Source: an uncultured bacterium (lineage in GTDB: Bacteria; Zhuqueibacterota; QNDG01; DSAB01). Taken from it: 64,000 nucleotides of DNA. Made by a program: the position numbers and the translations under genes. How positions within the stretch are numbered: position 1 is the stretch's first letter; the number at the start of each line of letters is the position of its first letter. Location of the stretch: NCBI GenBank assembly GCA_964617625.1, contig CAZTZL010000007.1, forward strand, positions 1,278 through 65,277, read 5' to 3'. The notes under the pieces were generated by a model. That model had not been told where the DNA came from and did no database searches. It saw nothing but the letters and a program-made list of their open reading frames with translations. Shown here piece by piece: positions 1 through 64,000 of this stretch.

Positions 1-232
1 TTTTTCGAGAAGGTGAGAGTAATATTTTAAGAAGCAGGTGAGACACTCCTCTGTCTCAGATTCCGAAGTTACGGGATCTGAGGGTTCCCCGGCACAAAGA
101 TTGTCCCGAATGATCGGTACAGGCCGGGGCAAGCTCAAAAAGGGAAGATAGTATTGAACAGATTTATTATAGTACTTTGCCTCTTGTTCGATTGATCTTC
201 GGATTCCAGGAGGTGCTATCTTATAAAAATGT

Positions 233-269
233 AACCTCCAGAAGGTTTACAACCTTTGGGAGGTTTTTT
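233..269. terminator. Intrinsic terminator-like hairpin
   Basis: AACCTCC-agaaggtt-tac-aacctttg-GGAGGTT followed by TTTT; the minus strand also has a T-run after the stem. Confidence 0.55.
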
Positions 270-585
270 ATTGACATTCCTCCTTTTCCGGTTCTTCGGA
301 ATCGGAAGTTCTTCCCCTGCTAATATAATACTCCGAAGGTTCGGGACAGGCTCTAAAAATGGGAGATAATATTGTAAATGATTATAATAGCACCTTGACA
401 TTCTCATTCCTTTTAAGTATATTTTTTACAAATTGATACACAGCTTACAGACTTGCCTTAATTTCACTTAAACAAAATTATAAAGATGATAATCTTTCTT
501 AAAACTGTATTAACCTGATTACATACTGCGAATATAAATTCGAAGTATGTATAAAAATTATACGGATTTTTTTTTATAATGGGAG

Positions 586-1239
586 TTGTCTATGCAAATA
601 AGTGAGATATTCAAACGAGTTGGAAAACTGAAAGTATTTCCTGTCATCACAATTGAGAATACCGAACATGCCGTTCCTCTTGCGGATGCTCTCATAGAAG
701 GCGGGCTGCCCGTTATTGAAATTACGTTTCGTACCAATGTTGCAGCGAATGTGATACAAATGTTGCGGCAGGAGCGGCCCGATTTGCTGGTTGGCGCAGG
801 AACGATTCTAACTGTTGAAAATGTAAGAAAGGCGAAAGATTGCGGCGCTGCTTTCGGGGTAGCACCGGGATTCAATCGAAAGGTTGCAGAGGAGGCGTTG
901 CGTTTGGATTTTCCTTTTTCACCCGGTGTGATGACGCCCACGGATATTGAAGCGGCTCTTGATCTGGGAATCAAAGTGTTGAAATTTTTTCCGGCCGAAG
1001 CAATGGGAGGGATCAACACACTCAAACAGATAGCCGCACCTTATCTGCATACCGGTGTTCGTTTTATACCACTGGGGAAGATTAATCTGAACAATTTTCA
1101 GGAGTATCTAAAAAACGATTTTGTATTGGCAATCGGCGGGTCGTGGATTGCCAGAATTGACCGGATTGCTGCAGGAGATTGGGAAACTATCAAACAAAAT
1201 TGCAGGGAGATCAGGCATCTTTTGGATGGACCAGAATGA
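586..1239 (+). CDS. eda: KDPG/KHG aldolase
   Basis: 217 aa; GLPVIEITFRT, VGAGT, PG..TPTDI and LKFFPAE (Schiff-base Lys) motifs; next to kduI/kduD. Confidence 0.92.
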   Translation: MSMQISEIFKRVGKLKVFPVITIENTEHAVPLADALIEGGLPVIEITFRTNVAANVIQMLRQERPDLLVGAGTILTVENVRKAKDCGAAFGVAPGFNRKVAEEALRLDFPFSPGVMTPTDIEAALDLGIKVLKFFPAEAMGGINTLKQIAAPYLHTGVRFIPLGKINLNNFQEYLKNDFVLAIGGSWIARIDRIAAGDWETIKQNCREIRHLLDGPE

Positions 1240-1392
1240 AGCTAAAGGATCGATTTATTTGTGTGAGGACGTGATCATGGAATAGAAACATTGTCGGATA
1301 CAGTAATAGTTTATAGATCATTTAGTGAGTAACAAAAATTTTAAAAAAGGGGGTGTGACCAGCATGATTTAATAATTTAGATTTATTAGGTC

Positions 1393-1644
1393 ATGAAAAA
1401 CAAGCCATTAATTAAACACAAAAAACGAAAAATAATTGAGTGCTTTAGTTTAGGACTAACGATAACTTAAACAGCTCAATTATTAGGTGTTAATCACATT
1501 ACAATTAACAAATACTTCTTTCAATTCAGACAAGCCATAGCTTTTCATCAAGAACAACAGCTAAACCATTTCATGCTAGATGCGGATTTAAAACCAGTGG
1601 ATAAGAATGATATATCTGTCAAGATTGTTCTCTGGGATAGTTAA
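1393..1644 (+). pseudogene. IS1595-family (IS1016-like) transposase N-terminal remnant
   Basis: Manual translation: MKNKPLIKHKKRKIIECFSLGLTIT*TAQLLGVNHITINKYFFQFRQAI..., with an in-frame TAA at 1468-1470. It resembles the IS1016 N-terminal HTH, has no DDE domain and lies in an AT-rich patch. Confidence 0.6.
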
Positions 1645-1841
1645 TTTAGTTACCAGTAAAAAGATTAAAATAGATGTTGGCAAATATTGAAATTGATCTA
1701 GTTCGACTGCTTTTTCTTTTGATTTTTCCGAAAAATTAATACATTAAATGAATCCTATTTAAAACCCTGATGATTGGCATCAGATGGTCCAAACAGAAGA
1801 AGATTCGAACGAAAATTTCTGTTTCAGAAAGGATGTTTGTT

Positions 1842-2669
1842 ATGAAAAGTAGATATGTTTCCGATCGGGTTCGGTATCAGCGAATGAACGCGGAAGAGCT
1901 GCGGGAATCGTATCTTGTCGATTTGTTCACTCCCGGTGAACTGGAGCTTGTATATACAGATGTGGATCGTGCAATTGTCGGATCCGCAGTACCTTTGAAA
2001 AAAACGTTGACCCTCGCTTCTGCCAAAAAACTGGCCGCCGAATATTTTGCGGAGCGGCGCGAAATCGGTGTGATCAATATCGGTCAAGCAGGTTCCGTGA
2101 CCGTCGATAGACAAACATATAAAATGGGTTATTTGGATGGACTTTATGTCGGTCGGGAATCCAAAGAAATCATATTCAAGAGCAATGATGCCAGGAATCC
2201 CGCCCGCTTCTACATACTCAGCTATCCGGCGCATACGGCCTATCCGACCACACATATTCAGCTCGATGATGCGGTTCACACGAAAATGGGTTCCATGGAA
2301 GAATCCAACGCAAGGACGATTCATAAATATATACTCCCGGGAAAAGTGAAAAGCTGTCAACTGGTCATGGGAGTCACGCTGCTGGAATCCGGAAGCGTCT
2401 GGAACACAATGAGCGCCCATACTCACGAACGCCGTACGGAAATCTACTGTTATTTCGATATCGGGGTCAATGATGTTGTGTTTCATTATATGGGCATGCC
2501 CGACGAAACACGACACATCGTGGTGCGGAACGGGCAGGCGGTGATTTCCCCGAGTTGGTCGATTCATGCGGGATGCGGCACAAGAAAGTACGCGTTTATC
2601 TGGGGCATGGGCGGCGAAAACCAGGCGTTTGATGATATGGACGGCGTGGCGATGGATATGATTCGATAA
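1842..2669 (+). CDS. kduI: 5-dehydro-4-deoxy-D-glucuronate isomerase
   Basis: ERREIGVINIG, CQLVMG.T.L..GSVWNTM.AHTH.RR.E.Y.YF, SPSWSIHAG.GT..Y.FIWGMGGENQ.FDDMD; start moved to ATG 1842 after a GAAAGGA RBS. Confidence 0.95.
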   Translation: MKSRYVSDRVRYQRMNAEELRESYLVDLFTPGELELVYTDVDRAIVGSAVPLKKTLTLASAKKLAAEYFAERREIGVINIGQAGSVTVDRQTYKMGYLDGLYVGRESKEIIFKSNDARNPARFYILSYPAHTAYPTTHIQLDDAVHTKMGSMEESNARTIHKYILPGKVKSCQLVMGVTLLESGSVWNTMSAHTHERRTEIYCYFDIGVNDVVFHYMGMPDETRHIVVRNGQAVISPSWSIHAGCGTRKYAFIWGMGGENQAFDDMDGVAMDMIR

Positions 2670-2697
2670 TATTGAATTCAAGATTATAGGAGAACCA

Positions 2698-3459
2698 ATG
2701 ATTTTAGATCAATTCAAACTGGACGGGAAGGTGGCGGTTGTCACCGGAGCATCGCGCGGGCTTGGGCAGGCCATAGCCATCGCTCTGGCCGAGGCGGGCG
2801 CGGATGTGGCTCTTGTAGACATCCTATCTATGGATGAAACGAAAAAGACAATTACGGATCTTGGCCGGAAATGTACGGCTATTACCGCAGATCTCAAAAA
2901 ACTCGATTCTGTGGATGATATTGTCCATACGACTGTTAAGGAACTGGGACGGCTGGATATTCTTTTCAATAACGCGGGCATTATCCGCCGCGCGCCTCTT
3001 ACTGAATTCTCGGAAAAAGACTGGGACGATGTGATCAATATCAACCAGAAGACGCTTTTCTTCTTGAGCCAGGCCGCTGCCAAACAAATGATCAAACAGG
3101 GTGAGGGCGGCAAGATTATCAATACGGCTTCCATGCTTTCTTTCCAGGGCGGCATTCTGGTGCCTTCCTACACCGCTTCCAAATCAGCCGTGATGGGGCT
3201 GACCCGGCTGATGGCCAATGAACTGGCTCCTCATAAAATCAATGTCAACGCGATTGCGCCTGGATATATGGCTACGGACAACACAGCGCCTTTGCGCGCC
3301 GATGCCAATCGCAGCAAGTCTATCCTGGATAGGATTCCGGCTGGGCGCTGGGGAGAACCCAAGGATTTGCAGGGTGTTGCAGTCTTTTTGGCTTCCGAAG
3401 CATCCGCTTATCTGCAGGGTTATACAATTGCTGTGGATGGTGGATGGCTTGCCCGTTAA
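2698..3459 (+). CDS. kduD: 2-dehydro-3-deoxy-D-gluconate 5-dehydrogenase (SDR)
   Basis: TGASRGLG, NNAGIIRR, ASMLSFQGGI.VPSYTASK, RIPAGRWG; directly follows kduI. Confidence 0.93.
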   Translation: MILDQFKLDGKVAVVTGASRGLGQAIAIALAEAGADVALVDILSMDETKKTITDLGRKCTAITADLKKLDSVDDIVHTTVKELGRLDILFNNAGIIRRAPLTEFSEKDWDDVININQKTLFFLSQAAAKQMIKQGEGGKIINTASMLSFQGGILVPSYTASKSAVMGLTRLMANELAPHKINVNAIAPGYMATDNTAPLRADANRSKSILDRIPAGRWGEPKDLQGVAVFLASEASAYLQGYTIAVDGGWLAR

Positions 3460-3483
3460 TCATTGAATCAAGGAGAATTCATC

Positions 3484-4362
3484 ATGAAAAAATTGCTATT
3501 CATACTATTGATTTCCAGAAGCTTTTCCGTGAGTCAGGCTCAAAACAACACAGATATCAGTCTGTTTATGAAAGCGGATAGCGCCACTTATTTAAACGAG
3601 GTGAGTTCTAAATCGGGCGACCTGTTTCAAACCGTCGGTCATCATGGTCCTGCTGTCGAAAACGAATGGATGGGGATTCGTATCTATTTCGACAAAAAAG
3701 CAGCCATTGATATCTACTCAAAAACAAAACCGGGCCTCGAGCTCAAACAGGCTCGCTGGTACCCTACCATTGAACAACAAAAAAATGGATGGGGAGCCGA
3801 TTATTACAAAGTAGGCGCAACTGTTGGTTTGGGAGGGGTACGTTTATGGGACGGTAAACAGGTCGTTCCGCTTAATCCAGTGACAAACCGGACCGCCCGG
3901 GTTGTAAAAGAAAAAATCTCATCTTATATGGAAATGCTTTCGGAAGGTGTGCCCTGCAAGGATCGAACAGTGGATATTTTAGTCCGTGTGACGGTTTTTT
4001 CTGGGGTCAGAGAAGCCAAAGTTGAAGCCTTTGCCTTAACTGATTTACCGGTGCAATTTGTTACAGGAATCAACTATCATAAGGGAGAGGAAGTTCAAAA
4101 TTATGATGGATTAATTGCGACATGGGGCATACATCCCGAAGATGTCGCGGCCGAGCCGATTCAATTGGGCGCAGCCATTATCTATCAACCCTCCGATTAT
4201 ATCGATGAACAAGATGACGGAACGCAAATATTGTTAATTTCGAAACCGGGCAAAGAGTTAACCACCTGGATTTCTTCTGCCAATGAAAAAGAAGCAGAAT
4301 TGAATACAATGGAAAAATTTCTTCATTCCCTAAACATTGAAAAGTATGCAAAGAAAAATTGA
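3484..4362 (+). CDS. DUF4861-family secreted protein
   Basis: Signal peptide; GPAVENEW.G.R.YFD...IDIYSK and DYYKVG..VGLGG motifs; AAGGAGA RBS before ATG 3484. Confidence 0.7.
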   Translation: MKKLLFILLISRSFSVSQAQNNTDISLFMKADSATYLNEVSSKSGDLFQTVGHHGPAVENEWMGIRIYFDKKAAIDIYSKTKPGLELKQARWYPTIEQQKNGWGADYYKVGATVGLGGVRLWDGKQVVPLNPVTNRTARVVKEKISSYMEMLSEGVPCKDRTVDILVRVTVFSGVREAKVEAFALTDLPVQFVTGINYHKGEEVQNYDGLIATWGIHPEDVAAEPIQLGAAIIYQPSDYIDEQDDGTQILLISKPGKELTTWISSANEKEAELNTMEKFLHSLNIEKYAKKN

Positions 4363-4769
4363 CTTCTATTCATTTACTATTTAATATAACATAGTAATTT
4401 TGTGGCATGCATAATTATAAAGGAATTCTACTGATTGGATCGACATTTGACGTATCGTAAAGCAACCAAAGAAAGATGGACCGAGGATGAATTGAGAAAG
4501 TGTTACGAAAATGAGCAATGAAGGTGTCATTTTCGTGAATATCAAAAATCATCATTATAAAAGATATTTAAGATTTGTCAGGTTGAAAATATATGTTTTT
4601 CTACCTTTATTTTACTTTCCCAAAATATAATTATAATAACTAATATTAATCTTTATGGTTTCGCACTTGCATTTTCCCGTCAAGTTTTATTATATTAATT
4701 TACGTTTGTTCTGAATTCTGATTCCAGATTGCAGTTTTAAGAATTAAAAATATATTTTTTTTGGATGAA

Positions 4770-4787
4770 TGCGAAAACGTTTTCGCA
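4770..4787. promoter_or_regulatory. LacI-family-type operator
   Basis: Perfect 18-bp palindrome TGCGAAAACGTTTTCGCA with central CG, about 90 bp upstream of the SSS gene. Confidence 0.65.
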
Positions 4788-4873
4788 ATATTTTCATTTC
4801 ATTGCAGGTATCAAAACCAAGTGGAGCAGGTGTATCAATCCGTTTTTGTTTTCTTGTATTAAGTTGAAAGATC

Positions 4874-6670
4874 TTGGCGATGCAAATCCATGCTCTTGAT
4901 ATTGCGATTATTCTAATATATCTGATTGCTGTCATTGTGATAGGATTTCTGGTCTCCCGTCGCGCAGGTCAGAATATGGACTCCTATTTTCTTGGAGGGA
5001 AAACGCTGCCGTGGTACGTGCTGGGGATTGCCAATGCTTCTTCGATGTTTGACATCACCGGAACAATGTGGCTCGTCTACATTCTATTCGTATACGGATT
5101 GAAGGGATGCTGGATGCCCTGGCTGTGGCCGACATTCAATCAAATCTTTTTAATGATTTACCTGGCCGTTTGGATTCGCCGTTCCAATGTATTGACCGGA
5201 GCCGAATGGATTTCCACACGTTTCGGCCGCGGAAAGGGAGGAGAGTTATCAAGGATCAGTGTGGTTATATTTGCTATCATCAGTGTTATCGGTTTTTTAA
5301 CGTATGCCTTTCAGGGCATTGGAAAATTCGCCTCAGTCTTCTTTCCGTGGGACATTTCGCCGAACACATATGCGGTCATCTTTATGACAATCACGACTGT
5401 TTATGTCATTGTCGGCGGGATGTACAGTGTGGTCCTGACCGATCTGCTTCAGTTTACGATTCTTGCAATTGCGTCCGTTTTTATCGGAATCATCGCTATC
5501 CATAAAGTATCTCCGGAGGCGCTGTCCGCAGTTATTCCGGCGGGATGGAAAAATATATTCTTCGGATGGAAGCTCAACTTAGACTGGTCGGGAGTACTCA
5601 ATTTTGTTAATAATCAGATCAATTCGGATGGATATTCGTTCATCACAATTATCATCATGATGATGCTTTTTAAGGGAGTGCTCCAAAGCATGGCCGGGCC
5701 CGCACCGAATTACGATATGCAGCGCGTGCTTGCCACGAGAAAGCCGAAGGAATCCGCATTGATGAGCGGAATTGTTTCTATTTGTCTCTTTCCAAGATGG
5801 ATCATGGTCAGCGGCATTACGATTTTAGCACTTGTTTTTTTCAGCCCGCAGATCAAGGCAATGGGATCGAATATAGATTTTGAAATGATTCTCCCGTATA
5901 TCATCAACAATTTCATCCCGACAGGCCTTTTGGGTTTGCTGTTGGCCGGTCTTTTGGCTGCATTCATGTCCACGTTTGATGCTACGGTTAATGCCGGTGC
6001 AGCCTATATTGTCAATGACATTTACAAACGGTATATCAACTCCAAAGCTTCTGATAGAAAATACGTAACCATCAGTTATCTGAGCTCGATAGGGATTGTC
6101 ATTGTCGGGATGATTTTTGGTTTTATGGCGAGATCGATCAATGATGTAATGCAGTGGCTATTTGCTGGATTGTATGGGGGGTACGCCGCGCCTAACCTTC
6201 TGAAATGGTACTGGTGGCGATTAAATGGTAAAGGCTTTTTCTGGGGGATGATTTCCGGAACGGCTGCAGCTCTGTTTTTTCCGCTTGTATTTCCAGAATT
6301 GTCGCCTCTTTTTAGTTTTCCTTTTATTTTACTTATTTCGGCAGGAGCGAGTATTATCGCCAGTTTGTTAACCCGGCCGGAAGATGAAAAAGTTCTCAAG
6401 TCATTTTACAGGAATGTTCGGCCCTGGGGATTCTGGAGTCCAATTCATCAGAAGGTAATTCAGGAAGCACCCGAGTTCAAACAAAACAGGGCTTTCAAGC
6501 GGGATTTGATCAATGTCGTCGTCGGCATTGTCTGGCAAATGACGCTTATTGTGATTCCGGTTTATCTTGTTATTCGTGAGATGAAGGCCATGTGGATTGC
6601 AGTCGGGATTCTCTTTATGGCTTCAGTCTTTTTAAAGAAAAACTGGTACGATAAATTGAAAGAAAATTAA
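4874..6670 (+). CDS. Sodium:solute symporter (probable manno-oligosaccharide importer)
   Basis: About 14 hydrophobic segments; SYFLGGKTLPW and GLLAAFMSTFD SSS motifs; mannan-cluster context; start may be ATG 4880. Confidence 0.88.
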   Translation: MAMQIHALDIAIILIYLIAVIVIGFLVSRRAGQNMDSYFLGGKTLPWYVLGIANASSMFDITGTMWLVYILFVYGLKGCWMPWLWPTFNQIFLMIYLAVWIRRSNVLTGAEWISTRFGRGKGGELSRISVVIFAIISVIGFLTYAFQGIGKFASVFFPWDISPNTYAVIFMTITTVYVIVGGMYSVVLTDLLQFTILAIASVFIGIIAIHKVSPEALSAVIPAGWKNIFFGWKLNLDWSGVLNFVNNQINSDGYSFITIIIMMMLFKGVLQSMAGPAPNYDMQRVLATRKPKESALMSGIVSICLFPRWIMVSGITILALVFFSPQIKAMGSNIDFEMILPYIINNFIPTGLLGLLLAGLLAAFMSTFDATVNAGAAYIVNDIYKRYINSKASDRKYVTISYLSSIGIVIVGMIFGFMARSINDVMQWLFAGLYGGYAAPNLLKWYWWRLNGKGFFWGMISGTAAALFFPLVFPELSPLFSFPFILLISAGASIIASLLTRPEDEKVLKSFYRNVRPWGFWSPIHQKVIQEAPEFKQNRAFKRDLINVVVGIVWQMTLIVIPVYLVIREMKAMWIAVGILFMASVFLKKNWYDKLKEN

Positions 6671-6696
6671 AGTGAAAATATGGGATAAAATCCGAT

Positions 6697-7908
6697 ATGA
6701 ATAAAAAAACACTGGATCAATTCAAAAAAGAAATATCACGGGAATTAACTGAAAATATTGTCCCTTTCTGGATAGGGCGGACACTCGATGAATCCTATGG
6801 CGGATTTGTCGGAAGAATCACACACGATTCCCGTATCGAGCCGGAGGCTCCAAAAGGATTGATCCTGAATTCGCGAATTCTGTGGACATTTTCCGCCCTG
6901 TACCGGTATTTCAAGAATTCGGATTATTTAAGAATCGCGCAACGCGCTTTTGAATATTTGATAAAAAAGTTTCAGGATAGGGATTTCGGCGGTTATTACT
7001 GGATGCTGGATTATCGCGGGGAACCTCTGAATGATAAAAAGAAAATTTACGGACAGGCTTTTATGATTTATGCTTTGTCCGAATACAGTATGGCGATAGA
7101 GGATCAATCTATCGTTGATATGGCCAGGGATCTTTTTAGGCTGATTGAGACCAAATCTCATGATGATGAATACGGGGGGTATTTTGAATCCTACAACCGC
7201 GACTGGACGCTGTCAAAAGATTTACGTCTCAGTGACAAAGACATGGACGAGAAGAAGTCGATGAATACCCATCTTCATATGATGGAGGCCTATACCAATC
7301 TGTATCGAATCTGGAAATCGGATGAAGTCAAAATCGCTTTAAAAAGTTTGATCGAAATTTTTTTAACCCGTATTATTGATCCTCAATTGAATTGTTTCAG
7401 ATTGTTTTTTGACGAAAAGTGGACGTCAAAAACAAATATGATTTCTTTCGGACATGATATAGAAGGCGGCTGGCTTTTAATAGAAGCCGCAGAAGTGCTT
7501 GGGGATCCGGAAATAATAAAATCAGTCAAAGCAAGAGTGATTCAAATGGCTACGGCTGTCGAAGCCTATGGATTGGATAAGGATGGAGGACTTCAGTATG
7601 AAGGCAGTCCCGAGGGTCCCATCGATACGGACAAGCACTGGTGGCCTCAGGCAGAAGCAGTGGTCGGATTTTTAAACAGTTATCAGATTTCAAAAGAAGA
7701 ACATTTTCTTAATATTGCTTACCGCTCCTGGAAGTATATCGAAAAATATATTGTGGATCAAAAAAACGGTGAATGGATCTGGAGAGTTACAAAGGAAGGA
7801 AAGCCTGTCACGAGTGATTACAAAGTTTCCGAGTGGAAGGGGCCCTATCACAATGCACGGGCGTGTATGGAGATTATAAACCGATTGGATGTTTTGCTGT
7901 TGGGATAG
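6697..7908 (+). CDS. AGE-family epimerase (cellobiose/mannobiose 2-epimerase)
   Basis: KGLILNSRILWTFS, KSMNTHLH.MEAYT, SFGHDIE..WL, WWPQAEAVVGF, WKGPYHN.RAC. Confidence 0.88.
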   Translation: MNKKTLDQFKKEISRELTENIVPFWIGRTLDESYGGFVGRITHDSRIEPEAPKGLILNSRILWTFSALYRYFKNSDYLRIAQRAFEYLIKKFQDRDFGGYYWMLDYRGEPLNDKKKIYGQAFMIYALSEYSMAIEDQSIVDMARDLFRLIETKSHDDEYGGYFESYNRDWTLSKDLRLSDKDMDEKKSMNTHLHMMEAYTNLYRIWKSDEVKIALKSLIEIFLTRIIDPQLNCFRLFFDEKWTSKTNMISFGHDIEGGWLLIEAAEVLGDPEIIKSVKARVIQMATAVEAYGLDKDGGLQYEGSPEGPIDTDKHWWPQAEAVVGFLNSYQISKEEHFLNIAYRSWKYIEKYIVDQKNGEWIWRVTKEGKPVTSDYKVSEWKGPYHNARACMEIINRLDVLLLG

Positions 7909-7917
7909 AAATGGAGA

Positions 7918-8310
7918 ATGCAGTTTCTTATGAACAATCAAACATTCAGTAAAAATATAAAACAGCTTCTGAAAAAACATCAAACACTCATCAATAGAAA
8001 AAATAAACCAGTCAAGTATAGTAATGGTTTATTTCAGCGGTATCAATTTCCAGTTTTGACAGGGCAACATACCCCTGTGTTCTGGCGATATGATCTAAAT
8101 TATAAAACCAATCCTTTTTTAATGGAACGCATCGGGATCAACAGCGCATTTAATCCGGGAGCAATCGAACTTGATGGAAAAATTCTGCTTATCGCACGCG
8201 TGGAAGGGGTTGACCGTAAATCCTTTTTTGCCGTAGCTGAAAGTACATCCGGTGTAGATCGATTTCAATTTTGGGACTATCCGATTCAACTGCCTGAAAC
8301 TGGTGATCCA
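7918..8310 (+). pseudogene. mgp: GH130 4-O-beta-D-mannosyl-D-glucose phosphorylase, N-terminal third only
   Basis: RY..PVLT..HTPVFWRYDLN..TNPFLMERIGIN and RVEG.DRKSFFAVAES match Mgp. Homology ends at PETGDP (8310); the ORF runs on 15 unrelated codons to a stop at 8358. Confidence 0.8.
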
Positions 8311-9223
8311 TTATTGGGTCTGGTCCGGCGGAATGGTGCAGTATCTCTCCTGGTTTGAAGAAGTGCCCGTCCCGAATCCTTTCCTGAGACAATATTCATG
8401 GCCCGAATTTATGGTGTTCAACGCCCGGTTCTATTCCCGTCAGGAAGCCAACTCGGCTTATCGCAAATACATTAAAAAACTGATCGCCCGTGTGAATACG
8501 GTTACTGGAATCAAATATCGGGATGATCCAGTGATCATGTCCTGGCAGCTGGCCAATGAACCACGTCCCGCTCCCGGAGGGTCGGGAAATAAAAATGATA
8601 CAGTCTTTGTACAATGGATCAGGGAAACTGCGGACTATATCCGTTCGATCGATTCGAACTATTTAATATCCACAGGAAACGAAGGTACGATGGGATGCCT
8701 CGGTTCCGTGAAAGTTTATCTGGATATCCATCGTCTGAAAAACATTGATTACATGGCCGTACATTTGTGGATTTTAAATTGGCAGCGGTTCGATCCATTG
8801 CATCCAGAGAAATCATATCCAGAGGCAGAGAAAAAAGCCGTCAATGATCTCAATCAGCACATCCGTTTTGCAGAAGAAGTCGGCAAACCTCTCGCTCTTG
8901 AGGAGTTTGGTATTTCCTGGGATTTACATTCGTTTTCGCCGGATTCCGGAACAATTTATCGAAATCGCTATTATAATACCGTGTTCGATTTGATTTACAG
9001 GAATGTAAAAGCCGGGGGACCTTTTATCGGAAGTAATTTTTGGACGTGGGGAGGGATTGGCAAAGCGAGGGATCCCGATGGAGCAGTATGGCGCAGAGGA
9101 GATGAATTCACAGGAGATCCTCCGCAAGAACCGCAGGGACGGAATTCGGTTTTTGCGACCGATTCGTTGACGATCGAAGTTATTAAAACGTACAGTGCAT
9201 TAATGAATGGTCTTTGCCAATAA
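8309..9223 (+). pseudogene. GH5 beta-mannanase lacking its N-terminus
   Basis: YWVWSGGM.QY, WQLANEPR (acid/base) and LEEFG (nucleophile) are present; signal peptide, first barrel strands and RBS are absent. Confidence 0.78.
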
Positions 9224-9341
9224 TGGCTTTGATTAGAACAGCGGATGTTTGAAAATATAAATAGAGTATAAATATTTTTATTGGAATATTGTCTCTTTTC
9301 CAATATATTATTACAGCAATTAAACATAGAAAGGGAAACCC

Positions 9342-10493
9342 ATGAAACGTTCACAAAACAATTTCATTTTATGGTCTATGGTTCTGATGGTTTGTTTACT
9401 GTTTATTCAATGTCAAAATAAGGAGATGTCCGGTATGAAAATTGAGAAGAAAGATTTTGGGAAGACTAAAGACGGTGTTTCTGCCGATTTGTATTCGTTG
9501 ACCAATGCAAATGGGATGGAAGTCGATATCACAAATTATGGCGGTATCATCACATCCATCATCGTTCCTGACAAGGATGGCAATATGGGTGATGTCGCGC
9601 TGGGATTCGACAATCTTGATGATTATATGAAAAAGAGTCCCTACTTCGGCTGTATTGTCGGCCGGTACGGCAACCGGATTGCAAAAGGAAAATTTACGCT
9701 CAATGGTAAAACATATACACTTGCTGTTAATGACGGCCCCAATCATCTTCATGGCGGTATTGTCGGCTTTGACAAGGTCATCTGGGATGCCAAGGAAGTC
9801 CGCGGTGGGGATTATGTCGGTTTGAAACTTTCCTATCTCAGCAAGGACGGGGAAGAGGGTTATCCTGGAAATTTATCAGTCACAGTCACCTATCTGTTGA
9901 CCAATGACAATGAAATTAAAATCCAATATGAAGCCACCACCGATCAGCCTACTGTTTGCAACCTGACCAACCACACCTACTTTAACCTTGCCGATGGAGG
10001 CGCTTCTTCGATACTTGACCACGAGCTTATGATCGATGCGGATTCCATTACAGCAATCGATGAAACATCCATTCCCACTCAATTAATGCCAGTGGCAGGC
10101 ACGCCTTTCGATTTCAGGAAACCCAAAAAGATCGGTTTGGATATTAATAACGATGATCCACAAATAAAGAACGGTCAGGGATATGACCATAATTTCGTTC
10201 TCAATGGTAAATCGGGTACGCTTCGCCTTGCGGCCAGAGCTGTCGATCCTTCCACAGGACGCGTTCTCGAGGTCCTGACAGAAGAGCCCGGCATTCAGCT
10301 TTATACGGGTAATTTTCTGGATGGATCAATCACAGGAAAAGAGGGAAAAGTATATAAGTACAGAAACGGATTTTGTCTGGAAACACAGCACTATCCGGAT
10401 TCTCCAAATCAGCCGGACTTTCCGTCTACTGTGCTGAATCCGGGCGAGAAATATCAAACCACAACTATTTATAAATTTTCAGTAGAAAAATAA
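9342..10493 (+). CDS. galM: Aldose 1-epimerase (mutarotase), lipoprotein-type signal
   Basis: GRYGNRIA.G.F, NHLHGG, NLTNHTYFNL, GYDHNF, FCLETQHYPDSPN; LLFIQC lipobox-like. Confidence 0.93.
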   Translation: MKRSQNNFILWSMVLMVCLLFIQCQNKEMSGMKIEKKDFGKTKDGVSADLYSLTNANGMEVDITNYGGIITSIIVPDKDGNMGDVALGFDNLDDYMKKSPYFGCIVGRYGNRIAKGKFTLNGKTYTLAVNDGPNHLHGGIVGFDKVIWDAKEVRGGDYVGLKLSYLSKDGEEGYPGNLSVTVTYLLTNDNEIKIQYEATTDQPTVCNLTNHTYFNLADGGASSILDHELMIDADSITAIDETSIPTQLMPVAGTPFDFRKPKKIGLDINNDDPQIKNGQGYDHNFVLNGKSGTLRLAARAVDPSTGRVLEVLTEEPGIQLYTGNFLDGSITGKEGKVYKYRNGFCLETQHYPDSPNQPDFPSTVLNPGEKYQTTTIYKFSVEK

Positions 10494-10775
10494 TATTTAT
10501 TTCCAATCTTTCAGCAATATCGGAGAAGTCATGAGTGTGTGGTATTAGCGTATAAATTTTTCTTTTTATGATAGGGCTTGTTCCGGAAAATTGGAATGGG
10601 CCCTTATCATTTCTGACGAAACCATAACTTTGTTTTACGTTATAATTCTGCATTTTTTTTAGGAATACTAATATGAAAATTAAAATTCAGTCATATTTGT
10701 GTTTTTGATTGTAATAACAGAATTCATATTGTATATTTCAATGAAAATTATTTCAATAACTGTCCATTCCCAAAT

Positions 10776-11177
10776 ATGAAATCAGTAACAGGAAACGTGC
10801 CCAAGAAAAAAATATTATACATTGATCAGTCTCCCGAATCGATTGAATTGGCTCGGCGTATTCTGGAACATGGAGGTATCCGTTGTCAGCTTTTAGCAGC
10901 CATTGAGGCACAGGAAGGAATGAAGATCGCTGTGCAGGAAGTTCCCGATTTAATTCTGTTGGACATGCATTTCCCCGCCGGCAAAACATGGAAATTGATC
11001 GAGCAAATCCGTACGATTGAAAATCTCAAAGGGATTCCTGTCATTGGCGTTAGCTCAATGGATTACGAAGGGGAATTGCAAAAGGATGTGTCGAGCGGAT
11101 CTCAGCCGGATATGTATTTACAAAAACCTTTCGATATGGATATGCTGATTGACGCAGTTAAAAACTTTTTAAATTAG
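10776..11177 (+). CDS. Single-domain response regulator
   Basis: ILYIDQ, PDLILLDM (phospho-Asp), YLQKPF. Confidence 0.82.
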   Translation: MKSVTGNVPKKKILYIDQSPESIELARRILEHGGIRCQLLAAIEAQEGMKIAVQEVPDLILLDMHFPAGKTWKLIEQIRTIENLKGIPVIGVSSMDYEGELQKDVSSGSQPDMYLQKPFDMDMLIDAVKNFLN

Positions 11178-11206
11178 TCGATAGCAATTGACATGAATTC
11201 CCCCAA

Positions 11207-11248
11207 TAAAAAACACCCATATTTATAGTCTTTAATGGGTGTTTTTAT
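11207..11248. terminator. Bidirectional terminator between convergent receiver genes
   Basis: AAAAACACCCAT...ATGGGTGTTTTT inverted repeat. Confidence 0.65.
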
Positions 11249-11414
11249 CATATCAAAATTCTATATAATGTAAAAATATATGATCCCTTAAATAAAAATA
11301 TCGTCATATTAAAACATAAAGCAATCCTTCGCCCGGGATACGTTCCGCTGTCATTGTACCCCTTTCGATTAAATAGAATAATTTAAAATCCCGTCAATTT
11401 CTGACTCGCCACGG

Positions 11415-11789
11415 TCAGTTCACCTGACATTCCATTGCCCTGTTGATTTTGGACAATAGCTCTTCTGTCTGGAATGGTTTTGCCACAAAATCGGTTGCGC
11501 CCATTTCCATGACTTTTTCCTGCACTTCTTTACCAGGATAGGCTGTGATGAATATCACCGGAATGTTTTCTGTTCTCGTGTACATTTTCAGACTGTTGAA
11601 TGCGCTCAGACCGCCGATGGTTGGCATGCGAATGTCCATCAAAATCAGGTCCGGCTGTTCTGAATAGGCCTTTTTAATGGCCTGATTGCAATCCTGGGCA
11701 GTTACCACCAGCAAGTTGTTGGAGCGAAGTCTCGATGCCAAAAGTGTGAGAATATCGGGATCATCATCTGCAATCAAAATCTTTTTCAT
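11415..11789 (-). CDS. Single-domain response regulator
   Basis: ILIADDD, PDLILMDIRMP, FITA, FVAKPF. Confidence 0.9.
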   Translation of the reverse strand: MKKILIADDDPDILTLLASRLRSNNLLVVTAQDCNQAIKKAYSEQPDLILMDIRMPTIGGLSAFNSLKMYTRTENIPVIFITAYPGKEVQEKVMEMGATDFVAKPFQTEELLSKINRAMECQVN

Positions 11790-11838
11790 TATTTTCCTCC
11801 TGTTTCCGTGGTTTATTTGCCTTTTCGATTCATACCCC

Positions 11839-13635
11839 TTAGATCAGATAGTAGATCATTTTACGTAAAAGTTCTTCATCGACCGGTTTACTGATTGTTA
11901 AGATAGCCTTCTTGTTGATGTATTCATGGAATCTTCCTGTTTCCACTTCATATCCGGACATGATGACAATGGGAATGTCCTTGGTTTCAAAATTTTCTTT
12001 CAACCGGCCGATTACTTCATAACCGCTCATTCCGGGCATCTTCATGTCAAGGATGATCAATTCCGGTAATTTTCGCTGAATGCTTTCGAAAGCGCCCTCG
12101 CCGGTGTTCGCAATATCGATGTTCTTGTATCCAAAGAATTCGATTAATATTTTTGTCGCTTCGGTCAACTCGATTTCATCATCCACAATCAGAATTTTCT
12201 TGTTCAGTCTTTCGGCTTTTTCATTGAGAATGTGATTTCGACAATTGTCCAGCAACGCTTCTGCAATTTGACCGTCTTTTGGGAATGTGCTCATTCCGTA
12301 TGAAAAATCCAGTTCAAAGTCCGAAGCTGATTCTACAAAGGATTCCTTGATCATTCGGATCAGATGTTTGTTTAATTTGGTGATCTCTTTGAGCGGTTTC
12401 TCGATCAGCATGATTAATTCATTTGTTTCCTGCATGAAAGGCGCAATATGTTTTTCCTGCTCTTCAATCATCTGAATCATTTTTTCTTGTGATTCAATAA
12501 TCTTGTCCTGTCCTATTTTTTTTCGTATATCAGAATAGTTGTGAATATGATAATACAATAAGACAAATGCCTGGTTGGAGCTGGATATTCTTCTTTTAAT
12601 TTTTTCCAGCAATTCAATCCCGGGTTTGTATTTCGGAATAATAAAACCGAATGAACTTCCTTTATTGATTTTACTTTTTGCGAAAATCTCTCCGTCGTGT
12701 AATTGAACAATTTCCTTTGCAATGGAAAGCCCAAGACCTGAGCCGTTTTGCTCTAACTGAATTCCTGTGTAAAATTGCTCGAATTTGTCAAAAACTTTTG
12801 GGATGTTATCATCGGAGATTCCGATGCCGGTATCAGAAACGATACATTCCACGTGTTCATTTTCACACTGTGTTTTGATTTCAATCAAACCTTTTTCTGT
12901 AAATTTGACGGCGTTCCCGATTAAATTATTGATTACTTGAATGATCCGATCTCTGTCTACATAGACTTCCATTGATTTTTCCGGAAGGATTGTTTTAAGT
13001 TCCAGTCCCTTTTTCTTGACCAAAGGAATGAACGGATCCACTGCCAATTTGATGACATCAAGTAAATTATCTTTTCTTTTTTCAAGTCTGACTTTTCCAG
13101 CTTCGATTTTTGAGATATCGAGAAGATCATCCACCATACGTCTGAGGCGATCCGTATTTCTTATGCATAGAGACAAGAATTTTTTCTGGTCTTCATTCAC
13201 GTTCCCTGTAATGCCGTCGTGCACCTGGGCCACGGATTCCCGAATAATCGTCAGTGGAGTACGCAGTTCGTGAGAAACATTTCTGATAAATTCATCTTTT
13301 AGCTGATCAATCAGGATTTGTTGTGTAATATCTCGAATAGATACCAAAAAGGCTCTTTCGCCTTCCCATTCGATATCGACTGTACGAAGCCTCCCGACAC
13401 CCGTTTTACCATTTTCTCGCGTAATGCAAATTTCGTAAGTTTCCTCTTCTTCCAACGTATAGATAAACCGGTCTCCGGGAACAGTCGCATGATTGCTGTT
13501 GCCCAAAATCAAGGATGCTGCGGAATTCATGTACTTTATAACGCGATTTTTGTCGACCACCAGAATGCCCTCATCGCTTTTTTCGATAATGGCTTGAAGA
13601 CACTTTAAATCGATGTCTGAATCTGTTGTTATCAT
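11839..13635 (-). CDS. Hybrid histidine kinase: PAS-HisKA-HATPase-degenerate GGDEF-like-REC
   Basis: SHELRTPL H-box, NLIGNAVKFT, DTGIGI, GSGLGLSI; insert ending FSYGMSTFPKDG; C-terminal LIILDMKMP receiver. Confidence 0.88.
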   Translation of the reverse strand: MITTDSDIDLKCLQAIIEKSDEGILVVDKNRVIKYMNSAASLILGNSNHATVPGDRFIYTLEEEETYEICITRENGKTGVGRLRTVDIEWEGERAFLVSIRDITQQILIDQLKDEFIRNVSHELRTPLTIIRESVAQVHDGITGNVNEDQKKFLSLCIRNTDRLRRMVDDLLDISKIEAGKVRLEKRKDNLLDVIKLAVDPFIPLVKKKGLELKTILPEKSMEVYVDRDRIIQVINNLIGNAVKFTEKGLIEIKTQCENEHVECIVSDTGIGISDDNIPKVFDKFEQFYTGIQLEQNGSGLGLSIAKEIVQLHDGEIFAKSKINKGSSFGFIIPKYKPGIELLEKIKRRISSSNQAFVLLYYHIHNYSDIRKKIGQDKIIESQEKMIQMIEEQEKHIAPFMQETNELIMLIEKPLKEITKLNKHLIRMIKESFVESASDFELDFSYGMSTFPKDGQIAEALLDNCRNHILNEKAERLNKKILIVDDEIELTEATKILIEFFGYKNIDIANTGEGAFESIQRKLPELIILDMKMPGMSGYEVIGRLKENFETKDIPIVIMSGYEVETGRFHEYINKKAILTISKPVDEELLRKMIYYLI

Positions 13636-13754
13636 TTTGAAAGATTGTCCCTTCTGGATAGGAAAAATCTACCGATAGTATTCACTTATCTCAGGATAAA
13701 ATAGACTTTTTCCAATATCAATGTCGAGCTATTTTAAGAATCCACAATTAATGC

Positions 13755-13771
13755 TGCATCTATAATGCCAG
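13755..13771 (-). promoter_or_regulatory. Sigma54 (-24/-12) promoter upstream of the hybrid kinase
   Basis: Minus strand CTGGCAT-TATAG-ATGCA (GG-N10-GC), 120 bp before ATG 13635. Confidence 0.65.
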
Positions 13772-13831
13772 AATATTGCAGAAGATCAGTTTATGTTATC
13801 ATGAGATTTATACAGGAAAAAGGAGATCGAA

Positions 13832-15598
13832 TTAATCGGATATTGGCAACTGGATGCTTGCTGTGGTTCCTTCTCCCAATCGACTGGTGTATTTCAAATC
13901 GCCATTGTGGGATTTCACAATTCCATAACAGACGGAGAGACCCAGGCCTGTGCCGTGTTCTTTTGTTGTAAAAAATGGATCAAAGATTTGTTGCATATCG
14001 CTTTCAGAAATTCCATCTCCTGTATCGGTAAAGTCAATTTGAATGTCATCGCCTTTATGTTTTGTGACCACAGTGATAGTACCCCCATCCGTTATTGCCT
14101 CAAATGCATTTCTGAGGAGGTTCATGAACACCTCCTGCATTTGTTTTTCATCTATTTCTACAGTGGGGAGAGGAGAAGTGAATTCCTTCAATATCTTGAC
14201 ATTTTTTTGCTTAAATTGCGGTTCTACCAGGTTAATCACAAAATCGACGGAATTATTGATATTGACTTTCATATAATCCCTTTTACTCGGTTTTGAAAAC
14301 ATGAGCAGCCGTTTCACGATATCATTGATCTGATCACATTGTTTCTTGATAATCGTTAAATCTTTTTCCAGGTCTTTGTTGTCAGGTTTCCGCATGAGTG
14401 AAATGCTGCTTCTTGTGGATATAACGGCGATTTGATTTTTTACTTCATGCGCCATATCTGCGGCCAGTTTCCCTAGCTGGGTCAACCGCTGGGATTCCTC
14501 GATTTTCTTACGTTCCGTGATGTCCCGGAAAACGCCCCGAATTCCCTGAAATTGTCCTTCGTTGTTAAATATGGCTACGGCTTTCATCTCACCAAAGATT
14601 TTCTTCCGTGTTTTTGTTTCCCAAAAAAGTTGATGGATATTTTCTCCGGCTTCCATCAGTTCCTGACGCCTTGTTTTAGACTCTTCGAGATTGTCTTTAT
14701 CCAGAATTTCAGAGAAAGGCATTCCCATCATTTCCTCTTTTGTGTACCCAAGCGTATTGGCCATGGCATTGTTAATATAGGTAAATTGCCCGTCGGCATT
14801 GGTGATATACATCAAATCGCTTGCGGTTTCCATGAAAGTGCGGAATTTTTCTTCGGAATCCCGAAGGGATTTTTCCATCCGTTTTCGTTCCGTGATATTA
14901 CTGACGATGCTTTGCATGATTCCCTTTTTAAGATCCACGATGCTCGAACTGATCTCCACGTCGATTGCAGAGCCGTCCATTTTCTTGAATTTCGATTCGA
15001 AACGTATCGATCCGGTTTTTACATTGGTTCTGAATGCTGCTTTGGAGCGGATCAATTCCTCTTCCGTTTGAAGATCATGAAAGGGAATCTTGATGAGTTT
15101 TTCTTTTGAATAGCCTAACATGTCACAGGCTTTTTTGTTAATGTCAAGAATTGTTCCGTCAAAATCGTAAATAAAGACAGCGTCATTTGAATATTCAAAG
15201 AGCCGCCGAAAGTAATCTTCCTGATTTTTCAGTGTTTTTTCAGCTTCCTGATAGTCCGAACTGATTTGATTGAGATCGTAAATCTCATTGGTTGCTTTTT
15301 GTAAATCAGAGACAAGATTATTTAAGGATTTACAGAGTTCTCCGATTTCATCTTTTGAATCTGATTCAATTCTGTAATCGAGATTACCGGATCGAACAAT
15401 TTCGATGCTTTTATTCATGTTTTGTATCGGTTTATACACCATTCTCGATGAAATAAAACCAATCAATGCTGTAAAAAGCATAATGATAGAATAGACTGCG
15501 ATGTGCGGTATCCCGATGTTTGTCAGGTAAAACGTAATACCGATGACGGCTATCGCTGTGAAAAAAAATATTAAAATGATTTTAACTATCAGTTTCAT
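13832..15598 (-). CDS. Membrane sensor histidine kinase (2TM-HAMP-PAS-PAS-HisKA-HATPase)
   Basis: HAMP SKDEIGEL, two PAS domains, AHEVKN H-box, NLLRNA, DTGDGI, FFTTK, GTGLGLS; start at 15598 coupled (TGA-A-ATG) to the HD-GYP stop. Confidence 0.88.
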   Translation of the reverse strand: MKLIVKIILIFFFTAIAVIGITFYLTNIGIPHIAVYSIIMLFTALIGFISSRMVYKPIQNMNKSIEIVRSGNLDYRIESDSKDEIGELCKSLNNLVSDLQKATNEIYDLNQISSDYQEAEKTLKNQEDYFRRLFEYSNDAVFIYDFDGTILDINKKACDMLGYSKEKLIKIPFHDLQTEEELIRSKAAFRTNVKTGSIRFESKFKKMDGSAIDVEISSSIVDLKKGIMQSIVSNITERKRMEKSLRDSEEKFRTFMETASDLMYITNADGQFTYINNAMANTLGYTKEEMMGMPFSEILDKDNLEESKTRRQELMEAGENIHQLFWETKTRKKIFGEMKAVAIFNNEGQFQGIRGVFRDITERKKIEESQRLTQLGKLAADMAHEVKNQIAVISTRSSISLMRKPDNKDLEKDLTIIKKQCDQINDIVKRLLMFSKPSKRDYMKVNINNSVDFVINLVEPQFKQKNVKILKEFTSPLPTVEIDEKQMQEVFMNLLRNAFEAITDGGTITVVTKHKGDDIQIDFTDTGDGISESDMQQIFDPFFTTKEHGTGLGLSVCYGIVKSHNGDLKYTSRLGEGTTASIQLPISD

Positions 15599-15599
15599 T

Positions 15600-17024
15600 T
15601 CAACGGTATTTCTCCGGAATATTAAATTTTTCCAGAGGAGGAATGGATTTGACAATTGATTTTTTAAATTGCCCTTTTTTATTCTTTTCCATCAAATTCA
15701 TAATGCGAGGTTCGTCATACTTTTCACCGAATTTGTTATAGAGGATTTCCACTTGGGGACGTTTGATGTCGAACATACTGGCTTGAATTACAAGTGCAAT
15801 TTCCTGGGTGTCCAGTTCTACCAGTGTTCCCGGCGGATAAAGTCCGATGATACTGAAAAAATTCTTCAGCAGATCCGGATGAAAATGTTTCCCGGAGAGT
15901 TTCATCATTTCTTCATGTGCCCTTTCAGGACCTCCTTCTTCATAGTAAAACGGTTTTCGTCTCAACTGGTCGTAGTAATCGGAAATCGCTATCATCATGC
16001 TGATGAGGTTTAATTTTTTCCCATACAGTTTTCTAGGATATCCAGTCATATCGTATCGCATGCCATGTTCAAAAGCCGTAATGGCAGGGAGTACGCCGAT
16101 GCCTTCTGTTTCCAAAAGAATCTTTGCGCCTGTAACGTCCTCATCTGCTCTTTTACGTTCTTTTTCATCCGTGAAATAGGCTTCCCATGAAGATTCTTCC
16201 CCTTCTTCTTTACTGCCTTCCGGATCAGCAATTCTACCGATATCGTGTAGAATGGCAGCCATACCGATATCGCTCAGATATTTTTGTTCCAGTCCCAACA
16301 TTTCAGCCTGTAAAAGTGTAAATATTGAAACATTGATGCCGTGTTGAAATACATCTTCATCATGACCGCGCATGGATGTCAGTAAAAGGAGAAGATATTT
16401 ATTTTTCAAGAGATTGGTCATTAATCCTTCAACGATCTGTCTGGCAGAATCCACATTGAGCCGCTGGTTGCCCTTCAGATTTTTAAAGGTTTTTGTTAAA
16501 AATTTAACACTTCCCTTATAATTTTTTTTAACCAAATCATCGATACGATCTTGGGTTATTGGAAGGCTCGATTTCTTTTCCATCAGACCAATCTCTCCGA
16601 TGGCGATATGACGGATGTTGGAATCGTAAAAACGTTGTTTGATTTCTTGTTTTATATCGGCAGTTTTAGGCCTTTTTGTAATAATATTCACAAATTCCAT
16701 GAGCTCGTTTTTTTGAACACCATTCATAAAACTTATTTTCTTGATGCCAAGCGTTTTCAAATGATCGATAAAATTCTGTCTTCTTGAACTTGTTTCAAAG
16801 AGAGGCTCTTTTTCGAATGCGATTTCGTCGCCAATAATACCGATTGTGATTTCTGGTCTATCCATCAAAATATCATTCAAATTGTCACTGAGATGATCAA
16901 TAGCACTCGTTGTGAGTGCATGGTCTTCGCCGTACATGCTCCTTATCTGTATTCCCCTGGCAATATGAGCAATCAATTCATCGATTTTTTCTCTGATTCC
17001 TGATTGTGGCATGAATGACCTCAT
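15600..17024 (-). CDS. HD-GYP domain protein with uncharacterised N-terminal domain
   Basis: QHGINVS, AAILHDIGR, EHGMRYDMTGYP, ISDYYD, PPGTLVEL. Confidence 0.85.
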   Translation of the reverse strand: MRSFMPQSGIREKIDELIAHIARGIQIRSMYGEDHALTTSAIDHLSDNLNDILMDRPEITIGIIGDEIAFEKEPLFETSSRRQNFIDHLKTLGIKKISFMNGVQKNELMEFVNIITKRPKTADIKQEIKQRFYDSNIRHIAIGEIGLMEKKSSLPITQDRIDDLVKKNYKGSVKFLTKTFKNLKGNQRLNVDSARQIVEGLMTNLLKNKYLLLLLTSMRGHDEDVFQHGINVSIFTLLQAEMLGLEQKYLSDIGMAAILHDIGRIADPEGSKEEGEESSWEAYFTDEKERKRADEDVTGAKILLETEGIGVLPAITAFEHGMRYDMTGYPRKLYGKKLNLISMMIAISDYYDQLRRKPFYYEEGGPERAHEEMMKLSGKHFHPDLLKNFFSIIGLYPPGTLVELDTQEIALVIQASMFDIKRPQVEILYNKFGEKYDEPRIMNLMEKNKKGQFKKSIVKSIPPLEKFNIPEKYR

Positions 17025-19273
17025 CTTGTTTGTAATTTCATATTTTCGTTCAGCTTGATGATGATTTCGACTCTCTCTTTAACCCGTTTGCTCTTGTCAT
17101 GAAATCCGCTCCGCACCAGTTCAGTGGCTTCATCAATTTGAAGGCGTGAGAGACTGGTTACTGTGGCTACGCGCAGGTCGTCTCGCCTTTTTGAATTAAA
17201 AAGCGCCTTCTTCTGATATATCTTTTTTAAATGGAGCAACGACTCCTGGGCTCTTACATGTCCGCAAAGTTCAACGAGTTGAATGAGAAACTTGTGGTGA
17301 AAAATATTTCTACTGGTGTAGTCAAACAATTTTTTAATGATCTCGGGATTCTTTGTTTTTAATAACAGAGAAGCGGCTTTTTTCTTGACTTCTTTATTTT
17401 TTTCTTTTTTAAAGATTTTGAATACGTCTGTTCTCTCAATTTCTGTGCCTGGTTCAAATTTTTCCAGGGCCACCCATCGGACCTGGGCGTTTTTATGACT
17501 CATAAGTTTTTTTGTAACCAGGTGGGCCTTTTCCGGTGCGGACTCTTTCAGGATGTTGAGTAAATCCCTTACCACGACTGGTTCACAATATTCAAGACGA
17601 TCGACAACTTCGGTGGCTATTTTTTCTCTCATTTGGAGAAAAATGTATCTGAATTTATTGCGATGAGCAGGATTTTTATTGACTATGTAAGCATCCACAA
17701 GTGATTTAGCTGATTCGTACTCGGATTTGAGAAGAATGTAGGTAATGTTATCCAAATCCATTTTACTGGCTTCAGGAATCAAGGCGATAATGCTGTCTAC
17801 AGTTTCCTTGCTGGTGATTTTCTCTATACCTTCTTTAATCTCCGAGATGATTTTATTATTTTTTCGCTGTTCAGGGCGAGTTTTTTCAGTATAGAATTCA
17901 ACAATTTCTTTGATTCTTTCAGTATCCTTTGAATCCAGCAGTTCCGGAAGAATGCTGACCACCTTATCTGTAAATTTTTTAAAATCTTCTGGTTTGTTTT
18001 CGAGCCATAAAATGTTTAGGAGGAGCCATAGTTTCTCTTTTTTAAGTTCTTCGTCTTCCATGGACTGAACGAATTTATTGATTAGAGGTGTGAGCCTGGC
18101 CACGTAAACAAGTGTATCCACTTTTTTATTGATAACCGCATCTACAGTGATGTTGTAAATCTGTTTCATGAAGTTGCTGTCGGGATGTTTCTTGAAAATT
18201 TCCATGATTGACATTTGGAGTTTGGAGAGAGTTTCCGGATTGACTATTCTTTTACTGAACAATTTATCAGCAACCATCATGACCATGTTGTCTGATTTAC
18301 TTGAATCAGGCGCAAGCTTATCGAACACCTTGAGGAGATTTTCGTTAAAAGTATCTTCATTGCTGATCAGTGACTCGATAAATTCTGCGATATAGCTTTC
18401 CGAGAAATCCTTGGTGATGGCTTCTGCAAGGTCGAATTCCTGATCTGTATCAACGGTTTGTTCGAACAGAATATTGATTAAATCCGGATGGAGCTGTGCA
18501 ATCACATTCATTAATTTTACTTTAAGGTCTTTTACATTGTCTGAGGAATATTGGTCAAAATATTCACAGATTTTTGTGATGGTACTTCGTATGTCTTTAA
18601 CAGTATTTTCGTCCTGAAGATGATTTACTGCTTCTCTGTACACTTTGTTCAGGGTTGAAGCCGATTTCTTTTCATCTGCAAAGAAATCTACAAGGAATTC
18701 CATTTTGGAGTTGGGAAGTTTGCCAGTTTTGGATTCTTCTACGATATCAAATAAAAACTTCCATATTTTTTCCTCTTCCGAAACAACTTTTTGGCTGGCT
18801 CTTTCCAAAAGGGAACTGTAATCGAGTTCCTTGAGTCTTAAATGATTGCTATTGGATATATTTTTTAAAATACCGCCTTTTTCGCGGATGGTTTTCCGGT
18901 CTTGGCCAATAAAAGTAAAAAATGTTTTAAGTTCATCAATTTGGATTCCCTGCAGAATCGTCAGGGAGCTTAATCCCCGCGTGTGTAAATAATTTGCGAC
19001 TTCACTGTAACAATCGTCCTTATTGTCTATCAATTTCCCGTCAATATAGAGCTGATCCTGAGAAAAGCCCAGGTTGAATTGATTTTTCAAACCAAACCAT
19101 TTGTCCAGTGAAGTTTTAAAATTGTTTATCGAATAAACATTAATAGGATGATCAGATGCGTAGAAAACACTGTTTTTCAATGTGATACGCAAATTTCGTA
19201 TAATGGGATCAAACAGTTTGATATTTAGTTCGGTTTTTTCCAATATATTTCTCCTGCTTGAATCAAATAACAT
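17021..19273 (-). CDS. Large helical HEAT-repeat protein
   Basis: 750 aa; C-terminal HEAT-like units (KNAQVRWVAL, KNKEVKKKAA, DDLRVATVTSL, KSKRVKE); 4-bp overlap with the HD-GYP gene. Confidence 0.72.
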   Translation of the reverse strand: MLFDSSRRNILEKTELNIKLFDPIIRNLRITLKNSVFYASDHPINVYSINNFKTSLDKWFGLKNQFNLGFSQDQLYIDGKLIDNKDDCYSEVANYLHTRGLSSLTILQGIQIDELKTFFTFIGQDRKTIREKGGILKNISNSNHLRLKELDYSSLLERASQKVVSEEEKIWKFLFDIVEESKTGKLPNSKMEFLVDFFADEKKSASTLNKVYREAVNHLQDENTVKDIRSTITKICEYFDQYSSDNVKDLKVKLMNVIAQLHPDLINILFEQTVDTDQEFDLAEAITKDFSESYIAEFIESLISNEDTFNENLLKVFDKLAPDSSKSDNMVMMVADKLFSKRIVNPETLSKLQMSIMEIFKKHPDSNFMKQIYNITVDAVINKKVDTLVYVARLTPLINKFVQSMEDEELKKEKLWLLLNILWLENKPEDFKKFTDKVVSILPELLDSKDTERIKEIVEFYTEKTRPEQRKNNKIISEIKEGIEKITSKETVDSIIALIPEASKMDLDNITYILLKSEYESAKSLVDAYIVNKNPAHRNKFRYIFLQMREKIATEVVDRLEYCEPVVVRDLLNILKESAPEKAHLVTKKLMSHKNAQVRWVALEKFEPGTEIERTDVFKIFKKEKNKEVKKKAASLLLKTKNPEIIKKLFDYTSRNIFHHKFLIQLVELCGHVRAQESLLHLKKIYQKKALFNSKRRDDLRVATVTSLSRLQIDEATELVRSGFHDKSKRVKERVEIIIKLNENMKLQTR

Positions 19274-19320
19274 TCAATTTGGTATTGCACTACTGGTTAA
19301 TGTCCTGATTTAATTTAAAT

Positions 19321-19338
19321 TAGCATATTTCATGCCAG
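19321..19338 (-). promoter_or_regulatory. Sigma54 (-24/-12) promoter of the HEAT/HD-GYP/kinase operon
   Basis: Minus strand CTGGCAT-GAAAT-ATGCT (GG-N10-GC), about 48 bp before ATG 19273. Confidence 0.68.
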
Positions 19339-19540
19339 AATATATTTATTTTGAATATTTTGTCAAAGTTATGAATATCTGTTCACAAATCAAAGATAGA
19401 TCGGCATTTCTTTCCTTTCTAAGCATATGATAAAACAATAAATATGATACTTGATTTTATGTATTTCAGTTTTTAAATTAAATTAATTATAAACTGGTTT
19501 CTGCCATATATAATGTTATCACTATTTTTAAATTTTAATT

Positions 19541-20146
19541 GTGAAATACTTGAAAAGGAATTATCTCTTGAGTAGTTCGATAACAAACTTGAAATACCAT
19601 CCCTTAACTCCGAACCGGTGGCTTGATTTCGAACAGTTGTTCGGTGAAAAAGGCGCTTATGGAGGATGCTGGTGTATGTGGTGGAGAATCAGTCGAAATG
19701 AATTTGTAAAGCAGCAGGGGGAGGGAAATAAAAGGGCGATGAAACAAATTGTGGATTCAGGTGAAGTTGCCGGTATTATTCTCTATTTGGAGCAAACACC
19801 GGTAGCCTGGTGTTCCGTGGCGCCGCGGAAACAATTCGCCTCATTAAATCGATCTCGTGTACTTAAGCAGATTGATGATCAGCCTGTGTGGTCCATTGTT
19901 TGTTTCTTTGTAAGCAAAGCATATCAGAAACAGGACCTCACGATACATTTGATCCGGGCCGCAGTCGATTTTGTTCAAAAAAATAAGGGTAGAATAGTTG
20001 AAGCTTATCCAACCGTCCCAAGAAACAAAACATTGCCTCCTTTCTCAAGCTATATGGGTATCCCCTCGATGTTTGAAAAAGCGGGTTTTGTGGAGTGTGC
20101 ACGGCCTTCCGTAAGTAAGATAATTATGAGATATTACATTCAATGA
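19541..20146 (+). CDS. GNAT-family N-acetyltransferase
   Basis: GGCWCMWWR, VAWCSVAPR, WSIVCFFV, VEAYP, MFEKAGF. Confidence 0.82.
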   Translation: MKYLKRNYLLSSSITNLKYHPLTPNRWLDFEQLFGEKGAYGGCWCMWWRISRNEFVKQQGEGNKRAMKQIVDSGEVAGIILYLEQTPVAWCSVAPRKQFASLNRSRVLKQIDDQPVWSIVCFFVSKAYQKQDLTIHLIRAAVDFVQKNKGRIVEAYPTVPRNKTLPPFSSYMGIPSMFEKAGFVECARPSVSKIIMRYYIQ

Positions 20147-20251
20147 ACTTGATTTTTATCTGTATTTTAAATTTGGGAAAAATATTTCTTGCATTTATTC
20201 GCTTCAAAACCTAAATTTGTCGGCATTTTGTCTTAAAATATTTGGGAAGGA

Positions 20252-21217
20252 TTGAAATACGCAATGAATAAAATTCCGCATTATTTTGGATTTTACCTGC
20301 TAATTTTTGTTTTTCTTTCGTGTGCACACTTGAGGGAAGTGAAACAAGCCTATTCGATAAAAGAGTACAAAAAAGCTTTTCAGCTCAGTGAACAGGCTGT
20401 TCTTAAAGATTCTACAGATGTTGAAGCATGGTTTTATCTGGCCAAATCGTCGGTAGCTCTGAATTTGACAGACCGTGGAATTGATGCATTGAAAACCATA
20501 AACCATTTGGATCCGAAATTAAAAAAGTATCGCAGAGATCTATCTGTAATTTACCAACAGTTAGCAGAAAAGGCTTTGGAAAAAGGTGAAAATCAAAATA
20601 GCATGCAATATTTTTTATTGGCTGAATCTTTGGCGCCCGGGAATATAAAATTACTAATACGGACCGCAGAAGCGGCTTTTAACGCAGGTTATTTGAATAT
20701 TGCAAAGTTGAGGTATGAAAAAATAATTGATCTATTCAAAGATCCGAGTATTTATATTCAGAGGCTAAACAATATTGAATCCAGGATACAATTCGCACAG
20801 AATGAATTTGAAAAAGGAATGGAAGCATATAAGGATGATCATTTTAAGGAAGCGTATGTACATTTTGAAAGTGCATCTAAAACTCAGTCCGAAAATGATG
20901 AATCCAAATATTTTTATTGTCTATCAAAAGGAAAATATTTAAGCCAATTAGGCAGTGGGAAAGCCTATCTCGAAGCAATAGAATTTTTTAAAAGCGCAGG
21001 TCAATTGAAGCCCCAACAGGCTGAATCCTATTATTATATTGGGCGGGCCTATGAAATGCTAAGCCAGCATAAAACGCTGAGGGAAGCAGTAGCGGCTTAC
21101 AACCAGGCACTTAAACTTGATCCGAATGGACAGTATGCTCTTTATTGTAAAAAGAAAATCGAAACACTGAACGAGAGAATTAAAAGACTTGATTCATTCT
21201 GGAATGGGGGGAAATGA
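20252..21217 (+). CDS. TPR-repeat lipoprotein
   Basis: VFLSC lipobox; TPR motifs (EAWFYLA, ESYYYIGRAYE, AYNQALKLDP); start may be ATG 20264. Confidence 0.75.
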   Translation: MKYAMNKIPHYFGFYLLIFVFLSCAHLREVKQAYSIKEYKKAFQLSEQAVLKDSTDVEAWFYLAKSSVALNLTDRGIDALKTINHLDPKLKKYRRDLSVIYQQLAEKALEKGENQNSMQYFLLAESLAPGNIKLLIRTAEAAFNAGYLNIAKLRYEKIIDLFKDPSIYIQRLNNIESRIQFAQNEFEKGMEAYKDDHFKEAYVHFESASKTQSENDESKYFYCLSKGKYLSQLGSGKAYLEAIEFFKSAGQLKPQQAESYYYIGRAYEMLSQHKTLREAVAAYNQALKLDPNGQYALYCKKKIETLNERIKRLDSFWNGGK

Positions 21218-21339
21218 TATAGGCAGAATGAGTTTGTTATAGCCGGCATTCTTTTTATAAAGTCCAATAACCATAGAGTTTTTTTCTGCATAACCAATCT
21301 GCAAAAGTTCTGAAAAATCCATTTAACCGCATTTTTCTC

Positions 21340-21368
21340 TTGACTTCAAATGGAAATATTTGTATAAT
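21340..21368 (+). promoter_or_regulatory. Sigma70 promoter of the marR-oxidoreductase unit
   Basis: TTGACT-N17-TATAAT. Confidence 0.75.
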
Positions 21369-21412
21369 TGTTGATAACAATAATTGCCATTAGCAAGTGT
21401 TGCGATAAGCAA
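21368..21412. promoter_or_regulatory. Three tandem inverted-repeat operators (probable MarR sites)
   Basis: TTGT-N5-ACAA (21368), TTGC-N5-GCAA (21384), TTGC-N5-GCAA (21400); exact 16-bp period. Confidence 0.62.
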
Positions 21413-21423
21413 ATGAGGAGCTT

Positions 21424-21834
21424 ATGGAACCCACATTGTTTGAACTGATTTTATCCATCAAAAGAAAATGTACAGCCAATGAAGAAAAAATTCAAAATGA
21501 ATTGAAATTGACACCGGCAGAATTTAACGGTCTACTTGGTTTGCAGCCCAAAGAGGAAATTCTTGGAAATACTTTTGCGGAACGTATTCGTTTATCTCCC
21601 TCAAGAGGAAGTCGCGTTTTGGGCAAACTTATGGAAAGCAAATATGTGCAAACAAAATTTAAGCCTAATGACAGACGCAGTGTATATATCTCTCTGACAC
21701 AACTTGGATTAAATATGAAAAGGAAAATTCTTTATCGTATGGAGGTATGTGAGAAAAGAATTTGTGCGACTTTTTCAGAGAAAGAAGTTAACCGTATCAA
21801 ACAAACGTTGATTCAGCTTGAACAAGCGCTGTAA
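21424..21834 (+). CDS. MarR-family transcriptional regulator
   Basis: 136 aa; LTPAEF, SRGSRVL.KL, DRRSVYISLT..G winged-helix motif. Confidence 0.88.
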   Translation: MEPTLFELILSIKRKCTANEEKIQNELKLTPAEFNGLLGLQPKEEILGNTFAERIRLSPSRGSRVLGKLMESKYVQTKFKPNDRRSVYISLTQLGLNMKRKILYRMEVCEKRICATFSEKEVNRIKQTLIQLEQAL

Positions 21835-21850
21835 ATAGAATGGAGAACTT

Positions 21851-24800
21851 ATGAATCGAATCAGTAAAAAACAGAAGGAACATTTATCTCAATATGAAAA
21901 TCGTGTTCAATTTGATAAAACAGAACGGATATTGTATAGTCATGATATTGCTGCCATCCCCAATCTTGTTAAACCGCTTATTGGAAATACGATTCCTGAT
22001 GCAGTTGTACAACCTCAAAATGAGATAGAATTAGCTGAAATTGTCAAATGGGCCTATCAGGAAGGTATTCCGATTACACCACGGGCCAAATCTTCTTCCG
22101 GGTACGGAGGAACCATTCCGCTCAAAAAAGGATTGGTCATTGATTTTTACCGGATGAAAAAAATTATTTCAATCAGCAGAGAAAAATTGACAGTTACGGT
22201 CGAAGCCGGTATGACATGGGAAAAACTTGATGAGAAATTGAAAAAAGAAGGACTTACACTCCGGTTGTATCCAACGAGTTATCCTTCATCAACAGCCGGA
22301 GGCTGGTTGGCACAGGGAGGGGCCGGTATAGGCAGTTATCAATTTGGATACTATGCCGAGAATGTAACTTCAGCCCGGGTTGTTCTGTCTACGGGAGAGG
22401 TTCGTGAATTTACGGGTGATGACCTGCAGCTGATATCGGAAGCCGAAGGGGTCACAGGATTTATCAGTCAGGTCACTCTGAAGGTGCAATCTCTTGAAGA
22501 ATTGGATATTATAGCACTGGGATGTCCGGACGCTCACGATCTTCAGAAACTGGTTCAATCGATTGTGACAGCGGATCTGCCAATATGGGCCATGTTGTTT
22601 ATCAATCCCCGCATGGCAGAAATGAAAAACCGTGCACCGCTGCTTGAACATTATGGCCATCCTGTTGAGGAGAGAGTGATTCTGCCTGCGGCATATGTGG
22701 TTACTCTGGCTTTTCGGAAATCCGATAGTAAAAAGGTCCGATCTGATTTAAAAGAATTGATCAAACCCTGCCAGGGCGAAGTATTGAGTGACCGCATCGC
22801 ACAGCATGAATGGGAAAACCGGTTCAAGCTAATGATAGTAAAGCGGTTGGGACCCTCATTGGTACCTTCTGAAGTAATTGTCCCTCTTTCTTCTCTTGGT
22901 AATGTTATGGAAGAGATTGAACGAAAAGTCAATCAACCAGTCGTCAAGGAGGGTGTCATTATCAAGAGTGGTCCAAATGGAAAACCGGAAGTTGTTATTC
23001 TGGGCTTCATTCCAGCGGATCAGAGAAAGTTAAGTTATAATTTTGTATTTGGTCTTGTGATCACAATTATGAAAATTGCAAAACGGTACGGTGGACGCCC
23101 TTATTCAACAGGTATGTATTTCGCCAAAAAAGCAAAATCTATTTTAGGGAAAGAACGTGTCAAGAGGCTGCGTAAATTTAAAAAACAAGTGGATCCCTAC
23201 GGGCTTCTCAATCCAGGTAAAGTGTTGAACAATGGTTTGCTTGGATCATTAATGACTTTCGCTGGCATATTTGAACCGTTCATCCGGCCTTTTGGAAATT
23301 ATGTCATTACTAAAGTGGGGGAGCGGCCGAATAAACCGATTCGTGGAATTCCCGCGGATGTTGCCTGGTATGCCTATTCATGTTCGCAGTGCGGATATTG
23401 CATCGATGAATGTGATCAATTTTATGGACGTGGTTGGGAAAGCCAGAGCCCCCGGGGCAAATGGTACTGGCTCAGGGAATTCATGGAAGGCCGGGTCGAC
23501 TGGAATCAGAAAATGGTCGATACGATTCTTGTTTGTACGACCTGTGAGCTCTGTAATTTAAGATGTTCTGCGGCACTTCCCATAGAGCCTTCCTGGATGA
23601 AGTTGAGGGGGCAGCTCATTGATGAAAAGAAGAAAATGACGTTCCCTCCTTTTGAAATGATGGCAGCTGCGGTACGCGCCGAGGGTAATATCTGGGCCGG
23701 GTATCGCCGAAATCGTTCGAAATGGTTTCCTGAAGATTTGAAGGAGAAGCACGGCTCTCATCATAAGGCCAAGAATGTTTATTTTGCCGGATGTACAGCG
23801 AGTTATGTGGAAAATGATATCGGCATGGCGTCTGTCCGTCTTCTTGATGAAGCCGGTGTGGATTTTACCTATCTGGGAGAAAGGGAGAACTGCTGCGCAA
23901 CACCGATGCTGGTTGCCGGTAAATGGGAAGTATTTAAAGAAACCATGAATAAAAATATACAGGCAGTAAAAGAATCCGGCGCAGATACGGTTATCAGTTC
24001 CTGTCCGGCATGTGATATGATGTGGCGCCATATTTATCCTCAGTGGGCCGAAAAATGGGGAATGGATTATAATATTAAAGCGAAACACTACAGTGAAGTC
24101 CTGTCTGAAAAAATCCGAAGCGGTGAATTTAAATTCCCGAATAATAAAATGAGACAAACCACGGTTACCTGGCACGACTCCTGTCACATCGGCCGAGTAT
24201 CGGGTGTCTATGAGGAACCCAGGGAATTGATTCAGGCCATACCCAATGTGAATTTTGTGGAAATGGCCCACAACCGGGAGAATGGACATTGCTGCGGTTC
24301 TGTATTGACACTGATTAAGGAACCGCCTGTTGCAGCAGAAATCGGGAAAGAACGGCTGGATGAAGCCATTAATATCGGCGCTGAGAAGGTTCTTGCTCTT
24401 TGTCCGTGCTGTGAATTTCAGCTGCGTGTCACAACGGATAAAAAGAAAATGCCGCTGGAAGTGGTGGATCTGGCCCGATTTGCATCTTCCGCCCTGGGAT
24501 ACGATTTTCCGGATCCCAATCCGGAAGTGAAAAAACAATGGGCCGTTTTTGAGGGGATGATTGCGCTGATGACACCGCAAGGATTTGCCGATCTCATGGG
24601 GACCATGTGGCCGGAAATGATTGACGCGATGCCGTTGGGAATGGGAGGAATGATGCGGTTGATGGGAAAGATTCCGGGTGCACTGAATATCATGAAACCC
24701 ATGTTCCCTATACTGTTCCCCAAATTGCTGCCGCTGATGATGCCGAAGATTATGCCGACCATGCTGAAACGTGTAAGTGACAGGATTCCCATGCCCGATT

Positions 24801-24928
24801 ATATGGCTGAACAGATGCCTGAGCTAATGCCGAAAGTTATGGACAATCTCATGCCGCATATGATAGGAGATGTCGTACCTCTGGTAACACAGCCAATGAT
24901 AGATTATTTGCAAGACAAATCAACTTAA
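21851..24928 (+). CDS. FAD-binding / 4Fe-4S / CCG fused oxidoreductase (GlcD+GlcF-like, possible D-lactate/glycolate dehydrogenase) with Met/Pro-rich tail
   Basis: PDAVVQP FAD-binding domain, LNPGKV oxidase C-terminus, CSQCGYCIDEC and CTTCELCNLRC, FAGC/CC/CPAC and HDSCH/CCG/CPCC. Confidence 0.85.
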   Translation: MNRISKKQKEHLSQYENRVQFDKTERILYSHDIAAIPNLVKPLIGNTIPDAVVQPQNEIELAEIVKWAYQEGIPITPRAKSSSGYGGTIPLKKGLVIDFYRMKKIISISREKLTVTVEAGMTWEKLDEKLKKEGLTLRLYPTSYPSSTAGGWLAQGGAGIGSYQFGYYAENVTSARVVLSTGEVREFTGDDLQLISEAEGVTGFISQVTLKVQSLEELDIIALGCPDAHDLQKLVQSIVTADLPIWAMLFINPRMAEMKNRAPLLEHYGHPVEERVILPAAYVVTLAFRKSDSKKVRSDLKELIKPCQGEVLSDRIAQHEWENRFKLMIVKRLGPSLVPSEVIVPLSSLGNVMEEIERKVNQPVVKEGVIIKSGPNGKPEVVILGFIPADQRKLSYNFVFGLVITIMKIAKRYGGRPYSTGMYFAKKAKSILGKERVKRLRKFKKQVDPYGLLNPGKVLNNGLLGSLMTFAGIFEPFIRPFGNYVITKVGERPNKPIRGIPADVAWYAYSCSQCGYCIDECDQFYGRGWESQSPRGKWYWLREFMEGRVDWNQKMVDTILVCTTCELCNLRCSAALPIEPSWMKLRGQLIDEKKKMTFPPFEMMAAAVRAEGNIWAGYRRNRSKWFPEDLKEKHGSHHKAKNVYFAGCTASYVENDIGMASVRLLDEAGVDFTYLGERENCCATPMLVAGKWEVFKETMNKNIQAVKESGADTVISSCPACDMMWRHIYPQWAEKWGMDYNIKAKHYSEVLSEKIRSGEFKFPNNKMRQTTVTWHDSCHIGRVSGVYEEPRELIQAIPNVNFVEMAHNRENGHCCGSVLTLIKEPPVAAEIGKERLDEAINIGAEKVLALCPCCEFQLRVTTDKKKMPLEVVDLARFASSALGYDFPDPNPEVKKQWAVFEGMIALMTPQGFADLMGTMWPEMIDAMPLGMGGMMRLMGKIPGALNIMKPMFPILFPKLLPLMMPKIMPTMLKRVSDRIPMPDYMAEQMPELMPKVMDNLMPHMIGDVVPLVTQPMIDYLQDKST

Positions 24929-25101
24929 ATATCGAAACATTTTCTCTTCCCTTCCTCAATTAAAGGCAGGTGTAAGTTTCTGATTTTCTGCATCTGCCTT
25001 TCATCTTTTTTAAAAGGATAGGGAGAAAATGAGTTGTAATTATGATTGCAATTTATTATCTTTAGTCCATCATTTTTCTTAAAACTTGTGACAAGGCATA
25101 T

Positions 25102-26454
25102 ATGGGGCTGATTCAAATAAAAAAAGGGCTTGATCTGCCCATCAGTGGTGAACCGGTACAGATTGTTCATCCTGGGAAACCAGTGAAAAAAGTTGCCGTA
25201 CTCGGAGACGATTATGTCAATATGAAACCCCAGTTTGCAGTCTCTATAGGAGATGAAGTAAAAAAGGGTCAGCTCCTTTTCGTTGACAGAAAAAGGCCCA
25301 AAATCCGATTTACCTCTCCGGGCAGCGGGAAAGTCACGGAGATTAACCGCGGAGCCAAAAGAAAATTTCTCTCCATTGTGATCGAACTGAACGGGAAAGA
25401 TGCCGTGTCATTCGAATCGTATTCCGGCAGTCAAATACAAAAATTGAACCGGGATGAAGCCATATCCCAGCTGCTTGAGTCAGGATTATGGACGACAATC
25501 CGGTCACGGCCTTTTGGATATGTTGCCGATCCGGAATCAGTCCCCCATTCGATATTTATCACTGCAATGGATACCCAGCCTCTGTCTCCTTCTGTCGAAA
25601 AAATATTGAAAGGACAGGAAGAATCATTCAGAGCGGGCCTGCAGATCCTTTCGAAACTGACCGGGGGAACCCTTTTTCTCTGTCAAGAAAAAGGGGCCGA
25701 TATCCCCGTTGCTGATATGGACCGATTATCCATGGAAGAATTTACAGGACCGCACCCTGCAGGCAATGCAGGGACGCATATTCATTTTCTGGATCCCGTG
25801 CACCGCCATAAAAAGGTCTGGGTTGTTCATGCCGAAGATGTTTCCGCAATCGGAAAGCTATTTATTACAGGAAAGTATGATGTCGAACGGATCATTTCAC
25901 TGGCAGGCCCGGAGGTAAAAATTCCCCGTTTGGTTAAAACCAGGATAGGGGCCTCTTTGGATGATGTCACTGCAGGAGAATGCAAGGCCGGTAATAGACG
26001 CATCATCTCCGGATCCGTATTCCATGGTCATATTGCAGAAGGACCCACCGCTTATCTTGGAAGGTACCATCATCAGGTTTCGGTTTTACCTGAAGACAGT
26101 TCCCGTTCCTTTTTTGGCTGGCTGGATCCGGGTTTGCATTTATTCTCCGTCAAAAACATTGTTGCCTCGCGATTACTCCCAAGAAAAAAGATTGATATGA
26201 CAACCGCTGTCAACGGAGGCAAGCGTTCCATTGTTCCGGTCGGCAGTTATGAAAAGGTAATGCCTCTCGATATTTTACCTGCCTATTTACTGCGTGCACT
26301 GGCCGCGGAAGATATCGATGAAGCGGAAAACTTGGGTTGTCTTGAGCTGGAAGAAGAAGATCTGGCTCTGTGCACATTTGTGTGCCCATCAAAGATCAAT
26401 CATGGTGAGAATTTGAGACGAATGTTGACCCTTATAGAAAAGGAAGAACAGTGA
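25102..26454 (+). CDS. nqrA: Na+-translocating NADH:quinone reductase subunit A
   Basis: [45 protein letters not shown]. Confidence 0.95.
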
Positions 26455-27653
26455 AATTTCTGCGGCGTTTTCTTGACCGGCAAGAGAAACATTTCCGTAC
26501 AGGCGGAAGACTGAGCGGTTTGTACTATCTCTATGAAGCGCTGGACGGCTTCCTTTTTACCAAAGGGGAAAAGACCCCGAATCCCGTGCATGTTCGTGAC
26601 GCCATGGATCTGAAACGGATGATGATTACCGTGGTCTGGGCCCTGGTCCCGGCTGTGCTTATGGCACTCTATAATACGGGCCTGCAGGCCAACCTGGTTC
26701 TCTCAGAACTGCATCAAATTCCGCCCGGCAGCTGGCAGCGTACTGTCATCGCCTGGCTTGGAATCGGTTTTGATCCGCATAACATTCTCGCCAATTTTAT
26801 TCACGGTGCGTTGTATTTTTTCCCTGTTTATATTATTACACTGGCGGTGGGAGGATTTTGGGAAGTGCTTTTTGCCTGTGTGCGGAAACATGAAATTAAT
26901 GAAGGATTTTTGGTTACCAGTCTGCTCTTTCCGATGATTCTGCCTCCCACCATTCCATACTGGCAGGTGGCTCTCGGTATTTCTTTCGGTGTTGTTATCG
27001 GCAAGGAGGTATTCGGCGGTGTCGGTATGAACATTCTAAATCCAGCGCTGACCGGTCGTGTTTTCCTTTTTTTCGCTTATCCCGCTGCCATTTCAGGTGA
27101 AAAGGTATGGGTGGCTGTGGATGGCATCAGCCGGGCCACACCTCTGGCCAGGCTTGCTGAGTCCGCAGGACCTCTCACAACATCCTGGATGGATGCTTTT
27201 CTGGGATTCATTCCGGGTTCGATGGGAGAGACCTCTACACTGGCCTGTCTGATCGGCGCCATTGTTCTAATCATCACCGGGATTGCTTCTTGGAGAATCA
27301 TGCTCAGCATACTTGCAGGCATGGTCAGCCTTTCGTTCCTTTTTAACATAATCGGCAGTACGACCAATCCAATGTTCCAACTCACACCGTTGTGGCATCT
27401 TGTCTTGGGTGGATTTGCATTCGGGACTGTTTTCATGGCCACGGATCCGGTCACAGCGGCCATGACAAAAAAAGGAATGATATTCTACGGCTTGCTGGTC
27501 GGATTTTTAGTGGTACTGATCCGGGTTGTTAACCCGGCATTCCCGGAGGGAATGATGCTGGCAATTTTATTCGGAAATGTATTCTCTCCCATCATTGATC
27601 GTATTTTTATCAATGCAAATGTAAAAAGGAGACAGGCAAGATATGTCCAATGA
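26451..27653 (+). CDS. nqrB: NQR subunit B
   Basis: [44 protein letters not shown] (FMN-Thr), GSMGETS. Confidence 0.95.
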
Positions 27654-28437
27654 GGGTGCAAAGAAAACCATTGGTATTGCACTGGTGGTCTGTCTGATTT
27701 GTTCGATCCTTGTTGCGACGGCAGCTGTGGGTCTTCGAAAGATACAGAAGAAGAATCAGGATCAGGAAAAAATCAAGAATATACTTCTCGCCGGCGGTAT
27801 TGACTTTAAAAATAGAGATCTTCAAGAAGTATATCGTGAGAAAATAAGAACAGATTTGATTGAGCTTGCAAGTGGACGGATTCTCCCAGAGAGTGAATAC
27901 AAAGAAGATTTAAGACCGGAAACCTTTGATATAAAAAATACACCTTACACGCGGCGGATTGATCCTGACAAGGATATTGCCAAAATTCAATTTGTCCCTT
28001 TATATATGATTATTTATGAAGTGATCGAAAATGATCGAATGGATAGAATCATTTTGCCTATCTATGGGAAAGGACTCTGGTCGACAATGTACGGATTTAT
28101 TGCGTTGGACCGGGATTTAAAAACCATTAAAGGATTTACATTTTACCAGCACGGAGAAACACCAGGTCTGGGTGGAGAAGTGGACAATCCGCGGTGGAAA
28201 CGGATCTGGGTGGGCAAGCAGGCATTTGATAGTAACGGCCATGTCAGAATTCGTGTAATTAAAGGGAAAGTGGATCCTGATAGCCCGGATGCAAAGTACA
28301 AGATCGATGGACTCTCCGGTTCAACATTAACCACACGGGGTGTGGATCAAATGGTTCAATTCTGGCTGGGAGAAAACGGATACGGGCCATTCCTCAAACA
28401 ACTCAGGGAGCGACTGTCTATTGAGTCATCAAAATAA
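27643..28437 (+). CDS. nqrC: NQR subunit C
   Basis: [30 protein letters not shown] (FMN-Thr). Confidence 0.94.
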
Positions 28438-29044
28438 AAAAATCCTGACGACGCCGATTATCAATGAAAATCCCATTGCTTTTCAAATTCTGGGAATCTG
28501 TTCGGCGCTGGCTGTTACGTCCAAACTGGAAACGTCGCTGGTTATGTCTCTGGCTGTCATTTTTGTTCTCTCCCTGTCCAATTTATCGATCAGCTTGATT
28601 CGGAAGCACATCCCGTCAAGCATCCGAATTATCGTGGAGATGACCATTATTGCCTCACTGGTTATCATTGCTGACCAAATCATCAAAGCATTTGCCTATA
28701 ACATCAGCAAGCAGTTGTCTGTTTATGTCGGATTGATTATTACCAATTGTATTATTATGGGAAGGGCCGAAGCGTTTGCACTCAAGAATCCGCCTTTTAA
28801 AAGTTTTTTAGATGGTATCGGCAACGGACTTGGATATAGTCTAGTTCTCATCATTGTCGGTTTTTTTCGTGAACTTTTTGGTTCAGGACGGCTGCTGGGG
28901 CTCCCTGTTCTTCCGGTCCATACCGAAGGCGGATGGTATATCCCGAATGGACTTTTGTTGCTTCCTCCGAGCGCTTTCTTCCTTATCGGATTGCTGATAT
29001 GGGCGCTGAGAACCTGGAAACCTGAACAGGTTGAAGAGGAATAG
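28421..29044 (+). CDS. nqrD: NQR subunit D
   Basis: [35 protein letters not shown]; start moved to TTG 28421 after AGGGAG. Confidence 0.93.
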
Positions 29045-29189
29045 TATGCTATTTGATTTATCGGTTGGATCAGATAGCAATCGTTTTTCGCGCACAAGAA
29101 TGAGAATAACCTCTGGGATAGATCAGGAATAAAACAGGTAAGTATTCAATTTTTAACAAACAATTGATGAACGATTAAAGAGATTATAC

Positions 29190-29801
29190 ATGTTTGAGCA
29201 TTATTTAAGTTTATTCATTAAATCTATTTTTATTGAGAATATGGCGTTGGCCTTTTTTCTGGGGATGTGCACATTTCTGGCCATGTCAAAAAAGGTTGAA
29301 ACAGCTGTTGGTCTTGGAATTGCTGTGGTTGTGGTTCAGACCATTACCATGCCGGTGAACAATTTGATCCACCATTATTTACTGGCGGAAGGGGCACTGT
29401 CCTGGATGGGATTTCCCAATGTGGATCTTACTTTTTTAGGGCTGGTGACCTATATTGGTGTGATTGCAGCCATGGTGCAGATCCTGGAAATGATCCTCGA
29501 TAAATTTTTTCCCAAACTTTATCATGCCCTGGGTATCTTTCTGCCGCTGATTACCGTAAATTGTGCTATTTTGGGTGGCTCGTTGTTTATGATTGAGCGG
29601 AATTATACCTTTCCTGAAAGTGTCGTATTCGGACTGGGATCGGGGACCGGATTTGCCCTTGCCGTTATCGCTCTGGCGGGGATACGTGAAAAGATGAGAT
29701 ACAGTGATGTCCCGAAGGGATTAAGAGGACTGGGTATTACATTTCTTATGGCTGGACTAATGGCCATTGCTTTTATGCTTTTTTCAGGAATTCAACTCTA
29801 G
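29190..29801 (+). CDS. nqrE: NQR subunit E
   Basis: [42 protein letters not shown]. Confidence 0.95.
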
Positions 29802-29814
29802 GAAAACCTGTTGC

Positions 29815-31050
29815 ATGAACGATTTAATGCTGATATTGTTTGGTGTCGGATTTTTTGTATTGATTATCCTGTTGCTCGTGGTCTTGATTTTAATCGCCAA
29901 ATCCAGACTTGTGCCTTCCGGTCTGGTAAAGATTGTTATTAATAATGAATCTAAATACACTTATTCTGTCCCAATGGGAGGCAAGCTTCTGAATACATTG
30001 GCTGATCAGGAAATTTATATTCCTTCCGCATGCGGCGGAAGCGGTACCTGCGGTCAATGTAAAGTTATTGTCAGAGAAGGCGGGGGAAGTTTGCTGCCGA
30101 CTGAAGCATCGATTATCACCAGAAAGGAAATGAAAGAGGGGTATCGTCTTTCCTGCCAACTTGCTGTGAAAAACAGTATGAAACTGGAAATTCCCCAGGA
30201 GATTTTTGACGTTCGCAAATGGGAATGCATCGTCCGCTCGAATCACAATGTAGCCACTTTTATCAAGGAACTAATCCTGGAATTGCCGGAAGGAGAGGGG
30301 GTAAATTTCAGAGCTGGCGGATATATTCAAATTGAAGCACCACCGCATACAGTACGGTATCGGGATTTTCAAATAGACAGGGAATATCAATCCGATTGGG
30401 ACCGGTTTCAAATGTGGCGGTACGTCTCCAGAGTCGATGAAGACATATTTCGTGCGTATTCCATGGCGAATTATCCTGATGAAAAAGGTATCATCAAGCT
30501 TAATATCAGAATTGCATCACCGCCTCCGGAAAAACCCAGAGTGCCGCCAGGTCAAATGTCCTCTTACCTCTTTCATCTTAAAACCGGTGATCGCGTTATT
30601 ATTACAGGCCCCTATGGTGAATTTTTTGCTAAAAACACAGACAATGAAATGGTGTTTATTGGAGGTGGCGCAGGAATGGCACCCATGCGTTCACATATTT
30701 TTGACCAGTTGAAACGCCTTCATTCTGAGCGAAAAATTTCATACTGGTATGGCGCCCGTTCACTTCGGGAAGTTTTTTATGCTGAAGAATTCGATAAACT
30801 GGAAAAGGAATATCAAAATTTTGAATGGCATGTGGCATTGTCTGAACCTCTGGCCGAAGATCACTGGTCCGGTAAAACCGGATTTATTCATCAGGTTTTG
30901 TACGATACCTATTTAAAAAACCATCCGGCTCCGGAGGATTGTGAATATTATCTCTGCGGACCGCCGCTTATGAATGCGGCCGTCCTGAATATGCTGGACA
31001 ATCTCGGTGTGGAGCCAGAGAATATTCTGTTTGACGATTTTGGAGTATGA
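29815..31050 (+). CDS. nqrF: NQR subunit F
   Basis: [12 protein letters not shown] and RLSCQ 2Fe-2S motifs, [30 protein letters not shown]; start ATG 29815. Confidence 0.96.
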
Positions 31051-31146
31051 TGCAGGGGAAATTTGAATTCTGATAAAAGGATTCTTTAAACTGAAAATTC
31101 TCATTATTATTGAGACCGTATCATTTTTAAAACAAGAGGAAAATAG

Positions 31147-31614
31147 ATGAAAACCGCTGAAGAGATTTTAAAAGAAATCAATCGATCCATGATATCTATT
31201 TCTCCGGATAAGACGATTTATGAAGCGATTCAAGTGATGAGTAAAAATCGTATTGGCGCTGTTGTTGTAAAAGAGAGACAACAAATTATAGGAATCTGGA
31301 CCGAACGGGATCTAATCATTGATATTGTGAAAAAAGGATTTGATTTTAAGATTGCAAAGATCCGGGATTATATGAGCACCGATCTGATTACAGCAGATTG
31401 TCAGGATTCCATCCCTTTGCTGCAGGATAAATTTCTGGGTAAACGACTGCGTCATCTTTTCATTAAAAAGGGAGGCAAAATAATCGGTCTTCTGTCGGCC
31501 GGTGATGTAACACGGGCGAGTCTGGCAGACACAGCGGAAGAATTATCCAAACTCAACGCTGTATGCAGCTGGGAATACTATGAAAATTGGAAATGGAAAC
31601 GGCCTAAAAAATAG
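31147..31614 (+). CDS. Stand-alone CBS-pair protein
   Basis: ISPDKTIYEAI..M....IGAVVV, GIWTERD, RLRHL.I......GLLSAGD. Confidence 0.85.
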   Translation: MKTAEEILKEINRSMISISPDKTIYEAIQVMSKNRIGAVVVKERQQIIGIWTERDLIIDIVKKGFDFKIAKIRDYMSTDLITADCQDSIPLLQDKFLGKRLRHLFIKKGGKIIGLLSAGDVTRASLADTAEELSKLNAVCSWEYYENWKWKRPKK

Positions 31615-31632
31615 AACCTCGACGGGGTATTT

Positions 31633-31827
31633 ATGTTAACAACTATTTTTATCTTTGTTGCAATTCTTGTTGTCTTTTCACTGATGATGTGTATTCTGTA
31701 TTTCTCAAGGTATAAAAAAAGGCAAACTTACTGTTCGCATTCCATTGCTTCCGGAATGGCCCGGGACGAGGGAACCCAATGCAGCAGTTGCTGCTGTGAC
31801 CGATCCGACTGTGATGAAAAATCATAA
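31633..31827 (+). CDS. Small single-TM Cys-rich protein, NqrM-like
   Basis: 64 aa; N-terminal TM, basic KKR, then C...CSSCCC...C; lies just after the nqr operon. Confidence 0.55.
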   Translation: MLTTIFIFVAILVVFSLMMCILYFSRYKKRQTYCSHSIASGMARDEGTQCSSCCCDRSDCDEKS

Positions 31828-31952
31828 ATCCTGCTTTGTATTCGAGAAAACATCTCTGTATATCAGCCATTCATCCTGTATTAATGCACATAAACGGACG
31901 TCCATTCCTTTCAGCCTATAGATTACAAATTTATGTAAACCGTAAAAAAACC

Positions 31953-31981
31953 TTGCTTTTTTAATTTATAAACAGTATCTT
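31953..31981 (+). promoter_or_regulatory. Probable sigma70 promoter of csp
   Basis: TTGCTT-N17-TATCTT about 210 bp upstream of the csp start. Confidence 0.45.
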
Positions 31982-32194
31982 AATAATCGTAATTGTTGTA
32001 CGCTGTTGTTTAAGTGATTGGAAATAAAGGCCAGGCACTCCAGCTTGGCATAAAAAATTTTCGAAAGAATTCAATCAAATGCGACTATCGTGGGTAACGG
32101 ACAATAGACGCATTTTTTTTGTTATAAAGGAACAACAGGTACGAGGTTGTTTCTGCATCATGCAGGACATTCATTTTTTTGAAAGGAAATCGTC

Positions 32195-32395
32195 ATGGAA
32201 GAAGGAACCGTAAAGTGGTTCAACAACGGCAAAGGCTTCGGATTCATTGAAAGACCGGATGGGGACGACGTGTTTGTTCACCATACAGCCATTCAGGGTG
32301 AAGGCTACAAATCACTCAATGAAGGCGACAAGGTTGAATTTGAAGTTGTTGAAGGTCCGAAAGGGCCCCAGGCAGCCAACGTAAAAAAAGTCTGA
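32195..32395 (+). CDS. Cold-shock protein (CspA family)
   Basis: GTVKWFN..KGFGFI (RNP1), DVFVHHTAI (RNP2), KGPQAANV. Confidence 0.97.
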
Positions 32396-32450
32396 TTCCT
32401 AAGAGACTGAACGTTCCAATCCATAACATCACAGATTGGAAATGATTTGG

Positions 32451-32490
32451 GTGGCGCAAGTGCTTTCGGCAGTTGCGCCACTTTTTCTTT
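32451..32490 (+). terminator. Intrinsic terminator of csp
   Basis: GTGGCGCAA...TTGCGCCAC followed by TTTTTCTTT. Confidence 0.8.
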
Positions 32491-32668
32491 TCCATTTCAT
32501 ACATTAAAAAGCCCTTGCATTTCATCTGAAAATACTTTAGTTTGATAAAAATAAATCCTGAATGTTTTTGAAGTCGATATGGATTAGAAGTATTGTCGAG
32601 ATAACAGCCAATCCCTTTTTCATGATTGATACATTAAGTCAAATTTGAATTAGTTGGAGGTGTTCCGG

Positions 32669-34009
32669 ATGAGAAGAATGACTGCATGGCTTATTATTAC
32701 ATGTATTCTTGTTTCTCTTTCCTGTACAAGTGTCGATGAACTGAAATTGGGCAGGATGCGGCAACTCAATTTCATAGAATCCAAATGCCCGCTTTCTCAG
32801 CCTGACGCCATTCGTCTTCAATCGGACAATTTTGCGCTCGTTTTTCGGATGAATGAGAATCCCGGTTCTTTCGAAGGGAAGATTTGTATTTCAAGATCCA
32901 AAAATCAGGGGAAATCATGGACTGAACCGGACACTATTATTCAGACCACGATGGATTGCAGAATGCCCAGAATCACTCAATTGAAAGACGGCCTTATTCT
33001 GGTTCATACCACACTCTACCGGTATCAAAAGGGAGAGCCCGCAGGATGTTTTATCGTCCGTTCCTTTGACCGGGGTCTGACCTTTACGGTGCCGCAACTG
33101 ATCCCTCTTTTTGGTTTCGACGGAATGGCCGCTTCCGGTCCTGTTATCGAACTATCCGATGGATATTTATTACTGCCTGTTTATGCCTATAAAGCGGGTC
33201 AGGGTTCGTCAATATTGGTACTTGTTTCCCAGGACAGGGGAGAAAACTGGGACAGGTTTCATGTCATTACCGAAGAAAATAGTACGAAGGTAAATTTTCG
33301 GAATCCTGTGATTGTCCAGACAACGAACAAAGATATTCTCTGTATGATGGAAGCCGGCCGTGAAGATGGCTATTTGTATTATTCAGTTTCGAAAGATACC
33401 GGAGAAAGCTGGCAACCGATTCAGCGTTCGTCAATTTACGGGTGGAATTACGATCTAACTCTCAATTCCGAAGGAACCCTTTTCTGCATCTACAACGACA
33501 CATCACCGGAAGGCATCAGCTGTTCCAGAAGTTATGATTGCGGCATTAGCTGGGAACAGGAAGCAAGTGTCACGGATCGGCTCGTGGATGCAATGCACCC
33601 TTCACTTTTCCCGATTCGAAAAGACCGGATGGCTGTCTGCGCCACAGAATATGAGGATGATCTGTGGTTTATAAAGGCTTCTATTTTTCCGGTGTCCAGT
33701 CCGTCAAAACCCCGCGGTCTGTCAGCTTCGTTTCAGGGAAAAAAGGGAGTTCATCTGCGATGGAACCGGGTCGATGGGGCGAGTTATTATTTATTATACA
33801 GGGGGACGACACCGGAATTTGTTCCGGAATACGGAAGATCGGGAAATATGATTGCAACTCCGCAGCTTCCAAAATTTTATGATGTGCAGGTGGATTCCGG
33901 CAGTACCTATTACTATCGTGTTTCGGCAGTCAGCGGCCGGGGGAAATTGATCGAAAGTACGGGAAATCAAGGCGAGATATCGGAGATGCTGACTGTCGAA
34001 GTTAAGTGA
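32669..34009 (+). CDS. BNR/Asp-box (sialidase-like) lipoprotein with C-terminal FN3-like domain
   Basis: Five Asp-boxes (SKNQGKSW, SFDRGLTF, SQDRGENW, SKDTGESW, SYDCGISW); VSLSC lipobox; GTYYYRVSAV; GGAGG RBS before ATG 32669. Confidence 0.75.
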   Translation: MRRMTAWLIITCILVSLSCTSVDELKLGRMRQLNFIESKCPLSQPDAIRLQSDNFALVFRMNENPGSFEGKICISRSKNQGKSWTEPDTIIQTTMDCRMPRITQLKDGLILVHTTLYRYQKGEPAGCFIVRSFDRGLTFTVPQLIPLFGFDGMAASGPVIELSDGYLLLPVYAYKAGQGSSILVLVSQDRGENWDRFHVITEENSTKVNFRNPVIVQTTNKDILCMMEAGREDGYLYYSVSKDTGESWQPIQRSSIYGWNYDLTLNSEGTLFCIYNDTSPEGISCSRSYDCGISWEQEASVTDRLVDAMHPSLFPIRKDRMAVCATEYEDDLWFIKASIFPVSSPSKPRGLSASFQGKKGVHLRWNRVDGASYYLLYRGTTPEFVPEYGRSGNMIATPQLPKFYDVQVDSGSTYYYRVSAVSGRGKLIESTGNQGEISEMLTVEVK

Positions 34010-34048
34010 AGTCTGAAAAAATAGGGTGTCAAACTTATTATAGCGAAT

Positions 34049-35086
34049 ATGAACGTATCCCATAAAAAATCTGTTATCGGTGTCACGCTTGGCGATCCGG
34101 CAGGAATCGGTCCGGAAATTATTATCAAGGCAATGACCAATCACCCTCTTTTAAAAGAGGCCAATATCATTGTTTTCGGAGACAGGGTGGTTCTTGAGCA
34201 GGCATCGGATATCACTGGAAAACATATCGATATTGTGGAAATCAGTTCACTGCAGGATGCCCATTTCAAAGAACCCGTTCTCCATCTTGTTCCGGGCCGT
34301 ATACTCAGGGAACCGGTAGCGTTCGGTCTCGTAGATGGATTGTACGGGAAAGCCGCATATACTTATATCACAATGGCCATTGAATGGGCGATGCGCGGGG
34401 ACATCGACGGGATTACCACAGCCCCCCTTCAGAAGGAGGCACTTCGGAAAGGCGGTTGTCCATACATCGACCATACGGCTATTTTACAGGCAAAAACAAA
34501 GTCTTCTGTTTCAACCACACTTTTTTGGGTGGACAACCTCCGTATTTTCTTTCTGACCCGGCACCTGCCTTTGAAGGATGTGGCCGATGCGATCACAGCG
34601 GATAAAGTTTATCAAAGTATTCTTGTTTGTATGGGCCATTTGGAACAACTTGGAATGGATCATCCCAAATTGGCGGTTGCTGCTTTGAATCCCCATGGCG
34701 GTGAAGAAGGCATGATGGGAGAAGAGGAAATTCGGGAGATTCGTCCGGCTGTGGAGAAAGCAAAAAAAGAAAATATCCAGGTTGAGGGCCCTATCCCGGC
34801 GGACAGTGTGTTTTACCTCGCGAATGCGGGTCAGTATGACGCCGTGCTTTCTCTGTATCACGATCAGGGGCATATCGCCGCAAAGACGCTCGATTTTCAC
34901 CGGACCGTGAGTCTGACCATGGGTCTTCCCTTTCTTCGCACCTCCGTGGATCATGGAACAGCCTTCAATATCGCAGGAAAAAACATGGCCAATGAAATCA
35001 GCATGGTGGAAGCCATCCGCATGGCAATCAAATATTCAAAACAAATTCGTTCTCATTCGTTATTATCCCGGGATGGAGAAAAATAA
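34049..35086 (+). CDS. pdxA: PdxA-family dehydrogenase (probably PdxA2, 4-phospho-threonate type)
   Basis: LGDPAGIGPE, TAPLQK, LNPHGGE, GPIPAD, YHDQGH, RTSVDHGTAF. Confidence 0.9.
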   Translation: MNVSHKKSVIGVTLGDPAGIGPEIIIKAMTNHPLLKEANIIVFGDRVVLEQASDITGKHIDIVEISSLQDAHFKEPVLHLVPGRILREPVAFGLVDGLYGKAAYTYITMAIEWAMRGDIDGITTAPLQKEALRKGGCPYIDHTAILQAKTKSSVSTTLFWVDNLRIFFLTRHLPLKDVADAITADKVYQSILVCMGHLEQLGMDHPKLAVAALNPHGGEEGMMGEEEIREIRPAVEKAKKENIQVEGPIPADSVFYLANAGQYDAVLSLYHDQGHIAAKTLDFHRTVSLTMGLPFLRTSVDHGTAFNIAGKNMANEISMVEAIRMAIKYSKQIRSHSLLSRDGEK

Positions 35087-35096
35087 GGGACCATTT

Positions 35097-36011
35097 GTGA
35101 GTCAATACCCCATTTTCCCCGAATTTAAACCGATTGAAATTGAAGACCGTGATTTGATGCAGAAAGTGTTCTGGAAGTATCAGCCTTTAACTTCCGAATT
35201 TACATTTACCAATCTTTTTATGTGGCGCTCCTATTATCAATATCAGTGGTCCGTCTATAAGGACTGGCTTCTGATACTGTGCAATCCAATGGGCTGGGGG
35301 TACTATTTTCTTCAACCGATCGGTCCGTCTCCACGCCTTTCAGTTGCCTGGATGATTCTGGAGTGGCTTCGGTCCGAAAAACAGCAGCCCGAACCCAGTA
35401 TTGAAAAAGCGGACGAAAGGCTCGTTCAAGAGATCGAGGGACAGAAGGACTTTTTAATAGAGCCGCTTCGCGATCATTTTGACTATCTGTACCTTGCACG
35501 CAATCTTATTGATCTAATGGGCCGAAAATATCACGGTCAAAAAAATCGAATCAATAAATTCATACGGGAACATGAATACAAGTACGAGCCAATGATATCC
35601 GGGCATGTGGATATGTGCATGCGAGTGCTCAAGGAATGGTGCAACTGGCGTGAGTGTCAAAAGCGGACTGTTTTAAGGGCGGAATTTCATGCTGTGAATG
35701 AAGCGTTATTAAATTTTGAAAAACTTCAGATCATGGGGGGAGTGATTTTTGTCAATAATCGGATAGAAGGTTTTGCGCTGGGTGAAATGTTGAATGAAAA
35801 GACGGCCGTCATTCATGTGGAAAAAGTCGATCCACGAATTCCGGAAATGTTTACCGTAACCAATCAGCAATTCTGTGAGAAGCAGTGGAATGAAGTTCGT
35901 TTCATTAATCGTGAACAGGATATGGGAGAGCCGGGTTTGAGAAGAGCCAAGGAATCTTATCATCCAGTGCAGCTTGTAAAAAAATTTCGTATTCAAATGA
36001 TTTCTCCTTAA
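35097..36011 (+). CDS. DUF2156 / lysyltransferase-like GNAT-fold protein
   Basis: [14 protein letters not shown]....[36 protein letters not shown]; start GTG 35097. Confidence 0.82.
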
Positions 36012-36073
36012 AAAGGCTCTTTTTATTGATAAGAGCATGGTCCCAGCATATTCATTTTATTCGGGAGATGAAA

Positions 36074-38236
36074 ATGGTTGATCGAAAGTGGTTGTTCTGC
36101 AATTTTCGGATTTACGAACCGAAACGATTTTATAAAAAGATTGTCTTTTTGTATGTGATCCTGAGTTTGTCTGCAATTTCTTATCAGGCAGGCCAAAAAA
36201 TGGAGTTGGCCATGGAGGGTGATCAATACACGAATCGTTTGATTCATGAAAGCAGCCCGTATCTGCTGCTTCATGCTCACAATCCCGTAGATTGGTATCC
36301 ATGGGGTGAAGAGGCATTAAAGCACGCAAAGGATGAAAACAAACTCCTCATAATCAGTATCGGTTATTCGGCGTGCCACTGGTGCCACGTAATGGAAAAA
36401 GAATCATTCCAGGACACTTCCGTCGCCCGTTTGATGAATACGTATTTTATTCCGATTAAAATCGACAGGGAGGAACGCCCGGATCTCGATCAGATATATA
36501 TGCAGGCCGCGCGTCTCATTACGGGGAAAAGCGGCTGGCCGCTTCACGTGATTGCCCTGCCGGACGGCAGGCCGGTTTATGCAGGAACGTACTATCCGAA
36601 AGAAAATTGGAAGTCGCTTTTATCAAAGATAAGCGCCATGTACATAGAGAATCCCAAAGAGCTTGAAGAGACGGCCGCGGCGGTGACGGAAGGCATTCAG
36701 AAACTCGACATACTCAATCTGAATCAGGAAACCGCGGACCTTAAAATCAGCGATCTTGATTCGATCTATGATGGATGGAAGGATAAACTTGATGTTTTGT
36801 GGGGAGGATTGCGAGGGACCCCAAAGTTTCCGATGCCCGCCGGTATGGAATTTCTTCTCCGGTATTACTTTTTGACCCAGAAACCGGAAGTTTTGGATGC
36901 GGTGAAAACGAATCTGGATCGGATGGCGCTTGGGGGAATTTACGATCAGATCGGCGGCGGATTTGCCCGCTATGCAGTGGATGCATACTGGAAAATACCG
37001 CATTTTGAAAAAATGCTCTATGACAACGCCCAGTTGATCAGTCTTTACTCCTCAGCCTATCAATTGACAAAGGATCCCCTCTATAAAGAGGTGGTTGATC
37101 AGACCGTTGAATTTACCGAACGCGAACTGACATCACCGGAAGGAGGATTCTATTCTTCGATCGATGCGGACAGCGAGGGGGAAGAGGGCAAATATTACGT
37201 CTGGCATCAAAAAGAAATCGAAGAAATTCTGGGCAAGCAGGCCAAGCTTGTCATGGATTACTATCACATCAGTGGATTTGGCAATTGGGAAGAGGGGAAA
37301 AATGTGCTTTGCCGGAGATACAACGATGAGCTGTTTGCCAAAAAGTATAATATGAAAACCGATGTTTTAAAAAAGAACATCGAAGAGGCCAATGAGAAAT
37401 TGTATAAAATCCGCAGTAAGAGAATCCATCCTGCAGTAGACGATAAAATATTGACCTCGTGGAACGCGTTAATGTTGAAGGCCTTTGTAGATGCCTATCG
37501 TGTATTTAACAAGGAAGATTTCTTAAAGCGGGCTCTTGAAAATGCGGAATTTTTACAGGAGAATATGGTTGCCGAAGACGGTCAGATCCAGCGGAGTTAT
37601 CACGGCGGGGAAATAACCATCAATGGATTCCTGGATGACTATGCGCTGATGATTCAGGCTTATATCGGACTCTATCAGGCTACTTTTAATGAAGACTGGC
37701 TCTCGCGGGCAGATGTGCTGACCGGTTATGCACTCAAACATTTTTATGATCAGGATCAGCAGTTGTTCTATTACACTTCGGATCTGGATCCCAAATTGAT
37801 CGCCAGAAAAATGGAGATTCCCGATCAGGTGGTTCCGTCTTCAAACTCGGTCATGGCGGAGAATCTGTTTCTTTTGGGTACATTGCTCGACCGGCCCGTG
37901 TACATCGATTACTCCCGAAAAATGGTAATGCGCGTCAAATCGCATCTTTACGATGGCGGACCCTATTATGGAAACTGGAGCCGGCTGCTTGTCAATTTTG
38001 TTTCCCCGCTGTATGAAGTGGTAATCGTCGGAAGTGATGCAAATAAAAAACGCAGGGAACTGGATGAGTACTTTTTACCGGATGTGATCCTTTCTGGTTC
38101 TATGCAAGAGAGTGCGTTACCGCTGCTGCATGATCGATATATAAAGGGAAAAACCCTCATTTATGTTTGCCAGAACGGAACGTGTCAACTGCCGGTTGAA
38201 AAAGTGGAAGATGCGATTTTATTAATTAAGCAATAG
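36074..38236 (+). CDS. YyaL/SPATA20-like thioredoxin-domain (alpha/alpha)6 protein
   Basis: [61 protein letters not shown]; start uncertain (36026-36074). Confidence 0.9.
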
Positions 38237-38299
38237 AATAATTAATGTGTCAGATTTAGATCCGATTAGATATACATATCAAAATTCGGGATTTTTAAA

Positions 38300-38521
38300 A
38301 TGAATTTATCCGATGAGAATGCCGGTGTCGGTTCCTCGAAGATTTCATTCTGCGATTTTCACTGCCCCCACGCTTCATTCCCAAAGGACGGCGATATAGA
38401 TGGATCGAAAAGCTGCCGCACATTTGCCGCTGTCTGGTGCGAACAGCTTCAGGAGTATGTCACGAAAAATGCCCCCTGCCCGGTGAAATTCGGAAAGCGC
38501 CGTCCAAAAGCGAATTGGTAG
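38300..38521 (+). CDS. Small Cys-rich hypothetical protein
   Basis: 73 aa with FCDFHCPH, SCRTF, WC and PC; follows yyaL in the same orientation. Confidence 0.5.
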   Translation: MNLSDENAGVGSSKISFCDFHCPHASFPKDGDIDGSKSCRTFAAVWCEQLQEYVTKNAPCPVKFGKRRPKANW

Positions 38522-38534
38522 GATTTACTTGGTT

Positions 38535-38660
38535 TTATAACGGTTATACTAACCGGATTAAAACATGGAAAGTCTCTCCCGAAGTAAGCGATTCCAGCAA
38601 CCTCTCAAATCCCAAAAGAAGTCGCTGTTTTAATTCCGCGTTCAGCATTTTGTTATGTGC
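38535..38660 (-). mobile_element. Integron attC recombination site
   Basis: Minus strand GCACATAAC-AAAAT-GCTGAAC-GCGGAATTAAAACA...TGTTTTAATCCG-GTTTAGT-ATAACC-GTTATAA: R''/5 bp/L''...L'/6 bp/R' geometry, with two unpaired bases on the R'' arm. Confidence 0.7.
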
Positions 38661-38686
38661 AGATTTTATTTTTGGCCTTTATTTAG

Positions 38687-39316
38687 TTACTTTTTATTCC
38701 ATTGAATTATTATTTCAGCAACAAACAAAGGGATGATCAATGTTACATACATAATTGTAGGTGCAATCTGGGGGTAGTTTCCTAATTTTGCCATAACGGG
38801 TAAAAAGACAATCCACCGGAATAATAAAAAAACAAGGGTTACCAAATAGCTTCTGATCATCCATTCTTTTTGCTGTTGAGTCCTTTTTTTCAGGATAGCC
38901 CTGTAGGCCATAAGTGCTGTTGCCAACCATACAAATGCAAGAACCTGTGAACTTAGTGCCCAGGTCCAATGTATTATTATCCCCATGTTCCATGCTAAAT
39001 ACATAGAACATACAGACGAAATTACAATTCCAGCCAGGTATAATTGTTCAATCCATTTATAGAGACCTGTAAATTTAGCCCTGAATATTGTTACGAATTG
39101 GAATGGGCCTAATATAAGCGCTAATATTCCACCTGAAATGTGCCCGATCAGCCACCATTTTACGCCAACGTACCTGCCAAAAGTTTCGTCCTTAAAACTA
39201 AAATAATGTAGCTTCCCAATCACAAATTTTAATGAAATTAGAAGTAGCATCAATAATATAACTAACCACACAATGGTTTTTAAATTTTGCTGTTTTGAAG
39301 AAATGGTTGTTTTCAT
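38687..39316 (-). CDS. DUF2306-family membrane protein (cassette gene)
   Basis: HISGG..ALILGPFQF, KEWMIRSY; several TM segments; bounded by a core site and attC. Confidence 0.8.
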   Translation of the reverse strand: MKTTISSKQQNLKTIVWLVILLMLLLISLKFVIGKLHYFSFKDETFGRYVGVKWWLIGHISGGILALILGPFQFVTIFRAKFTGLYKWIEQLYLAGIVISSVCSMYLAWNMGIIIHWTWALSSQVLAFVWLATALMAYRAILKKRTQQQKEWMIRSYLVTLVFLLFRWIVFLPVMAKLGNYPQIAPTIMYVTLIIPLFVAEIIIQWNKK

Positions 39317-39433
39317 CGTTCTATATTATAGTTGAGGTTTTCACTAAAATATATTTGCACATAAAGTCGGTTTAACAGGCGCCGAGCAAACGCAAACTTA
39401 AATCAAAGAAGATATTCAATATAATTTTATTTG

Positions 39434-39544
39434 CTATAAATCATGATGCGTGTAGGCGTCCTTGTTGAAATCCGTAGTATGAGAAAGAAGGAAACCCATC
39501 AGTGCAACAGTCAGAACGTTGATCCGTTTCCATTTTGTTGTCAT
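39434..39544 (-). CDS. 36-aa small ORF or truncated secreted protein
   Basis: AGGAGGA RBS; MTTKWKRINVLTVALMGFLLSHTTDFNKDAYTHHDL*. Confidence 0.35.
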   Translation of the reverse strand: MTTKWKRINVLTVALMGFLLSHTTDFNKDAYTHHDL

Positions 39545-39652
39545 AATAAATTCCTCCTGAGTTTAAAATGGTTTTTGTTTCAATAATTTTGGAGGCGTAA
39601 ATCCCTCTATTTTTACGTTCAGGGAAGCAGTCCCTGAGATCAAACATGACTA

Positions 39653-39985
39653 TTATTTTCTCGAATAGCGGTTCGGCTCATTGAAAAAAGTAATGTCAGC
39701 GTACCCAGCATGGATTTTTGCCGAATGCGGAATGCCTTCCGGAATATAATAACGACTGCCTTTCGTATACACATTCATTTTACCATCTACCGTTAATTCA
39801 ATTTCACCCTCCAAAACGATTCCCCATTGCGCATCGTGAGAATGTTCTGTTACATCTACAGTCTTTTCGAATTCCATAAAGATAATTTGATGGGAATCGG
39901 ACTGAGAAAGATAGGCTTTCACTCCATCTATCGGTATATCCGCTTCAGGAAGATTCCTGATTGGTTTTGGAAAGATTTCTGACAT
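39653..39985 (-). CDS. Cupin-domain protein
   Basis: EHSH..QWGIVLEG and IPEGIPHSA cupin motifs; start ATG 39985. Confidence 0.85.
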   Translation of the reverse strand: MSEIFPKPIRNLPEADIPIDGVKAYLSQSDSHQIIFMEFEKTVDVTEHSHDAQWGIVLEGEIELTVDGKMNVYTKGSRYYIPEGIPHSAKIHAGYADITFFNEPNRYSRK

Positions 39986-40143
39986 ATTTTCCCTCTCACT
40001 TATTTGGAACAAGCATCATTGTTTGCGGTTGCCATACGTTTGCCGTAATCCGATCGATTGCGGGATCCACTTTTTATCAGGTCATTGTTTGACTCGTGTA
40101 CCATTTATTCTGTATAATTATCTTTCGATCTCCCATGTATACC

Positions 40144-41493
40144 CTATAGATGTCCAACCGGCTGCACTTCTACAAAAGCCTGGCCCGTGACTGATATGCC
40201 CCCCAGTGTTCCCTCAACTGTCCCAAGGCCTTCGTATTTAATCGTGCTTGTTGTGTCAATCACAATCTCCTGGTTTTCTTGTATCATTTTGATGGTAAGG
40301 TCTACCGGCCAGGTCTCTGATTGTAACCGGATGTGGTGCTGCATGAAGTACTGTTGACCGGTGGCCGGGCTTGTCCATATTGTCCCGGGTACCGTTTCAA
40401 TCTCGATTTCATCTATTGCCCATGAATGTACGGCCTTACGTGCGGAGTTGAGTGTCCGTTCACTGTCGTTACGGAAGAGTGTTGCAACCGGGAGGGAACC
40501 AGTCTCGCTTTTAACCTGCAGGACCATAATCGCGGCGTTTTCTTCCGGAAGTTGTATCGCGAAAAAGTCCCAGGACGCGTTGCTAAAAACTTCGCTCGCC
40601 TTTTGATCGTAGGTTTGAACGACGTAATCCATCCACATCGTTCCGTTTGTGCCGCTGCTCAGCAAAACGCTGTCGCGCATAACAGAGAACTGCTCGACGT
40701 CCATCAATGGCAGCGAATAATAGTAAGATCCCTGACAGGACATCGGATCACTGGTGGCATCAAGATAGGCGGGAACCGAGTGGACAGACGATATCATAAT
40801 CTGCTCCCTCTGAGTATCAGTTAAATACTGCGGGAAGAACGATGATGTCCCGTATCCTTGATTGACCACTCCGAACCGGTCGCAAAGCTGTACTTCCACC
40901 TGGAGCCTGACATTTTGTAAGTTGGGAATATCGGCGCTGAGCCGGTAGACGGCATCCGCTGCTCCCATGGTTCCGGAGACGAGTCCCAATGTTATGAGCG
41001 GTCCCGCTTGCAGAGGCGAGTTCAATTCCACGCTCCATGGATCGGGTGTCACGACCATGAGCGGGTCCGCGGCCAGCGTCAAGAAACCTCTGAATATGTA
41101 GGCGCCAAGGGAAGCGCTGTTGAAGCCGACGATGGCCGGAACAATCGGCGCCCGGAACCCGTTATTCGACATCTCGATACGCTGAACAGCGATAAAAAAT
41201 ACACCGATGTCTTCCGGCGCTGCATCATCCACCAGGCTCCCGAAGAAAAACCAGCCGTCGAGGTCGTACTCGAAGTGCTCGGTCGCGAGGAATTCGGCAA
41301 GCTGCTGTGCGCTCTGTGTTTGCGGCAAGTCATGGTCTTGTGTGAAGAACGGGCATCCTGCAGTGGGACCGGGTTGAACGTGTTTATCAGTCAAGATTTC
41401 TTTGATCTTGTTACAACCACTGCCCCAGTAGAGAATGGAAAAAAAGGCTGCTGTACCAACGATTGTAAAAATCATTTTTATTTTTCTGTTCAT
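40144..41493 (-). CDS. AttH/CrtC (lipocalin-like, hydroxyneurosporene synthase family) lipoprotein
   Basis: DGWFFFGSL, YYYSLP, GTMWMD, WDFFAIQL, YEG...VEG..GG..V.G.AFVE; WGSGC lipobox. Confidence 0.62.
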   Translation of the reverse strand: MNRKIKMIFTIVGTAAFFSILYWGSGCNKIKEILTDKHVQPGPTAGCPFFTQDHDLPQTQSAQQLAEFLATEHFEYDLDGWFFFGSLVDDAAPEDIGVFFIAVQRIEMSNNGFRAPIVPAIVGFNSASLGAYIFRGFLTLAADPLMVVTPDPWSVELNSPLQAGPLITLGLVSGTMGAADAVYRLSADIPNLQNVRLQVEVQLCDRFGVVNQGYGTSSFFPQYLTDTQREQIMISSVHSVPAYLDATSDPMSCQGSYYYSLPLMDVEQFSVMRDSVLLSSGTNGTMWMDYVVQTYDQKASEVFSNASWDFFAIQLPEENAAIMVLQVKSETGSLPVATLFRNDSERTLNSARKAVHSWAIDEIEIETVPGTIWTSPATGQQYFMQHHIRLQSETWPVDLTIKMIQENQEIVIDTTSTIKYEGLGTVEGTLGGISVTGQAFVEVQPVGHL

Positions 41494-41613
41494 TAGCATT
41501 ATCTCCATTCTTGAATATTTCCAACGATTTATTTCATCTGGCTCTTAAAGCAAAATGGCCAGAAATTCTCGCTAGATTGTCCCGGGATTTGAAACGGAAT
41601 TTAAACAATGATT

Positions 41614-42594
41614 CTATTTTGTAAGTATCATCTTCCCTTGCTGAATCAGATGATCAGCCTGGAGTTGGTAAATATAGACTCCCGATGATGCCTCAAGTCT
41701 TCTTTCATCTCTTCCGTCCCAAACGACAGTGTGATTGCCTGCGTAAGTGAACATCCCGTTTGCAAGGACGCGCAGCGTGCGTCCCTGTATGTCCAGTATC
41801 TGGAGAGTCACTACTGCGTCGTTCAGGAGAGAATAAGAAATGCTTGTGGATGCATTAAAGGGATTGGGAAAGTTCTGACAGAGTGTGAAACCGCTTGCGC
41901 AAGAACGGGCTGAATTTTCCTTCACACCGGTTGCCGGATAGACCCATGCCAGCGCATTTTCCATTAACTTTTTGCCGTTCACATCATCGCCGCTCCAGTA
42001 ACCGTAGTACCAAGCCTGTAAATCATTGATGTAGACCACACGCCCTGATCCGTACGAGTAGGTTGCTGCGAATACGACCTGGTCGTTCCAAACAATAACG
42101 ACGTGAGCATCGGTTTTCATGACAGAATTTGTTGAGTATCCATCAAAGCTGCACGTTTCCGAAAGACCAGCGCATAGATCGTGACCAGGGTCCACAATCG
42201 TGACACCTGTTCGTTTATCCCATCCGGAACAATTTGAGACAGGATTCGAATTGGCTGTATTGTCAAAAGAACCGGATTGTACAACCCCTTCAAAAATAAC
42301 AAGACCGCCTCCGGCATTAACGAAATCATCCACCACGGCTTCGGGAATGTCCACATCGTTACCGCCCATGAGAATCAGGATGTCATAACCTTCCACATTG
42401 CCCGGAAAGGTGTTGGATTGGGTAACGGCATATCCGAGAGTTGTGAGATGATCCTGCATTTGATCAAGACTCCACGCGGTTGAAGAAGAACCCCATCCTG
42501 TCATCAGAACATTCTGAGCGCTTGTGTTTTGGGAAAACAGGAAGCCCATCAGCACAATGGTTGTAAAAATGATCCGTTTGTATTTTGTGATCAT
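41614..42594 (-). CDS. Secreted protein with GATase-like domain and FlgD/T9SS-type C-terminal tail
   Basis: Signal peptide; YGSGRVVY; QNFPNPFN.ST.ISYSL...V.L.I.DIQG, WDGRD, SGVYIYQL. Confidence 0.72.
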   Translation of the reverse strand: MITKYKRIIFTTIVLMGFLFSQNTSAQNVLMTGWGSSSTAWSLDQMQDHLTTLGYAVTQSNTFPGNVEGYDILILMGGNDVDIPEAVVDDFVNAGGGLVIFEGVVQSGSFDNTANSNPVSNCSGWDKRTGVTIVDPGHDLCAGLSETCSFDGYSTNSVMKTDAHVVIVWNDQVVFAATYSYGSGRVVYINDLQAWYYGYWSGDDVNGKKLMENALAWVYPATGVKENSARSCASGFTLCQNFPNPFNASTSISYSLLNDAVVTLQILDIQGRTLRVLANGMFTYAGNHTVVWDGRDERRLEASSGVYIYQLQADHLIQQGKMILTK

Positions 42595-42743
42595 AATGAA
42601 CCCCCATAGTTAAGTGATGAATGGTCTATTTACTGTTAGCAAAGGCGTGCTTCACCTCCGCTCGTTACAGCGTTATGCATTGAAACAATTAGACCTTTTC
42701 CTATTTACATTCATGGGACACAATCCCAAAGTAAAACTGTTTT

Positions 42744-42953
42744 TCACTGTTTTTCTTTTCCGCCAAGCAGACGGGCAGGGAGAAAGAGGAGCGCTTTCAC
42801 CAATGACAACAGGGCTTCCATGACCGCGCCGAAAATACGGAACGGAATCGACAGCAGCCAAAGAATCGGCCAAAAAATCAGCAATAGCAGAGCTAAGGGC
42901 CAGCAAAGCACAAGAAGAATAACCCATAGAAGGAGAATTAATAGAAATTTCAT
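42744..42953 (-). CDS. Small hypothetical membrane protein
   Basis: 69 aa, highly hydrophobic with a W-P pattern; AAAGGA RBS. Confidence 0.6.
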   Translation of the reverse strand: MKFLLILLLWVILLVLCWPLALLLLIFWPILWLLSIPFRIFGAVMEALLSLVKALLFLPARLLGGKEKQ

Positions 42954-42977
42954 TTTGTTTCCTTTTTGTTGGCAATA

Positions 42978-43190
42978 TTATTTGATCATATTAAAATGTC
43001 GCATTGCACTTGCAATTAATGATACTTTATTATTCGGACATGGATGACATCTAGTAGCGGCTGATTTACGATTAGGAGATTTCTTTGGATTAAGCCCGTT
43101 AATTTCTTTGACATGAGCGATCCAGCATGACTTTACTGATATATGGTAATTTTCTTTAATATAATTTTGGATTTGCTTATAAGTAGCCAT
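42978..43190 (-). CDS. Small basic protein resembling the RlmD/RumA C-terminal extension
   Basis: MATYKQIQNYIKENY...SCWIAHVKE..GL...HPCP..K...I..AMRHF.MI; AAGGA RBS. Confidence 0.6.
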   Translation of the reverse strand: MATYKQIQNYIKENYHISVKSCWIAHVKEINGLNPKKSPNRKSAATRCHPCPNNKVSLIASAMRHFNMIK

Positions 43191-43276
43191 ATAATTTGTC
43201 CTTATTTTAGATATCATTTTAGATTATACGGTAGCAGATCAAACTCTGTTATTTTAACTATATAAATTCAGTAATT

Positions 43277-43837
43277 CTATTCTGAAACTGAGAATACAGC
43301 AGCACCCCAGTAATAGCCATCCGCTTCACTTTTTAAAGAAATATATTTTTTTGTCAGTTTTGATTTACTTGATGATGCATATTTTTCAAAACGATTGGAA
43401 ATTGTTTTACGTGTTTTGGCTTCAGAATATACTGCAACAAAACCATCATGAATTGAATTCTCTTTTTTAACCAGTTGTTTTAAGCGCTTTACATCCGCAT
43501 CAATCACGTTATTTATATAGGAAAATTTTTTTACTTCAATCAAATAAAGAGGTTCCTCCTTTTTGTTCCATACAATAATATCCACCCGTCCGGACGCATT
43601 GCTCCTTGGTGGTCGTCCTCTGCAATCTGAGTGAGAAAAATTCAATATATCTCTCACTGTATCTTCTAATGTGACGAATATTTTTTTGTCCCACTTAAAT
43701 AGAGACTGCGCAATTTTGTATTGTATGAATGATTCCGGTGCATAACATATCCAGTATCCATTTGACCATTCCATATATTCTTTTTGAGCATTTTTAGTGC
43801 CTTTAAGAATTGCTTCATATATTTTTTGGTTAGCCAT
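43277..43837 (-). CDS. Hypothetical PD-(D/E)xK nuclease-fold protein
   Basis: PESF, GRVDIIVW, LIEVKK; AGGAGG RBS; AT-rich. Confidence 0.55.
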   Translation of the reverse strand: MANQKIYEAILKGTKNAQKEYMEWSNGYWICYAPESFIQYKIAQSLFKWDKKIFVTLEDTVRDILNFSHSDCRGRPPRSNASGRVDIIVWNKKEEPLYLIEVKKFSYINNVIDADVKRLKQLVKKENSIHDGFVAVYSEAKTRKTISNRFEKYASSSKSKLTKKYISLKSEADGYYWGAAVFSVSE

Positions 43838-43906
43838 GTTGGTTCCTCCTATATATTTTTCCCTGCAGAGGCTCGGCCTCTACGGAACTGGAAGGATCAA
43901 TCTATT

Positions 43907-44134
43907 TCAACTAAAAATAGCTACAGGAACCGGACGTTTTTTTGTTAAATTTGACTTGTGAAGTTTAATTCTCTCTATCTCATGCAGGGTGTCAGCAGTC
44001 AAATAGCTTTCCCCGCAATGAGAGCATATTACTACGGGCACGTTTTCTATAATTAATATATTTTTACCTTTGCCGTAACTTCTTGTTACATGGCGAATGC
44101 GCGCTTCTTCATGTCCACAAATGTCACAGATCAT
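43907..44134 (-). CDS. YgiT-type zinc finger (MqsA-like antitoxin, no HTH)
   Basis: CDICG, IIENVPVVICSHCGESY. Confidence 0.85.
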   Translation of the reverse strand: MICDICGHEEARIRHVTRSYGKGKNILIIENVPVVICSHCGESYLTADTLHEIERIKLHKSNLTKKRPVPVAIFS

Positions 44135-44144
44135 ATTAACACCT

Positions 44145-44426
44145 TTAAATTTTGTATACAGTGATTATTACCATTTTACCAGTTATACTCATTTTAACTA
44201 TTATTCCCATATCAAGACCAGGAATTGATTTGCCGATAATAGTATATTTCCATTCTCCTGTTTTTGTATCCTTTTTTCGACCGATTATTTTACCGTTTAA
44301 AATACATCTTTCAATATCAAATATTGATAAGTCATCATTGTCCATTTCTTCTTCAGCATGTAATGTCATAACAAATTGATTTGTCCGGATTTTTTCACAG
44401 AATAGTTTAAAGATTCGATCAAACAT
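44145..44426 (-). CDS. DUF4258 protein (putative RelE-like toxin)
   Basis: TLHAEEEM..D.L...DI...I..G.II and VIITVY; directly upstream of the YgiT finger. Confidence 0.82.
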   Translation of the reverse strand: MFDRIFKLFCEKIRTNQFVMTLHAEEEMDNDDLSIFDIERCILNGKIIGRKKDTKTGEWKYTIIGKSIPGLDMGIIVKMSITGKMVIITVYKI

Positions 44427-44485
44427 TAATAATCCTTTTTTTGCCTAAGTATAGTACAATAGCATAATGATATTTCTCATTTATT

Positions 44486-46048
44486 TCAGGACTTAAAACG
44501 CTTTGGGTCGATGCCGTAGTTCATAATTTTATATCCGATGATCCGCTCTGTCGAATTCAAAAGTCTCGCGGCTTTGGCCTGGTTGCCTCTGGTCGATTTC
44601 AGTGCGTCCTGAATCAACTCTTTTTCATAAGCGGCCACGGCATCGTCGAGAGAGAGCTGCGTCAAGGTATTGCTGCTTTCGGCGGTCTGCAGTGTCGGCG
44701 GAAGATGATAGCTGTGGATGACATGGTCCTCGCAGATCAAAACGGCCCGCTCGATGCAGTTCTCCAGTTCCCGGACATTTCCCGGCCAGTGATACCGCAT
44801 CAGGGTGTCGATGGCGGGTGTGGAAATGCGTTTCACCGATTTACCGTGCTGTCTTCCGTATTTCAGCATGAAGTGGTCCGCAAGAAGAAGAATGTCTGTT
44901 TTCCGGTCACGAAGAGGGGGGAGGAAGATGGAAAAAACATTCAAACGATAATAAAGGTCTTCGCGGAATGTGCCTTTGCTCATATTTAATTCCAGGTCCG
45001 CATTGGTCGCGGCGATGACCCGTACATCCACACTGATTTTTTCTGTACCGCCAACCCGTTCGAATTGCTGTTCCTGCAATACGCGAAGGAGTTTGACCTG
45101 AGTCAGCGGGCTCAATTCTCCGACTTCATCCAGAAAAATCGTGCCGCCGTCCGCAATTTCGAACCGGCCTTTCTTCTGGCTGACTGCGCCGGTGAATGCG
45201 CCCTTTTCATGTCCGAAAAATTCAGACTCGATTAAATTTTCCGGAATGGCCGCACAGTTTACGGTAATAAACGGTTTTTCGTTTCGGGTTGAATTATAAT
45301 GAATAGCTTCTGCGATCAACTCCTTGCCCGTTCCCGATTCTCCCCGTATCATGACAGTCGTATTGGTACGGGCCACATGGGTTACCTGTTCGTAGACATC
45401 CCGCATCTCGTGGCTGTTTCCGATGATTTTATGAAAGCTGAATTCATCCTGAAGTTTTTGCCGTAACAACACATTTTCATTGATCAATTTTTCTCTCTCG
45501 CCAGTAATGACATGCTCCACACGAATTGGCTGAAGAAGAGCCGAGGCGACAAGAGTCAAAAATTTTAATGTGCTGTCAAAATCCCGCTTCGGGCTGTAAA
45601 CAAGGCTGACAACAAGCACACCGAGAGTTTTATAATCCAGCTTGATTGGAATACCGATAAAACTCTGTTCTTTGTCCAGTTTGGGATCCCAGGAGCTCAT
45701 CCGGTTTAAAAATAACGGTTCTTTGCTGACCTGGGGGACGATGATCGGTTTCCCTGTCTCTGCAATACGGCCTGTCAATCCTTCCCCGAATTTGTATTCC
45801 GTTTTTGCTACATCGACTCGGTATCCGATCGATGCGGCCATGCTGAGAGATTTGCCATCCTCATTGGTAAGGAGAACGGCGCCGGATTGAATATTGTATT
45901 CATTTTGAAGAATTTGAAGCGTTGCCCGGAGTGAATCACGAAGAACGAGATTACGGCTGACAGCCTGATTGATTTCAATCAGAATGGAGAGATTTTTCAT
46001 GGTTTTATCCGGGGACACTTTTACTGATTTCGAATTTGCATTTTTCAT
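44486..46048 (-). CDS. NifA-like sigma54 enhancer-binding protein (GAF-AAA+-HTH)
   Basis: GAF (GEGLTGRIA..GKP), GESGTGKEL, GAFTGA, FLDE, REDLYYRLNV, WPGNVRELEN, GNQAKAARLL. Confidence 0.93.
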   Translation of the reverse strand: MKNANSKSVKVSPDKTMKNLSILIEINQAVSRNLVLRDSLRATLQILQNEYNIQSGAVLLTNEDGKSLSMAASIGYRVDVAKTEYKFGEGLTGRIAETGKPIIVPQVSKEPLFLNRMSSWDPKLDKEQSFIGIPIKLDYKTLGVLVVSLVYSPKRDFDSTLKFLTLVASALLQPIRVEHVITGEREKLINENVLLRQKLQDEFSFHKIIGNSHEMRDVYEQVTHVARTNTTVMIRGESGTGKELIAEAIHYNSTRNEKPFITVNCAAIPENLIESEFFGHEKGAFTGAVSQKKGRFEIADGGTIFLDEVGELSPLTQVKLLRVLQEQQFERVGGTEKISVDVRVIAATNADLELNMSKGTFREDLYYRLNVFSIFLPPLRDRKTDILLLADHFMLKYGRQHGKSVKRISTPAIDTLMRYHWPGNVRELENCIERAVLICEDHVIHSYHLPPTLQTAESSNTLTQLSLDDAVAAYEKELIQDALKSTRGNQAKAARLLNSTERIIGYKIMNYGIDPKRFKS

Positions 46049-46190
46049 AAGGAGGATACTTTACTTAATATCATTGATTTTATTACAGAATATAAGAAAT
46101 ATATTTTAAAATACAACAACAATGTATCTGTTTTATTCAATCAGTACAATATTGTTATCGCAGTAACAGGTTATATAAAAAAGTATTCAA

Positions 46191-46231
46191 AAAAAAGGCA
46201 AGCAAATAGTTTCCGCATTTGCTTGCCTTTT
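46191..46231 (-). terminator. Intrinsic terminator of the TBDR/PorV operon
   Basis: AAAAGGCAAGCAAAT...ATTTGCTTGCCTTTT perfect stem; long T-run on the minus strand. Confidence 0.8.
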
Positions 46232-46289
46232 AAATTTCCAGGAAATAAAATTAATTTACATGTCAGTACTTATCGCATGTGAATCGTGC

Positions 46290-47309
46290 TTAGAAGCTCA
46301 AACCCAGATTGAACATCTGTACTTCATTTAACAACCCAAAGTCATGATAACCATAATCAATCATGAGTGTTTTGCCAGCCAGTGTATACTGTACCCCTGC
46401 TCCGAAACACAACCCTTCTTCAGAATCTTTGGAAAAGAGAGATTTATAACCGGCTCTTAAGAAAAACATTTGGTTGAATACATATTCACCGCCCACATTT
46501 AAACTTTCCACATCATCGTTGGGATGAAGCGCATCGATAGCCAAGATCAGATTGCTGTTGCCTATTCCTTTTAATACATCCATTGAAACACCGACCCGGA
46601 ACATCAATGGTAAATCGTATTGATCGGTTTTCAGATTGGCATTGATGCTTGGATTGTTTCCTGCGATACCCTGGTTCACATCTACCTGAGTTAACAGATC
46701 GCGACCGTTCATCCGCATTTTGGTGCCGAAGTTGGAAATGCTCATGCCTATTTTCAGTCCCTGAAACTGGGTAGTAAACACGGTTCCGACATCCAGGGCC
46801 ACTCCGGTTGCAGTGCAGTGATAGATTTTTTGGTAGATATATTTCACATTGAGACCGATGGCGAAACGGTCGGTGAGATTCCGTGCATAGCTAAGTCCAA
46901 AAGCATAATCTCCCGCGCTGAATTTTTCACCGGTGCCATCCGGATATAGCTCCGTTGTTCTTTCCATATCATCCATGCTCAGGAAAGTGGCATTTAATCC
47001 AATCGTACCCATGTTGCCGAGAGGCGCTACGAAAGCAGCATAATTGAATGATACATCAGCGATCCATCGGGTATGGCTGAATAGAGCTTCCGACTGAACC
47101 AATTGCGCCATCCCGGCAGGATTCCAGTACATTGCTGTGATATCATCTGCAATTGAGACAAAGGCACCTCCCATACCGACGGCTCTGGCTCCCACATCGA
47201 TATTCAGAAATGGAGCCGCAGTGGTTCCTGTTTTGGTTACATCTCTCGCAACGAGAGATGTGCTCAGGACCATCATGACTCCCAATAGCAGTGCGATATA
47301 TCGTTTCAT
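46290..47309 (-). CDS. PorV/PorQ-family (UPF0164) outer-membrane beta-barrel
   Basis: FLNIDVGARAVGMGGAF, YWNPAG, D.GTVF, LP..FRVG, C-terminal LGLSF. Confidence 0.82.
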   Translation of the reverse strand: MKRYIALLLGVMMVLSTSLVARDVTKTGTTAAPFLNIDVGARAVGMGGAFVSIADDITAMYWNPAGMAQLVQSEALFSHTRWIADVSFNYAAFVAPLGNMGTIGLNATFLSMDDMERTTELYPDGTGEKFSAGDYAFGLSYARNLTDRFAIGLNVKYIYQKIYHCTATGVALDVGTVFTTQFQGLKIGMSISNFGTKMRMNGRDLLTQVDVNQGIAGNNPSINANLKTDQYDLPLMFRVGVSMDVLKGIGNSNLILAIDALHPNDDVESLNVGGEYVFNQMFFLRAGYKSLFSKDSEEGLCFGAGVQYTLAGKTLMIDYGYHDFGLLNEVQMFNLGLSF

Positions 47310-47364
47310 GTTTGTGCTCCTTTATGAAGAATGATTAATGAATTCCTTTCATCAAATCATGCTG

Positions 47365-50300
47365 CTATTTAATCACAGCGAATTTTCCGATTTTATTGCC
47401 GACACCCGGTGCGTCGATGTGATAAATATAAACACCGTATGCGATATCCAGATCGTCTTTGGTCCGCAGATCCCATACGGCTCCTCCGTCGGCGAGATCT
47501 TCGGTTTCATGTTCTATCGTATCAACCAATTGTCCCCGCATGTTGAAGATTCGAATCGTGCATTTCGAAGGCAAATGGGTAAAGTGAATGACTCGCGGAC
47601 CACGACCCGTTGCATACGGATTTTCCCCTTCCCATGAGTTGGTCACAATGTAGGGGTTGGGTACCACATTAATTCGATTCATCTGGTTTTTCGCCAGGGT
47701 TTTATCGATTGATTTCCCGTGCATTGTAAATTCGAAAACATCATTGGCAAGGAATGGATTGTTGAAAGTGAGAATTAATGTGTCCCCGGGAGCCGGACTG
47801 ACGTTTGCTGTGTCGGTGGACAGTCTTAAAAGCGATAACATCCAGCCAGCGATGTTGACACCTTCTTCGTCCAGTGAATCGGAAAGGAACATGATTTCGT
47901 CGGTTTTACTCCCTGCTGTTTTAGTTGTAAATTTTCCGGCATCCTCTGGTGTCGCGACATCCTGTTCCCTAAAAGCGAATTTGATTTTTTGGTTGTTCGC
48001 TTTGGTATCGAGAATGGTAAAGTTGACCGGGATAGCCGGTAAAGGATCCTGATGATTGCTTTTTCTGAACCAGCTGGTGGAAGTATCGATTCCGACTTCA
48101 CCCATGATGAGCATGTAATCGCTCGATTCGAGATATCTTTCTTTACCGCTCTGGTTGAAGGCTTGCACTCTGGGTGAATCGATATTCGCATGGTTCCAGC
48201 CGGAAACGCTCGCATCCGGATTGTAGTCCAATTGGGTGATTCCCAGGTCATCAAATGTCAGTTTGAATCCGTTAATGACAGGAACTTCGTCTCCCAAATG
48301 GAACATCGTGCTTCGGTTGATGAGTGTATCGATATTGTTTTCATCGGTTACATTCAACAACGAGAAGTTTTTGGTTGCAGGATAATCCCGGTTTCCGATG
48401 GCAGTATCTTGAAAAACGATGTGGTATGTGGCATCAATTACTGAGTCCGCATCGACAACCGTCACATTTACCAATCCGTCAGCAGTGCCACTCCGATGCA
48501 CCACAGAGTCTTTATCAGCTTTCACATACCCTGCCGAAGGTGCTTCCGGTTTGATCATTACGACATTTTTACCCAATCTGTATTTTTCGGTGACCGGATC
48601 TCTCGATATGGATTTATTGCACTCTGAAGGAGCGATACCGTTAACGAGATCACCGTGATCGTATGCTGTGACCGCATAGAAATAGGTAAATCCGTTCAGA
48701 GCGGTTGTATCTATCCAGGTATGGACCAGGCCGCTGTTGGTGCCGTAATTCCAGTGCACACCGCGTACATTGAGAGGGCATACACCTGAGTATTCGTTAT
48801 CCAAGTCAAACTGTGCAAGGGGTTTCCGGTACTGAGTGGGGGTGCCGTTATAATCGGTCAGTATTGGCATATCGCCCCATTGATCGTCCGTGGACCGGTA
48901 GATGGCGTATCCCTCAAAATCTTTGCCCGTAATTGGATCGACCGATTCTTCGGCAAAGCTGTCCCAGATTAGTGTCACACGGTTGTCGCCGGCGATGGCT
49001 CTGACAGTGGGAGCGCTGGGAGCTTTGGAAAAATTATAATTTTCGTGATAGGCCCTGGAAAACCAGAATTTGTTTTCAATCAGATCGGCTTCATCCCAGC
49101 CGCACATCAGTGCCATTGAGAAACGTTCTGTTTGATCGGGTTTGAGAGGGAAATATCCGGAACTGAAAAACAATTCGATATTGTCGTTTTCGAGGTGATC
49201 ATCAAAGACACCGGGCAGTGCATTATTCCAGACAAGTTCATCTTCCCAGTGGGGCATATCCGGCCACCGATAAAGTGTAAATCCTGTCAGGCCGAGCATG
49301 TCGCTTTCATCGATGTCCGTTTTATCAAAATGTGGTTCACCGGCCGTCATTAAACCGTCGCCTTCTCCAATATCCGGTCCGGGATAGCCGGGATCACTTG
49401 GACCCAGACCATCTGCACCGACATCGTCAAACGTCGGATTCCAGTCTCCATCGTTATCAATACCGTCGTCCCGTCTTTCATCGATCAGAATATTATCGTC
49501 CCATGTTTCCGGATCAGCGAAATAATCAACGTATTTGTTTCCTTTTCCCGTAGTTTCATCAATGTAAAGATATTTTTGAATCGGCGGATCACCAATCAGC
49601 GACCCGTTGTTTTCATCGATAAGTCCATTGAGATTATTATCGACGAGATCATTCGGAGTTTCTTGAATGACTTTACCTGCATAGTATTTTATTTTCTGAT
49701 CCTGATATCGAACAATCAAGGTATCGCTTCCAAGAGCGTTCAATGTGTCCTGAAGCGTCACTACTTTTCTTTTATAGGTATTGTAATTTATAAGCACGAT
49801 TTTCGAATTTAAATTCAATGTAGAGGTTGCCTCTAACATTGCCTCTGAAAGTTCGGGTCCGGTTCCCTCTGAAGCGTCATAGTCGTTATCGATTCCATCG
49901 TAGGGGTTTCCCGGGCTTTCCAGAAAAGCCGCTCCAAAATATCCAACCGGGTCGGGTCCCCAATCCGGGGCCTTGTCATCGTCGTAATCGTAAAGATAAG
50001 CCAGGCCTTCCTCTTTGAGGTACTGGCCCGCGTCGTCTTCACCTTCACTTGCGTAATTGTTCTCTGTTTCTCCGACATTGTTCCCGATTTTAAAGGCATA
50101 GACCAATTTATTATGTTCGTGTGTACCGATGTTTTTGATATCCATCAGTGTGAATAATCCGTCATCCACCAGTGCATTGTTCCACTGAAAACCACGGCAG
50201 TACATGCGCAGCCCCAGACCTCTCCGCAGAGAGTCGGTACTGTCAGGATAGAAAGCAAACTCGTTGTTGGCATAATCATCCGAAACGAAGTAACTTTCTT

Positions 50301-50883
50301 CATCGGCATTTTGTTTGTCCCGTCCGAAATAACCGTTCCACGAACCTGCCCAGCCGCCCGGAGAATAGATGGGATTTTCCGGGTCTTTGATATCCGGCCA
50401 GTAAGCCGGCCACGCCCAGGGCCACTTGTTCATGGCGACTTTTGGTTGATCACTTTCTGTTTCCGGAGGATGGGGATTGTTAAAATTGGGAAGCGGAAGA
50501 AAGGTTCTCCATTTTCCATCCGGGCCGATATCGCCGGTAGAATATGCACTGGTATTGTTGGTTCCAGGACCCCTGACTTCGCTGACTACATGTTGAGTCT
50601 GATTGTTGATGTCGATGACTTCGGATCCCACGAACGTATTCCCGTCCAACATATAAATGTGTGCAGAATTAATGGGCCATTCCCCTCCGATATCTGGCGG
50701 TCTATTGTTAACACCCCAGGTTCCGTCGTTGTAAAATGTGGTCCGGAACAGGTTTCCTTCGTGCAGGCCACTGGCGTTGTTAGCAAAATCACCGTGCAGA
50801 CCTTCCATCTGTGCATACAGACAGGCTGAAGAGAGGCCGCTTATGATCGTTATTAAAAATAATATTCGGAGTGTCTTTTTCAT
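47365..50883 (-). CDS. 1172-aa secreted hypothetical protein with Asp-rich repeats, FN3-like region and T9SS-like C-terminal tail
   Basis: Signal peptide; DGIDND repeats; DFEGY.IYRS and YFYAVTAYD; INVVPNPY...IHFTHLPSKCTIRIFN..G.LV...YGVYIYHI. Confidence 0.75.
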   Translation of the reverse strand: MKKTLRILFLITIISGLSSACLYAQMEGLHGDFANNASGLHEGNLFRTTFYNDGTWGVNNRPPDIGGEWPINSAHIYMLDGNTFVGSEVIDINNQTQHVVSEVRGPGTNNTSAYSTGDIGPDGKWRTFLPLPNFNNPHPPETESDQPKVAMNKWPWAWPAYWPDIKDPENPIYSPGGWAGSWNGYFGRDKQNADEESYFVSDDYANNEFAFYPDSTDSLRRGLGLRMYCRGFQWNNALVDDGLFTLMDIKNIGTHEHNKLVYAFKIGNNVGETENNYASEGEDDAGQYLKEEGLAYLYDYDDDKAPDWGPDPVGYFGAAFLESPGNPYDGIDNDYDASEGTGPELSEAMLEATSTLNLNSKIVLINYNTYKRKVVTLQDTLNALGSDTLIVRYQDQKIKYYAGKVIQETPNDLVDNNLNGLIDENNGSLIGDPPIQKYLYIDETTGKGNKYVDYFADPETWDDNILIDERRDDGIDNDGDWNPTFDDVGADGLGPSDPGYPGPDIGEGDGLMTAGEPHFDKTDIDESDMLGLTGFTLYRWPDMPHWEDELVWNNALPGVFDDHLENDNIELFFSSGYFPLKPDQTERFSMALMCGWDEADLIENKFWFSRAYHENYNFSKAPSAPTVRAIAGDNRVTLIWDSFAEESVDPITGKDFEGYAIYRSTDDQWGDMPILTDYNGTPTQYRKPLAQFDLDNEYSGVCPLNVRGVHWNYGTNSGLVHTWIDTTALNGFTYFYAVTAYDHGDLVNGIAPSECNKSISRDPVTEKYRLGKNVVMIKPEAPSAGYVKADKDSVVHRSGTADGLVNVTVVDADSVIDATYHIVFQDTAIGNRDYPATKNFSLLNVTDENNIDTLINRSTMFHLGDEVPVINGFKLTFDDLGITQLDYNPDASVSGWNHANIDSPRVQAFNQSGKERYLESSDYMLIMGEVGIDTSTSWFRKSNHQDPLPAIPVNFTILDTKANNQKIKFAFREQDVATPEDAGKFTTKTAGSKTDEIMFLSDSLDEEGVNIAGWMLSLLRLSTDTANVSPAPGDTLILTFNNPFLANDVFEFTMHGKSIDKTLAKNQMNRINVVPNPYIVTNSWEGENPYATGRGPRVIHFTHLPSKCTIRIFNMRGQLVDTIEHETEDLADGGAVWDLRTKDDLDIAYGVYIYHIDAPGVGNKIGKFAVIK

Positions 50884-50903
50884 TTTGATGCTCTCCTCTA
50901 TTT

Positions 50904-53900
50904 TTAGAAACCAAATGACATGCCGACCTGAACCTGACGCGGTGCTGCATGCCAGTCGGGATGATTAATATAATCTTCTACTGTACCTACACGTTTTGCA
51001 TTGTAGCCTAATTTTACCGGATCAATCGTTGTGGTATAATCGGGACTGCCTGTATCGGTGTAAACGAATGTTTCATCCAACTGGTTAAAGAGATTGTAGA
51101 CATTAAGGAATATGTTTATTTCAGCGGTTCCCAAACTAATCCGTCTGTTGATGTAGAGATCGACACTTTTGCGGTCTGTCATTCGGGCACTGTTTGTAAC
51201 CAAACCGACCAAAGCTGTCTCTCCTGTGGTTCCTCCTGTCGCAAAAGTCGGTGTATAGGGCCTGCCGCTCCAGTACATACCGATGAGAGAAACCGTCCAG
51301 TTTTTTAATTGATAAATAATTGATCCATTGAATGTGTGTCTTTGATCCCATCCCATCGGAATCAGTGCAAGCCGGGGTTCGTTTTTATTTTGAATGGCAG
51401 TAAAAGCATCCCTCGGGTTGGAATAGGTTCCTTCAGCAATCTGATAAGTGTAATCCAGCCTTGCAGAGAAATTTTGCGACTGCCGTTTTTCCAATTTTAA
51501 TGTGATACCGCGAACATTGGAATAGTCTCTGTTTTCATACTGGGTGTATTTCAAGCTCGGATTGACGGTTTCGACAAGCGGACTTGTACCGACCCAATTC
51601 CGAACATCCCGATAAAATATGGTAATATCTATGCCAATATTCTCTGCCAACTGCTGCTGCAAACCAATTTCGTACATGATGGTACGCTGCGGTTTTAAGT
51701 CCGCATTGCCGAAAATGTAATTGGTGCCGCCAGCAGGCAACACTTTGAAATCCGGATTTTCATAAAGGTAGCGAAAATCGGGAACCTGGAAGAAGTGGCC
51801 GTAAGAGAAGTGAATGACGCCTCTGTCTGTGATTGGATAAGCGATTCCAAGTCTCGGGCTGAGCGCCATTTTAGGATCTACTTTTTTTTGCATGAAGCTG
51901 CGTCTTTCATCGGGAGTATACTCTTCAAATCCGCGCTTCCATTCATCCACCTGTGGTGCCGAGAAGGTGTCCGGCGGTTCAACCCAGTTTTTATAGATAT
52001 GTTCATCCTTTAACGGTGAATAGATACTTGGGTCGGTCGGATCTGCCTGTACATAACCGTTTGCATCAAAATAATCAAATCGCAGACCGATGTTGATATT
52101 CATTTCTTTCAGTTCAATTTTGTCCTGAATGTATGCGGAGAATTCTTTTGGTTTATTTATGTAATCACTTCGGTAATAGCTGGATGGATCGGGAATGGAA
52201 GGCTGGAACGGCGTGATTTCCTGTCCGTTCGCATCCAGTTTTGGACGGATTGTAAAACTGTGGAGCTCCAGTTCGTAGAGTCTCAGTTCGACTCCTGTTT
52301 TGATCTGATTGTATTTTTGTATCTGGCTTGTCAGATCCCATTTGCCTACCCAGTAGGAGGTGTTTCGTTTGAAATGCTCCATCTCTTGTCCGGTCTTATA
52401 AAAACTGCTTGGGGCCGGCTGGGAATTCGAATCGGGGTGGACATACCCCAGAGGACTGGTTGGATCGATCACCCATTCGTACTGTCTTTTCTGCTCTTTA
52501 GCCAGTACGAATTGAACGGAATCCGCAGGGATGGAAATGTCCAGGTAGTAATCCGGAAGTTCAGGCTCCGCAACTGTATCTTTGAGAACATGCACAAGAT
52601 ATTTAGGTGCGGCAAGCGGATCTTCGTAAACGTAGCGTTTATATTCTGTCGTGAATCGGTTAACCCGGAATTCATAGAATGTCGAAGGGGAGAGTATGTG
52701 ATTCAGAGAAAAAATATGTGTGAAACTTTCACCTAATTCCGTGGGTAGTCCGCCGGGAGTGTACTTGAAATTGTGGCCGCTGAACGTATTCCGGGAATCC
52801 ATATCGTTGATGTAGTTCGCACGATCGTTCTGCCATTTACTCCAGAAAATACCGTAGTTCAGTTTGATATTGGAACTGAGCTTATAAGTTAATTTGGCTT
52901 GTGTTGTGAATCTCTCGGTGGGTGACAGCGGTACAAGAGAACTGTCACCGGGTGTTCCCATAGGCGTGTACCATTCCCTGCCGTACAGAGCTCCTTCTTG
53001 AGAATAATATCGGCCGTTCAGGAAAAAACTCAGCTTATCATTTGTCAGAGGTACAGGACCGCTCAAGCTGAGTTCGCCATTGTAAGTCGGGTTGAATTTG
53101 GCTAAGGGATTTTCCGATTCACCGACAGCAACTGTCTGATTCGCCGCATTCTTAGTGATATCGACCTTTTTTAGAACGTCGAAAACACTGCTATGGCCCA
53201 TATAATCACCAACGTATCCCGAGATTTCACCGGTATAACGCTGGCCGCCTTCTTTTGTAATGATGTTTACGATACCTGACATGGCTTGACCATATTCAGC
53301 ATTAAATGTTCCGCTGACGACCTGGAGTTCCTGAACTGCCGAGTTTTCCACTGATACGCCCATTCCTCCGGCATAAACATCCGTTGTGGCGACACCATCG
53401 ACCCAGTAAGCGACTTCTCCTGTTCTTCCGCCTCGGATGTGCAGATTATTACCATCTCGAATGATCCCGGCCTGTATTTGCAATACATCGTTAACACTTT
53501 GCACCGGCAATTTGGCGATTTCATCTGCTCCTACCGAAGAAAGAGCCGATGTCATGTCCGCACGAACGAGCGGCCTTTCGGCAACCACCGTGACAGTTTC
53601 ATTTGCTTCAAGAACCGTCTGGCTCATGTTGGCATTAATGGTTGTTGTGAGGTCAATTGAGACGCGAACATTTGAGATTAAACTATTTTTGTAGCCCATC
53701 ATGGTGAACCTTAAACTGTAAATACCGGGAGGGACATTCATTATTGTATAGCTGCCGTCCAGTCCCGTCGCGGCTCCCATTGAAGTTCCCTCGAGAACCA
53801 CATTGGTTCCGGGTAAAGCTTCTTTTGTGTTCATGTCAACTACTTTCCCGGTTAGTTTTCCAGTAGTCCCTGCGATGAGCAGGTTCCCTGTGAAAAGAAA

Positions 53901-53951
53901 AATAGTGTAAAACAGGATGAGTGATACCACAATGTAGGTGTGCTTTTTCAT
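50904..53951 (-). CDS. TonB-dependent receptor with N-terminal carboxypeptidase-regulatory-like domain
   Basis: GTTGKLTGKV.D....EALPG.NV, plug motif HIRGGR..E..Y.VDG, GTFNAEYG.AMSG.VNI.TKEG, C-terminal Phe; start ATG 53951. Confidence 0.9.
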   Translation of the reverse strand: MKKHTYIVVSLILFYTIFLFTGNLLIAGTTGKLTGKVVDMNTKEALPGTNVVLEGTSMGAATGLDGSYTIMNVPPGIYSLRFTMMGYKNSLISNVRVSIDLTTTINANMSQTVLEANETVTVVAERPLVRADMTSALSSVGADEIAKLPVQSVNDVLQIQAGIIRDGNNLHIRGGRTGEVAYWVDGVATTDVYAGGMGVSVENSAVQELQVVSGTFNAEYGQAMSGIVNIITKEGGQRYTGEISGYVGDYMGHSSVFDVLKKVDITKNAANQTVAVGESENPLAKFNPTYNGELSLSGPVPLTNDKLSFFLNGRYYSQEGALYGREWYTPMGTPGDSSLVPLSPTERFTTQAKLTYKLSSNIKLNYGIFWSKWQNDRANYINDMDSRNTFSGHNFKYTPGGLPTELGESFTHIFSLNHILSPSTFYEFRVNRFTTEYKRYVYEDPLAAPKYLVHVLKDTVAEPELPDYYLDISIPADSVQFVLAKEQKRQYEWVIDPTSPLGYVHPDSNSQPAPSSFYKTGQEMEHFKRNTSYWVGKWDLTSQIQKYNQIKTGVELRLYELELHSFTIRPKLDANGQEITPFQPSIPDPSSYYRSDYINKPKEFSAYIQDKIELKEMNINIGLRFDYFDANGYVQADPTDPSIYSPLKDEHIYKNWVEPPDTFSAPQVDEWKRGFEEYTPDERRSFMQKKVDPKMALSPRLGIAYPITDRGVIHFSYGHFFQVPDFRYLYENPDFKVLPAGGTNYIFGNADLKPQRTIMYEIGLQQQLAENIGIDITIFYRDVRNWVGTSPLVETVNPSLKYTQYENRDYSNVRGITLKLEKRQSQNFSARLDYTYQIAEGTYSNPRDAFTAIQNKNEPRLALIPMGWDQRHTFNGSIIYQLKNWTVSLIGMYWSGRPYTPTFATGGTTGETALVGLVTNSARMTDRKSVDLYINRRISLGTAEINIFLNVYNLFNQLDETFVYTDTGSPDYTTTIDPVKLGYNAKRVGTVEDYINHPDWHAAPRQVQVGMSFGF

Positions 53952-54158
53952 ATTGCTCACTCCTCAGTTATTATTGGTGATAAATTGTGGGAATAAATAT
54001 ATGTACGCATAAGATTAGCCGAAAAATTTCAAACCAGTTTAAATATTTTTATCTACAAAGTCAAGTTTTTTTTATTTCCCAAAAAGAAATTTATCCGCAT
54101 CATTCAAATATTAAATGGAAACCATGACCGATGTCAAATCGAAAGCAATGTAAAATGC

Positions 54159-54207
54159 TTGACAAAATGTAAAAAATTTATATAATATAATGTTGACAAT
54201 CGTGTCA
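54159..54207 (+). promoter_or_regulatory. Sigma70 promoter plus inverted repeat upstream of rbsK
   Basis: TTGACA-N16-TATAAT (54159-54186), then TGACA-N4-TGTCA (54194-54207). Confidence 0.55.
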
Positions 54208-54333
54208 GGACCAGTTTATTGGTTCGGACAGCAGTATTCCATATTCCAAATGTACTAACAGATAATGATACCGGCGGCAGGAATATACAGAAGTGAAAAA
54301 TGGTTTTACTTTTTCTCTACTTAATTTATTGAG

Positions 54334-55284
54334 GTGAATGAGATGGTTGCACAAAAATCACGCGGCAAGGTTGTTGTGGTTGGAAGTTTGAATATGGATG
54401 TGGTGATGATTGTTCCTAGGCTTCCCAAACCAGGAGAGACTGTGGTCGGAGGGAGATTTTTCACCAGTTCCGGAGGGAAAGGAGTCAATCAGGCAATCGC
54501 AGCAAATCGTGCCGATGGTGATGTTACATTAATAGCCCGTGTGGGTGATGATATTTTGGGGCTGCGCGCTATTGAACAAATGAACAAGGATGGTATTCAA
54601 GTCGATCATGTCATCAAAGATGACAAAGCGTCTACCGGTTGTGCATCCATATTTTTAACGGAGCGGGGGGAAAAGTGCAGTGCGCTGGCTTCGGGTGCCA
54701 ATGCAAATTTATCCCCCGAAGATATTGATTCTGTCAAAGAGACGATTGCAAAAAATGATGTCATGCTTATTCAACTGGAAACGCCTATTGAGACGATTAA
54801 AGCAGCAGCTTCCATTGCGACACAATATAATGTAAAGGTCATTCTTAAACCATCGCCGCCGCGTACTCTGAGCGATGATGTGCTTCGATATATTTCCATC
54901 CTGACACCCAACCAGAGTGAAATAGAACTGCTCACCGGGATTAAGATTCATGATCATCAGTCTGCAGAGGAAGCCGGACGGATGCTGATCGCCAAAGGAA
55001 TAGAAACAGTTGTTCTGACACTGGGCGCCAAAGGATCGTTCCTTATTGATGCGAGCGGAGTGGAGCATGTTCCGAGTTTCAAGGTTAAAACGGTTGACAA
55101 TACAGGAGTGGGTGATATTTTCAACGGTGTGCTGGCTGTGGCTCTTGCCGAAGGGAAAATCGTGCGGGAGGCTGTCCGATACGCCAGTGCAGCAGCTGCG
55201 TTGTCCGTGACCCGATTGGGGGGGCAAATTTCCGCGCCGAGAAAAGAAGAGATTGAAAAGGTTTCGATTTCGCTGCTTTATTAG
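54334..55284 (+). CDS. rbsK: Ribokinase-family (PfkB) sugar kinase
   Basis: VVGSLNMD, GGKGVNQA, RVGDD, QLETP, PNQSE, DNTGVGDIF; several atypical residues. Confidence 0.8.
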   Translation: MNEMVAQKSRGKVVVVGSLNMDVVMIVPRLPKPGETVVGGRFFTSSGGKGVNQAIAANRADGDVTLIARVGDDILGLRAIEQMNKDGIQVDHVIKDDKASTGCASIFLTERGEKCSALASGANANLSPEDIDSVKETIAKNDVMLIQLETPIETIKAAASIATQYNVKVILKPSPPRTLSDDVLRYISILTPNQSEIELLTGIKIHDHQSAEEAGRMLIAKGIETVVLTLGAKGSFLIDASGVEHVPSFKVKTVDNTGVGDIFNGVLAVALAEGKIVREAVRYASAAAALSVTRLGGQISAPRKEEIEKVSISLLY

Positions 55285-55289
55285 TAGGT

Positions 55290-55329
55290 AGTATATTGTA
55301 TATGGTATATAGTATATTGTATATAGTAA
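55290..55329. repeat. Heptamer tandem repeat (nGTATAT)x5
   Basis: AGTATAT TGTATAT GGTATAT AGTATAT TGTATAT AGTA. Confidence 0.8.
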
Positions 55330-55389
55330 CTCATTGTGCATAATTAAGACTGAGAACAACATTAAATTATTTCTAAATATCTATAAATA

Positions 55390-55472
55390 TGTCATTTCGA
55401 ACCGCCATCTTCATCGCGGTGAGAAATCTTTTAATAGTTGCTATTAGATTTCTCCCTTCGGTCGAAATGACA
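55390..55472. repeat. REP-like long palindrome
   Basis: TGTCATTTCGA...GAGAAATCT-tt-TAATAG-ttg-CTATTA-GATTTCTC...TCGAAATGACA. Confidence 0.7.
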
Positions 55473-55680
55473 GTTATTATTATATTTACAAATCAGCATA
55501 GTGTATGAAATTGCTATTATGCACAACGGGTTATATAGTAGTAGTCTATTGTGGACAGTATACAAAGTAGATCAAGCTGGAAAATCATCCATAGGATATA
55601 ATGACCTAATTACGAAATTATTATTTTACTATCCATCATTGATTTTACCAAACAAACAGATCGATATTTAAAAGGCAGAC

Positions 55681-57108
55681 ATGACCGAGACCGTTTATCG
55701 AAAAGTAGATCAAGAAATAATCCACCAATTCCAGCAAATTGTCGGTTCGGAACATGTGATAACGAATCGTGAGGATATGATTGATTACTCGCATGACGAA
55801 TATGTAGGCGAGGAGATCCAAAATTATCCTGAAATCGTGGTTAAGCCCAAAACCACGGATGAGGTGTCGCAAATTGTCCGGGTGTGCAACGATGAAAAAA
55901 TTCCGCTTACGGTCCGCGGTTCTGGAACCGGACTCTGCGGCGGTTCTGTTCCGATATACGGCGGCGTGATTTTGAGTTTCGAAAATATGCAGCGTATAAT
56001 CGAAATCGATACAAACAATTTAACGGCCACCGTGGAAGCCGGCGTGATGCTCATGGATTTTTACGAGGGCCTCAAAGAATCCGGTTTGTTCTTTCCTCCG
56101 CATCCGGGAGACGAATCCGCCACGCTTGGCGGTGTGATTGCCACCAATGCCGGAGGCGCGCGGGCCGTGAAATACGGTGTGGTCCGCAATTTTGTCAAGG
56201 GGATCGAAATCGTTCTGCCGGACGGGGAAGTGATCCGTCTCGGCGGCAAGTTTGTCAAGAACAGCAGCGGGTACAGTCTCATGCATTTAATGGTGGGGTC
56301 GGAAGGGACTCTCGGAATTATCACGAAAGCCACACTTTCGCTGATGCCTCCGCCGGCAGTGGTTTTTACACTTGTGGCTCCGTTTCAAAATCTGAACGAC
56401 GCCATCGGAACTGTTCCCGATATTCTGCGAAACAAGATTTTACCGATGGCCATCGAGTTTATGGAGAAAAAACCAATCCTGATCAGCGAGAAGTTTATTA
56501 ACAAGAAATGGCCCTGCCCGGAGGGTGAGGCCCATCTTATGATCATCGTAGACGGCAGTTCGGACGATGAGGTCATGATGCTTGCCAAGGGGATCAGTGA
56601 TATTTGTTTGAAACACAATGCCATGGATGTTTTTGTGGCCGACACGCCCCAGAAACAGCAGGGCGTTCTGGATATTCGCAGCCACACTTACGATGCCATT
56701 AAGAATTATATGCTTGAAGATCTCGACATCACTGTCCCTCGTGCGGACATCGCCAATTTTGTGAATGCTATTCACCGGGTTGAAGAGGAACACGGAATGT
56801 GGCTCCCCAGTTACGGACACGCTGCGGACGGCAATGTTCACATCCACATTATGAGCCATTTCTGGGAAGATGGCGTTTGGAGTAAAATTGATGACTGTCA
56901 TGAGAAAGTGCCCGCCGTGAGAGAAACGCTGCACGAGCTGGGAAAGAAATACTGCGGCACAGTGTCCGGAGAGCATGGTATCGGCGTGATTAAAAAGGAA
57001 TTTTTAAAATCCTTTCTAGGCCCGAAACAGATCGGATTGATGCAGTCGATCAAAAAAGTGTTCGATCCAAATAACATTTTAAATCCCGGGAAGATTGTGG
57101 ATGTATAA
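55681..57108 (+). CDS. FAD-linked oxidase (GlcD / D-2-hydroxyacid dehydrogenase family)
   Basis: RGSGTGLCGG, ATLGG.IATNAGG, GHAADGNVH, SGEHGIG, LNPGKI. Confidence 0.9.
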   Translation: MTETVYRKVDQEIIHQFQQIVGSEHVITNREDMIDYSHDEYVGEEIQNYPEIVVKPKTTDEVSQIVRVCNDEKIPLTVRGSGTGLCGGSVPIYGGVILSFENMQRIIEIDTNNLTATVEAGVMLMDFYEGLKESGLFFPPHPGDESATLGGVIATNAGGARAVKYGVVRNFVKGIEIVLPDGEVIRLGGKFVKNSSGYSLMHLMVGSEGTLGIITKATLSLMPPPAVVFTLVAPFQNLNDAIGTVPDILRNKILPMAIEFMEKKPILISEKFINKKWPCPEGEAHLMIIVDGSSDDEVMMLAKGISDICLKHNAMDVFVADTPQKQQGVLDIRSHTYDAIKNYMLEDLDITVPRADIANFVNAIHRVEEEHGMWLPSYGHAADGNVHIHIMSHFWEDGVWSKIDDCHEKVPAVRETLHELGKKYCGTVSGEHGIGVIKKEFLKSFLGPKQIGLMQSIKKVFDPNNILNPGKIVDV

Positions 57109-57136
57109 TCTTATGATCATAATACTCACTTTTTAT

Positions 57137-57170
57137 TCTCCCCTTGAGGAGGGGATATTAAGGAGGGGAA
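57137..57170. repeat. Short REP-like palindrome
   Basis: CTCCCCTTGAGGAGGGGATATTAAGGAGGGG intergenic hairpin. Confidence 0.35.
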
Positions 57171-57185
57171 GAAGCGGGTATTTTT

Positions 57186-57926
57186 ATGAATGAATCGGAA
57201 CAGAAATCTCTCATCGTCGAAATTGGGGAACGGTTATGGGCGCGCGGATTTGTGGCGGCCAACGACGGCAATATATCCGTCAGAATCAACCCCAGTGAAA
57301 TTCTGGTCACTCCGACGGGTGTGAGCAAGGGCTTCATGATACCGGAGATGATTCTTAAACTAAATTTGAACGGTGAGCCGATTACCAAACATCCGGTATA
57401 TAAACCTTCGAGTGAAACGAAGATGCATCTGGAAATCTATCAACAGAGAGAAGACATTCAAGCCGTGGTACACGCACATCCCCCTTATGCCACCGGTTTT
57501 TCCGTATCGGGCACTGCTCCCAATGCCTGCGTTCTTCCCGAAGCCGTACTGACATTGGGTGCCGTTCCGGTCGCTGATTATGGTACACCATCCACTCGGG
57601 AAATCCCGGCATCGATCCGTTCCTTTGTCGAACAAACCGACGCGATTCTCCTTGCCAATCACGGTGCGTTGACTATGGGGGAGAATTTACTGACTGCTTT
57701 TCACAGGATGGAAACACTGGAACATGTTTCGCAAATCACTTTTCTGGCCATGCAGATTGGGAGAGTCAATGTGATTCCGCAGGACGAGATCGACAAACTG
57801 ATGGAAGTCCGAAAACAAATGAAAATTCCCGGAAGGATCATTGTCCCTAAATCAGAACCTGTTCAAATGAGTGAAAGCGGAATCGAAGCCATTGTAAAAC
57901 GTGTGGCGAAAAAACTGGGAAAGTAA
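57186..57926 (+). CDS. Class II aldolase/adducin-family protein
   Basis: DGNIS.R, PSSE..MH, HAHPP, LANHG Zn-ligand motifs. Confidence 0.9.
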   Translation: MNESEQKSLIVEIGERLWARGFVAANDGNISVRINPSEILVTPTGVSKGFMIPEMILKLNLNGEPITKHPVYKPSSETKMHLEIYQQREDIQAVVHAHPPYATGFSVSGTAPNACVLPEAVLTLGAVPVADYGTPSTREIPASIRSFVEQTDAILLANHGALTMGENLLTAFHRMETLEHVSQITFLAMQIGRVNVIPQDEIDKLMEVRKQMKIPGRIIVPKSEPVQMSESGIEAIVKRVAKKLGK

Positions 57927-58002
57927 ATTGTTATCTAATTATTTGACTGCTTTGTCCAAATTCACAAATCGTCATGACTTTTTAAATGCAACAGGAGTTG
58001 AT

Positions 58003-58872
58003 ATGACAAAAAGAATGTTATTAGTTTTTATTCTCATTGTTGCCTGTTTGCTCCGTGCCGAATCACCTCTTGACCGGGCATACCGGTTGTATGACGAGAA
58101 AAAATATGAAGAGGGTCTGGTTATTGTGGACAGTTTGATTTCTACTAATGGCGGAGACCGGAATACATTGCAGGCAAAATACTATTTGCTGGATGGACTG
58201 AAGCGGTATCCGGAAGCGCTGGAAGCGGCTCTTGCTGCGGAAAAGGTGCATGAAAGAAAATCCCCCTGGGATTGTATCCTGATCACAGAGGCCTGCATCA
58301 AACTGAATCGCATGGAGGATGCGCTGGACTGGCTCGAGAAAGCTGTGGACCGGGGATTTATCAGCTTGAAAACACTTTCCGATTCAATATACATTCCCCT
58401 CCAGACAGATCGCCGGTTTCAATCGCTTGCCGAAACCATCAAGAAAAATATCGGGATCGGCCGGCCCGCCAAAGAGATATCGTTGAACCTGCCGGATGGT
58501 TCGGTGTGGTCCCTTTCGAAACAGAAAGGGAAAGTCGTCCTGATCGATTTTTTTGCCACGTGGTGCCCTCCCTGCCGGGAAGAGATGCCCAATCTGAAAA
58601 GTATCCGCTCAACTTATCCGGAAGATTCGTTCGAACTCATCAGCATCAGTCTGGATTCGGATAGAGAGAAACTGGACGCATTTATCCGGGAACAGGAACT
58701 GAACTGGCATTTTGCTTTTTCGGGAGAAGGATGGAACGATCCTGATGTGAAGCTGTATCATGTCAATTCCATTCCCTCAATCTGGCTCGTGGACAAAAAA
58801 GGAAACTTGCGCTATTTTGATGTGCGGGGAGAAGAGCTTGCTAAAACGGTAAAGAATCTTGTCGAGGAATAA
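58003..58872 (+). CDS. TPR + TlpA/redoxin disulfide reductase
   Basis: Signal peptide, TPR-like helices, DFFATWCPPCREEMP; AGGAG RBS before ATG 58003. Confidence 0.87.
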   Translation: MTKRMLLVFILIVACLLRAESPLDRAYRLYDEKKYEEGLVIVDSLISTNGGDRNTLQAKYYLLDGLKRYPEALEAALAAEKVHERKSPWDCILITEACIKLNRMEDALDWLEKAVDRGFISLKTLSDSIYIPLQTDRRFQSLAETIKKNIGIGRPAKEISLNLPDGSVWSLSKQKGKVVLIDFFATWCPPCREEMPNLKSIRSTYPEDSFELISISLDSDREKLDAFIREQELNWHFAFSGEGWNDPDVKLYHVNSIPSIWLVDKKGNLRYFDVRGEELAKTVKNLVEE

Positions 58873-58897
58873 ATTATTTTGTAATAAGATGAAACAG

Positions 58898-58927
58898 ACC
58901 TCCCGAAGGCAATTACCCCCGGGAGGT
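58898..58927. terminator. Hairpin between convergent genes
   Basis: ACCTCCCG...CGGGAGGT. Confidence 0.45.
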
Positions 58928-58934
58928 AATTCAT

Positions 58935-59273
58935 TTACGGTTTCTTCTGTTCCGGGGCATTTTCAAGCGTAACACCTTCGTCTTCCAGTTTTTTCATATA
59001 TTTTTCGGGATCTTTCTTAAATGTGCTTAAACAATCCTGACAGCAAAAGTAAACCCGCTTGCCGTTATAATCCGCATAGACTTCCTTGTTGATTTCACCG
59101 CCCATAACCGGGCAGACTGTCTGCGTCACTTCAGTGGTCTGAACCGTATCCTGTTTGGCCTTCTCCATTTTCTCCGTGTTGGATTTCGATACGCTCTGCG
59201 CAAAAAGTCCATTGCTGGTCAACAGACCGGTGAAAAGGATCATTCCTGCAGCATAGAGGATTTTGGTTTTCAT
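58935..59273 (-). CDS. Secreted YHS-domain protein
   Basis: QTVCPVMG, GKRVYFCC..C...FKKDPEKY; GGAGG RBS before ATG 59273. Confidence 0.85.
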   Translation of the reverse strand: MKTKILYAAGMILFTGLLTSNGLFAQSVSKSNTEKMEKAKQDTVQTTEVTQTVCPVMGGEINKEVYADYNGKRVYFCCQDCLSTFKKDPEKYMKKLEDEGVTLENAPEQKKP

Positions 59274-59457
59274 AGAACCTCCTGATTGTATTTTATTAGT
59301 ATTTTTCATATTCTTTAATTCTTTTGATTACTTTTAAATGACAATTAAGAGAATGAAGTTCCTTGAATTCAGTGATTTATTCAATCCAATAGTCAATAAA
59401 AGCGGATCATTTTTTCATTTAAAATAACTTGCATATTTTATCCGGATTTGATACGTT

Positions 59458-60264
59458 GTGAGCGAAGTATCAAAAGGAAGCGTTCCCTTGAAAATAAATC
59501 AAGCGAAAATTATCGACACGCATACCCATCTCTGCGATTCATCCTTTGATCCGGACCGGGAGGAAGTTCTCAGGCGTGCAGAAGAGTCGGATGTTGTTTC
59601 CATTTTTACAGTGAGTGAAACGCTTGAGGATGCAGAGAAAAATTTAGTTCTCTCGAATATGTATCCGATTCTTCATCCGCTCGCAGGGTTGTATCCTAGC
59701 TATCTCGATTCAGATCAAGCGGACAAAATCATCCGATGGATCCGGCAGAATCATAACGAGCTTATCGGCATCGGGGAAGTCGGGCTTGACTACTGGAAGG
59801 TGAAGGAATCCCCGGACAGGGAAATACAGAAGGAAATCTTTATCCGTTTTATCGAACTGTCCAAAGAGCTTGATTTGCCGCTCAATGTTCATTCCCGGTC
59901 CGCCGGCAGGCCGGTCATTGATCTTCTGCTGAATTATGATGCACGAAAAGTGCAGCTTCATGCTTTTGACGGGAAAGCTTCGACAGCCCTGCCTGCGGTA
60001 GAGGCCGGATATTTTTTTTCAATTCCGCCCTCCATTTTACGTTCCCGTCAAAAACAAAAATTGGTCAAACTTTTACCGCTCTCCTGTCTGCTGGTTGAAA
60101 CAGACAGCCCGGTGCTCGGTCCGGTTCCCGGCGAGCGAAACGAGCCGAAGAATATCCGCACTGCAATCGAATCTATAGCCGAAATCAAGGATTTGAAATT
60201 CGATGAAGCAGCCGAGACAGTATTTCAGAATACGGTTCAATTGTACGGATCCTTCATTCAATAA
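59458..60264 (+). CDS. tatD: TatD-family DNase
   Basis: DTHTHL, IGEVGLDY, LNVHSR, LHAF, LVETDSP. Confidence 0.92.
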   Translation: MSEVSKGSVPLKINQAKIIDTHTHLCDSSFDPDREEVLRRAEESDVVSIFTVSETLEDAEKNLVLSNMYPILHPLAGLYPSYLDSDQADKIIRWIRQNHNELIGIGEVGLDYWKVKESPDREIQKEIFIRFIELSKELDLPLNVHSRSAGRPVIDLLLNYDARKVQLHAFDGKASTALPAVEAGYFFSIPPSILRSRQKQKLVKLLPLSCLLVETDSPVLGPVPGERNEPKNIRTAIESIAEIKDLKFDEAAETVFQNTVQLYGSFIQ

Positions 60265-60706
60265 ATTCCATCCTTCTGCAGAAATGGTTTATTTTGAACC
60301 AGAGCCTGCTTTAAATATTTCCACATGCAATGGCTGTATAACTCCTAATTTGAAATAATTGAAATATTTAGTCATTTCCCTGTCATGCTGCAGGATAACG
60401 GCTTGAATTTTGCATTCCATTGGAAACGCATTTTTGTGATTGTTTTGGCTGATGAAATAAATCAATCAATTATTTTCATCCAGAACAATTTATTAATCAG
60501 ATTCGCGTTATTCTATTGGTATGCAGGGATTATTTGGTTGAATCGAATAACTATCAGTCCGGAAATAGAAAACCGGCAGGTATATAAAAATACTGAATAA
60601 ATTAAAACTGCTGGAAAAATCTATAGTGGTCAATATTTAACCAAATGATGCCGAGATCCTGTCAGGTTGAGCCATCATTGATTACTTTTGTTGTACAGGA
60701 ATATGA

Positions 60707-63631
60707 ATGAAAAAAAATAATCATCTCGCTTTCCGGAATATTTGTAAAGATTCGATGTTTATTCAAATCATTCCTGTTTTCTTTTTACTTCTGGGATTTT
60801 CACGCTCCGCACTGGTTGCTGAGGAAATGAAGTTCAAACGTCTGAATGTCGGTGATGGCCTTTCCCAGAATACCATCACCTGTATTCTGCAGGACCGGAC
60901 CGGATTTATGTGGTTCGGTACCGAAGACGGATTAAACCGGTTTGACGGTTATACGTTTTCTGTCTTTCGGAATGATCCCTCGGATCAAAAAAGTCTGAGC
61001 TACGATGAAATCACATCAATCTGTGAGGATCGGTCAGGAATTTTGTGGATCGGGACCAACGGAGGCGGTCTGAACGCTTATGATCCGGTCACTGAATTAT
61101 TTTGTCGGTTTCGAAAAGATACTACAGATGCAGGGAGTCTGAGTCATGATACGGTAACCGTTGTTTATGAGGATCGTCTGGGAAATCTCTGGGTCGGCAC
61201 TGCCGGAGGGCTGGATCGGATCGACTTGATTAGAGATCCTATTCGATCTGTACAATTCAAACATTACAGACATGACCCTGAAAATAAGTGCAGTCTCAGT
61301 TATAATTATATCACATCGATTCATGAAAGTCAAAGCGGATTATTATGGATTGGAACCGATTTCGGCCTGAACCGATTGGATCCTGATAACGGAACCTGTC
61401 AAAGGTATTACTATGATAAAAAGAATAATAATACTCTGGGAAGCAGTTATATCTTATGTTCGCTTGAAGACCATGCCGGGAATGTATGGATCGGTACGGA
61501 TCTGGGCGGACTGAATTTAATCCGGGAAGAGGATCAATTAAAGCCCACATTCAACCGTTATGCTCATCATCCCGGGATAATCGGAAGCCTGAGCGGGAAT
61601 TCTGTGTATGCCCTCTATGAGGATCCGGCAGGCCAGCTCTGGATAGGAACGGATCAGGGTTTGAACTGGTTCCATGCGAATAAAGGGAATTTTTCCCGGT
61701 ATGAAAATGATCCGGATAATCCGTCCAGCCTGAGCAATAATATGGTTCGCTCGATTTATAAGGACCGTTCCGGTGCATTGTGGATTGGGACGGACGGCGG
61801 CATCAATCAATATTGTGAAGATAAAAAACCATTTTTGCATTATAAGCACGAGCTGAATCATCGAAACAGTCTGAGTCAAAATTATGTCTGGTCGATGTGT
61901 GAAGACCGGTACGGTGATCTTTGGATTGCCACGGATGGAGGCCTGGACCGGTTTATTCGAAAAGAAAACAGATTTGTCCATTATCAAAAAGATCCGAAAA
62001 ATCCGTACGGTCTTCTTACAAATTATATATTATCCATTTGTGAAGATCAATCCGGTACGATTTGGGTTGGATCAAACGGATTCGGACTATATCAGCTGAT
62101 TGATCGGGGAAGCTGGCAGAGAGCCCACCGTTTTCAGCATTATCTCAGTCGTCCGGATGATCCAAACAGTCTGTCCAGCAACTATGTTATGGCATTGTAT
62201 CCGGATCGCTCCGGAAATATCTGGATCGGAACGTGGGATAACGGTATCGATCAGCTTATACCGGGTACGTATAAAAAAGGTGCCGAATTTATTCATTTCA
62301 GGCACGATCTGGATGATCCAGGCAGTCTCAGCAGTAATCGTATTTATATAATTTATCAAGACCGGTCAGGCACAATATGGATCGGGACGGACGGCGGCGG
62401 ATTGGACAAGCTTCTTTTATCAGAAAAAACGGGGTCGCATCAGTTTGTTCATTTTCGGAACGATCCCGATAATCCGATGAGCCTGAGCAAGGACTGTGTG
62501 ATGAGCATCTATGAAGATAGCAAAGGGAGGTTCTGGATCGGGACTTACGGGGGCGGCCTGAATCAGATGGATCGCGCAAGCGGAACATTCAAAAGTTATA
62601 CAGTGAAACAGGGCTTGCCCAATAATGTCATTTATGGGATACTCGAGGATGATCATGGAAATCTCTGGATGAGCACCAATATGGGGATTGTTGAATTTGA
62701 TCCGGAACTGGAAACCTTTCAGAATTATAACGTCAATGATGGTCTCCAGGATTATGAATTCAACACAGGCGCTTACTGCAAGGGCTCCGGTGGAGAGATG
62801 TTCTTCGGAGGTATCAATGGATTTAATGCCTTTCATCCGGATAGCATTCGTCCCAATCCCTATGTTCCTCCTGTTGTCATTACAGATTTTAAACTGTTCA
62901 ATGAATCTGTGCCAGTGAATGTCTTGCGCTCAAAACATGCTATTCTAAAAAAAGCAGTCAGCCAGGCTACTGAAATTCACCTCTCATATAAAGAGAATAC
63001 AATCACCTTTGAATTTGCCGCACTCAGTTATATCTGCCCTGAAGAGAATCAATACCGTACGATTCTTGAAAATCTGGAAAGAAAATGGAATGAAAACGGC
63101 CATCAGCGAACAGTGACGTATGCCAAGCTCCCGCCAGGCAAATACATTTTCAGGGTTCAAGGTTCCAATAATGACGGCATATGGAATAAGGAGGGCAGAT
63201 CAGTCCGGATCATGATTGCGCCTCCTTTCTGGCAGACTACATGGTTTCGTGTTTTCGTGGTTTTCCTGTTCATTGCGTTTTCGCTGGTGGTATTTGAATG
63301 GCGGACCAACATGATACGCAAGCGGGCAAGGGAACTTCAAATAAAAGTCGAGGAGAGAACCAGAGACCTTGAAACGGCCAATAAGGAGCTTCAGGTCGCC
63401 CTGGACAATGTAAAGACACTCAGCGGTTTGCTTCCGATTTGTGCGTCCTGTAAAAAAATCAGGGATGATAAGGGATACTGGCACCAGGTTGAGGAGTATA
63501 TTCACGCGCATTCCAATGCCCAATTCAGCCACGGTCTTTGCCCGGTTTGTTTTAAAAAGATGTATCCGGAATTTGAGGAGATGAAAAAGAAGATTGATTC
63601 GGATGAAAAAGATCATGAACAATCCAATTAA
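60707..63631 (+). CDS. Two-component-regulator propeller + Y_Y_Y membrane sensor with short Cys/His C-terminal domain
   Basis: About 14 repeats of the type I.ED..G.LWIGT..GL, Y_Y_Y (YAKLPPGKY.FRVQGSN.DG.W), TM PPFWQT.WF, coiled coil, LLPICASCKKIRDD...FSHGLCPVC. Confidence 0.88.
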   Translation: MKKNNHLAFRNICKDSMFIQIIPVFFLLLGFSRSALVAEEMKFKRLNVGDGLSQNTITCILQDRTGFMWFGTEDGLNRFDGYTFSVFRNDPSDQKSLSYDEITSICEDRSGILWIGTNGGGLNAYDPVTELFCRFRKDTTDAGSLSHDTVTVVYEDRLGNLWVGTAGGLDRIDLIRDPIRSVQFKHYRHDPENKCSLSYNYITSIHESQSGLLWIGTDFGLNRLDPDNGTCQRYYYDKKNNNTLGSSYILCSLEDHAGNVWIGTDLGGLNLIREEDQLKPTFNRYAHHPGIIGSLSGNSVYALYEDPAGQLWIGTDQGLNWFHANKGNFSRYENDPDNPSSLSNNMVRSIYKDRSGALWIGTDGGINQYCEDKKPFLHYKHELNHRNSLSQNYVWSMCEDRYGDLWIATDGGLDRFIRKENRFVHYQKDPKNPYGLLTNYILSICEDQSGTIWVGSNGFGLYQLIDRGSWQRAHRFQHYLSRPDDPNSLSSNYVMALYPDRSGNIWIGTWDNGIDQLIPGTYKKGAEFIHFRHDLDDPGSLSSNRIYIIYQDRSGTIWIGTDGGGLDKLLLSEKTGSHQFVHFRNDPDNPMSLSKDCVMSIYEDSKGRFWIGTYGGGLNQMDRASGTFKSYTVKQGLPNNVIYGILEDDHGNLWMSTNMGIVEFDPELETFQNYNVNDGLQDYEFNTGAYCKGSGGEMFFGGINGFNAFHPDSIRPNPYVPPVVITDFKLFNESVPVNVLRSKHAILKKAVSQATEIHLSYKENTITFEFAALSYICPEENQYRTILENLERKWNENGHQRTVTYAKLPPGKYIFRVQGSNNDGIWNKEGRSVRIMIAPPFWQTTWFRVFVVFLFIAFSLVVFEWRTNMIRKRARELQIKVEERTRDLETANKELQVALDNVKTLSGLLPICASCKKIRDDKGYWHQVEEYIHAHSNAQFSHGLCPVCFKKMYPEFEEMKKKIDSDEKDHEQSN

Positions 63632-63765
63632 CTAATTTTAAGTTTCCTGTGTTTTTATACTGACAATTTTTCTTAAGATGTATTCACCACTTGAAACATT
63701 CTAAGATTCTTCTTATCTTAAACAAATCAACCACCCAATAAAAATTTCAATAAAGGAGAGGGATT

Positions 63766-64000
63766 ATGAAAAAGGTGATTCTTGCCGTTGTCATTTTAAT
63801 CGTACTTGTCATCGTGATAGGAGGAATTTACGTTTTTACCCATCGTGATCAGCTGATAGCGAAGGTTATGGAAAAAAGCCTCGGATCACTTCAAAAGGCA
63901 ATGATCGGCAATTTGCAGACAGATGAGAAAAAAGCGGAGGCGGAAGCGATTTTCAGGAAATTGGGAGAAAAAATCAAAACAGGTGCGATTGATAAAAAAG
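63766..64000 (+). CDS. Hypothetical membrane-anchored protein, truncated by the window end
   Basis: AAAGGAG RBS; MKKVILAVVILIVLVIVIGGIYVF...; no stop before 64000. Confidence 0.6.
   Translation, partial: MKKVILAVVILIVLVIVIGGIYVFTHRDQLIAKVMEKSLGSLQKAMIGNLQTDEKKAEAEAIFRKLGEKIKTGAIDKK

Follow-up and report, generated by a model that had tools for sequence, protein, structure and literature searches.

Introduction

Non-catalytic HD-GYP domains have precedents in DvhD (PMC13090378), HnoD and ECA3548. DvhD of Desulfovibrio vulgaris is a c-di-GMP receptor of dCache-PAS-HD-GYP architecture (PDB 9rbz and 9rc0), which has lost metal ligands, among them the double-His motif, and needs no hydrolysis to function (PMC13090378). 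HnoD of the HnoB-HnoK network in Shewanella and ECA3548 are degenerate HD-GYP proteins acting via protein-protein interaction (Galperin & Chou census). Bd1817 represents a family of unconventional, inactive HD-G'Y'P proteins with DUF3391 preceding the HD-GYP domain (3tm8).

Here we analyzed a gene cluster in a 64-kb window (the whole stretch of DNA studied, 64,000 nucleotides) of an uncultivated bacterium, the relatives of which are MAGs labelled KSB1 and Omnitrophota. Its HD-GYP protein was matched to DvhD by Foldseek and, like DvhD, shows the HD-GYP fold with metal ligands lost, being non-catalytic by sequence prediction. DvhD is a single transmembrane protein that combines dCache and PAS domains and controls a periplasmic protease. 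The window protein, in contrast, is cytoplasmic, keeps the HD motif, carries an N-terminal domain (N-dom) and a beta-rich tail, and has putative solenoid and kinase partners; the c-di-GMP contact residues differ as well. HnoD and ECA3548 resemble it as degenerate HD-GYP proteins in multi-kinase/receiver networks, regulators rather than enzymes, but carry REC or PilZ domains and are described without a solenoid partner, N-dom or sigma-54 promoter. Bd1817 shares with the window protein a cytoplasmic location, a degenerate motif and an N-terminal domain that is uncharacterised (the target-normalised Foldseek TM-score of the window model was about 0.54). DUF3391 of Bd1817 consists of four strands followed by two helices, whereas in the AF2 models N-dom begins with two long helices and continues with beta/alpha elements; DUF3391 had no Pfam match in the window HD-GYP protein. 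The closest solved structures by sequence were PmGH (4mcw), PA4781 (4r8z) and V-cGAP3 (5z7c) (E=2.7e-10 to 7e-4), joined by Bd1817 and DvhD when folds were compared.

Results and Discussion

Gene Content and Conservation of the Cluster

The first-pass annotation had proposed a sigma-54-linked six-gene signalling system that it could not match to any characterised pathway. Re-analysis of ORFs and domains confirmed the gene set, the domain assignments and the tight junctions as described (Table 1), including the hybrid kinase with a GGDEF-like insert and receiver, the stand-alone receiver and the convergent one. The solenoid (HEAT) and HD-GYP genes share a 4-bp overlap (ATGA, 17021-17024); an alternative HD-GYP start, ATG 17012, has a better GAGG Shine-Dalgarno sequence and would replace the overlap with an 8-nt spacer. 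The HD-GYP/HK1 junction reads TGA-A-ATG (15602-15596). For the solenoid gene, TTG 19243 behind AGGAG is the likely true start. As the annotation had also stated, none of the six products carries a DNA-binding domain in the domain scan, and no characterised counterpart of the cluster was found.

Table 1. Features of the gene cluster and their positions in the 64-kb window.
Feature	Position	Strand	Basis
REC2, convergent single-domain receiver, atypical acidic pair (D-Q)	10776..11177	+	domains
REC1, canonical single-domain receiver, D9/D10, D52, T82, K104	11415..11789	-	domains
HK2, cytoplasmic PAS-HisKA-HATPase-(degenerate GGDEF-like)-REC hybrid kinase	11839..13635	-	domains
GGDEF-like insert of HK2, residues ~344-476	12208..12606	-	Pfam GGDEF, 23-27 bits
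P2, sigma-54-type -24/-12 promoter TGGCATTATAGATGCA	13755..13770	-	between HK1 and HK2
HK1, 2TM (7-residue outer loop)-HAMP-PAS-PAS-HisKA-HATPase, NtrB/AtoS type	13832..15598	-	domains, NCBIfam
Protein of N-dom, degenerate HD-GYP and beta-rich C-terminal domain, 474 aa (alternative start ATG 17012)	15600..17024	-	HD_5/HD
Beta-rich C-terminal domain, residues ~393-465	15630..15848	-	conservation, AF2
HD-GYP-fold core, residues ~206-392	15849..16409	-	alignment to PmGH 4mcw, clade census
N-dom of HD-GYP protein, residues ~8-146, paralogue of solenoid N-dom	16587..17003	-	BLASTP, alignment
Protein of N-dom, conserved helical middle and PBS-HEAT solenoid, 750 aa	17021..19273	-	ORF, profiles, AF2
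C-terminal HEAT/ARM-like alpha-solenoid, residues ~410-745	17039..18046	-	AF2, Foldseek, profile
N-dom of solenoid protein, residues ~13-151, invariant Y38, H42	18821..19237	-	alignment, AF2
P1, sigma-54-type -24/-12 promoter TGGCATGAAATATGCT	19322..19337	-	upstream of solenoid gene

Gene order, which the annotation had left to a neighbourhood survey, was followed in 31 species-level genomes, each of them a MAG carrying the label Omnitrophota, KSB1, "bacterium" or "Planctomycetia", and turned out to be conserved. The HD-GYP gene directly follows the HEAT gene in all informative species-level loci (28/28), and the HAMP-PAS-PAS kinase HK1 takes the third place in 20 of 24. The loci lacking HK1, four in number, coincide exactly with the clade of greatest divergence (31-37% identity), in which the pair stands isolated amid unrelated housekeeping genes. 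HK2 and REC1 are confined to a KSB1-like subclade, and among the surveyed genomes REC2 was seen only in the nearest relative. Since the order is kept across loci, the cluster is not a chance neighbourhood; it is a real, evolutionarily conserved, uncharacterised signalling system of uncultivated bacteria. The six-gene proposal thus stands for the HEAT/HD-GYP/HK1 core, whereas HK2, REC1 and REC2 do not belong to the core. The HEAT and HD-GYP pair seems to be an ancient two-gene module at the base of the cluster.

Sigma-54-Type Promoters

The motif TGGCAYN5WTGCW was found twice in the whole 64-kb window (0.23 matches expected), both matches (P1 and P2) being intergenic and correctly oriented. The sigma-54 link claimed at first pass is therefore borne out by the sole such pair in the window, conserved in relatives. 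P2 had been missing from that annotation. Within the KSB1-like subclade, 12 genome loci carry the P1 element 39-64 nt upstream of the orthologous gene, the exceptions in spacing being 208 nt in L022 and 349 nt in L034. The P2 element recurs at the HK1/HK2 junction in L037, L008 and L001. Both are kept in orthologous loci despite otherwise unrelated flanking DNA; no sigma-54 element was found in the Omnitrophota loci. One sigma-54 activator gene is present in the window, which indicates that the organism uses sigma-54. No sigma-54 activator or NtrC-type regulator was detected within 10 kb of the cluster in any fetched locus, and the compared loci revealed no common upstream activator site.

If ordinary two-component genes without a common function had come together by chance, the -24/-12 matches likewise being fortuitous and transcription sigma-70-dependent, this would agree with the lack of a nearby activator, with the absence of HK2, REC1 and REC2 from most relatives and with a sigma-70-like TTGACA-16-TATATT sequence (19366..19339, 11/12 match) abutting P1. 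However, the sigma-70-like hexamers are not conserved in the relatives' loci, the two -24/-12 elements exceed the expected number and persist where the flanks differ, and the triad order is kept across 20 species-level genomes. The explanation is barely credible and is largely refuted for the HEAT/HD-GYP/HK1 triad.

The Solenoid Protein and the Shared N-Terminal Domain

Pfam HEAT_2 hits on the solenoid protein were sub-threshold (17-19 bits); the family profile matched alphaRep/PBS-HEAT repeats (E=5e-11), and AF2 modelled the protein as an alpha-solenoid. Its C-terminal part was modelled with pLDDT mostly around 90 and gave Foldseek matches to ARM/HEAT solenoids. The helical region between N-dom and the PBS-HEAT solenoid is highly conserved. 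Among about 99 full-length homologues (730-760 aa) none bears a functional name, a few sources labelling them HEAT repeat protein or predicted transcriptional regulator.

N-dom is an alpha/beta domain of ~140 residues at the N-termini of both the solenoid and HD-GYP proteins. The two window copies are similar in BLASTP (E=3e-5), and the N-doms of both families align gap-free and cross-match in many loci. The domain is marked by an invariant Tyr-x3-His located in the loop joining the first two helices (pLDDT of the solenoid protein about 80-92 over residues 20-150). It has no Pfam, NCBIfam or PDB match; some 6,400 protein clusters contain it. Fusions to PAS-HisKA-HATPase and GGDEF-AAA_16...HEAT proteins also occur, and the domain appears to be an undescribed, recurrent signalling module.

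Such a distribution raises the idea that N-dom senses a small molecule or cofactor independently in each protein, the two proteins forming no complex but answering a common cue in parallel. The domain is N-terminal on varied outputs (HEAT, HD-GYP, PAS-kinase, GGDEF-STAND), and because it occurs in P0296, an N-dom-PAS-kinase without any solenoid partner, it may be a sensor rather than a heterodimerisation domain. The position of the invariant Tyr and His would also suit a sensor, but P0311, in which an AGDEF cyclase domain is fused to an N-dom/HEAT protein, has not retained the His in its N-dom copies. Moreover, the invariable adjacency and tight coupling of the two genes are typical of stoichiometric partners. 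Independent sensing is thus rather improbable.

Loss of Catalytic Residues in the HD-GYP Protein

The window protein and its closest phosphodiesterases, PmGH, PA4781 and V-cGAP3, have in common HD, GYP and the equivalents of H189, H276 and D305. In comparison with PmGH, the window protein shows H250->E295, H277->G321 and K225->R264, an acidic insert instead of the KPG loop and a changed RxxK motif; its N-terminal domain is not GAF, REC or DUF3391, unlike those of the active enzymes. In the kinase-linked clade, of two essential metal ligands, H250 is retained in none of 22 sequences and H277 in one; the Tyr of GYP is retained in seven, against 5/5 for each of the three in the kinase-less sister clade, where HD-GYP is fully canonical, KPG nucleotide loop included. 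The HD motif itself is changed in six kinase-linked loci, a variable acidic insert replaces the KPG loop, RxxK became KPxY, K317 became Tyr, and Y285 varies. The loss of catalytic residues coincides with the gain of HK1.

Mean pairwise identity is 0.58 for the HD-GYP core, 0.63 for the C-terminal domain and 0.40 for N-dom. The core thus seems to be under strong purifying selection despite the lost residues. The C-terminal domain, the most conserved part, has five strands in the AF2 model, an invariant PPGTLV...RP..E..Y and no Pfam match.

If the HEAT protein scaffolded an active cyclic-dinucleotide phosphodiesterase that coupled the phosphorelay to c-di-GMP/cGAMP turnover, this would be in line with the canonical sister clade and with P0311, which ties the family to c-di-GMP. 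Residual activity of the window protein is possible because HD, GYP and six of eight ligand positions are kept, and the E185 and H250 positions are both occupied by acidic residues; the Glu at the latter could still bind metal. Nevertheless, H250A and H277A abolish PmGH activity (PMC4159591), and the clade-wide substitutions, together with a GGDEF-like insert predicted to be unable to make c-di-GMP, render such an enzyme very unlikely. The HD-GYP domain has here lost both its nucleotide loop and the ligands of one metal site, and is most likely a non-catalytic subunit. The "c-di-NMP hub" of the first-pass annotation is consequently unsupported.

The degenerate domain might instead be a putative cyclic-dinucleotide receptor that signals to HK1 via the solenoid protein with no cleavage. 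DvhD sets the precedent for metal-independent c-di-GMP binding (PMC13090378), the model matched its c-di-GMP-bound form 9rbz in Foldseek, and both the conserved core and an ancestry tied to c-di-GMP fit a receptor. The c-di-GMP contacts of PmGH are, however, not conserved in the clade, as seen for the KPG loop, K317 and Y285, and we consider a receptor unlikely.

HK1 and the Second Branch

HK1 is membrane-anchored with two cytoplasmic PAS domains and no periplasmic sensor domain. Its H-box, N, G1 and G2 motifs are conserved across 20 aligned sequences, and the kinase is predicted to be catalytically intact. The PAS and kinase core scored best to AtoS (293 bits) and ZraS (171 bits) in NCBIfam, all scores being far below equivalog cut-offs. 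The sigma-54 promoters preceding the operon are a further likeness to NtrB/AtoS/ZraS-type kinases; unlike them, HK1 has no adjacent NtrC-type regulator in any locus and is predicted to be co-transcribed and tightly coupled with two non-two-component genes, those of the solenoid and HD-GYP proteins. Its receiver is not encoded within the conserved operon.

In four loci of the KSB1-like subclade a sigma-54 promoter of its own precedes the HK2 unit, and REC1 always accompanies HK2 in the surveyed loci. The GGDEF-like insert (27 bits if scanned alone with Pfam) reads ETNEL at the motif position, and GG(D/E)EF and RxxD are absent from it in 8/8 HK2 orthologues. SgmT of Myxococcus is likewise a histidine kinase with a receiver and a degenerate, non-catalytic GGDEF, which in SgmT is C-terminal and binds c-di-GMP via an intact I-site. 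HK2 shares this combination on one polypeptide but places the GGDEF fold, devoid of RxxD, between HATPase and REC. The nearest relative (L037/L038) was the only one with a REC2 orthologue (180 bits); the DNA beyond the gene differs there, and membership of REC2 in the cluster is doubtful.

Proposed Mechanism

We tentatively favor, as quite possible, a reading in which a solenoid/pseudo-phosphodiesterase accessory pair acts on a histidine kinase and a second phosphorelay branch is specific to one lineage. The solenoid and pseudo-HD-GYP proteins would associate, possibly via their paralogous N-doms, in a "scaffolded" arrangement such as the annotation had suggested, and would serve as an accessory input or adaptor setting the kinase/phosphatase state of HK1. 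The most economical candidate for the partner of HK1 would be an unlinked NtrC-type activator, because the conserved sigma-54 promoters could then be explained as autoregulation. In the KSB1-like subclade the second unit would add HK2, the degenerate GGDEF fold of which may be a spacer or interaction domain, and CheY-like REC1, its probable phospho-acceptor, would act by protein contact. Because both "cyclic-di-GMP" domains lost their catalytic residues, the cluster probably signals via phosphorylation and protein contacts, not second-messenger breakdown, and phosphorylation would have taken over from c-di-GMP hydrolysis as the output of the module.

Organization of the signalling cluster

Of the six genes in the region, five lie on the minus strand and one, convergent, on the plus strand (see the table). 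Its flanks are unrelated, with sugar genes on one side and genes for GNAT, TPR, MarR, FAD-oxidase, and Nqr proteins on the other. An ORF check bore out the gene coordinates of the first-pass annotation, and Pfam and NCBIfam agreed with its domain assignments, HEAT_2 being matched only below threshold. The tight gene junctions that it had described were also found: an ATGA overlap at 17021-17024 and TGA-A-ATG at 15602-15596. As it had claimed, none of the six proteins (0/6) carries a DNA-binding output domain. The first gene likely starts at a TTG at 19243 behind AGGAG, with P0001 as the database version of its product. For the HD-GYP gene, an alternative ATG at 17012 that follows GAGG would serve as the start at least equally well.

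Features of the signalling cluster and other elements in the window
Feature	Coordinates	Strand	Description
Solenoid protein gene	17021..19273	-	750 aa; sub-threshold HEAT_2 match only
Solenoid middle region	17900..18780	-	residues ~165-400
HD-GYP protein gene	15600..17024	-	474 aa; HD_5/HD
HK1	13832..15598	-	HAMP-PAS-PAS-HisKA-HATPase kinase; two TM helices ~7 residues apart
HK2	11839..13635	-	hybrid kinase, PAS-HisKA-HATPase-GGDEF-like-REC; 598 aa
REC1	11415..11789	-	canonical receiver; 124 aa
REC2	10776..11177	+	convergent receiver; 133 aa; acidic pair D-Q
P1	19337..19322	-	sigma-54-type element TGGCATGAAATATGCT, upstream of the first gene
P2	13770..13755	-	sigma-54-type element TGGCATTATAGATGCA, within the 196-bp gap ahead of HK2
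Sigma-70-like promoter	19339..19366	-	TTGACA-16-TATATT; 11/12 matches; directly adjoins the -24 element of P1
Inverted repeat	11210..11245		AAAACACCCA / TGGGTGTTTT; 10 bp, 16-nt loop; between REC2 and REC1
Enhancer-binding protein gene	44486..46048	-	GAF-AAA+(Sigma54_activat)-HTH_8; 25 kb off
FAD-oxidase/4Fe-4S/CCG region	21851..31050		large fusion protein, then NqrA homologue, with co-directional ORFs after it that may or may not make up an Nqr (Na+-translocating NADH:quinone reductase) operon; unrelated to the cluster
NqrA homologue gene	25102..26454

The inverted repeat, with an A-run and a T-run on its flanks, may be a bidirectional terminator; a simple scan missed it because its loop exceeds 8 nt. 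Against Rfam, it gave only a sub-threshold chance match (STnc310, E=0.52), and the search of leaders and intergenic regions for riboswitches and sRNAs returned none at threshold. In the PADLOC defence models, the solenoid, HD-GYP, and HK1 proteins had no match and HK2 gave generic kinase/receiver matches only, on which result an anti-phage defence reading was rejected. Hence, neither defence-system nor RNA-element explanations apply to this cluster.

Conservation of the gene neighbourhood

The solenoid protein has approximately 99 full-length homologues (730-760 aa), all from MAGs or metagenomes (Omnitrophota, KSB1, or "bacterium"). Functional names are attached to none of them; the labels "HEAT repeat protein" and "predicted transcriptional regulator" occur in a few sources. 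The gene neighbourhood was surveyed in 31 loci obtained from a scan of species-representative genomes and annotated by phmmer with the six window proteins as queries. The solenoid gene was directly followed by the HD-GYP gene in 28/28 loci whose contig continues, and HK1 came next in 20 of the 24 informative ones. The four loci without HK1 (L030, L031, L033, and L036), together with the metagenomic locus L004, make up the clade that diverges most (31-37% identity), in which the solenoid/HD-GYP pair is surrounded by unrelated housekeeping genes. HK2 and REC1 co-occurred, and were confined to the nearest relative (loci L037/L038) and a KSB1-like subclade, in which seven genome loci carry them. 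An orthologue of REC2 was found only in this nearest relative, where the DNA past REC2 differs from the window; with none further out, REC2 was rejected as a core member.

The conserved unit is the pair of solenoid and HD-GYP proteins, each headed by a common N-terminal domain (N-dom). The pair is extended by HK1 in the lineage of the window and by HK2-REC1 plus sigma-54 promoters in a subclade.

Several individual loci showed deviations of their own. In L004, of the HK1-less sister clade, a gene for a HAMP-HD-GYP membrane protein (8545..10011) overlaps the solenoid gene at its start and holds the place taken, downstream, by the membrane kinase in the derived clade. The solenoid gene of L027, a long-read MAG, is apparently two overlapping ORFs within 9971..12210 (9971..11620 and 11281..12210), which is either a frameshift or pseudogene, or else an assembly error. 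The HK2 orthologues of L037 (8857..11091) and L008 (9568..11829) reach 744-754 aa, approximately 150 residues more than in the window; the extension in L037 is an extra N-terminal receiver domain, which the window HK2 does not have.

A domain shared by the solenoid and HD-GYP proteins

The N-termini of the solenoid and HD-GYP proteins of the window are homologous (BLASTP E=3e-5), and reciprocal cross-hits between the two families occurred in many loci. Over approximately 140 residues, 12 and 14 sequences of the two families aligned nearly gap-free, with only Tyr38 and His42 invariant. In both AF2 models, the domain folds alike, with high confidence, into two long helices and a beta-hairpin followed by alternating helix/strand elements. 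Sequence searches brought up neither an NCBIfam model nor a PDB relative, and nothing in Pfam even with the threshold relaxed to E<=10; the only PDB "hit", the designed beta/alpha protein Octarellin, was spurious. The census of HD-GYP proteins covers DUF3391, DUF3369, and MASE domains, not N-dom. Identity with DUF3391, described as strands first and then helices, and with DUF3369, GAF-like by description, was ruled out, neither being matched in Pfam at E<=10.

A profile of N-dom searched against 1.84 billion cluster representatives retrieved 6,362 proteins at E<=1e-3, of which 1,987 reached E<=1e-10. In the sampled architectures, N-dom was joined to HEAT repeats, to HD-GYP, to PAS-HisKA-HATPase, or placed as two copies in a GGDEF(AGDEF)-AAA_16-2xN-dom-HEAT fusion; no sampled divergent protein had an informative source name. 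One of the main rival explanations takes N-dom for an independent ligand sensor. The N-dom-PAS-kinase stands alone, with no solenoid neighbour, and in the surveyed loci the two N-dom proteins are encoded side by side.

The fusion protein P0311 (1417 aa, metagenomic) carries GGDEF(AGDEF) and a STAND-like AAA_16 ATPase, followed by two N-dom copies and HEAT repeats. By this architecture, it ties N-dom/solenoid proteins to c-di-GMP synthesis as a Rosetta-stone fusion. For P0281 (1007 aa), given as the same GGDEF(AGDEF)-AAA_16-N-dom form, GGDEF and AAA_16 were the only Pfam matches. Neither N-dom copy of P0311 keeps the His of the Y-x3-H motif; given this and the lack of an HxxKG-type context, His42 is unlikely to be an Hpt-like phospho-acceptor.

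Loss of the HD-GYP active site in the kinase-linked clade

Membership of the HD-GYP fold was clear from Pfam HD_5 (38.8 bits vs the 27.2-bit cut-off), from the match to PmGH, the active HD-GYP reference (4mcw, E=2.7e-10), and from a Foldseek probability of 1.0 against 4mcw, 3tm8, 4r8z, 5z7c, and 9rbz. In the alignment with PmGH, window residue D224 stands at E185, H228 at H189, H260-D261 at the HD dyad (H221/D222), R264 at K225, E295 at H250, H320-G321 at H276-H277, and D349 at D305, and GYP is intact. The first-pass annotation had read the protein as a phosphodiesterase of cyclic dinucleotides. The fold, the HD dyad, and H189 stood up to this reading, but the G-site metal ligands (E295, H320, and G321 in place of H250, H276, and H277), the KPG loop, and RxxK did not. 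Alanine substitution of H250, H276, and H277 abolishes the activity of PmGH (PMC4159591).

The same pattern extends over the kinase-linked clade. H189 was kept in 21/22, H221 in 19/22, and D222 in 18/22 sequences, the HD motif itself being altered in six orthologues, whereas H250 was kept in 0/22, H277 in 1/22, and the Tyr of GYP in 7/22, against 5/5 for each of these three positions in the sister clade. Despite the GYP of the window protein, a variable acidic insert replaces the KPG nucleotide loop in the kinase-linked clade, where RxxK has become KPxY; "ILRKxGxL...HPxxGA" and "DALRSKRxY" are kept in the sister clade. Residual phosphodiesterase activity, one main rival, thus has the dyad and H189 on its side and the lost G-site ligands against it. 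Another main rival casts the protein as a c-di-GMP receptor; the domain is well conserved in sequence, and the nucleotide loop of the clade is replaced.

The loss of the active site coincides with the acquisition of HK1. Mean pairwise identity was 0.58 for the HD-GYP core and 0.63 for the beta-rich C-terminal domain vs 0.40 for N-dom. Because these two parts outconserve N-dom despite the residue loss, the HD-GYP domain is probably maintained for a non-catalytic role. Non-catalytic HD-GYP precedents include DvhD (PMC13090378). HnoD and ECA3548 are likewise such precedents.

The solenoid protein

The "HEAT" call for the 750-aa protein proved right at the fold level and for the C-terminal ~45% only; Pfam HEAT_2 gave 17-19 bits in the window protein vs the 27.7 cut-off and is recorded in many homologues. 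The family profile matched alphaRep/PBS-HEAT designs over residues 570-731 (E=5e-11), and the AF2 model (pLDDT 77) showed a confident solenoid at residues 410-745. With the full model, Foldseek returned generic ARM/HEAT matches only, with TM-scores of ~0.2. The middle region is among the most conserved stretches of the protein, exemplified by LISxEDTFNENLLKVFDKLAP and LNILWLEN, with W171, N209, E311, and Q353 invariant. It had no match to anything and its AF2 confidence was low. Such constraint is unusually strong for a mere scaffold.

Kinases and receivers

The H-box His and the N, G1, and G2 boxes of histidine kinases were present. HK1 keeps all kinase boxes in an AtoS/ZraS-like core, and the H-box VSHELRTPL of HK2 was conserved in 8/8 orthologues. 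The GGDEF-like insert of HK2 reads ETNEL at the motif position in the window, has neither GG(D/E)EF nor RxxD in 8/8 orthologues, and matches Pfam GGDEF at the fold level with just 23-27 bits; it does not have the signature of a diguanylate cyclase. The receivers are CheY-like, with REC1 and the HK2 receiver canonical; read directly, REC2 keeps Asp, Ser, and Lys beside its substituted acidic pair. No Hpt domain is present.

Sigma-54-type promoter elements

P1 and P2 were the only matches to TGGCAYN5WTGCW on both strands of the 64-kb window (0.23 expected). Both have GG-N10-GC in a TGGCAC-N5-TTGCW-like context, with the correct position and orientation. The -24/-12 element is kept in orthologous loci though the surrounding DNA is unalignable: P1 was present in 12 genome loci, ten of which have the start codon 39-64 nt away, and in L037, and P2 was kept in L037, L008, and L001. 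Loci of the Omnitrophota type were without the element. The sigma-70-like promoter adjoining P1 was not conserved in the upstream regions of the orthologues. No convincing upstream activator motif was common to P1 and P2 or recurred across loci.

The enhancer-binding protein 25 kb off is the sole sigma-54 activator in the window, and its presence shows sigma-54 to be in use in this organism. Lacking a receiver domain, it would not be directly targeted by either HK1 or HK2. In loci L001-L036, no sigma-54 activator was found up to 10 kb from the cluster.

Proposed mechanism and significance

All catalytic and receiver domains fall into known superfamilies, and the cluster is therefore two-component signalling with degenerate c-di-GMP-type domains; the function that we assign to it is inferential. 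The solenoid and HD-GYP proteins may associate into an accessory complex, probably by way of their paralogous N-doms. This complex would modulate HK1, whose own sensing would be limited to two cytoplasmic PAS domains, and the receiver that HK1 signals to would not be linked to the cluster. If this receiver is an NtrC-type activator, both the AtoS/ZraS-like core and the conservation of the sigma-54 promoters would be accounted for, the latter by a feedback loop. For HK2, its own receiver and REC1 are the most probable phosphorylation targets.

No system of HEAT, HD-GYP, and kinase genes was found in the literature searched. The strictly conserved solenoid/HD-GYP pairing, the domain shared by the two proteins, and the clade-wide active-site loss coupled to kinase gain are all absent from the literature and domain libraries searched. 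The cluster is a conserved, wholly unannotated signalling module in candidate phyla (MAGs labelled Omnitrophota and KSB1) for which genetic systems are lacking, and its N-dom, missing from Pfam, NCBIfam, and PDB, is joined to four different output types. The exact coincidence of HD-GYP metal-ligand loss with the acquisition of a kinase gene offers a clean natural experiment in pseudo-enzyme evolution. It also calls for caution in metagenomic censuses, in which such HD-GYP/GGDEF matches should not count as c-di-GMP turnover capacity.

Altogether, we tentatively put forward a reading that we hold to be possible, if somewhat improbable as a whole: N-dom is a new widespread signalling domain (~6,400 clusters at 50% identity), and the pair is a two-protein module, not described before, that changed its output in evolution, from an active c-di-GMP phosphodiesterase, as in the sister clade, to a pseudo-enzyme that joins the solenoid in an accessory complex dedicated to the control of a histidine kinase. 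If true, Omnitrophota, KSB1, and their relatives would possess a sensor kinase system of a new, "three-component" kind.

Follow-up and report, generated by a model that had tools for sequence, protein, structure and literature searches.

Positions 38541-39364 of the window, that is, of the whole 64-kb stretch of DNA that was analysed, very probably carry a single DUF2306 integron cassette with its own attC, isolated and placed by an integrase at a secondary site (a SALIN). Placement at a secondary genomic site by an integron integrase is the most likely origin of this arrangement. SALINs are a known kind of element, with thousands catalogued and a formation route described, and no new type of system is presented here. 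The same cassette is found both in shuffling arrays and, with its gene part 99.7% identical, fixed beside a conserved chromosomal gene. Integron cassettes thus circulate in an uncultured FCB-type lineage (Calditrichota/KSB1-like and T9SS-bearing), and the fixed copy would illustrate, in nature, the spread of cassettes by integrase along the 'attC x genome' route that was demonstrated in E. coli. The first-pass annotation had already proposed an integron-type cassette from the letters of the window; this interpretation is now supported by array contigs carrying the same unit, by a match to an attC covariance model and by the lack of an integrase in the window.

The cassette and its copies in array contigs

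The cassette is complete, lies on the minus strand (38541..39364) and spans 824 bp from TTATGTGC to AACCG. Its 5' end, TTATGTGC (39357..39364, read on the minus strand as 39364-39357), begins with TT and would be the half of the core site that remains after a G|TT crossover. It is the exact complement of R'' (GCACATAAC, 38660-38652), a relationship proposed at first pass that held in both its coordinates and its letters. The single gene of the cassette (38687..39316, minus strand) was previously annotated as DUF2306, which Pfam confirms (PF10067, E 9e-20), and encodes a predicted membrane protein of 209 aa. GC content is 0.32-0.39 over the cassette versus 0.42-0.50 in its flanks. Expression of the gene would depend on read-through from upstream on the same strand or on a promoter within the 48-nt leader. 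No match to the cassette was found in plasmid and phage collections. The protein has 112 homologues, mostly of Bacteroidota type; those at 74-78% identity are chromosomal genes of the usual kind, in which 10-12 nt separate the stop from the next gene, and neither an attC nor a hairpin lies behind them.

Through P0197, a further member of the 90% cluster, we reached ten short metagenome contigs (L211-L220; 1.2-3.9 kb, from at least ten samples) that carry the same cassette together with neighbouring attCs. The samples include JGI 3300057053, 3300057010, 3300057011 and 3300056885 and ENA ERZ23486242, ERZ23486255, ERZ27283517 and ERZ27284372. In comparison with the window, their gene part is identical at 712 of 714 positions and the remainder of the attC at 98 of 110, and the 60 nt on each side of the cassette are about 30% identical, which is the random level. 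The homology breaks exactly at G|TTATGTGC and at AACCG|TT, and it starts at TTATGTGC in every other context of the cassette; positions 39364 and 38541, the limits first proposed for an 824-bp cassette, are exactly where homology to the ten contigs starts and stops. Beyond AACCG|TT the sequence continues with TTAGGTTAAT in L211 and L219, TTGGGCACTC in L214, L217 and L220, TTATATGC in L218 and TTATAAAACC in the window. The cassette has four upstream and four downstream contexts, which occur in several combinations, and one shared upstream neighbour is nonetheless followed, after the cassette, by three different downstream sequences. As judged from sequence, this pattern is that of cassette shuffling, and the comparison is the decisive sequence evidence for the 824-bp unit. 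Gene and attC travel together with G|TT breaks in the ten contigs; the exceptions are two further contigs, L015 and L023, which are discussed below.

The upstream neighbours in the arrays end in canonical attCs, with R'' GCTAAC, a 5-nt spacer, a 7-nt L'' against a 6-nt L' and a spacer of 5-7 nt, followed by G|TTATGTGC. All five neighbouring attCs share the 5-nt spacer, the 7- versus 6-nt L boxes and a conserved bulged A; array attCs are 105-135 bp long, and some resemble one another (L211_up and L212_up; L214_up and the DUF2306 attC). Each array cassette has one short promoter-proximal ORF, all in a single orientation and with G|TT boundaries. The array of L211 (1-3868) comprises at least three attC-bounded units and encodes, in order, a protein with a T9SS sorting domain, the DUF2306 cassette, a BNR/sortilin-like protein and a metallo-beta-lactamase-fold protein; an attC lies behind the metallo-beta-lactamase-fold gene (3673-3808), and no clear attC was seen behind the BNR/sortilin-like gene. 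Judging by the T9SS sorting domain encoded on a neighbouring cassette, the arrays may belong to the FCB group. No integrase or attI was seen on these contigs of 1.2-3.9 kb.

Architecture and folding of the attC site

The attC (38535..38660, minus strand) is 126 bp long. It consists of R'' (GCACATAAC, or (GC)ACATAAC, 38660-38652), the 5-nt spacer AAAAT (38651-38647), the 7-nt L'' GCTGAAC (38646-38640), an imperfect stem and loop, the 6-nt L' GTTAGT (38553-38548), the 6-nt spacer ATAACC (38547-38542) and R' G|TTATAA (38541-38535, with the G at 38541). The length, the 5- and 6-nt spacers and G|TTATAA at 38541 had all been described at first pass and were verified on the sequence. The stem is long and imperfect (CGGAATTAAAACA / TGTTTTAATCCG), and the bottom strand, predicted to be the recombinogenic one, is the plus strand of the window. 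R' reads G|TTATAA in the chromosome and G|TTATGTGC in the circular form, which gives 9-10 bp of perfect R''/R' pairing between complementary cores; ACATAAC / GTTATGT departs from the RYYYAAC / GTTRRRY consensus at one position, with A for Y. The L box has one extra, extrahelical base on the '' arm, which also bears two more bulges, and the unequal spacers leave an unpaired central spacer. The bulged L base on the bottom strand is C in the window attC, as against G in attC-aadA7. Compared with the array allele (L' GTTAGC), a C-to-T change in L' creates an A.C mismatch in the bottom-strand L box.

By themselves, these motifs do not exceed chance. Allowing up to one mismatch, GCACATAAC has 10 occurrences in the window, where chance predicts 9.5, and a simple heuristic scanner for R and L boxes returned about 57 loose matches. 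Folding of the bottom strand had been suggested as a check at first pass, and its outcome depends on the form that is folded. In the chromosomal form, 38530-38670 folds weakly (bottom strand -11.7 kcal/mol, z -0.47; top strand z -1.9), a fold that is uninformative because R' in the linear site does not come from the cassette. Once the R' of the cassette is restored to give the circular form, the bottom strand reaches -15.9 kcal/mol (z -2.8, none of 200 shuffles being as good), and its structure comprises an R box of 10 bp, an unpaired spacer, an L box and a stem bulged on one arm; the array allele reaches -22 kcal/mol (z -4.1) in the same form. It is the comparative boundaries, the covariance-model match and the circular-form fold that lift the case above chance.

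Covariance model and covariation

A covariance model, R1, was built from five attC sites of the array contigs, leaving out the DUF2306 attC. In these five sites all 14 proposed pairs are standard (5/5) and covariation is visible. Searched against both strands of the 64-kb window, this custom model recognised a single site, 38537-38655 on the minus strand (34.1 bits, E 8e-5), a match that is only partly independent, because loop sequence peculiar to this family occurs in both the training site L214_up and the DUF2306 attC; without filters, the second-best match was at 9350-9403 (E 1.5). When 11 distinct attCs were aligned to R1, 99.3% of cells were paired and seven of the ten L-box and stem pairs had changed on both sides, figures that lean towards structure because the alignment was fitted to the model. 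The covariation score of this alignment was 0.595, compared with 0.154 in shuffles, none of 500 of which reached it, and sliding the partner columns as a control reduced pairing to 16-40%. Thus the structure is kept by compensatory change while the sequence varies, and AAC and GTT are invariant across the 11 family members. An attC family with at least five members and covariation is hereby defined, which could serve in searches for the cognate integrase and for more cassettes.

Integrase search and class of the element

The statement at first pass that the window holds no integrase agrees with our searches: tblastn with IntI1 as query gave only matches with E above 2 across the 64 kb, and Pfam scans of the 30 larger ORFs found no recombinase among them. 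The latter ORFs were housekeeping genes, including those for Na+-NQR, PdxA, sugar metabolism and PorV. The combination of intI, attI and Pc beside cassettes that makes a complete integron is accordingly absent from the window, which covers 25-38 kb on either side of the cassette, and R1 with filters off detected no second attC in it. A single attC with no integrase nearby is the hallmark of a SALIN. With no IntI-like gene, no second attC and an empty site in a relative (L227, below), the cassette is therefore assigned as isolated.

The chromosomal insertion site

The backbone side of the 3' junction carries the target half-site TTATAAAACCAAGTAAATC (38522..38540, minus-strand reading), within the 20 nt that follow the stop of a Cys-rich gene of 73 aa (38300..38521, plus strand). 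This gene is conserved and belongs to the backbone, not to the cassette. KSB1/Calditrichia-like metagenome bins contain 84 homologues that share 57-78% identity with it, most often right behind a DUF255 thioredoxin-domain gene, and its product matched no Pfam family. The gene is real, because its differences to L016, the nearest relative from a genome-collection scan with the DUF255 neighbour, are mostly synonymous. The best named homologues of PdxA and of the 73-aa protein are labelled 'bacterium', candidate division KSB1 or Calditrichia (52-70% identity), and T9SS components point to an FCB-group host. Our literature search surfaced no paper combining Calditrich* with integrons, which is weak evidence of absence.

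The 73-aa gene adjoins the site in L021, L022 and L227. L227 is a relative with about 77% nucleotide identity to the window. Here the gene is followed by ...TTTTATAAC and then by unrelated sequence, with neither the cassette nor an attC found behind it. Homology between L227 and the window stops at about 38541-38545, and the empty site of L227, in cassette-strand reading, is G|TTATAAAA, a GTT site. Its left neighbour differs from that of the window, and the left-flank similarity is not significant (70 of 2000 shuffles were as good). An empty site was not found in the window's own species, where the cassette is present in 13 of 13 contigs; the exact DUF2306 protein is encoded on six short same-species contigs, all in the same context. 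The window's own samples are JGI 3300031692 and 3300031552 and SRR9700623 and SRR9700626.

At first pass the switch of sequence at G|TT had been taken as the signature of IntI-mediated insertion. This stands at the 3' end, where the G of the cassette is followed by genomic TT (G|TTATAA), and fails at the 5' end, where the window has T|TT: the base 5' of the cassette (39365, minus strand) is T in place of the canonical G, which is present in all attC-context copies. The left junction reflects either a non-consensus target, a mutated base, or left and right flanks that were not originally joined to each other.

A variable stretch beside the site

In L021, a more distant relative, a gene for a sigma-54 activator lies 80 bp behind the 73-aa gene. 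The counterpart of this activator in the window is at 44486-46048, and the approximately 6 kb between (38522-44485) are variable, because they are absent from L021. The stretch looks like a variable hotspot. Besides the cassette it holds a 36-aa ORF, genes for a cupin, a lipocalin-like protein and a T9SS-tail protein, two small ORFs, a gene for a PD-(D/E)XK-like protein and a DUF4258/MqsA-like toxin-antitoxin pair, all on the minus strand. The contig of L016 ends inside the 73-aa gene, and that of L022 ends at it.

Two of these features deserve a brief description. The 36-aa ORF (MTTKWKRINVLTVALMGFLLSHTTDFNKDAYTHHDL, 39434-39544, minus strand) lies between the cupin gene and the cassette and is preceded by a strong AGGAGG ribosome-binding site; gene callers treat it inconsistently, and on some contigs they report a 47-aa ORF on the opposite strand instead. 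In the toxin-antitoxin-like pair (43907-44426, minus strand), a DUF4258 protein (44145-44426, E 1e-11) comes first; the 75-aa zinc-finger protein behind it (43907-44134) has weak matches to MqsA/YokU antitoxins, below the Pfam cut-offs.

Such a setting raises the question of whether a decayed array (a CALIN or degenerate integron) lies here, of which the cassette is all that can still be recognised, the stretch 38522-44485 being made up of former cassettes with eroded attCs. The DUF2306 cassette would then have joined that array, or been left over from it, instead of entering a naive genomic site. We consider this reading improbable. The whole stretch is missing in L021, the contigs of relatives break here, all its genes lie on the strand of the cassette, it has low-GC patches, and it includes a toxin-antitoxin pair (DUF4258 + MqsA-like) of the sort typical of chromosomal arrays; T|TT at the left junction would also be easier to understand as the trace of a degraded upstream attC. 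However, R1 with filters off found no second attC here. Its best other matches were 39356-39435 (12.3 bits, E 2.5), a score that is inflated because R1 learnt the TTATGTGCA flank, and 43267-43376 (E 3.9), and the heuristic scan of the stretch yielded nothing convincing. Moreover, genes of up to 454 aa separated by intergenic gaps of 105-130 nt without R or L boxes are unlike cassettes. Insertion of an isolated cassette at a secondary genomic site is the reading that we retain.

Comparison with known systems

Like other SALINs, the window copy comprises one CDS and one attC with no other attC or intI nearby, it has a 3' junction at which the G of the cassette meets the TT of the genome, and its insertion point is an unstructured intergenic site that reads GTT in a relative. 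It differs from the GWT consensus of IntI1 in the T at the 5' -1 position, and its host belongs to an uncultured FCB-type lineage and is not a RefSeq isolate. In contrast to most SALINs in databases, arrays of the type that could have donated the cassette are visible, in other metagenomes.

The arrays themselves resemble those of sedentary chromosomal integrons, such as that of Vibrio cholerae with its repeats of 120-130 bp. Their attCs are long (105-135 bp) and alike, and their cassettes have one short ORF each, in the same orientation and with G|TT boundaries. They differ in that no integrase or attI was seen on the array contigs, and the R'' of the window cassette (ACATAAC) is unlike that of its array neighbours (GCTAAC).

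CALINs are defined by at least two attCs (2016, PMC4889954). The window copy shares with them an attC-bearing cassette and no integrase in reach, and L211-L220 would score as CALINs or integron fragments. The copy in the window is itself not a CALIN, because only one attC is detectable where at least two within about 4 kb, with no integrase, are called for.

Proposed route of insertion

Integrase-mediated insertion at genomic sites has been shown experimentally, with a GWT consensus for IntI1, and SALINs have been documented (bioRxiv 10.1101/2022.09.11.507474). In the window, an integron integrase would have excised the cassette from an array as a circle. The folded bottom strand of its attC would then have recombined with a double-stranded secondary site of GTT type (attG-like), 20 nt downstream of the 73-aa gene, and replication would have resolved the recombination intermediate. 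The integrase may have acted in trans, from elsewhere in the genome or from a transient donor. The unit, its limits, the architecture of its attC, its occurrence in arrays and the backbone half-site are shown; the direction of cassette transfer and the original target, as well as the in-trans integrase, are inferred.

The window copy is probably immobile now. This is because its 5' neighbour is non-attC DNA with T|TT at the junction, leaving it no partner site, because the C-to-T change in L' gives the A.C mismatch in the bottom-strand L box, and because the cassette is fixed in the sampled population, being present on every same-species contig.

Two contigs with a different breakpoint

Two short contigs, L015 (93% nucleotide identity) and L023 (98%), match the window only over TTATGTGC...GCACATAACA. 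Both switch to unrelated DNA at the identical nucleotide, 2 nt past R'' (GCACATAACAC|), and their continuations (L015:935-964 and L023:810-1022) are only faintly alike. Their 5' junctions, G|TT in L015 and A|TT in L023, both lie beside non-attC DNA. R1 found no attC in the two continuations, Rfam searches of L015, L023 and L212 returned no group II intron and no other family, and nhmmer detected no homology between the downstream flanks of the window and of L023. A search of metagenomes for the 16-mer AAAATCTGCACATAAC gave at least 120 chance matches, with none carrying the cassette among the matches listed; in viral contigs, too, the 16-mer gave chance matches only.

The shared breakpoint may hint at a second mode of cutting and joining of the cassette at the R'' side of the attC, which we regard as unlikely. 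Such joining might be caused by top-strand or R''-side recombination, or by an undescribed element targeting the R''-L'' spacer. If it were real, the T|TT left junction of the window might share this non-standard chemistry and would not be the result of a later point mutation.

The same two contigs bear on the reading of the unit as a non-autonomous transposon-like element (a MITE or mobile insertion cassette) with 19-nt inverted repeats, moved by a transposase or another recombinase, in which the hairpin would be flank or terminator. The gene is indeed surrounded by a 19-nt imperfect inverted repeat that is 79% complementary (I2; TTATGTGCAAAT... / ...ATCTGCACATAA), and the homology in L015 and L023 is limited to the segment from TTATGTGC to GCACATAACA, with unrelated DNA on both sides. 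Nevertheless, we hold this reading to be very improbable. The hairpin travels with the gene in ten contigs, where homology extends to AACCG|TT, so that on the 3' side the unit really ends 110 nt past the inverted repeat, and a target-site duplication was found in none of seven distinct contexts. In a cassette, the complementary R'' and R' would by themselves produce such an inverted repeat, the attCs that bound neighbouring units have R'' sequences different from this one, and the motif is not repeated elsewhere in the window.

An early idea, in which the mobile unit was the gene between the 19-nt inverted repeats as in L015 and L023, was dropped, as the attC co-travels with the gene in L211-L220. 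Xer/dif-like half-sites, pdif modules, MITE/MIC elements, IS200/605-type ends and palindromic junction sites were dropped on the same ground.

That an ordinary chromosomal DUF2306 gene merely lies beside a weak hairpin and a fortuitous 8-nt complement upstream fits the motif counts at their expected level, the many loose scanner matches, the chromosomal-form fold (z -0.47) and the plain chromosomal setting of the homologues at 74-78% identity (next gene 10-12 nt past the stop), but it is scarcely credible given the 99.7%-identical copies in unrelated contexts with boundaries exact to the nucleotide, the R1 match, the covariation and the GC dip over the cassette.

Divergence and insertion within the attC

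The array alleles of the DUF2306 cassette show two further features. Within the one cassette, the gene part differs from that of the window at 2 of 714 positions and the attC remainder (window 38541-38651 versus L211:1392-1501) at 12 of 110, mostly in the central loop. This is an approximately 40-fold gap in divergence, which purifying selection alone cannot explain.

In addition, an IS110-family element lies inside the DUF2306 attC at L212:1661-3471, and likewise in L213, L215 and L216. It encodes a 443-aa transposase (PF01548 + PF02371) and is placed exactly between AACC and G|TT; past the element, the L212 contig continues with GTTAT and stops there. The IS1111-attC group of the IS110 family reportedly targets attC sites. 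The element within the cassette's attC in these four contigs looks like an attC-targeting insertion sequence of the IS1111-attC type, a likeness that concerns the array copies and not the window, and in which membership of the subgroup is putative.

Follow-up and report, generated by a model that had tools for sequence, protein, structure and literature searches.

A three-gene block on the minus strand of a 64,000-nucleotide stretch of DNA (the window, meaning the whole stretch that was analysed) encodes a TonB-dependent transporter (TBDT), a large secreted protein of an unnamed family, here termed BIG, and an outer-membrane barrel of the PorV/PorQ family. On balance, the triad is probably the central outer-membrane part of a nutrient uptake system that does without SusD and most likely takes up oligosaccharides; in this system BIG would be carried and anchored by its private PorQ-like barrel. 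The genes and the signals that border them are the following.

53952..54333, minus strand: intergenic region upstream of the triad, common to a divergent PfkB kinase gene, with sigma-70-like hexamer pairs
50904..53951, minus strand: TonB-dependent transporter (Pfam PF13715, PF07715 and PF00593; partial PF25183)
47365..50883, minus strand: BIG, secreted protein of 1172 aa; its signal peptide ends ...LYA|Q
46290..47309, minus strand: dedicated PorV/PorQ-family outer-membrane barrel, 339 aa, with a signal peptide (NF033709)
46193..46231, minus strand: intrinsic-terminator-like hairpin closing the three-gene unit, a 16-bp stem followed by a T run

ORF calls on the window give three co-oriented minus-strand reading frames (50904..53960, 47365..50883 and 46290..47309), with gaps of 20 nt between TBDT and BIG and 55 nt between BIG and the barrel. 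The hairpin at 46231..46193 lies 58 nt past the barrel stop codon; it is the sole strong one on the minus strand, and nothing comparable was found between the triad genes. The triad is a single transcription-unit-like block; the close spacing (20–55 bp) and the common terminator had both been described in the first-pass annotation and are confirmed here. Candidate promoters, found by consensus match, are the sigma-70-like hexamer pairs at 54137..54108 and 54064..54036 upstream of the TBDT gene; a sigma-54 –24/–12 element was not found in the upstream region 53952..54333. Short metatranscriptome contigs map to the TBDT and BIG genes, with sparse coverage and none on the barrel gene. For the TBDT, ATG 53951 (1015 aa) is a better start than the alternative GTG 53960 (1018 aa), because the ATG has a GAGGAG Shine-Dalgarno sequence 8 nt upstream, which the GTG overlaps; the start chosen earlier, at the same ATG, is thereby upheld.

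The TBDT starts with a signal peptide and has a carboxypeptidase-regulatory-like extension at the N-terminus (residues 36–123), a TonB-box-like ETVTVVAER motif, a plug (residues 135–229) and a barrel that reaches a C-terminal Phe; the Pfam domains are CarboxypepD_reg, Plug and the TonB_dep_Rec barrel. The first-pass annotation had compared it with SusC, which normally pairs with a SusD lipoprotein. Membership of the SusC family is ruled out, as the match to the SusC/RagA model TIGR04056 reaches 69.8 bits where the cutoff is 368 and is confined to residues 35–239, at the N-terminus. A profile of the TBDT family finds CirA, 9gbc and the SusC homologue 8aa4 in the PDB, through extension and plug only. 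Judged by its sequence, the transporter is one with a SusC-type N-terminal extension and a barrel outside the SusC family.

The barrel of the TBDT also gives a partial match to PF25183 (58 bits, cutoff 30), and an export role therefore stays conceivable. Myxococcus Oar, a TBDT whose N-terminus is carboxypeptidase-regulatory-like, is required for secretion of the protease PopC (PMC6434023). By this precedent the triad TBDT might work outward, exporting BIG to the barrel without needing a type IX secretion system (T9SS), whose core genes were not seen within the 64-kb window. We regard this as most improbable: the BIG tail is homologous to T9SS tails, the barrel comes from a T9SS carrier family, and related loci are of import type, with regulators, hydrolases and inner-membrane sugar symporters. 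In addition, a 22-strand barrel closed by a plug would hardly be expected to pass a folded multi-domain protein of 1,100 residues.

BIG gave no match to Pfam and NCBIfam models even at E ≤ 10, so a SusD or CAZyme domain is ruled out. Domain calls agree with the earlier statement that the triad has neither a SusD nor a recognisable CAZyme, and neither is encoded by the two flanking genes. A PDB sequence search with BIG also returned no match. More than 3,000 homologues are listed, the named ones nearly all as 'hypothetical', and clustering of the family at 50% identity (E ≤ 1e-30) gives 1,101 clusters or more. The following regions are predicted within the protein.

49024..50808, minus strand: residues 26–620, large conserved beta-(super)sandwich domain (AlphaFold2)
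49288..49497, minus strand: residues 463–532, Asp-rich and nearly invariant, DERRDDGIDNDGDW...GEGDG...EPHFDKTDIDESD (invariant columns in alignments A1 and A3)
48544..49023, minus strand: residues ~621–780, fibronectin-III-like (FN3) domain (secondary structure and FN3-array matches, full-length model)
47704..48543, minus strand: residues ~781–1060, Ig-like beta-sandwich domains (full-length model)
47368..47703, minus strand: residues 1061–1172, divergent T9SS-like C-terminal domain (VVPNPY...GRGPR...CTIRIF...YGVYIYH...GKFAVIK)

The N-terminal ~600 residues are modelled as a confident fold (AlphaFold2 with 98 sequences, pLDDT 83, pTM 0.85), and invariant Trp, Asp and Glu residues are numerous in residues 26–620. 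A Foldseek search of this model against the PDB gave nothing at E ≤ 0.001. The best weak matches (TM ≤ 0.32, E ≥ 1e-3) are to proteins with supersandwich domains: a GH15-like dextran dextrinase, GH116, the GH94/GH149/GH161 phosphorylases and YidC P1. As the matches are this weak, the presence of such a fold in carbohydrate-active enzymes is taken only as a fold-class hint of carbohydrate binding. Asp-rich motifs of the DGIDNDxD type recur near residues 329–336 and 415–424. With the stretch at 463–532, to which the full-length model assigns a low pLDDT, they resemble loops that bind Ca2+; calcium binding is suggested by the motif alone. The FN3-like block (conservation 0.60) is the most conserved apart from the C-terminal domain. 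Residues ~781–1060, modelled all-beta with pLDDT ~80, form the most variable part of the family (block conservation 0.31–0.45 across 69 homologues) and are a candidate substrate-specific or spacer part.

The T9SS tail attributed to BIG in the first-pass annotation stands as a matter of homology, by profile-profile comparison, but falls short of the type-A family threshold, TIGR04183 scoring 18.7 bits, under its cutoff of 23. With hhalign, BIG tails and the canonical tails of neighbouring proteins align at 94% probability, and cross-scores are 14–15 bits against self-scores of 93–149. The best PDB matches to the tail profile are the tails of PorZ (5m11, E 0.009) and PorU (6za2, E 0.02), and among 28 tails of the BIG family, the PorZ C-terminus was matched in 23, that of PorU in 18 and the generic type-A model in 12. 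With a block conservation of 0.55–0.66, the tail ranks with the best-conserved segments of BIG. Comparison of profiles thus makes clear a homology to T9SS tails, yet within a highly conserved subclass of its own, and the nearest relatives appear to be the retained, barrel-bound tails of PorZ and PorU.

The third gene product had been called PorV-like. The PorV/PorQ family model NF033709 bears this out at 224 bits (cutoff 90), and the family profile matches Flavobacterium johnsoniae PorV (6h3i_F) at E 1.6e-24. The barrel falls under every equivalog cutoff (PorQ 117 vs 220 bits, PorV2 108 vs 325, PorV 95 vs 250), PorQ being the top-scoring model. The earlier proposal that it is a private tether for BIG fits both this PorQ affinity and the PorZ/PorU-like, uncleaved type of tail. 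Cognate PorV-like barrels have been proposed to shield tails from cleavage, and carriers stay on type-B adhesins (PMC10202324; PMC10994853).

The barrel could instead be a private shuttle only. In that case it would take the very large BIG over from the translocon, PorU would cleave the BIG tail, BIG would be LPS-attached or released as is usual for type-A cargo, and the TBDT would be merely co-regulated, with no stable three-protein complex. PorV-family barrels do work as translocon carriers (PMC10994853), the BIG tail is homologous to type-A tails, and one BIG homologue (P0060) carries the NCBI name T9SS type A sorting domain protein. We nevertheless consider a shuttle-only role unlikely, as the tail is nearer to uncleaved PorZ/PorU tails than to generic ones, and a discarded signal is not expected to be so constant or to come with its own barrel at every paralogous locus. 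Strict adjacency to the TBDT and co-divergence with it would also be unexplained.

This adjacency is seen across a wide range of bacteria. Among 80 related loci, 45 complete triads have the order TBDT-BIG-barrel on one strand, and nearly all the remaining loci with sufficient flank share it; two are TBDT-barrel-BIG. The complete triads are drawn from KSB1, Calditrichota, Ignavibacteriota, Marinimicrobia, Kryptonium, Rhodothermales and Balneolaceae, and the triad occurs in Stahlbacteria too. The recurrence suggested earlier for Ignavibacteria, Calditrichota and KSB1 is therefore real and extends well beyond them. Gene order far exceeds chance. The triad genes have diverged in step, with pairwise-distance correlations of 0.75–0.85, to which species phylogeny may contribute. 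Tandem or multiple triads are found per contig or genome (L009, L021, L044, L050 and L080), and several locus tags come from single MAGs. The triad is inherited as a unit across many phyla of the FCB group (Fibrobacterota-Chlorobiota-Bacteroidota and relatives). A literature search found no paper describing it, as the first-pass annotation had supposed.

Related loci are built like polysaccharide utilisation loci: besides the triad they hold a regulator, T9SS-tailed glycoside hydrolases and binders, and a symporter of the inner membrane. Immediately downstream of the barrel gene are genes for canonical Por_Secre_tail proteins (31 of 50), CBM20 (15 of 50) and CBM48 (8 of 50), as well as GH10, GH13, GH16, GH9, GH66, GH94 and GHL10; tailed proteins of these loci carry CBM20/CBM48, GH10, GH13, GH43, GH53, GH16, GH9 or GH66. 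LacI regulators are present in 15 loci and Na/solute symporters in seven, and XylR regulators are also found. The glycan types include xylan, starch and galactan: the closest related locus, L001, is arabinoxylan-type (GH43-CBM6, TBDT, BIG, barrel, GH10), L006 and L027 are starch-type, and L081 has CBM20 and GH53 proteins. The nutrient-uptake role first suggested for the triad fits this setting, and for the window triad it is transferred from relatives at 31–55% identity.

The window triad itself is flanked by a divergent PfkB kinase gene and a sigma-54 activator, and domain calls on its neighbours, a sugar kinase, an FAD oxidase, an aldolase and the activator, gave no adjacent CAZyme, LacI-type regulator, symporter or tailed cargo; a canonical type-A cargo protein is encoded elsewhere in the window, at 41614..42594. 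With such neighbours, and with amidase or M23 peptidase genes following the barrel in a few related loci, the window triad might serve the uptake of peptides, of a metal chelate or of a cofactor, and BIG might be a capture protein like BtuG or TbpB. This is very unlikely in our view, since the large majority of informative related loci, the closest among them, are carbohydrate loci.

The tailed cargo that flanks the triad in 62 of 80 loci suggests another role for BIG. Together with the barrel it might form a module for attachment or scaffolding specific to the locus, analogous to PorZ-PorQ, by which the neighbouring tailed enzymes and binders are organised or anchored around the TBDT. The BIG tail is most PorZ-like and the barrel most PorQ-like, PorZ (5m11) is the top Foldseek match of full-length BIG (E 1.6e-5), and docking might take place at the recurring Asp-rich motifs. 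However, the PorZ match has a TM of 0.09–0.13 and probably reflects the tail and generic beta domains only, the window triad is without adjacent tailed cargo, and binding of BIG to glycolipid or to other proteins is hypothetical. Such a module, with BIG as a utilisome scaffold that itself neither binds substrate nor caps the TBDT, is distinctly unlikely.

In the uptake system favoured here, Sec would take BIG across the inner membrane and the T9SS across the outer one. Its C-terminal domain would be recognised by the neighbouring barrel rather than by the general carrier PorV, the barrel serving as a private carrier at the translocon. It is proposed that the domain stays uncleaved and that the barrel therefore anchors BIG permanently in the membrane, as PorQ anchors PorZ and SprF-type carriers anchor SprB. 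Anchored BIG would then be positioned beside or over the TBDT. The N-terminal supersandwich, the Asp-rich loops and the FN3 domain would make up a constant docking or capture part, and the variable Ig-like region would provide reach or specificity. Oligosaccharides freed by neighbouring T9SS-anchored enzymes would pass to the TBDT and be imported on TonB energy.

Several known systems share parts of this arrangement. In the PorQ-PorZ and PorV-PorU pairs of the Porphyromonas gingivalis T9SS attachment complex, a large secreted protein is retained on a PorV-family barrel through an uncleaved C-terminal domain, as is proposed for the triad. PorQ and PorZ, however, are single-copy housekeeping T9SS parts, unlinked to a TBDT and outside nutrient loci; beyond the tail, sequence similarity of BIG to PorZ is undetectable, and the barrel does not reach the equivalog cutoff for PorQ. 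In SprB-SprF/PorP-type pairs the cargo gene adjoins that of its own carrier barrel, and the carrier stays on and anchors the cargo at the surface, which again is proposed here. Those pairs have type-B tails and PorP/SprF-family barrels and function in adhesion or gliding, whereas the triad has a type-A-related tail, a PorV/PorQ-family barrel and a TBDT. The barrel and the BIG tail also match, far under cutoff, NCBIfam PorV2 (NF052325, 108 vs 325 bits) and a T9SS-dependent M6-like inactivated metalloprotease (NF052323, 13 vs 600 bits), which, to judge from their names, presumably describe a large tailed protein and the PorV paralogue that goes with it; BIG differs in having no M6-like domain.

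Outside glycan uptake, BtuB-BtuG, XusA-XusB and TbpA-TbpB share with the triad the concept of a TBDT whose ligand is captured by a surface protein encoded alongside it. Partners of the BtuG/XusB/TbpB type are lipoprotein lids that use lipoprotein pathways, and we know of none that has a tail of T9SS type or is anchored by a barrel of its own. The xylan locus Rmar_1067-1073 of Rhodothermus marinus has the same layout as L001: LacI, a tailed GH43-CBM6, a tailed Xyn10A, a TonB-dependent receptor and then three hypothetical proteins, the first and third tailed (PMC6987092). Rmar_1071 and Rmar_1072 are candidate BIG and barrel genes by printed gene order alone; the paper leaves them hypothetical and attributes uptake to a separate SusC/SusD pair in the cluster (PMC6987092).

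With the SusC/SusD (RagA/RagB) pairs of polysaccharide utilisation loci in Bacteroidota the triad shares a TBDT with a carboxypeptidase-regulatory-like extension before TonB box and plug, a surface-exposed partner encoded by the next gene, a setting among genes for glycoside hydrolases, binders, a regulator and a sugar transporter of the inner membrane, and the presence of multiple paralogous loci in one genome. It differs in a TBDT that falls outside the SusC/RagA model, in a partner that is an all-beta protein of 1,100–1,300 aa with a T9SS-like tail and no conserved lipobox instead of a SusD-fold lipoprotein, and in an obligatory third gene, that of the barrel, without a Sus counterpart. Because elsewhere it is sited within sugar-polymer utilisation loci, the triad has the look of a so far undescribed counterpart that takes the place of the classical SusC/SusD pair. 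If so, T9SS export and a PorQ-like anchor stand in for the surface lipoprotein SusD.

The triad is a set of three co-oriented minus-strand genes whose products are a TonB-dependent transporter, a 1172-aa middle protein of an unnamed family, termed BIG here, and a predicted outer-membrane barrel of the PorV/PorQ type.

Genes of the triad and the hairpin that follows them
50904..53960, minus strand: transporter gene, 1018 aa with GTG as first codon; ATG 53951 likelier as the start
47365..50883, minus strand: BIG gene, 1172 aa
46290..47309, minus strand: barrel gene, 339 aa
46231..46193, minus strand: terminator-like hairpin, a 16-bp stem and a T run, directly after the third gene

The open reading frames confirm the co-orientation and the gaps of 20 and 55 nt read in the first-pass annotation, whose choice of ATG 53951 as the transporter start is also favoured, GAGGAG sitting 8 nt 5′ of it. 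The shared terminator proposed there is present as the strong hairpin after the barrel gene, the sole strong minus-strand terminator-like hairpin of the triad region. All three products display a signal-peptide-like N-terminus. A divergent PfkB sugar kinase gene lies 5′ of the triad.

A scan with one genome per species yielded 80 related loci (numbered with the prefix L), in lineages that include KSB1, Calditrichota, Ignavibacteriota (including Melioribacter), Neomarinimicrobiota, Kryptonium, Stahlbacteria, Rhodothermales and Balneolaceae. The recurrence in Ignavibacteria, Calditrichota and KSB1 given in the first-pass annotation is thereby verified. With the window's proteins as tblastn queries, almost all loci whose flanks are long enough show transporter, BIG and barrel on the same strand. 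Clustering of all flanking open reading frames recovers BIG from 79 loci, the transporter from 70 and the barrel from 68, and pairwise distances of the three proteins correlate with r = 0.75–0.85 over 45 complete triads. The triad is an operon-like unit, an inherited three-gene module. Two loci have the permuted order transporter, barrel, BIG, and the module tolerates a swap of its last two genes. The permuted loci, L007 and L040, come from Ignavibacteriales/Melioribacter-labelled MAGs and are preceded by a ∼970-aa CBM9 tailed protein. Paralogous triads, tandem or multiple, do occur (L009, L021, L044, L050 and L080, with several locus tags from single MAGs), but no further one was found inside the window.

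The DNA of 46200..54100 is almost complete in several salt-marsh metagenome runs and partly present in marsh, freshwater and marine sediment runs, and the source organism is therefore taken to be a marsh-sediment bacterium. Of the BIG relatives listed, those nearest carry a KSB1 or Calditrichaeota label. A homologue is also found in a cultured isolate, Rhodothermaceae bacterium RA (ARA95175.1). Complete genomes that bear the triad include OZ245886.1 and OZ241742.1. Metatranscriptomes of salt-marsh or rhizosphere samples contain a few short contigs, 95–99% identical, on the transporter and BIG genes; they were set aside as operon evidence, the contigs being too few and too short to speak for co-transcription.

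The transporter has matches above cutoff to both the plug (PF07715, 34.8 bits) and the barrel domain (PF00593, 98.4 bits) and belongs to the TonB-dependent transporter superfamily. A carboxypeptidase-regulatory-like extension is present, PF13715 and PF13620 matching residues 36–123; the plug spans 135–229, and a TonB-box-like motif, ETVTVVAER, lies between the two. The SusC/RagA model TIGR04056 scores 69.8 bits, against a cutoff of 368.25, and covers only residues 35–239, the N-terminal extension and plug. The transporter family profile aligns with the SusC homologue 8aa4 (residues 15–235) and finds PDB transporters via extension and plug only. The protein falls outside the SusC/RagA family but keeps a SusC-like N-terminal architecture. 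The Oar-type barrel model PF25183 gives 58.2 bits (cutoff 30), confined to profile positions 594–740 of 838 and overlapping the stronger PF00593 match. Oar-like export through the transporter, for which Oar is the precedent (PMC6434023), is regarded as highly improbable.

The third gene product, called a PorV-like barrel in the first-pass annotation, matches the PorV/PorQ family model NF033709 far above its cutoff (224.2 bits over residues 29–339; cutoff 90). The barrel family profile also matches Flavobacterium johnsoniae PorV (6h3i_F, E 1.6e-24). Scores against the equivalog models are 117.4 bits for PorQ (NF033711, cutoff 220), 108.3 for PorV2 (NF052325, cutoff 325) and 94.9 for PorV (NF033710, cutoff 250), PorQ being the best though below cutoff. 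The barrel is a clear member of the PorV/PorQ family, in a distinct paralogue group.

The tail of BIG had been described as a type IX secretion system (T9SS) tail. This label fails at the family threshold because TIGR04183 (T9SS type A) gives 18.7 bits, below the cutoff of 23; PF18962 gives 13.4 bits (cutoff 27). The homology itself stands by profile–profile comparison, where hhalign of the BIG-tail profile against canonical tails of neighbouring cargo in related loci gives 94% probability and E 1e-7. An HMM of BIG tails scores a median of 149 bits on its own group and 15 on the other, and the corresponding values for a canonical cargo-tail HMM are 93 and 14; the two groups are sharply separate, yet homologous. 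The best PDB matches of the BIG-tail profile are the tails of PorZ (5m11, E 0.009) and PorU (6za2, E 0.02). Among 28 BIG tails, 23 match the PorZ C-terminus (best E 4e-9), 18 match PorU and 12 the generic type-A model. The BIG tail is PorZ/PorU-like and unusually conserved.

The tails of PorZ and PorU in the T9SS are uncleaved and stay bound to PorQ and PorV. It has been suggested that cognate PorV-like barrels shield uncleaved tails (review, PMC10202324), and structural work presents PorV-type barrels as carriers able to stay on their cargo (PMC10994853). An alternative is that the barrel is a private shuttle and the BIG tail is cleaved; beside a tail of PorZ/PorU type this is considered unlikely. 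Somewhat less likely again is that BIG and barrel form a PorZ/PorQ-like scaffold for neighbouring cargo. The reading preferred here is one of retention, with BIG held on its own barrel.

No T9SS core genes (SprA/Sov, PorK/L/M/N) are found within the 64-kb window. A 326-aa protein at 41614..42594 (minus strand) passes TIGR04183 with 29.7 bits (cutoff 23), and this type-A cargo therefore gives indirect support for a T9SS in the organism. It adjoins a 454-aa protein with a lipocalin-like domain (40144..41508, minus strand).

BIG itself has no sequence relatives in Pfam or NCBIfam at E<=10, nor in the PDB by phmmer and profile searches; a match to EspB in sequence searches was rejected as spurious. 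More than 3,000 homologues were detected by a word-indexed search. The best 120 of these are all full-length, with 47–75% identity, and their named entries are 'hypothetical', save P0060, named as a T9SS type A sorting domain protein. In an exhaustive profile search, 1,101 clusters (50% identity) reach E<=1e-30; at E<=1e-10 the number is 3,857.

The AlphaFold2 model of full-length BIG is all-beta and multi-domain, with a moderate pLDDT of 70. It was discarded for fold identification, Foldseek returning FN3 arrays and low-TM matches (TM <=0.17) that were uninterpretable. For residues 26–620, a model built on 98 sequences gives a confident fold (pLDDT 83, pTM 0.85). No PDB structure matches this segment at E<=0.001; its best matches, all weak (TM <=0.32), are GH15-like, GH116, GH94, GH149 and GH161 enzymes and the YidC periplasmic domain. 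Beta-supersandwich domains occur in these proteins, and the model of residues 26–620 is on that ground tentatively assigned to a fold class characteristic of proteins that handle carbohydrates. The catalytic domains of the structural neighbours, including the (alpha/alpha)6 domain, are absent from the segment. The N-domain is ∼50% identical between loci aimed at different glycans, and this identity, together with the lack of a catalytic (alpha/alpha)6 domain, makes an enzyme unlikely. After the N-domain come an Asp-rich stretch, an FN3-like domain, a variable Ig-like region and the C-terminal domain. The Asp-rich stretch is nearly invariant and has DGIDNDxD motifs that look Ca2+-binding, judged by the motif alone. 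Conservation over 69 divergent homologues is highest in residues 151–350, 451–750 and the C-terminal domain, 1051–1172, and lowest in 351–450 and 801–1050.

In the related loci, the next commonest neighbours after the triad genes, present in 62 loci, on the same strand and on both sides, form a mixed set with the canonical T9SS type-A tail in common. Among 50 genes directly after the barrel, 31 have Por_Secre_tail, further indirect support for a T9SS, 15 have CBM20, eight CBM48 and four pullulanase X25; single cases are GH10, GH13, GH16, GH9, GH66, GH94 and GHL10. The locus closest to the window, L001 (transporter 55%, BIG 50% and barrel 63% identical), has the order GH127-like (tailed), LamG (tailed), GH43-CBM6 (tailed), transporter, BIG, barrel, GH10 (tailed), and is an arabinoxylan-type locus. 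CBM20 and GH13 mark two others, L006 and L027, as starch-type, and L081 has CBM20 and GH53 proteins. Regulators of LacI or XylR type occur in 15 loci and Na/solute symporters in seven. The related loci are polysaccharide utilisation loci (PULs) in all but the SusC/SusD pair. In 26 of the 80 loci the gene immediately upstream of the transporter encodes a SurA/PpiC-type peptidyl-prolyl isomerase of ∼570 aa (e.g. L035:3443-5140, L048:3185-4885 and L081:5671-7104), perhaps a periplasmic chaperone devoted to the transporter or to BIG; the gene is absent beside the window's triad. In 13 loci a GDSL/SGNH hydrolase fused to TPR repeats (cluster c6; e.g. L004:2428-4686, L033:15437-17326) recurs close to the triad.

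Linked CAZymes and a regulator are present in most related loci, unlike the window's copy, where neither was found among the adjoining genes. No SusD-type Pfam match is found in BIG even at E<=10, or in the barrel or flanking genes at stricter cut-offs, and the Pfam searches of triad and flanking genes agree with the earlier observation of no SusD and no recognisable CAZyme. The window's triad is an 'orphan' copy without carbohydrate-locus neighbours. A non-glycan substrate for this orphan is judged improbable beside the gene content of its relatives.

Other features of the window
44486..46048, minus strand: GAF-AAA+-HTH sigma-54 activator, downstream of the triad and past the terminator
44145..44426, minus strand: small DUF4258 protein, toxin-like family
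43277..43837, minus strand: 186-aa protein, weak PD-(D/E)XK and HSDR_N-type matches
13755..13770 and 19322..19337, minus strand: two good sigma-54 −24/−12 matches (TGGCAT-N5-ATGCA/T)
4874..7908, plus strand: sodium/solute symporter, then a cellobiose 2-epimerase-like gene; not adjoining the triad
60707..63631, plus strand: 974-aa Reg_prop (eight repeats)/Y_Y_Y protein, some 7 kb away from the triad

Sigma-54 control of the triad by the downstream activator was rejected, there being no −24/−12 element upstream of the transporter gene; nor is the activator a conserved neighbour among related loci, and it was dropped as a triad regulator. The two sigma-54 matches lie upstream of an operon (11839..19273) encoding histidine kinases, an HD-domain protein and a 750-aa protein without a family match, and are possible targets of the activator. 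The DUF4258 and 186-aa proteins, between the activator and the next genes, may be a toxin–antitoxin or mobile remnant. The symporter and epimerase-like genes are a small sugar-salvage pair. Reg_prop/Y_Y_Y is the periplasmic sensor architecture of hybrid two-component regulators that govern Bacteroides polysaccharide loci; this sensor and an FAD/Fe-S oxidase are the window's other two open reading frames of ∼1,000 aa.

The triad is probably the outer-membrane core of a nutrient uptake locus. By a mechanism held with slightly more belief than doubt, BIG would be exported by the T9SS with its own barrel as carrier, keep its tail and stay anchored to that barrel, and serve as the capture or lid component at the transporter, SusD's role in Bacteroidia; neighbouring T9SS-anchored enzymes would supply the oligosaccharides. 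The triad is classed as a likely TonB-dependent uptake locus for glycans, its T9SS-anchored partner system being undescribed. In the first-pass interpretation, the synteny is verified, and SusD-independent uptake by a tethered protein is partly supported. More tentatively, FCB-group phyla outside Bacteroidia (Ignavibacteriota, Calditrichota, KSB1, Marinimicrobia, Rhodothermota/Balneolota and others) might possess a second, unrecognised PUL architecture, in which the surface capture or lid protein of the transporter is, in place of a SusD lipoprotein, a T9SS-exported protein of the very large BIG family with its uncleaved tail permanently on a locus-encoded PorQ-like barrel, and the three-protein core gathers T9SS-anchored enzymes.

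SusC/SusD pairs are the accepted marker of glycan uptake loci, and genome and metagenome surveys predict polysaccharide degradation from them. If the reading is true, such surveys would overlook a core that does without SusD and relies on another partner, because the pair is the marker used. Sediments, marshes, hot springs and the dark ocean abound in the lineages that would be affected: KSB1, Calditrichota, Ignavibacteriota, Marinimicrobia and Rhodothermales. With more than 1,000 clusters at 50% identity and no Pfam, NCBIfam or PDB relative, the BIG family is a large blank at the centre of these loci. The triad would also join TonB-dependent nutrient import and type IX secretion with carrier barrels, fields usually kept apart, and would bring into nutrient uptake the case of a tail retained on its cognate barrel. 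Cultured carriers in which the reading can be tested exist: Rhodothermaceae strain RA and, probably, Rhodothermus marinus, for which a xylan locus of this layout is in print.

A canonical SusC/SusD PUL has an adjacent SusD/RagB lipoprotein gene, and the window's triad differs in being without one. The full-text literature search found no published description of the triad. The 'SusCDE' of Melioribacter roseus (Mros0759-0761) is accompanied by GH13 (PMC3534657); no link from it to the BIG family could be drawn, as the neighbour at the M. roseus-labelled locus L040 is a tailed CBM9 protein, not GH13. In the xylan locus of R. marinus, genes for LacI, GH43-CBM6 and Xyn10A are followed by the TonB-dependent receptor Rmar_1070, and then by a tailed hypothetical (1071), a hypothetical (1072) and a tailed hypothetical (1073) (PMC6987092). 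The best 120 entries of a Rhodothermus-seeded search include none labelled R. marinus, so the link between Rmar_1071 and BIG rests on the printed layout. That layout, by which the match is made, is the same as in the triad loci and passed unrecognised there (PMC6987092).

Follow-up and report, generated by a model that had tools for sequence, protein, structure and literature searches.

A 974-residue propeller receptor encoded in a 64,000-nucleotide stretch of DNA from an uncultured bacterium of the Zhuqueibacterota (GenBank:CAZTZL010000007.1, positions 1,278 to 65,277; the window) was found to end in a cysteine-rich tail of about 50 residues, which stands in for a kinase, cyclase or phosphatase transmitter and, throughout its family, is exclusively C-terminal. 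The explanation that fits best, and that we put forward tentatively, is that the tail is a dimeric, coiled-coil-driven Zn module that passes signals on to an unlinked target by protein contact. The module probably marks an unstudied signalling route, and its probable ancestor, judged from profile comparisons, is the Zn(Cys)4 dimerisation domain of Fur-type regulators.

Domain organization of the receptor

The earlier note on this DNA had described an intact frame for a double beta-propeller, a Y_Y_Y domain, a transmembrane (TM) segment, a coiled coil and a terminal Cys-rich tail, and this layout was recovered by Pfam, inspection of the translation and an AF2 model of the helix (Table 1). The frame starts with ATG, has no internal stops and ends 26 residues past the last Cys of the tail; the tail, placed by the note at about 63410-63550, indeed lies there, with V902 at 63410 and the last Cys, C948, at 63548-63550. 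The Pfam scan of the 974-aa protein gave Reg_prop (PF07494; E 1.5e-81, 13 stretches) and Y_Y_Y, with nothing else above cut-off and no HisKA, HATPase_c, GGDEF, SpoIIE/PP2C or AraC/HTH, in agreement with the absence of these outputs noted previously. Neither Pfam nor NCBIfam gave a match to HisKA/HisKA_3 or HATPase_c at E ≤ 1, and the sole addition from the NCBIfam scan was a sub-threshold PorZ-like propeller match. A crude hydropathy count gave 2 hydrophobic segments upstream of the tail.

Table 1 Features of the receptor gene in the window
Feature	Position	Strand	Basis
Whole gene, 974-aa receptor, stop codon included	60707..63631	+	ORF; L114 orthologue 975 aa, 83 % identical
Hydrophobic N-terminal segment (signal peptide or membrane anchor), about residues 17-38	60755..60820	+	Read from translation
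Periplasmic double beta-propeller, Reg_prop repeats; approximate bounds read from repeat pattern	60830..62940	+	Pfam PF07494
Y_Y_Y domain, residues 776-837	63032..63217	+	Pfam PF07495, E 3.7e-15
Transmembrane helix, residues 846-865, directly after PPFWQT motif	63242..63301	+	
Cytoplasmic signalling helix (S-helix), residues 866-905	63302..63421	+	AF2 helix; ERT signature; distance statistics
Cys4 tail module, residues 906-956, SGLLPIC...CPVCFKKMYPEF	63422..63574	+	Profile, alignment, models
C-terminal extension, charged, non-conserved, 18 residues	63575..63628	+	Alignment columns beyond +45 not conserved

Between sensor and module, the TM helix is followed by about 40 residues of coiled coil with the ERT signature (E883-R884-T885) in a central heptad. 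In PMC1592074 this signature belongs to S-helices, and effector domains are located downstream of them. R884 is 28 residues (4 heptads) upstream of the first Cys, which is itself the 74th residue from PPFWQT, a distance identical in L120. In the AF2 model of a 97-aa fragment containing S-helix and tail, residues 2-38 formed a helix (pLDDT 86-97). Beyond the helix, the four cysteines of the tail (C912, C915, C945 and C948) are arranged as CxxC-x29-CxxC, together with conserved His residues at 935 and 942.

As regards the cytoplasmic side, the protein departs from other Reg_prop/Y_Y_Y sensors, which comprise hybrid two-component proteins, kinases, phosphatases and cyclases, the Bacteroides HTCS being an example of the hybrid type. 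It shares with them the periplasmic double propeller, Y_Y_Y, a single TM helix and a coiled coil leading to the output, but lacks HisKA, HATPase, REC, AraC, SpoIIE, GGDEF and AAA+ and has the Cys4 tail alone in the cytoplasm. As the note had expected of such sensors, the proteins most similar to the sensor part (36-49 % identity) have another output in the tail's slot: HisKA/HATPase, HisKA_3, SpoIIE, GGDEF, sigma54-AAA+ or cyclase. These architectures support the view that the tail is the sole cytoplasmic module and stands in the output position.

A family of C-terminal tail modules

The tail belongs to a family of 24,380 representatives of 50 %-identity clusters (profile A1), and the module was present in 7,990 of the 8,000 candidates scored. 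The spacing of 29 residues between the Cys pairs was kept in all but one of 479 modules (478/479), and 442 of 448 proteins had at most 50 residues after the last Cys. The family core reads P-I-C-x-x-C-K-K-I-R-D-D-x-G-Y-W ... F-S-H-G-x-C-P-x-C, and the tail in the window has all invariant positions. Across phyla (80 loci), tail identity was 60-76 %, with hardly any variation at about 25 polar and aromatic positions. Among 242 sequences His +30 was conserved in 100 % and His +23 in 95 %; D8, D9 and E17 were also conserved, as were a KK.R past the first knuckle and a KK past the second. The His positions were replaced in divergent members (L124, L125, P0371 and the second tail of P0009). Polar positions kept this strictly from one phylum to the next suggest that the module has an external target which is itself conserved; they could also be explained by catalysis, by the binding of a cofactor or by frequent horizontal transfer.

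Of 75 tail proteins taken as a sample from many named phyla, none had a known output domain. Their inputs included PAS (31), REC (19) and Reg_prop+Y_Y_Y (3), and further HAMP, Cache, CHASE, GAF, SBP, 7TM, VUPS, PocR, MEDS and TPR. The recurrence of the tail on PAS and receiver proteins, mentioned in the note, was confirmed by the family survey. The tail is not confined to such proteins of anaerobes; about half of the family is membrane-anchored (a predicted TM segment in 139 of 283 tail proteins of at least 150 aa). Carriers belong mostly to sediment or anaerobic lineages, and the 80 cross-phylum loci include some from relatives of Geothrix or Desulfobulbus. Stand-alone proteins consisting of helix and tail also exist (545 of 551 short candidates), some of them on long contigs.

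Coupling of the tail to its inputs

The tail is joined to its inputs by heptad-quantised linkers. The distance from the DIT motif of PAS to the first Cys was 35 residues in 111 of 116 proteins, 21 in one and 42 in two; REC was followed by the first Cys after 30, 37, 44, 58 or 79 residues in 24/32; and the distance from ERT to the first Cys was a multiple of 7 in 27/42. The fixed heptad phase suggests that helical register matters to the tail module. In this genome, a protein of REC and tail adjoins one of REC-HisKA-HATPase, the two being 42 % identical over 182 residues and diverging inside the coiled coil; in this natural module swap, tail and HisKA-HATPase are interchangeable on a paralogous chassis.

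Compared with S-helix-coupled transmitters (DHp/HisKA and GGDEF), as presented in PMC1592074, the tail is likewise placed downstream of a parallel ERT coiled coil of heptad-quantised length. It differs from them in being only about 50 residues long and in lacking a phospho-acceptor His box, an ATP- or GTP-binding domain or any known chemistry. The tail may also be compared with the C-terminal Zn tail of SecA and the anti-sigma factor CsfB, which are small Zn modules docking onto a conserved partner. These are also tiny, Cys-rich, terminal or autonomous, and highly conserved, but the likeness is a functional analogy only, with no sequence or significant structural relationship (CsfB was among weak VIA matches, Z 2.1).

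Possible relationship to the Fur C-terminal domain

The note had regarded the tail as an undescribed domain, and no Pfam or NCBIfam model, PDB sequence or fold match, or paper describing it was found. When the 93 C-terminal residues were scanned alone, the best Pfam match had E 0.031 (14.5 bits against a cut-off of 31) and the best NCBIfam match E 0.016 (15 bits against a cut-off of 124). In the PDB sequence search, the best match (E 0.0045) was a 20-residue stretch of a glycerophosphotransferase, with PerR at E 2.3; the ESM Atlas returned unnamed small clusters only, with no usable named match; and in the literature searched no description of the module was found, the one match to a peptide string being an unrelated defensin review. 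Two named families were considered and set aside: 1) rubredoxin (PF00301), with no Pfam match and 19 % probability over 9 columns in hhalign, and 2) the zinc-binding anti-sigma (ZAS) proteins, whose motif is defined as H-x3-C-x2-C, while the tail has H-x2-C-x2-C (H942-G-L-C945-P-V-C948) and gave no zf-HC2 match at E ≤ 1.

The tail accordingly has no named family, but it probably has relatives: a controlled profile comparison linked it to the Zn(Cys)4 domain of Fur. Alignment of the tail profile with 25 Fur proteins by hhalign gave a probability of 81.5 % (E 1.1e-5, 41 columns), the profile-profile probabilities ranging over 81.5-88.8 %. When the target was restricted to the Fur C-terminal domain, the score was 33.3, compared with 14.0 ± 3.2 (maximum 24.2) for 200 column shuffles in which the Cys columns were kept fixed, none of the 200 reaching the native score, and with 12.1 for the reversed domain; DksA, as a further control beside rubredoxin, gave 3.7 % over 12 columns. 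His +23 of the tail aligned with a His that is conserved in Fur, lies 8 residues ahead of the second CxxC and is a metal ligand in some Fur proteins. Like the C-terminal domain of Fur, PerR and Zur, the tail has two CxxC pairs with similar flanks (IC..C..I.D ... F.GICP.C.KK). It differs from the Fur domain in 1) a spacing of x29 instead of x36 (7 residues shorter), 2) the lack of a His-rich motif ahead of the first CxxC, 3) the lack, in the whole protein, of a winged-helix DNA-binding domain and of a Pfam FUR match (PF01475), a coiled coil preceding the tail instead, and 4) its attachment to that coiled coil at the end of a sensor.

Fold searches gave this relationship no support. With AF2 model 1, the best Foldseek match in the PDB had E 2.9, and four Fur-family chains (PerR, Zur and YlaN-Fur) appeared at E 5.5-7.2 with probabilities of 0.03-0.06; in the wide VIA search the top Z was 2.9, 6 chains had Z ≥ 2 and no Fur chain was listed, and in a second look 0 of 17 chains reached Z ≥ 2. 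With model 2, only coiled-coil matches (Z ≤ 5.6, residues 1-41) were obtained; the long helix dominated these matches, so that the Cys4 part of model 2 was barely probed. The two models disagree on secondary structure within the tail module.

Proposed mechanism and alternative explanations

The protein may be viewed as a one-protein transmembrane receptor in which the periplasmic double beta-propeller and Y_Y_Y domain would bind an extracellular ligand, probably a glycan or oligosaccharide by analogy with the hybrid two-component sensors of Bacteroides. The single TM helix would run directly into the parallel, ERT-bearing signalling helix of about 40 residues, at the end of which four Cys would clamp the module of about 50 residues, most probably around a single structural Zn ion; Zn binding is suggested by the invariance of these four Cys and by the Fur-like profile match. 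Binding of the ligand would shift the coiled coil in register or rotate it, which would rearrange the pair of tail modules in the dimer and thereby switch their binding to a conserved cytoplasmic partner encoded away from the sensor. That the tails dimerise and that their output is protein contact are steps that we infer. The note had proposed a Zn-binding signalling output acting through a partner protein, nucleic acid or redox switch; the output position and the lack of a characterised domain stood up, and among these modes protein contact is favoured over nucleic acid by the net charge of the module (-0.86 ± 1.69, n = 450) and the anchoring of about half of the family in the membrane.

Genes within ±4 of 74 tail genes (73 loci) were compared, and only other two-component proteins recurred; each of the other neighbour clusters was present in at most 3 loci, with no conserved non-signalling partner gene among them. 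In family f26, the only tail sensor sits in a heme-copper oxidase operon, between genes for oxidase subunits and together with an Rrf2 regulator; a search of the ORFs at the 80 cross-phylum loci gave no matches to these oxidase and Rrf2 neighbours.

The f26 operon is one of several observations that would suit a tail acting as a redox- or metal-sensing switch rather than as a passive Zn clamp, an explanation that we consider unlikely. Such a tail could hold Fe as in rubredoxin, undergo a thiol/disulfide switch or form a second metal site from the conserved His, Asp and Glu, and would either bring in a redox or metal input from inside the cell or convert the signal by letting go of its metal. 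In its CxxC-x29-CxxC spacing and its CPxC knuckle the tail does match the aligned rubredoxins, but the profile similarity to rubredoxin is weak. His +23 and +30, D8, D9 and E17 are conserved, and the former His is the one aligned with Fur; however, the divergent members mentioned above have replaced their His residues. Consistent with a redox role are also the lineages of most carriers and one tail paralogue in this genome with a weak ferritin-like N-terminus (E 0.0076), but the tail stands at the output position, at the end of a phased S-helix, in proteins without any other output.

Equally improbable in our estimation is a purely structural, Fur-derived dimerisation cap without output, in which case the N-terminal domains would do the work and the proteins would serve as phosphate sinks, decoys, scaffolds or regulatory subunits of membrane complexes. 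The C-terminal domain of Fur is a dimerisation domain, and the Fur profile link is the best relationship found; the absence of a partner gene from the neighbourhoods compared, the stand-alone proteins of helix and tail, and the f26 sensor embedded among oxidase subunit genes would all suit a cap. A mere clamp, however, need not hold about 25 positions near-invariant, the mean column identity of the aligned Fur proteins being 38 % over the whole length by comparison, and the coiled coil would dimerise the proteins already. The fixed heptad phase likewise argues against a cap, and proteins composed of a periplasmic sensor, a TM segment and the tail would be left without a way to act.

Less likely again is that the tail is a small Zn-finger binding DNA or RNA, which would make the receptor a one-component regulator tethered to the membrane, in the manner of ToxR/CadC. 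Binding of nucleic acids is common among Cys4 ribbons, the KK.R and KK following the knuckles are conserved, and the operon that contains the f26 sensor is a plausible target. Against this stand the negative mean charge of the module and the 139 membrane-anchored proteins, such anchoring being rare for DNA-binding outputs; in addition, no HTH or known nucleic-acid-binding family was matched in Pfam, NCBIfam or the PDB sequence search, and the closest relative is the dimerisation domain of Fur, not its DNA-binding domain.

Orthologues and wider distribution

The orthologue from the same genus (L114) ends at the same place as the receptor in the window and is followed by the same small gene, which codes for a membrane protein. 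Orthologues and relatives of the same architecture (956-1118 aa) are present in other genera, and those in other families terminate likewise after the tail; none of the orthologues runs on into a kinase, which the note had named as an observation that would overturn its reading. Synteny around the gene was kept within the genus only. Although all listed close relatives of the sensor part have long cytoplasmic outputs, we reject the explanation that a histidine kinase gene lost its transmitter by decay or truncation and kept the tail as a leftover without meaning, because the tail is a complete copy of a strongly constrained module, the same-genus orthologue and the relatives in other families end alike, and the next gene is a small membrane protein in L114 too.

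A dimeric Zn module that relays signals by protein contact remains the preferred reading. A more far-reaching proposal, which is possible but more doubtful, is that the tail represents a further major class of transmitter, a Fur-derived, Zn-clamped dimer switch through which many sensor types would converge on one conserved cytoplasmic target, perhaps a metal- or redox-linked regulator. Such a class would stand beside histidine kinases, cyclic-nucleotide enzymes, chemoreceptor tips and PP2C phosphatases, and would serve REC, PAS, HAMP, Cache, CHASE, 7TM and propeller inputs in many named bacterial lineages. Proteins of the tail family are presently annotated by their input domains alone; should the tail prove to be a genuine transmitter, a considerable fraction of sensory proteins in sediment bacteria and anaerobes would signal by a route uncounted in censuses of signal transduction, and identification of the target would open a new pathway. 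The link to Fur, if confirmed, would show the recruitment of a regulator's oligomerisation domain as a signalling module. Its small size, its autonomy and its attachment by way of a phased coiled coil could also make the tail a compact output for engineered sensors. Within the phylum of the present bacterium, half of the genomes had 1-7 tail matches each.

Domain organization of the receptor

The receptor gene was found to be intact, starting with ATG and encoding 974 aa. In Pfam, the protein matched Reg_prop over 13 stretches (E 1.5e-81) as well as Y_Y_Y (E 3.7e-15); kinase, ATPase, GGDEF, PP2C and AraC domains were all absent, down to matches at E <= 1. The sole addition by NCBIfam was a sub-threshold match to the PorZ propeller. 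With an intact frame free of output domains in Pfam, the receptor is as the earlier note had described it, a propeller protein with a Cys/His tail as its only cytoplasmic output, and the position given there for the tail (63410-63550) was exact.

Coordinates of the receptor segments (residues, read from the translation) and of the genes mentioned in the text
Feature	Position	Strand	Remark
Receptor gene	window 60707-63631	+	
N-terminal hydrophobic segment	about 17-38		
Propeller region	about 40-745		
Y_Y_Y	776-837		
PPFWQT motif	839-844		
TM helix	846-865		
Cytoplasmic helix	866-905		
Cys4 module	906-956		Cys at 912, 915, 945, 948
C-terminal charged stretch	957-974		18 residues
TPR and AhpC/TSA thioredoxin-like protein; convergent YHS-domain protein	window 57901-59309	+; -	YHS protein 124 aa, signal-like N-terminus
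TatD	window 59458-60264		
Small downstream gene	window 63766-64000	+	N-terminal hydrophobic helix
249-aa tail protein	L002:1480-2229	-	window's genome
REC-tail protein with the flanking kinase genes	L003:37-3189		window's genome
Oxidase operon with tail sensor	L182:4939-10722		family f26
Divergent tails	L124:2163-5288; L125:3920-7066		proteins of about 1,040 aa

Conservation and distribution of the tail

Against longer proteins, the 65-residue tail alone had matches in at least 7,990 among 8,000 scored candidates, and 545 of 551 scored proteins of 35-114 aa also matched it. Some of these short proteins come from contigs between 36 kb and 4 Mb long, so stand-alone helix-plus-tail proteins do exist. 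When a profile built from 55 tails (A1) was run on 1.84 billion cluster representatives (50 % identity), 24,380 proteins matched at E <= 0.001; E was at most 1e-10 for 20,130 of these and at most 1e-30 for 4,281. Among 448 distinct tail proteins, the spacing between the Cys pairs was 29 residues in 478 of 479 modules, and 442 proteins had 50 or fewer residues beyond the last Cys; in three of the six exceptions a second tail copy was probably overlooked by the Cys pattern, because the A1 search gave two matched stretches there. About 25 positions were >95 % conserved in the 242 best-scoring members, which is extreme for so wide a family, the sample being biased toward such members; the consensus is VKTLSGLLPICASCKKIRDDKGYWNQIESYIxxHSEAEFSHGICPECAKKLYPEF.

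In 80 loci with named records, the tails were 60-76 % identical to that of the receptor and came from Thermodesulfobacteriota, Nitrospirota, Chloroflexota, Bacteroidota, Ignavibacteriae, Calditrichota, Verrucomicrobiota, Kiritimatiellia, Lentisphaerae, Spirochaetota, Leptospirales, anammox Planctomycetota, Acidobacteriota, Zixibacteria, Nitrospinae, Marinimicrobia and others. Within the window's phylum, 81 of 167 genomes (51 of 105 high-quality ones) had the tail, with 1-7 matches per carrier genome; all sampled genomes were carriers in some families and none in others (e.g. 0/14). The receptor is an ordinary member of the tail family, and the interest rests in the family. Divergent tails at loci L124 and L125 had Cys or Tyr instead of the conserved His before the second CxxC and lacked the KKLYPE ending, with a DLT-to-Cys distance still of 35.

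The tail in the output position

After the TM helix, the proteins closest to the sensor part (36-49 % identity, about 830 residues aligned) continue into HisKA/HATPase (with or without REC and AraC), HisKA_3, SpoIIE, GGDEF, sigma54-AAA+ or adenylate cyclase, and only the receptor itself is without such outputs. No known output domain was present in any of 75 sampled tail proteins (74 from 73 fetched loci and a 249-aa paralogue from locus L002), the inputs of which were PAS (31), REC (19), Reg_prop plus Y_Y_Y (3), HAMP, dCache, sCache, CHASE, GAF, periplasmic binding proteins, 7TM regions, VUPS, PocR, MEDS and TPR; 15 had no Pfam domain at all. Proteins with two tails are tandem units of input plus tail (REC-tail-REC-tail, MASE6-tail-MASE6-tail, PocR-tail-PocR-tail) rather than a tail followed by an effector, and possibly represent natural single-chain versions of a tail dimer. 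Two tails each were seen in proteins P0353, P0004, P0009, P0362 and P0371; the two-tail set includes a 1,405-aa propeller sensor and a 272-aa REC protein with 22 residues from the last Cys of the first tail to the first Cys of the second.

Three tail copies are present in the window's genome, namely the receptor, the 249-aa protein and a 269-aa REC protein. The gene of the last has on one side a kinase C-terminus fused to REC and on the other a REC-HisKA-HATPase protein, to which the 269-aa protein is 42 % identical over 182 residues, with divergence beginning inside the coiled coil; these paralogues represent a natural swap of tail for transmitter. In the 249-aa protein the N-terminal part is helical and gave only a weak match of the ferritin-like kind (E 0.0076); the protein could be a di-iron or redox sensor. 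Its gene is flanked by a methyltransferase gene and an ABM monooxygenase-like gene.

Coupling through the coiled coil

Counted from the PAS C-terminal DIT motif, the first Cys was 35 residues away in 111 of 116 cases, the other distances being 42 (two), 21 (one), 64 and 99. From the end of the REC model the distance was 30, 37, 44, 58 or 79 in 24 of 32, one residue off in four and 82 in four. PMC1592074 describes the S-helix as a coiled coil, some 40 residues long, that bears a conserved ERT signature and is followed by effector domains. The receptor linker carries E883-R884-T885, with the first Cys 28 residues (four heptads) after R884. An ERT-type signature was located within 70 residues upstream of the tail in 42 of 451 cases, 27 of them at a multiple of seven from the Cys, as against 0/8, 0/14 and 5/14 for control tripeptides. 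In a relative from another family (locus L120; 975 aa, 43 % identical), the first Cys lies as far from the membrane motif as it does in the receptor, and an AF2 model of residues 866-962 gave one unbroken helix that runs to the SGLLP turn (pLDDT 86-97). This phased coupling follows the same grammar as that of dimeric transmitters (DHp, GGDEF). We infer that tails act in pairs, each pair capping a parallel coiled coil.

Relation to known domains

Neither Pfam nor NCBIfam had a model near its cut-off for the tail, a profile search of PDB sequences gave nothing convincing (best E 0.0045 over a 20-residue stretch; PerR, E 2.3), and the ESM Atlas returned unnamed clusters only. No description of the module was found in the limited collection of full-text literature searched. 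The earlier proposal of an undescribed signalling output is supported as regards an undescribed output module, with the modes of action put forward there as candidates.

With a profile of 25 Fur-family proteins collected from relatives of the window's genome, the tail profile aligned over 41 columns spanning both CxxC pairs and their flanks (probability 81.5 %, E 1.1e-5). Against the Fur C-terminal domain alone the score was 33.3 (probability 88.8 %), and when the columns were shuffled 200 times around the four Cys columns, which kept their places, no shuffle came up to it (14.0 +/- 3.2, maximum 24.2); the reversed Fur domain scored 12.1, rubredoxin, which shares the x29 spacing and CPxC knuckle, gave 19 % over 9 columns, and the DksA zinc finger 3.7 % over 12 columns. 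As these controls fall well below, the similarity at the profile level is specific and extends beyond the cysteines, but structure does not confirm it. Foldseek with a first tail model (pLDDT 76) placed Fur-family chains only in insignificant rows (E 5.5-7.2), and the VIA fold comparison found no Fur chain at Z 2; a second model (pLDDT 84) had a beta-alpha-beta core, unlike the first, and its searches were dominated by its long helix. Moreover, the Fur proteins compared have 7 residues more between the Cys pairs and a His-rich motif ahead of the first CxxC that the tail lacks. On these grounds the tail is not classed as a member of the Fur family, but it probably derives, at some distance, from the Zn(Cys)4 domain of Fur.

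Genomic neighbourhood and possible mode of action

Up to four gene positions to either side of 74 tail genes (73 loci), no linked partner gene of the tail was found; the sole large neighbour cluster was of two-component proteins (55 tails and 36 neighbours), and every other cluster occurred in three or fewer loci. Since many genomes have a single tail gene, obligatory tail-to-tail networks between different proteins are excluded. With a net charge of -0.86 +/- 1.69 (n = 450), the module is close to neutral. Of the 283 tail proteins that have 150 aa or more, 139 were predicted to contain a TM segment.

We tentatively favor a Zn-clamped, dimeric tail that would serve as a protein-interaction switch, driven by the coiled coil and acting on an unlinked conserved target. 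A redox or metal switch seems unlikely, and a mere dimerisation cap is similarly doubtful. Nucleic-acid binding is quite improbable; the near-neutral charge and the frequent TM segments are easier to reconcile with protein contact or chemistry than with DNA binding. That the receptor is a decayed kinase can practically be dismissed.

Genomes of family f26, which belongs to the window's phylum, have a single tail gene, coding for a sensor of about 299 aa (PilJ-like region, TM segment, coiled coil, tail). In 6 of 10 loci (L182, L184, L185, L186, L188, L192) this gene is part of a heme-copper oxidase operon, in the order Rrf2 - COX2 - sensor - COX1 - COX3 - COX4 - COX3; at L182 the end of the sensor gene overlaps the COX1 start. 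This context is lineage-specific, the heme-copper oxidase/Rrf2 arrangement being absent from the 80 cross-phylum loci.

Synteny around the receptor gene, with TatD, the YHS protein and the TPR-thioredoxin-like protein upstream and a small membrane protein downstream, was confined to the same genus, in a genome of which TatD is likewise syntenic with the TPR-AhpC/TSA and YHS genes. The small gene starts 135 bases past the receptor, is without a family match and is kept in the same genus only; cut by the window end, it encodes 78 aa here and 119 aa at the same-genus locus L114.
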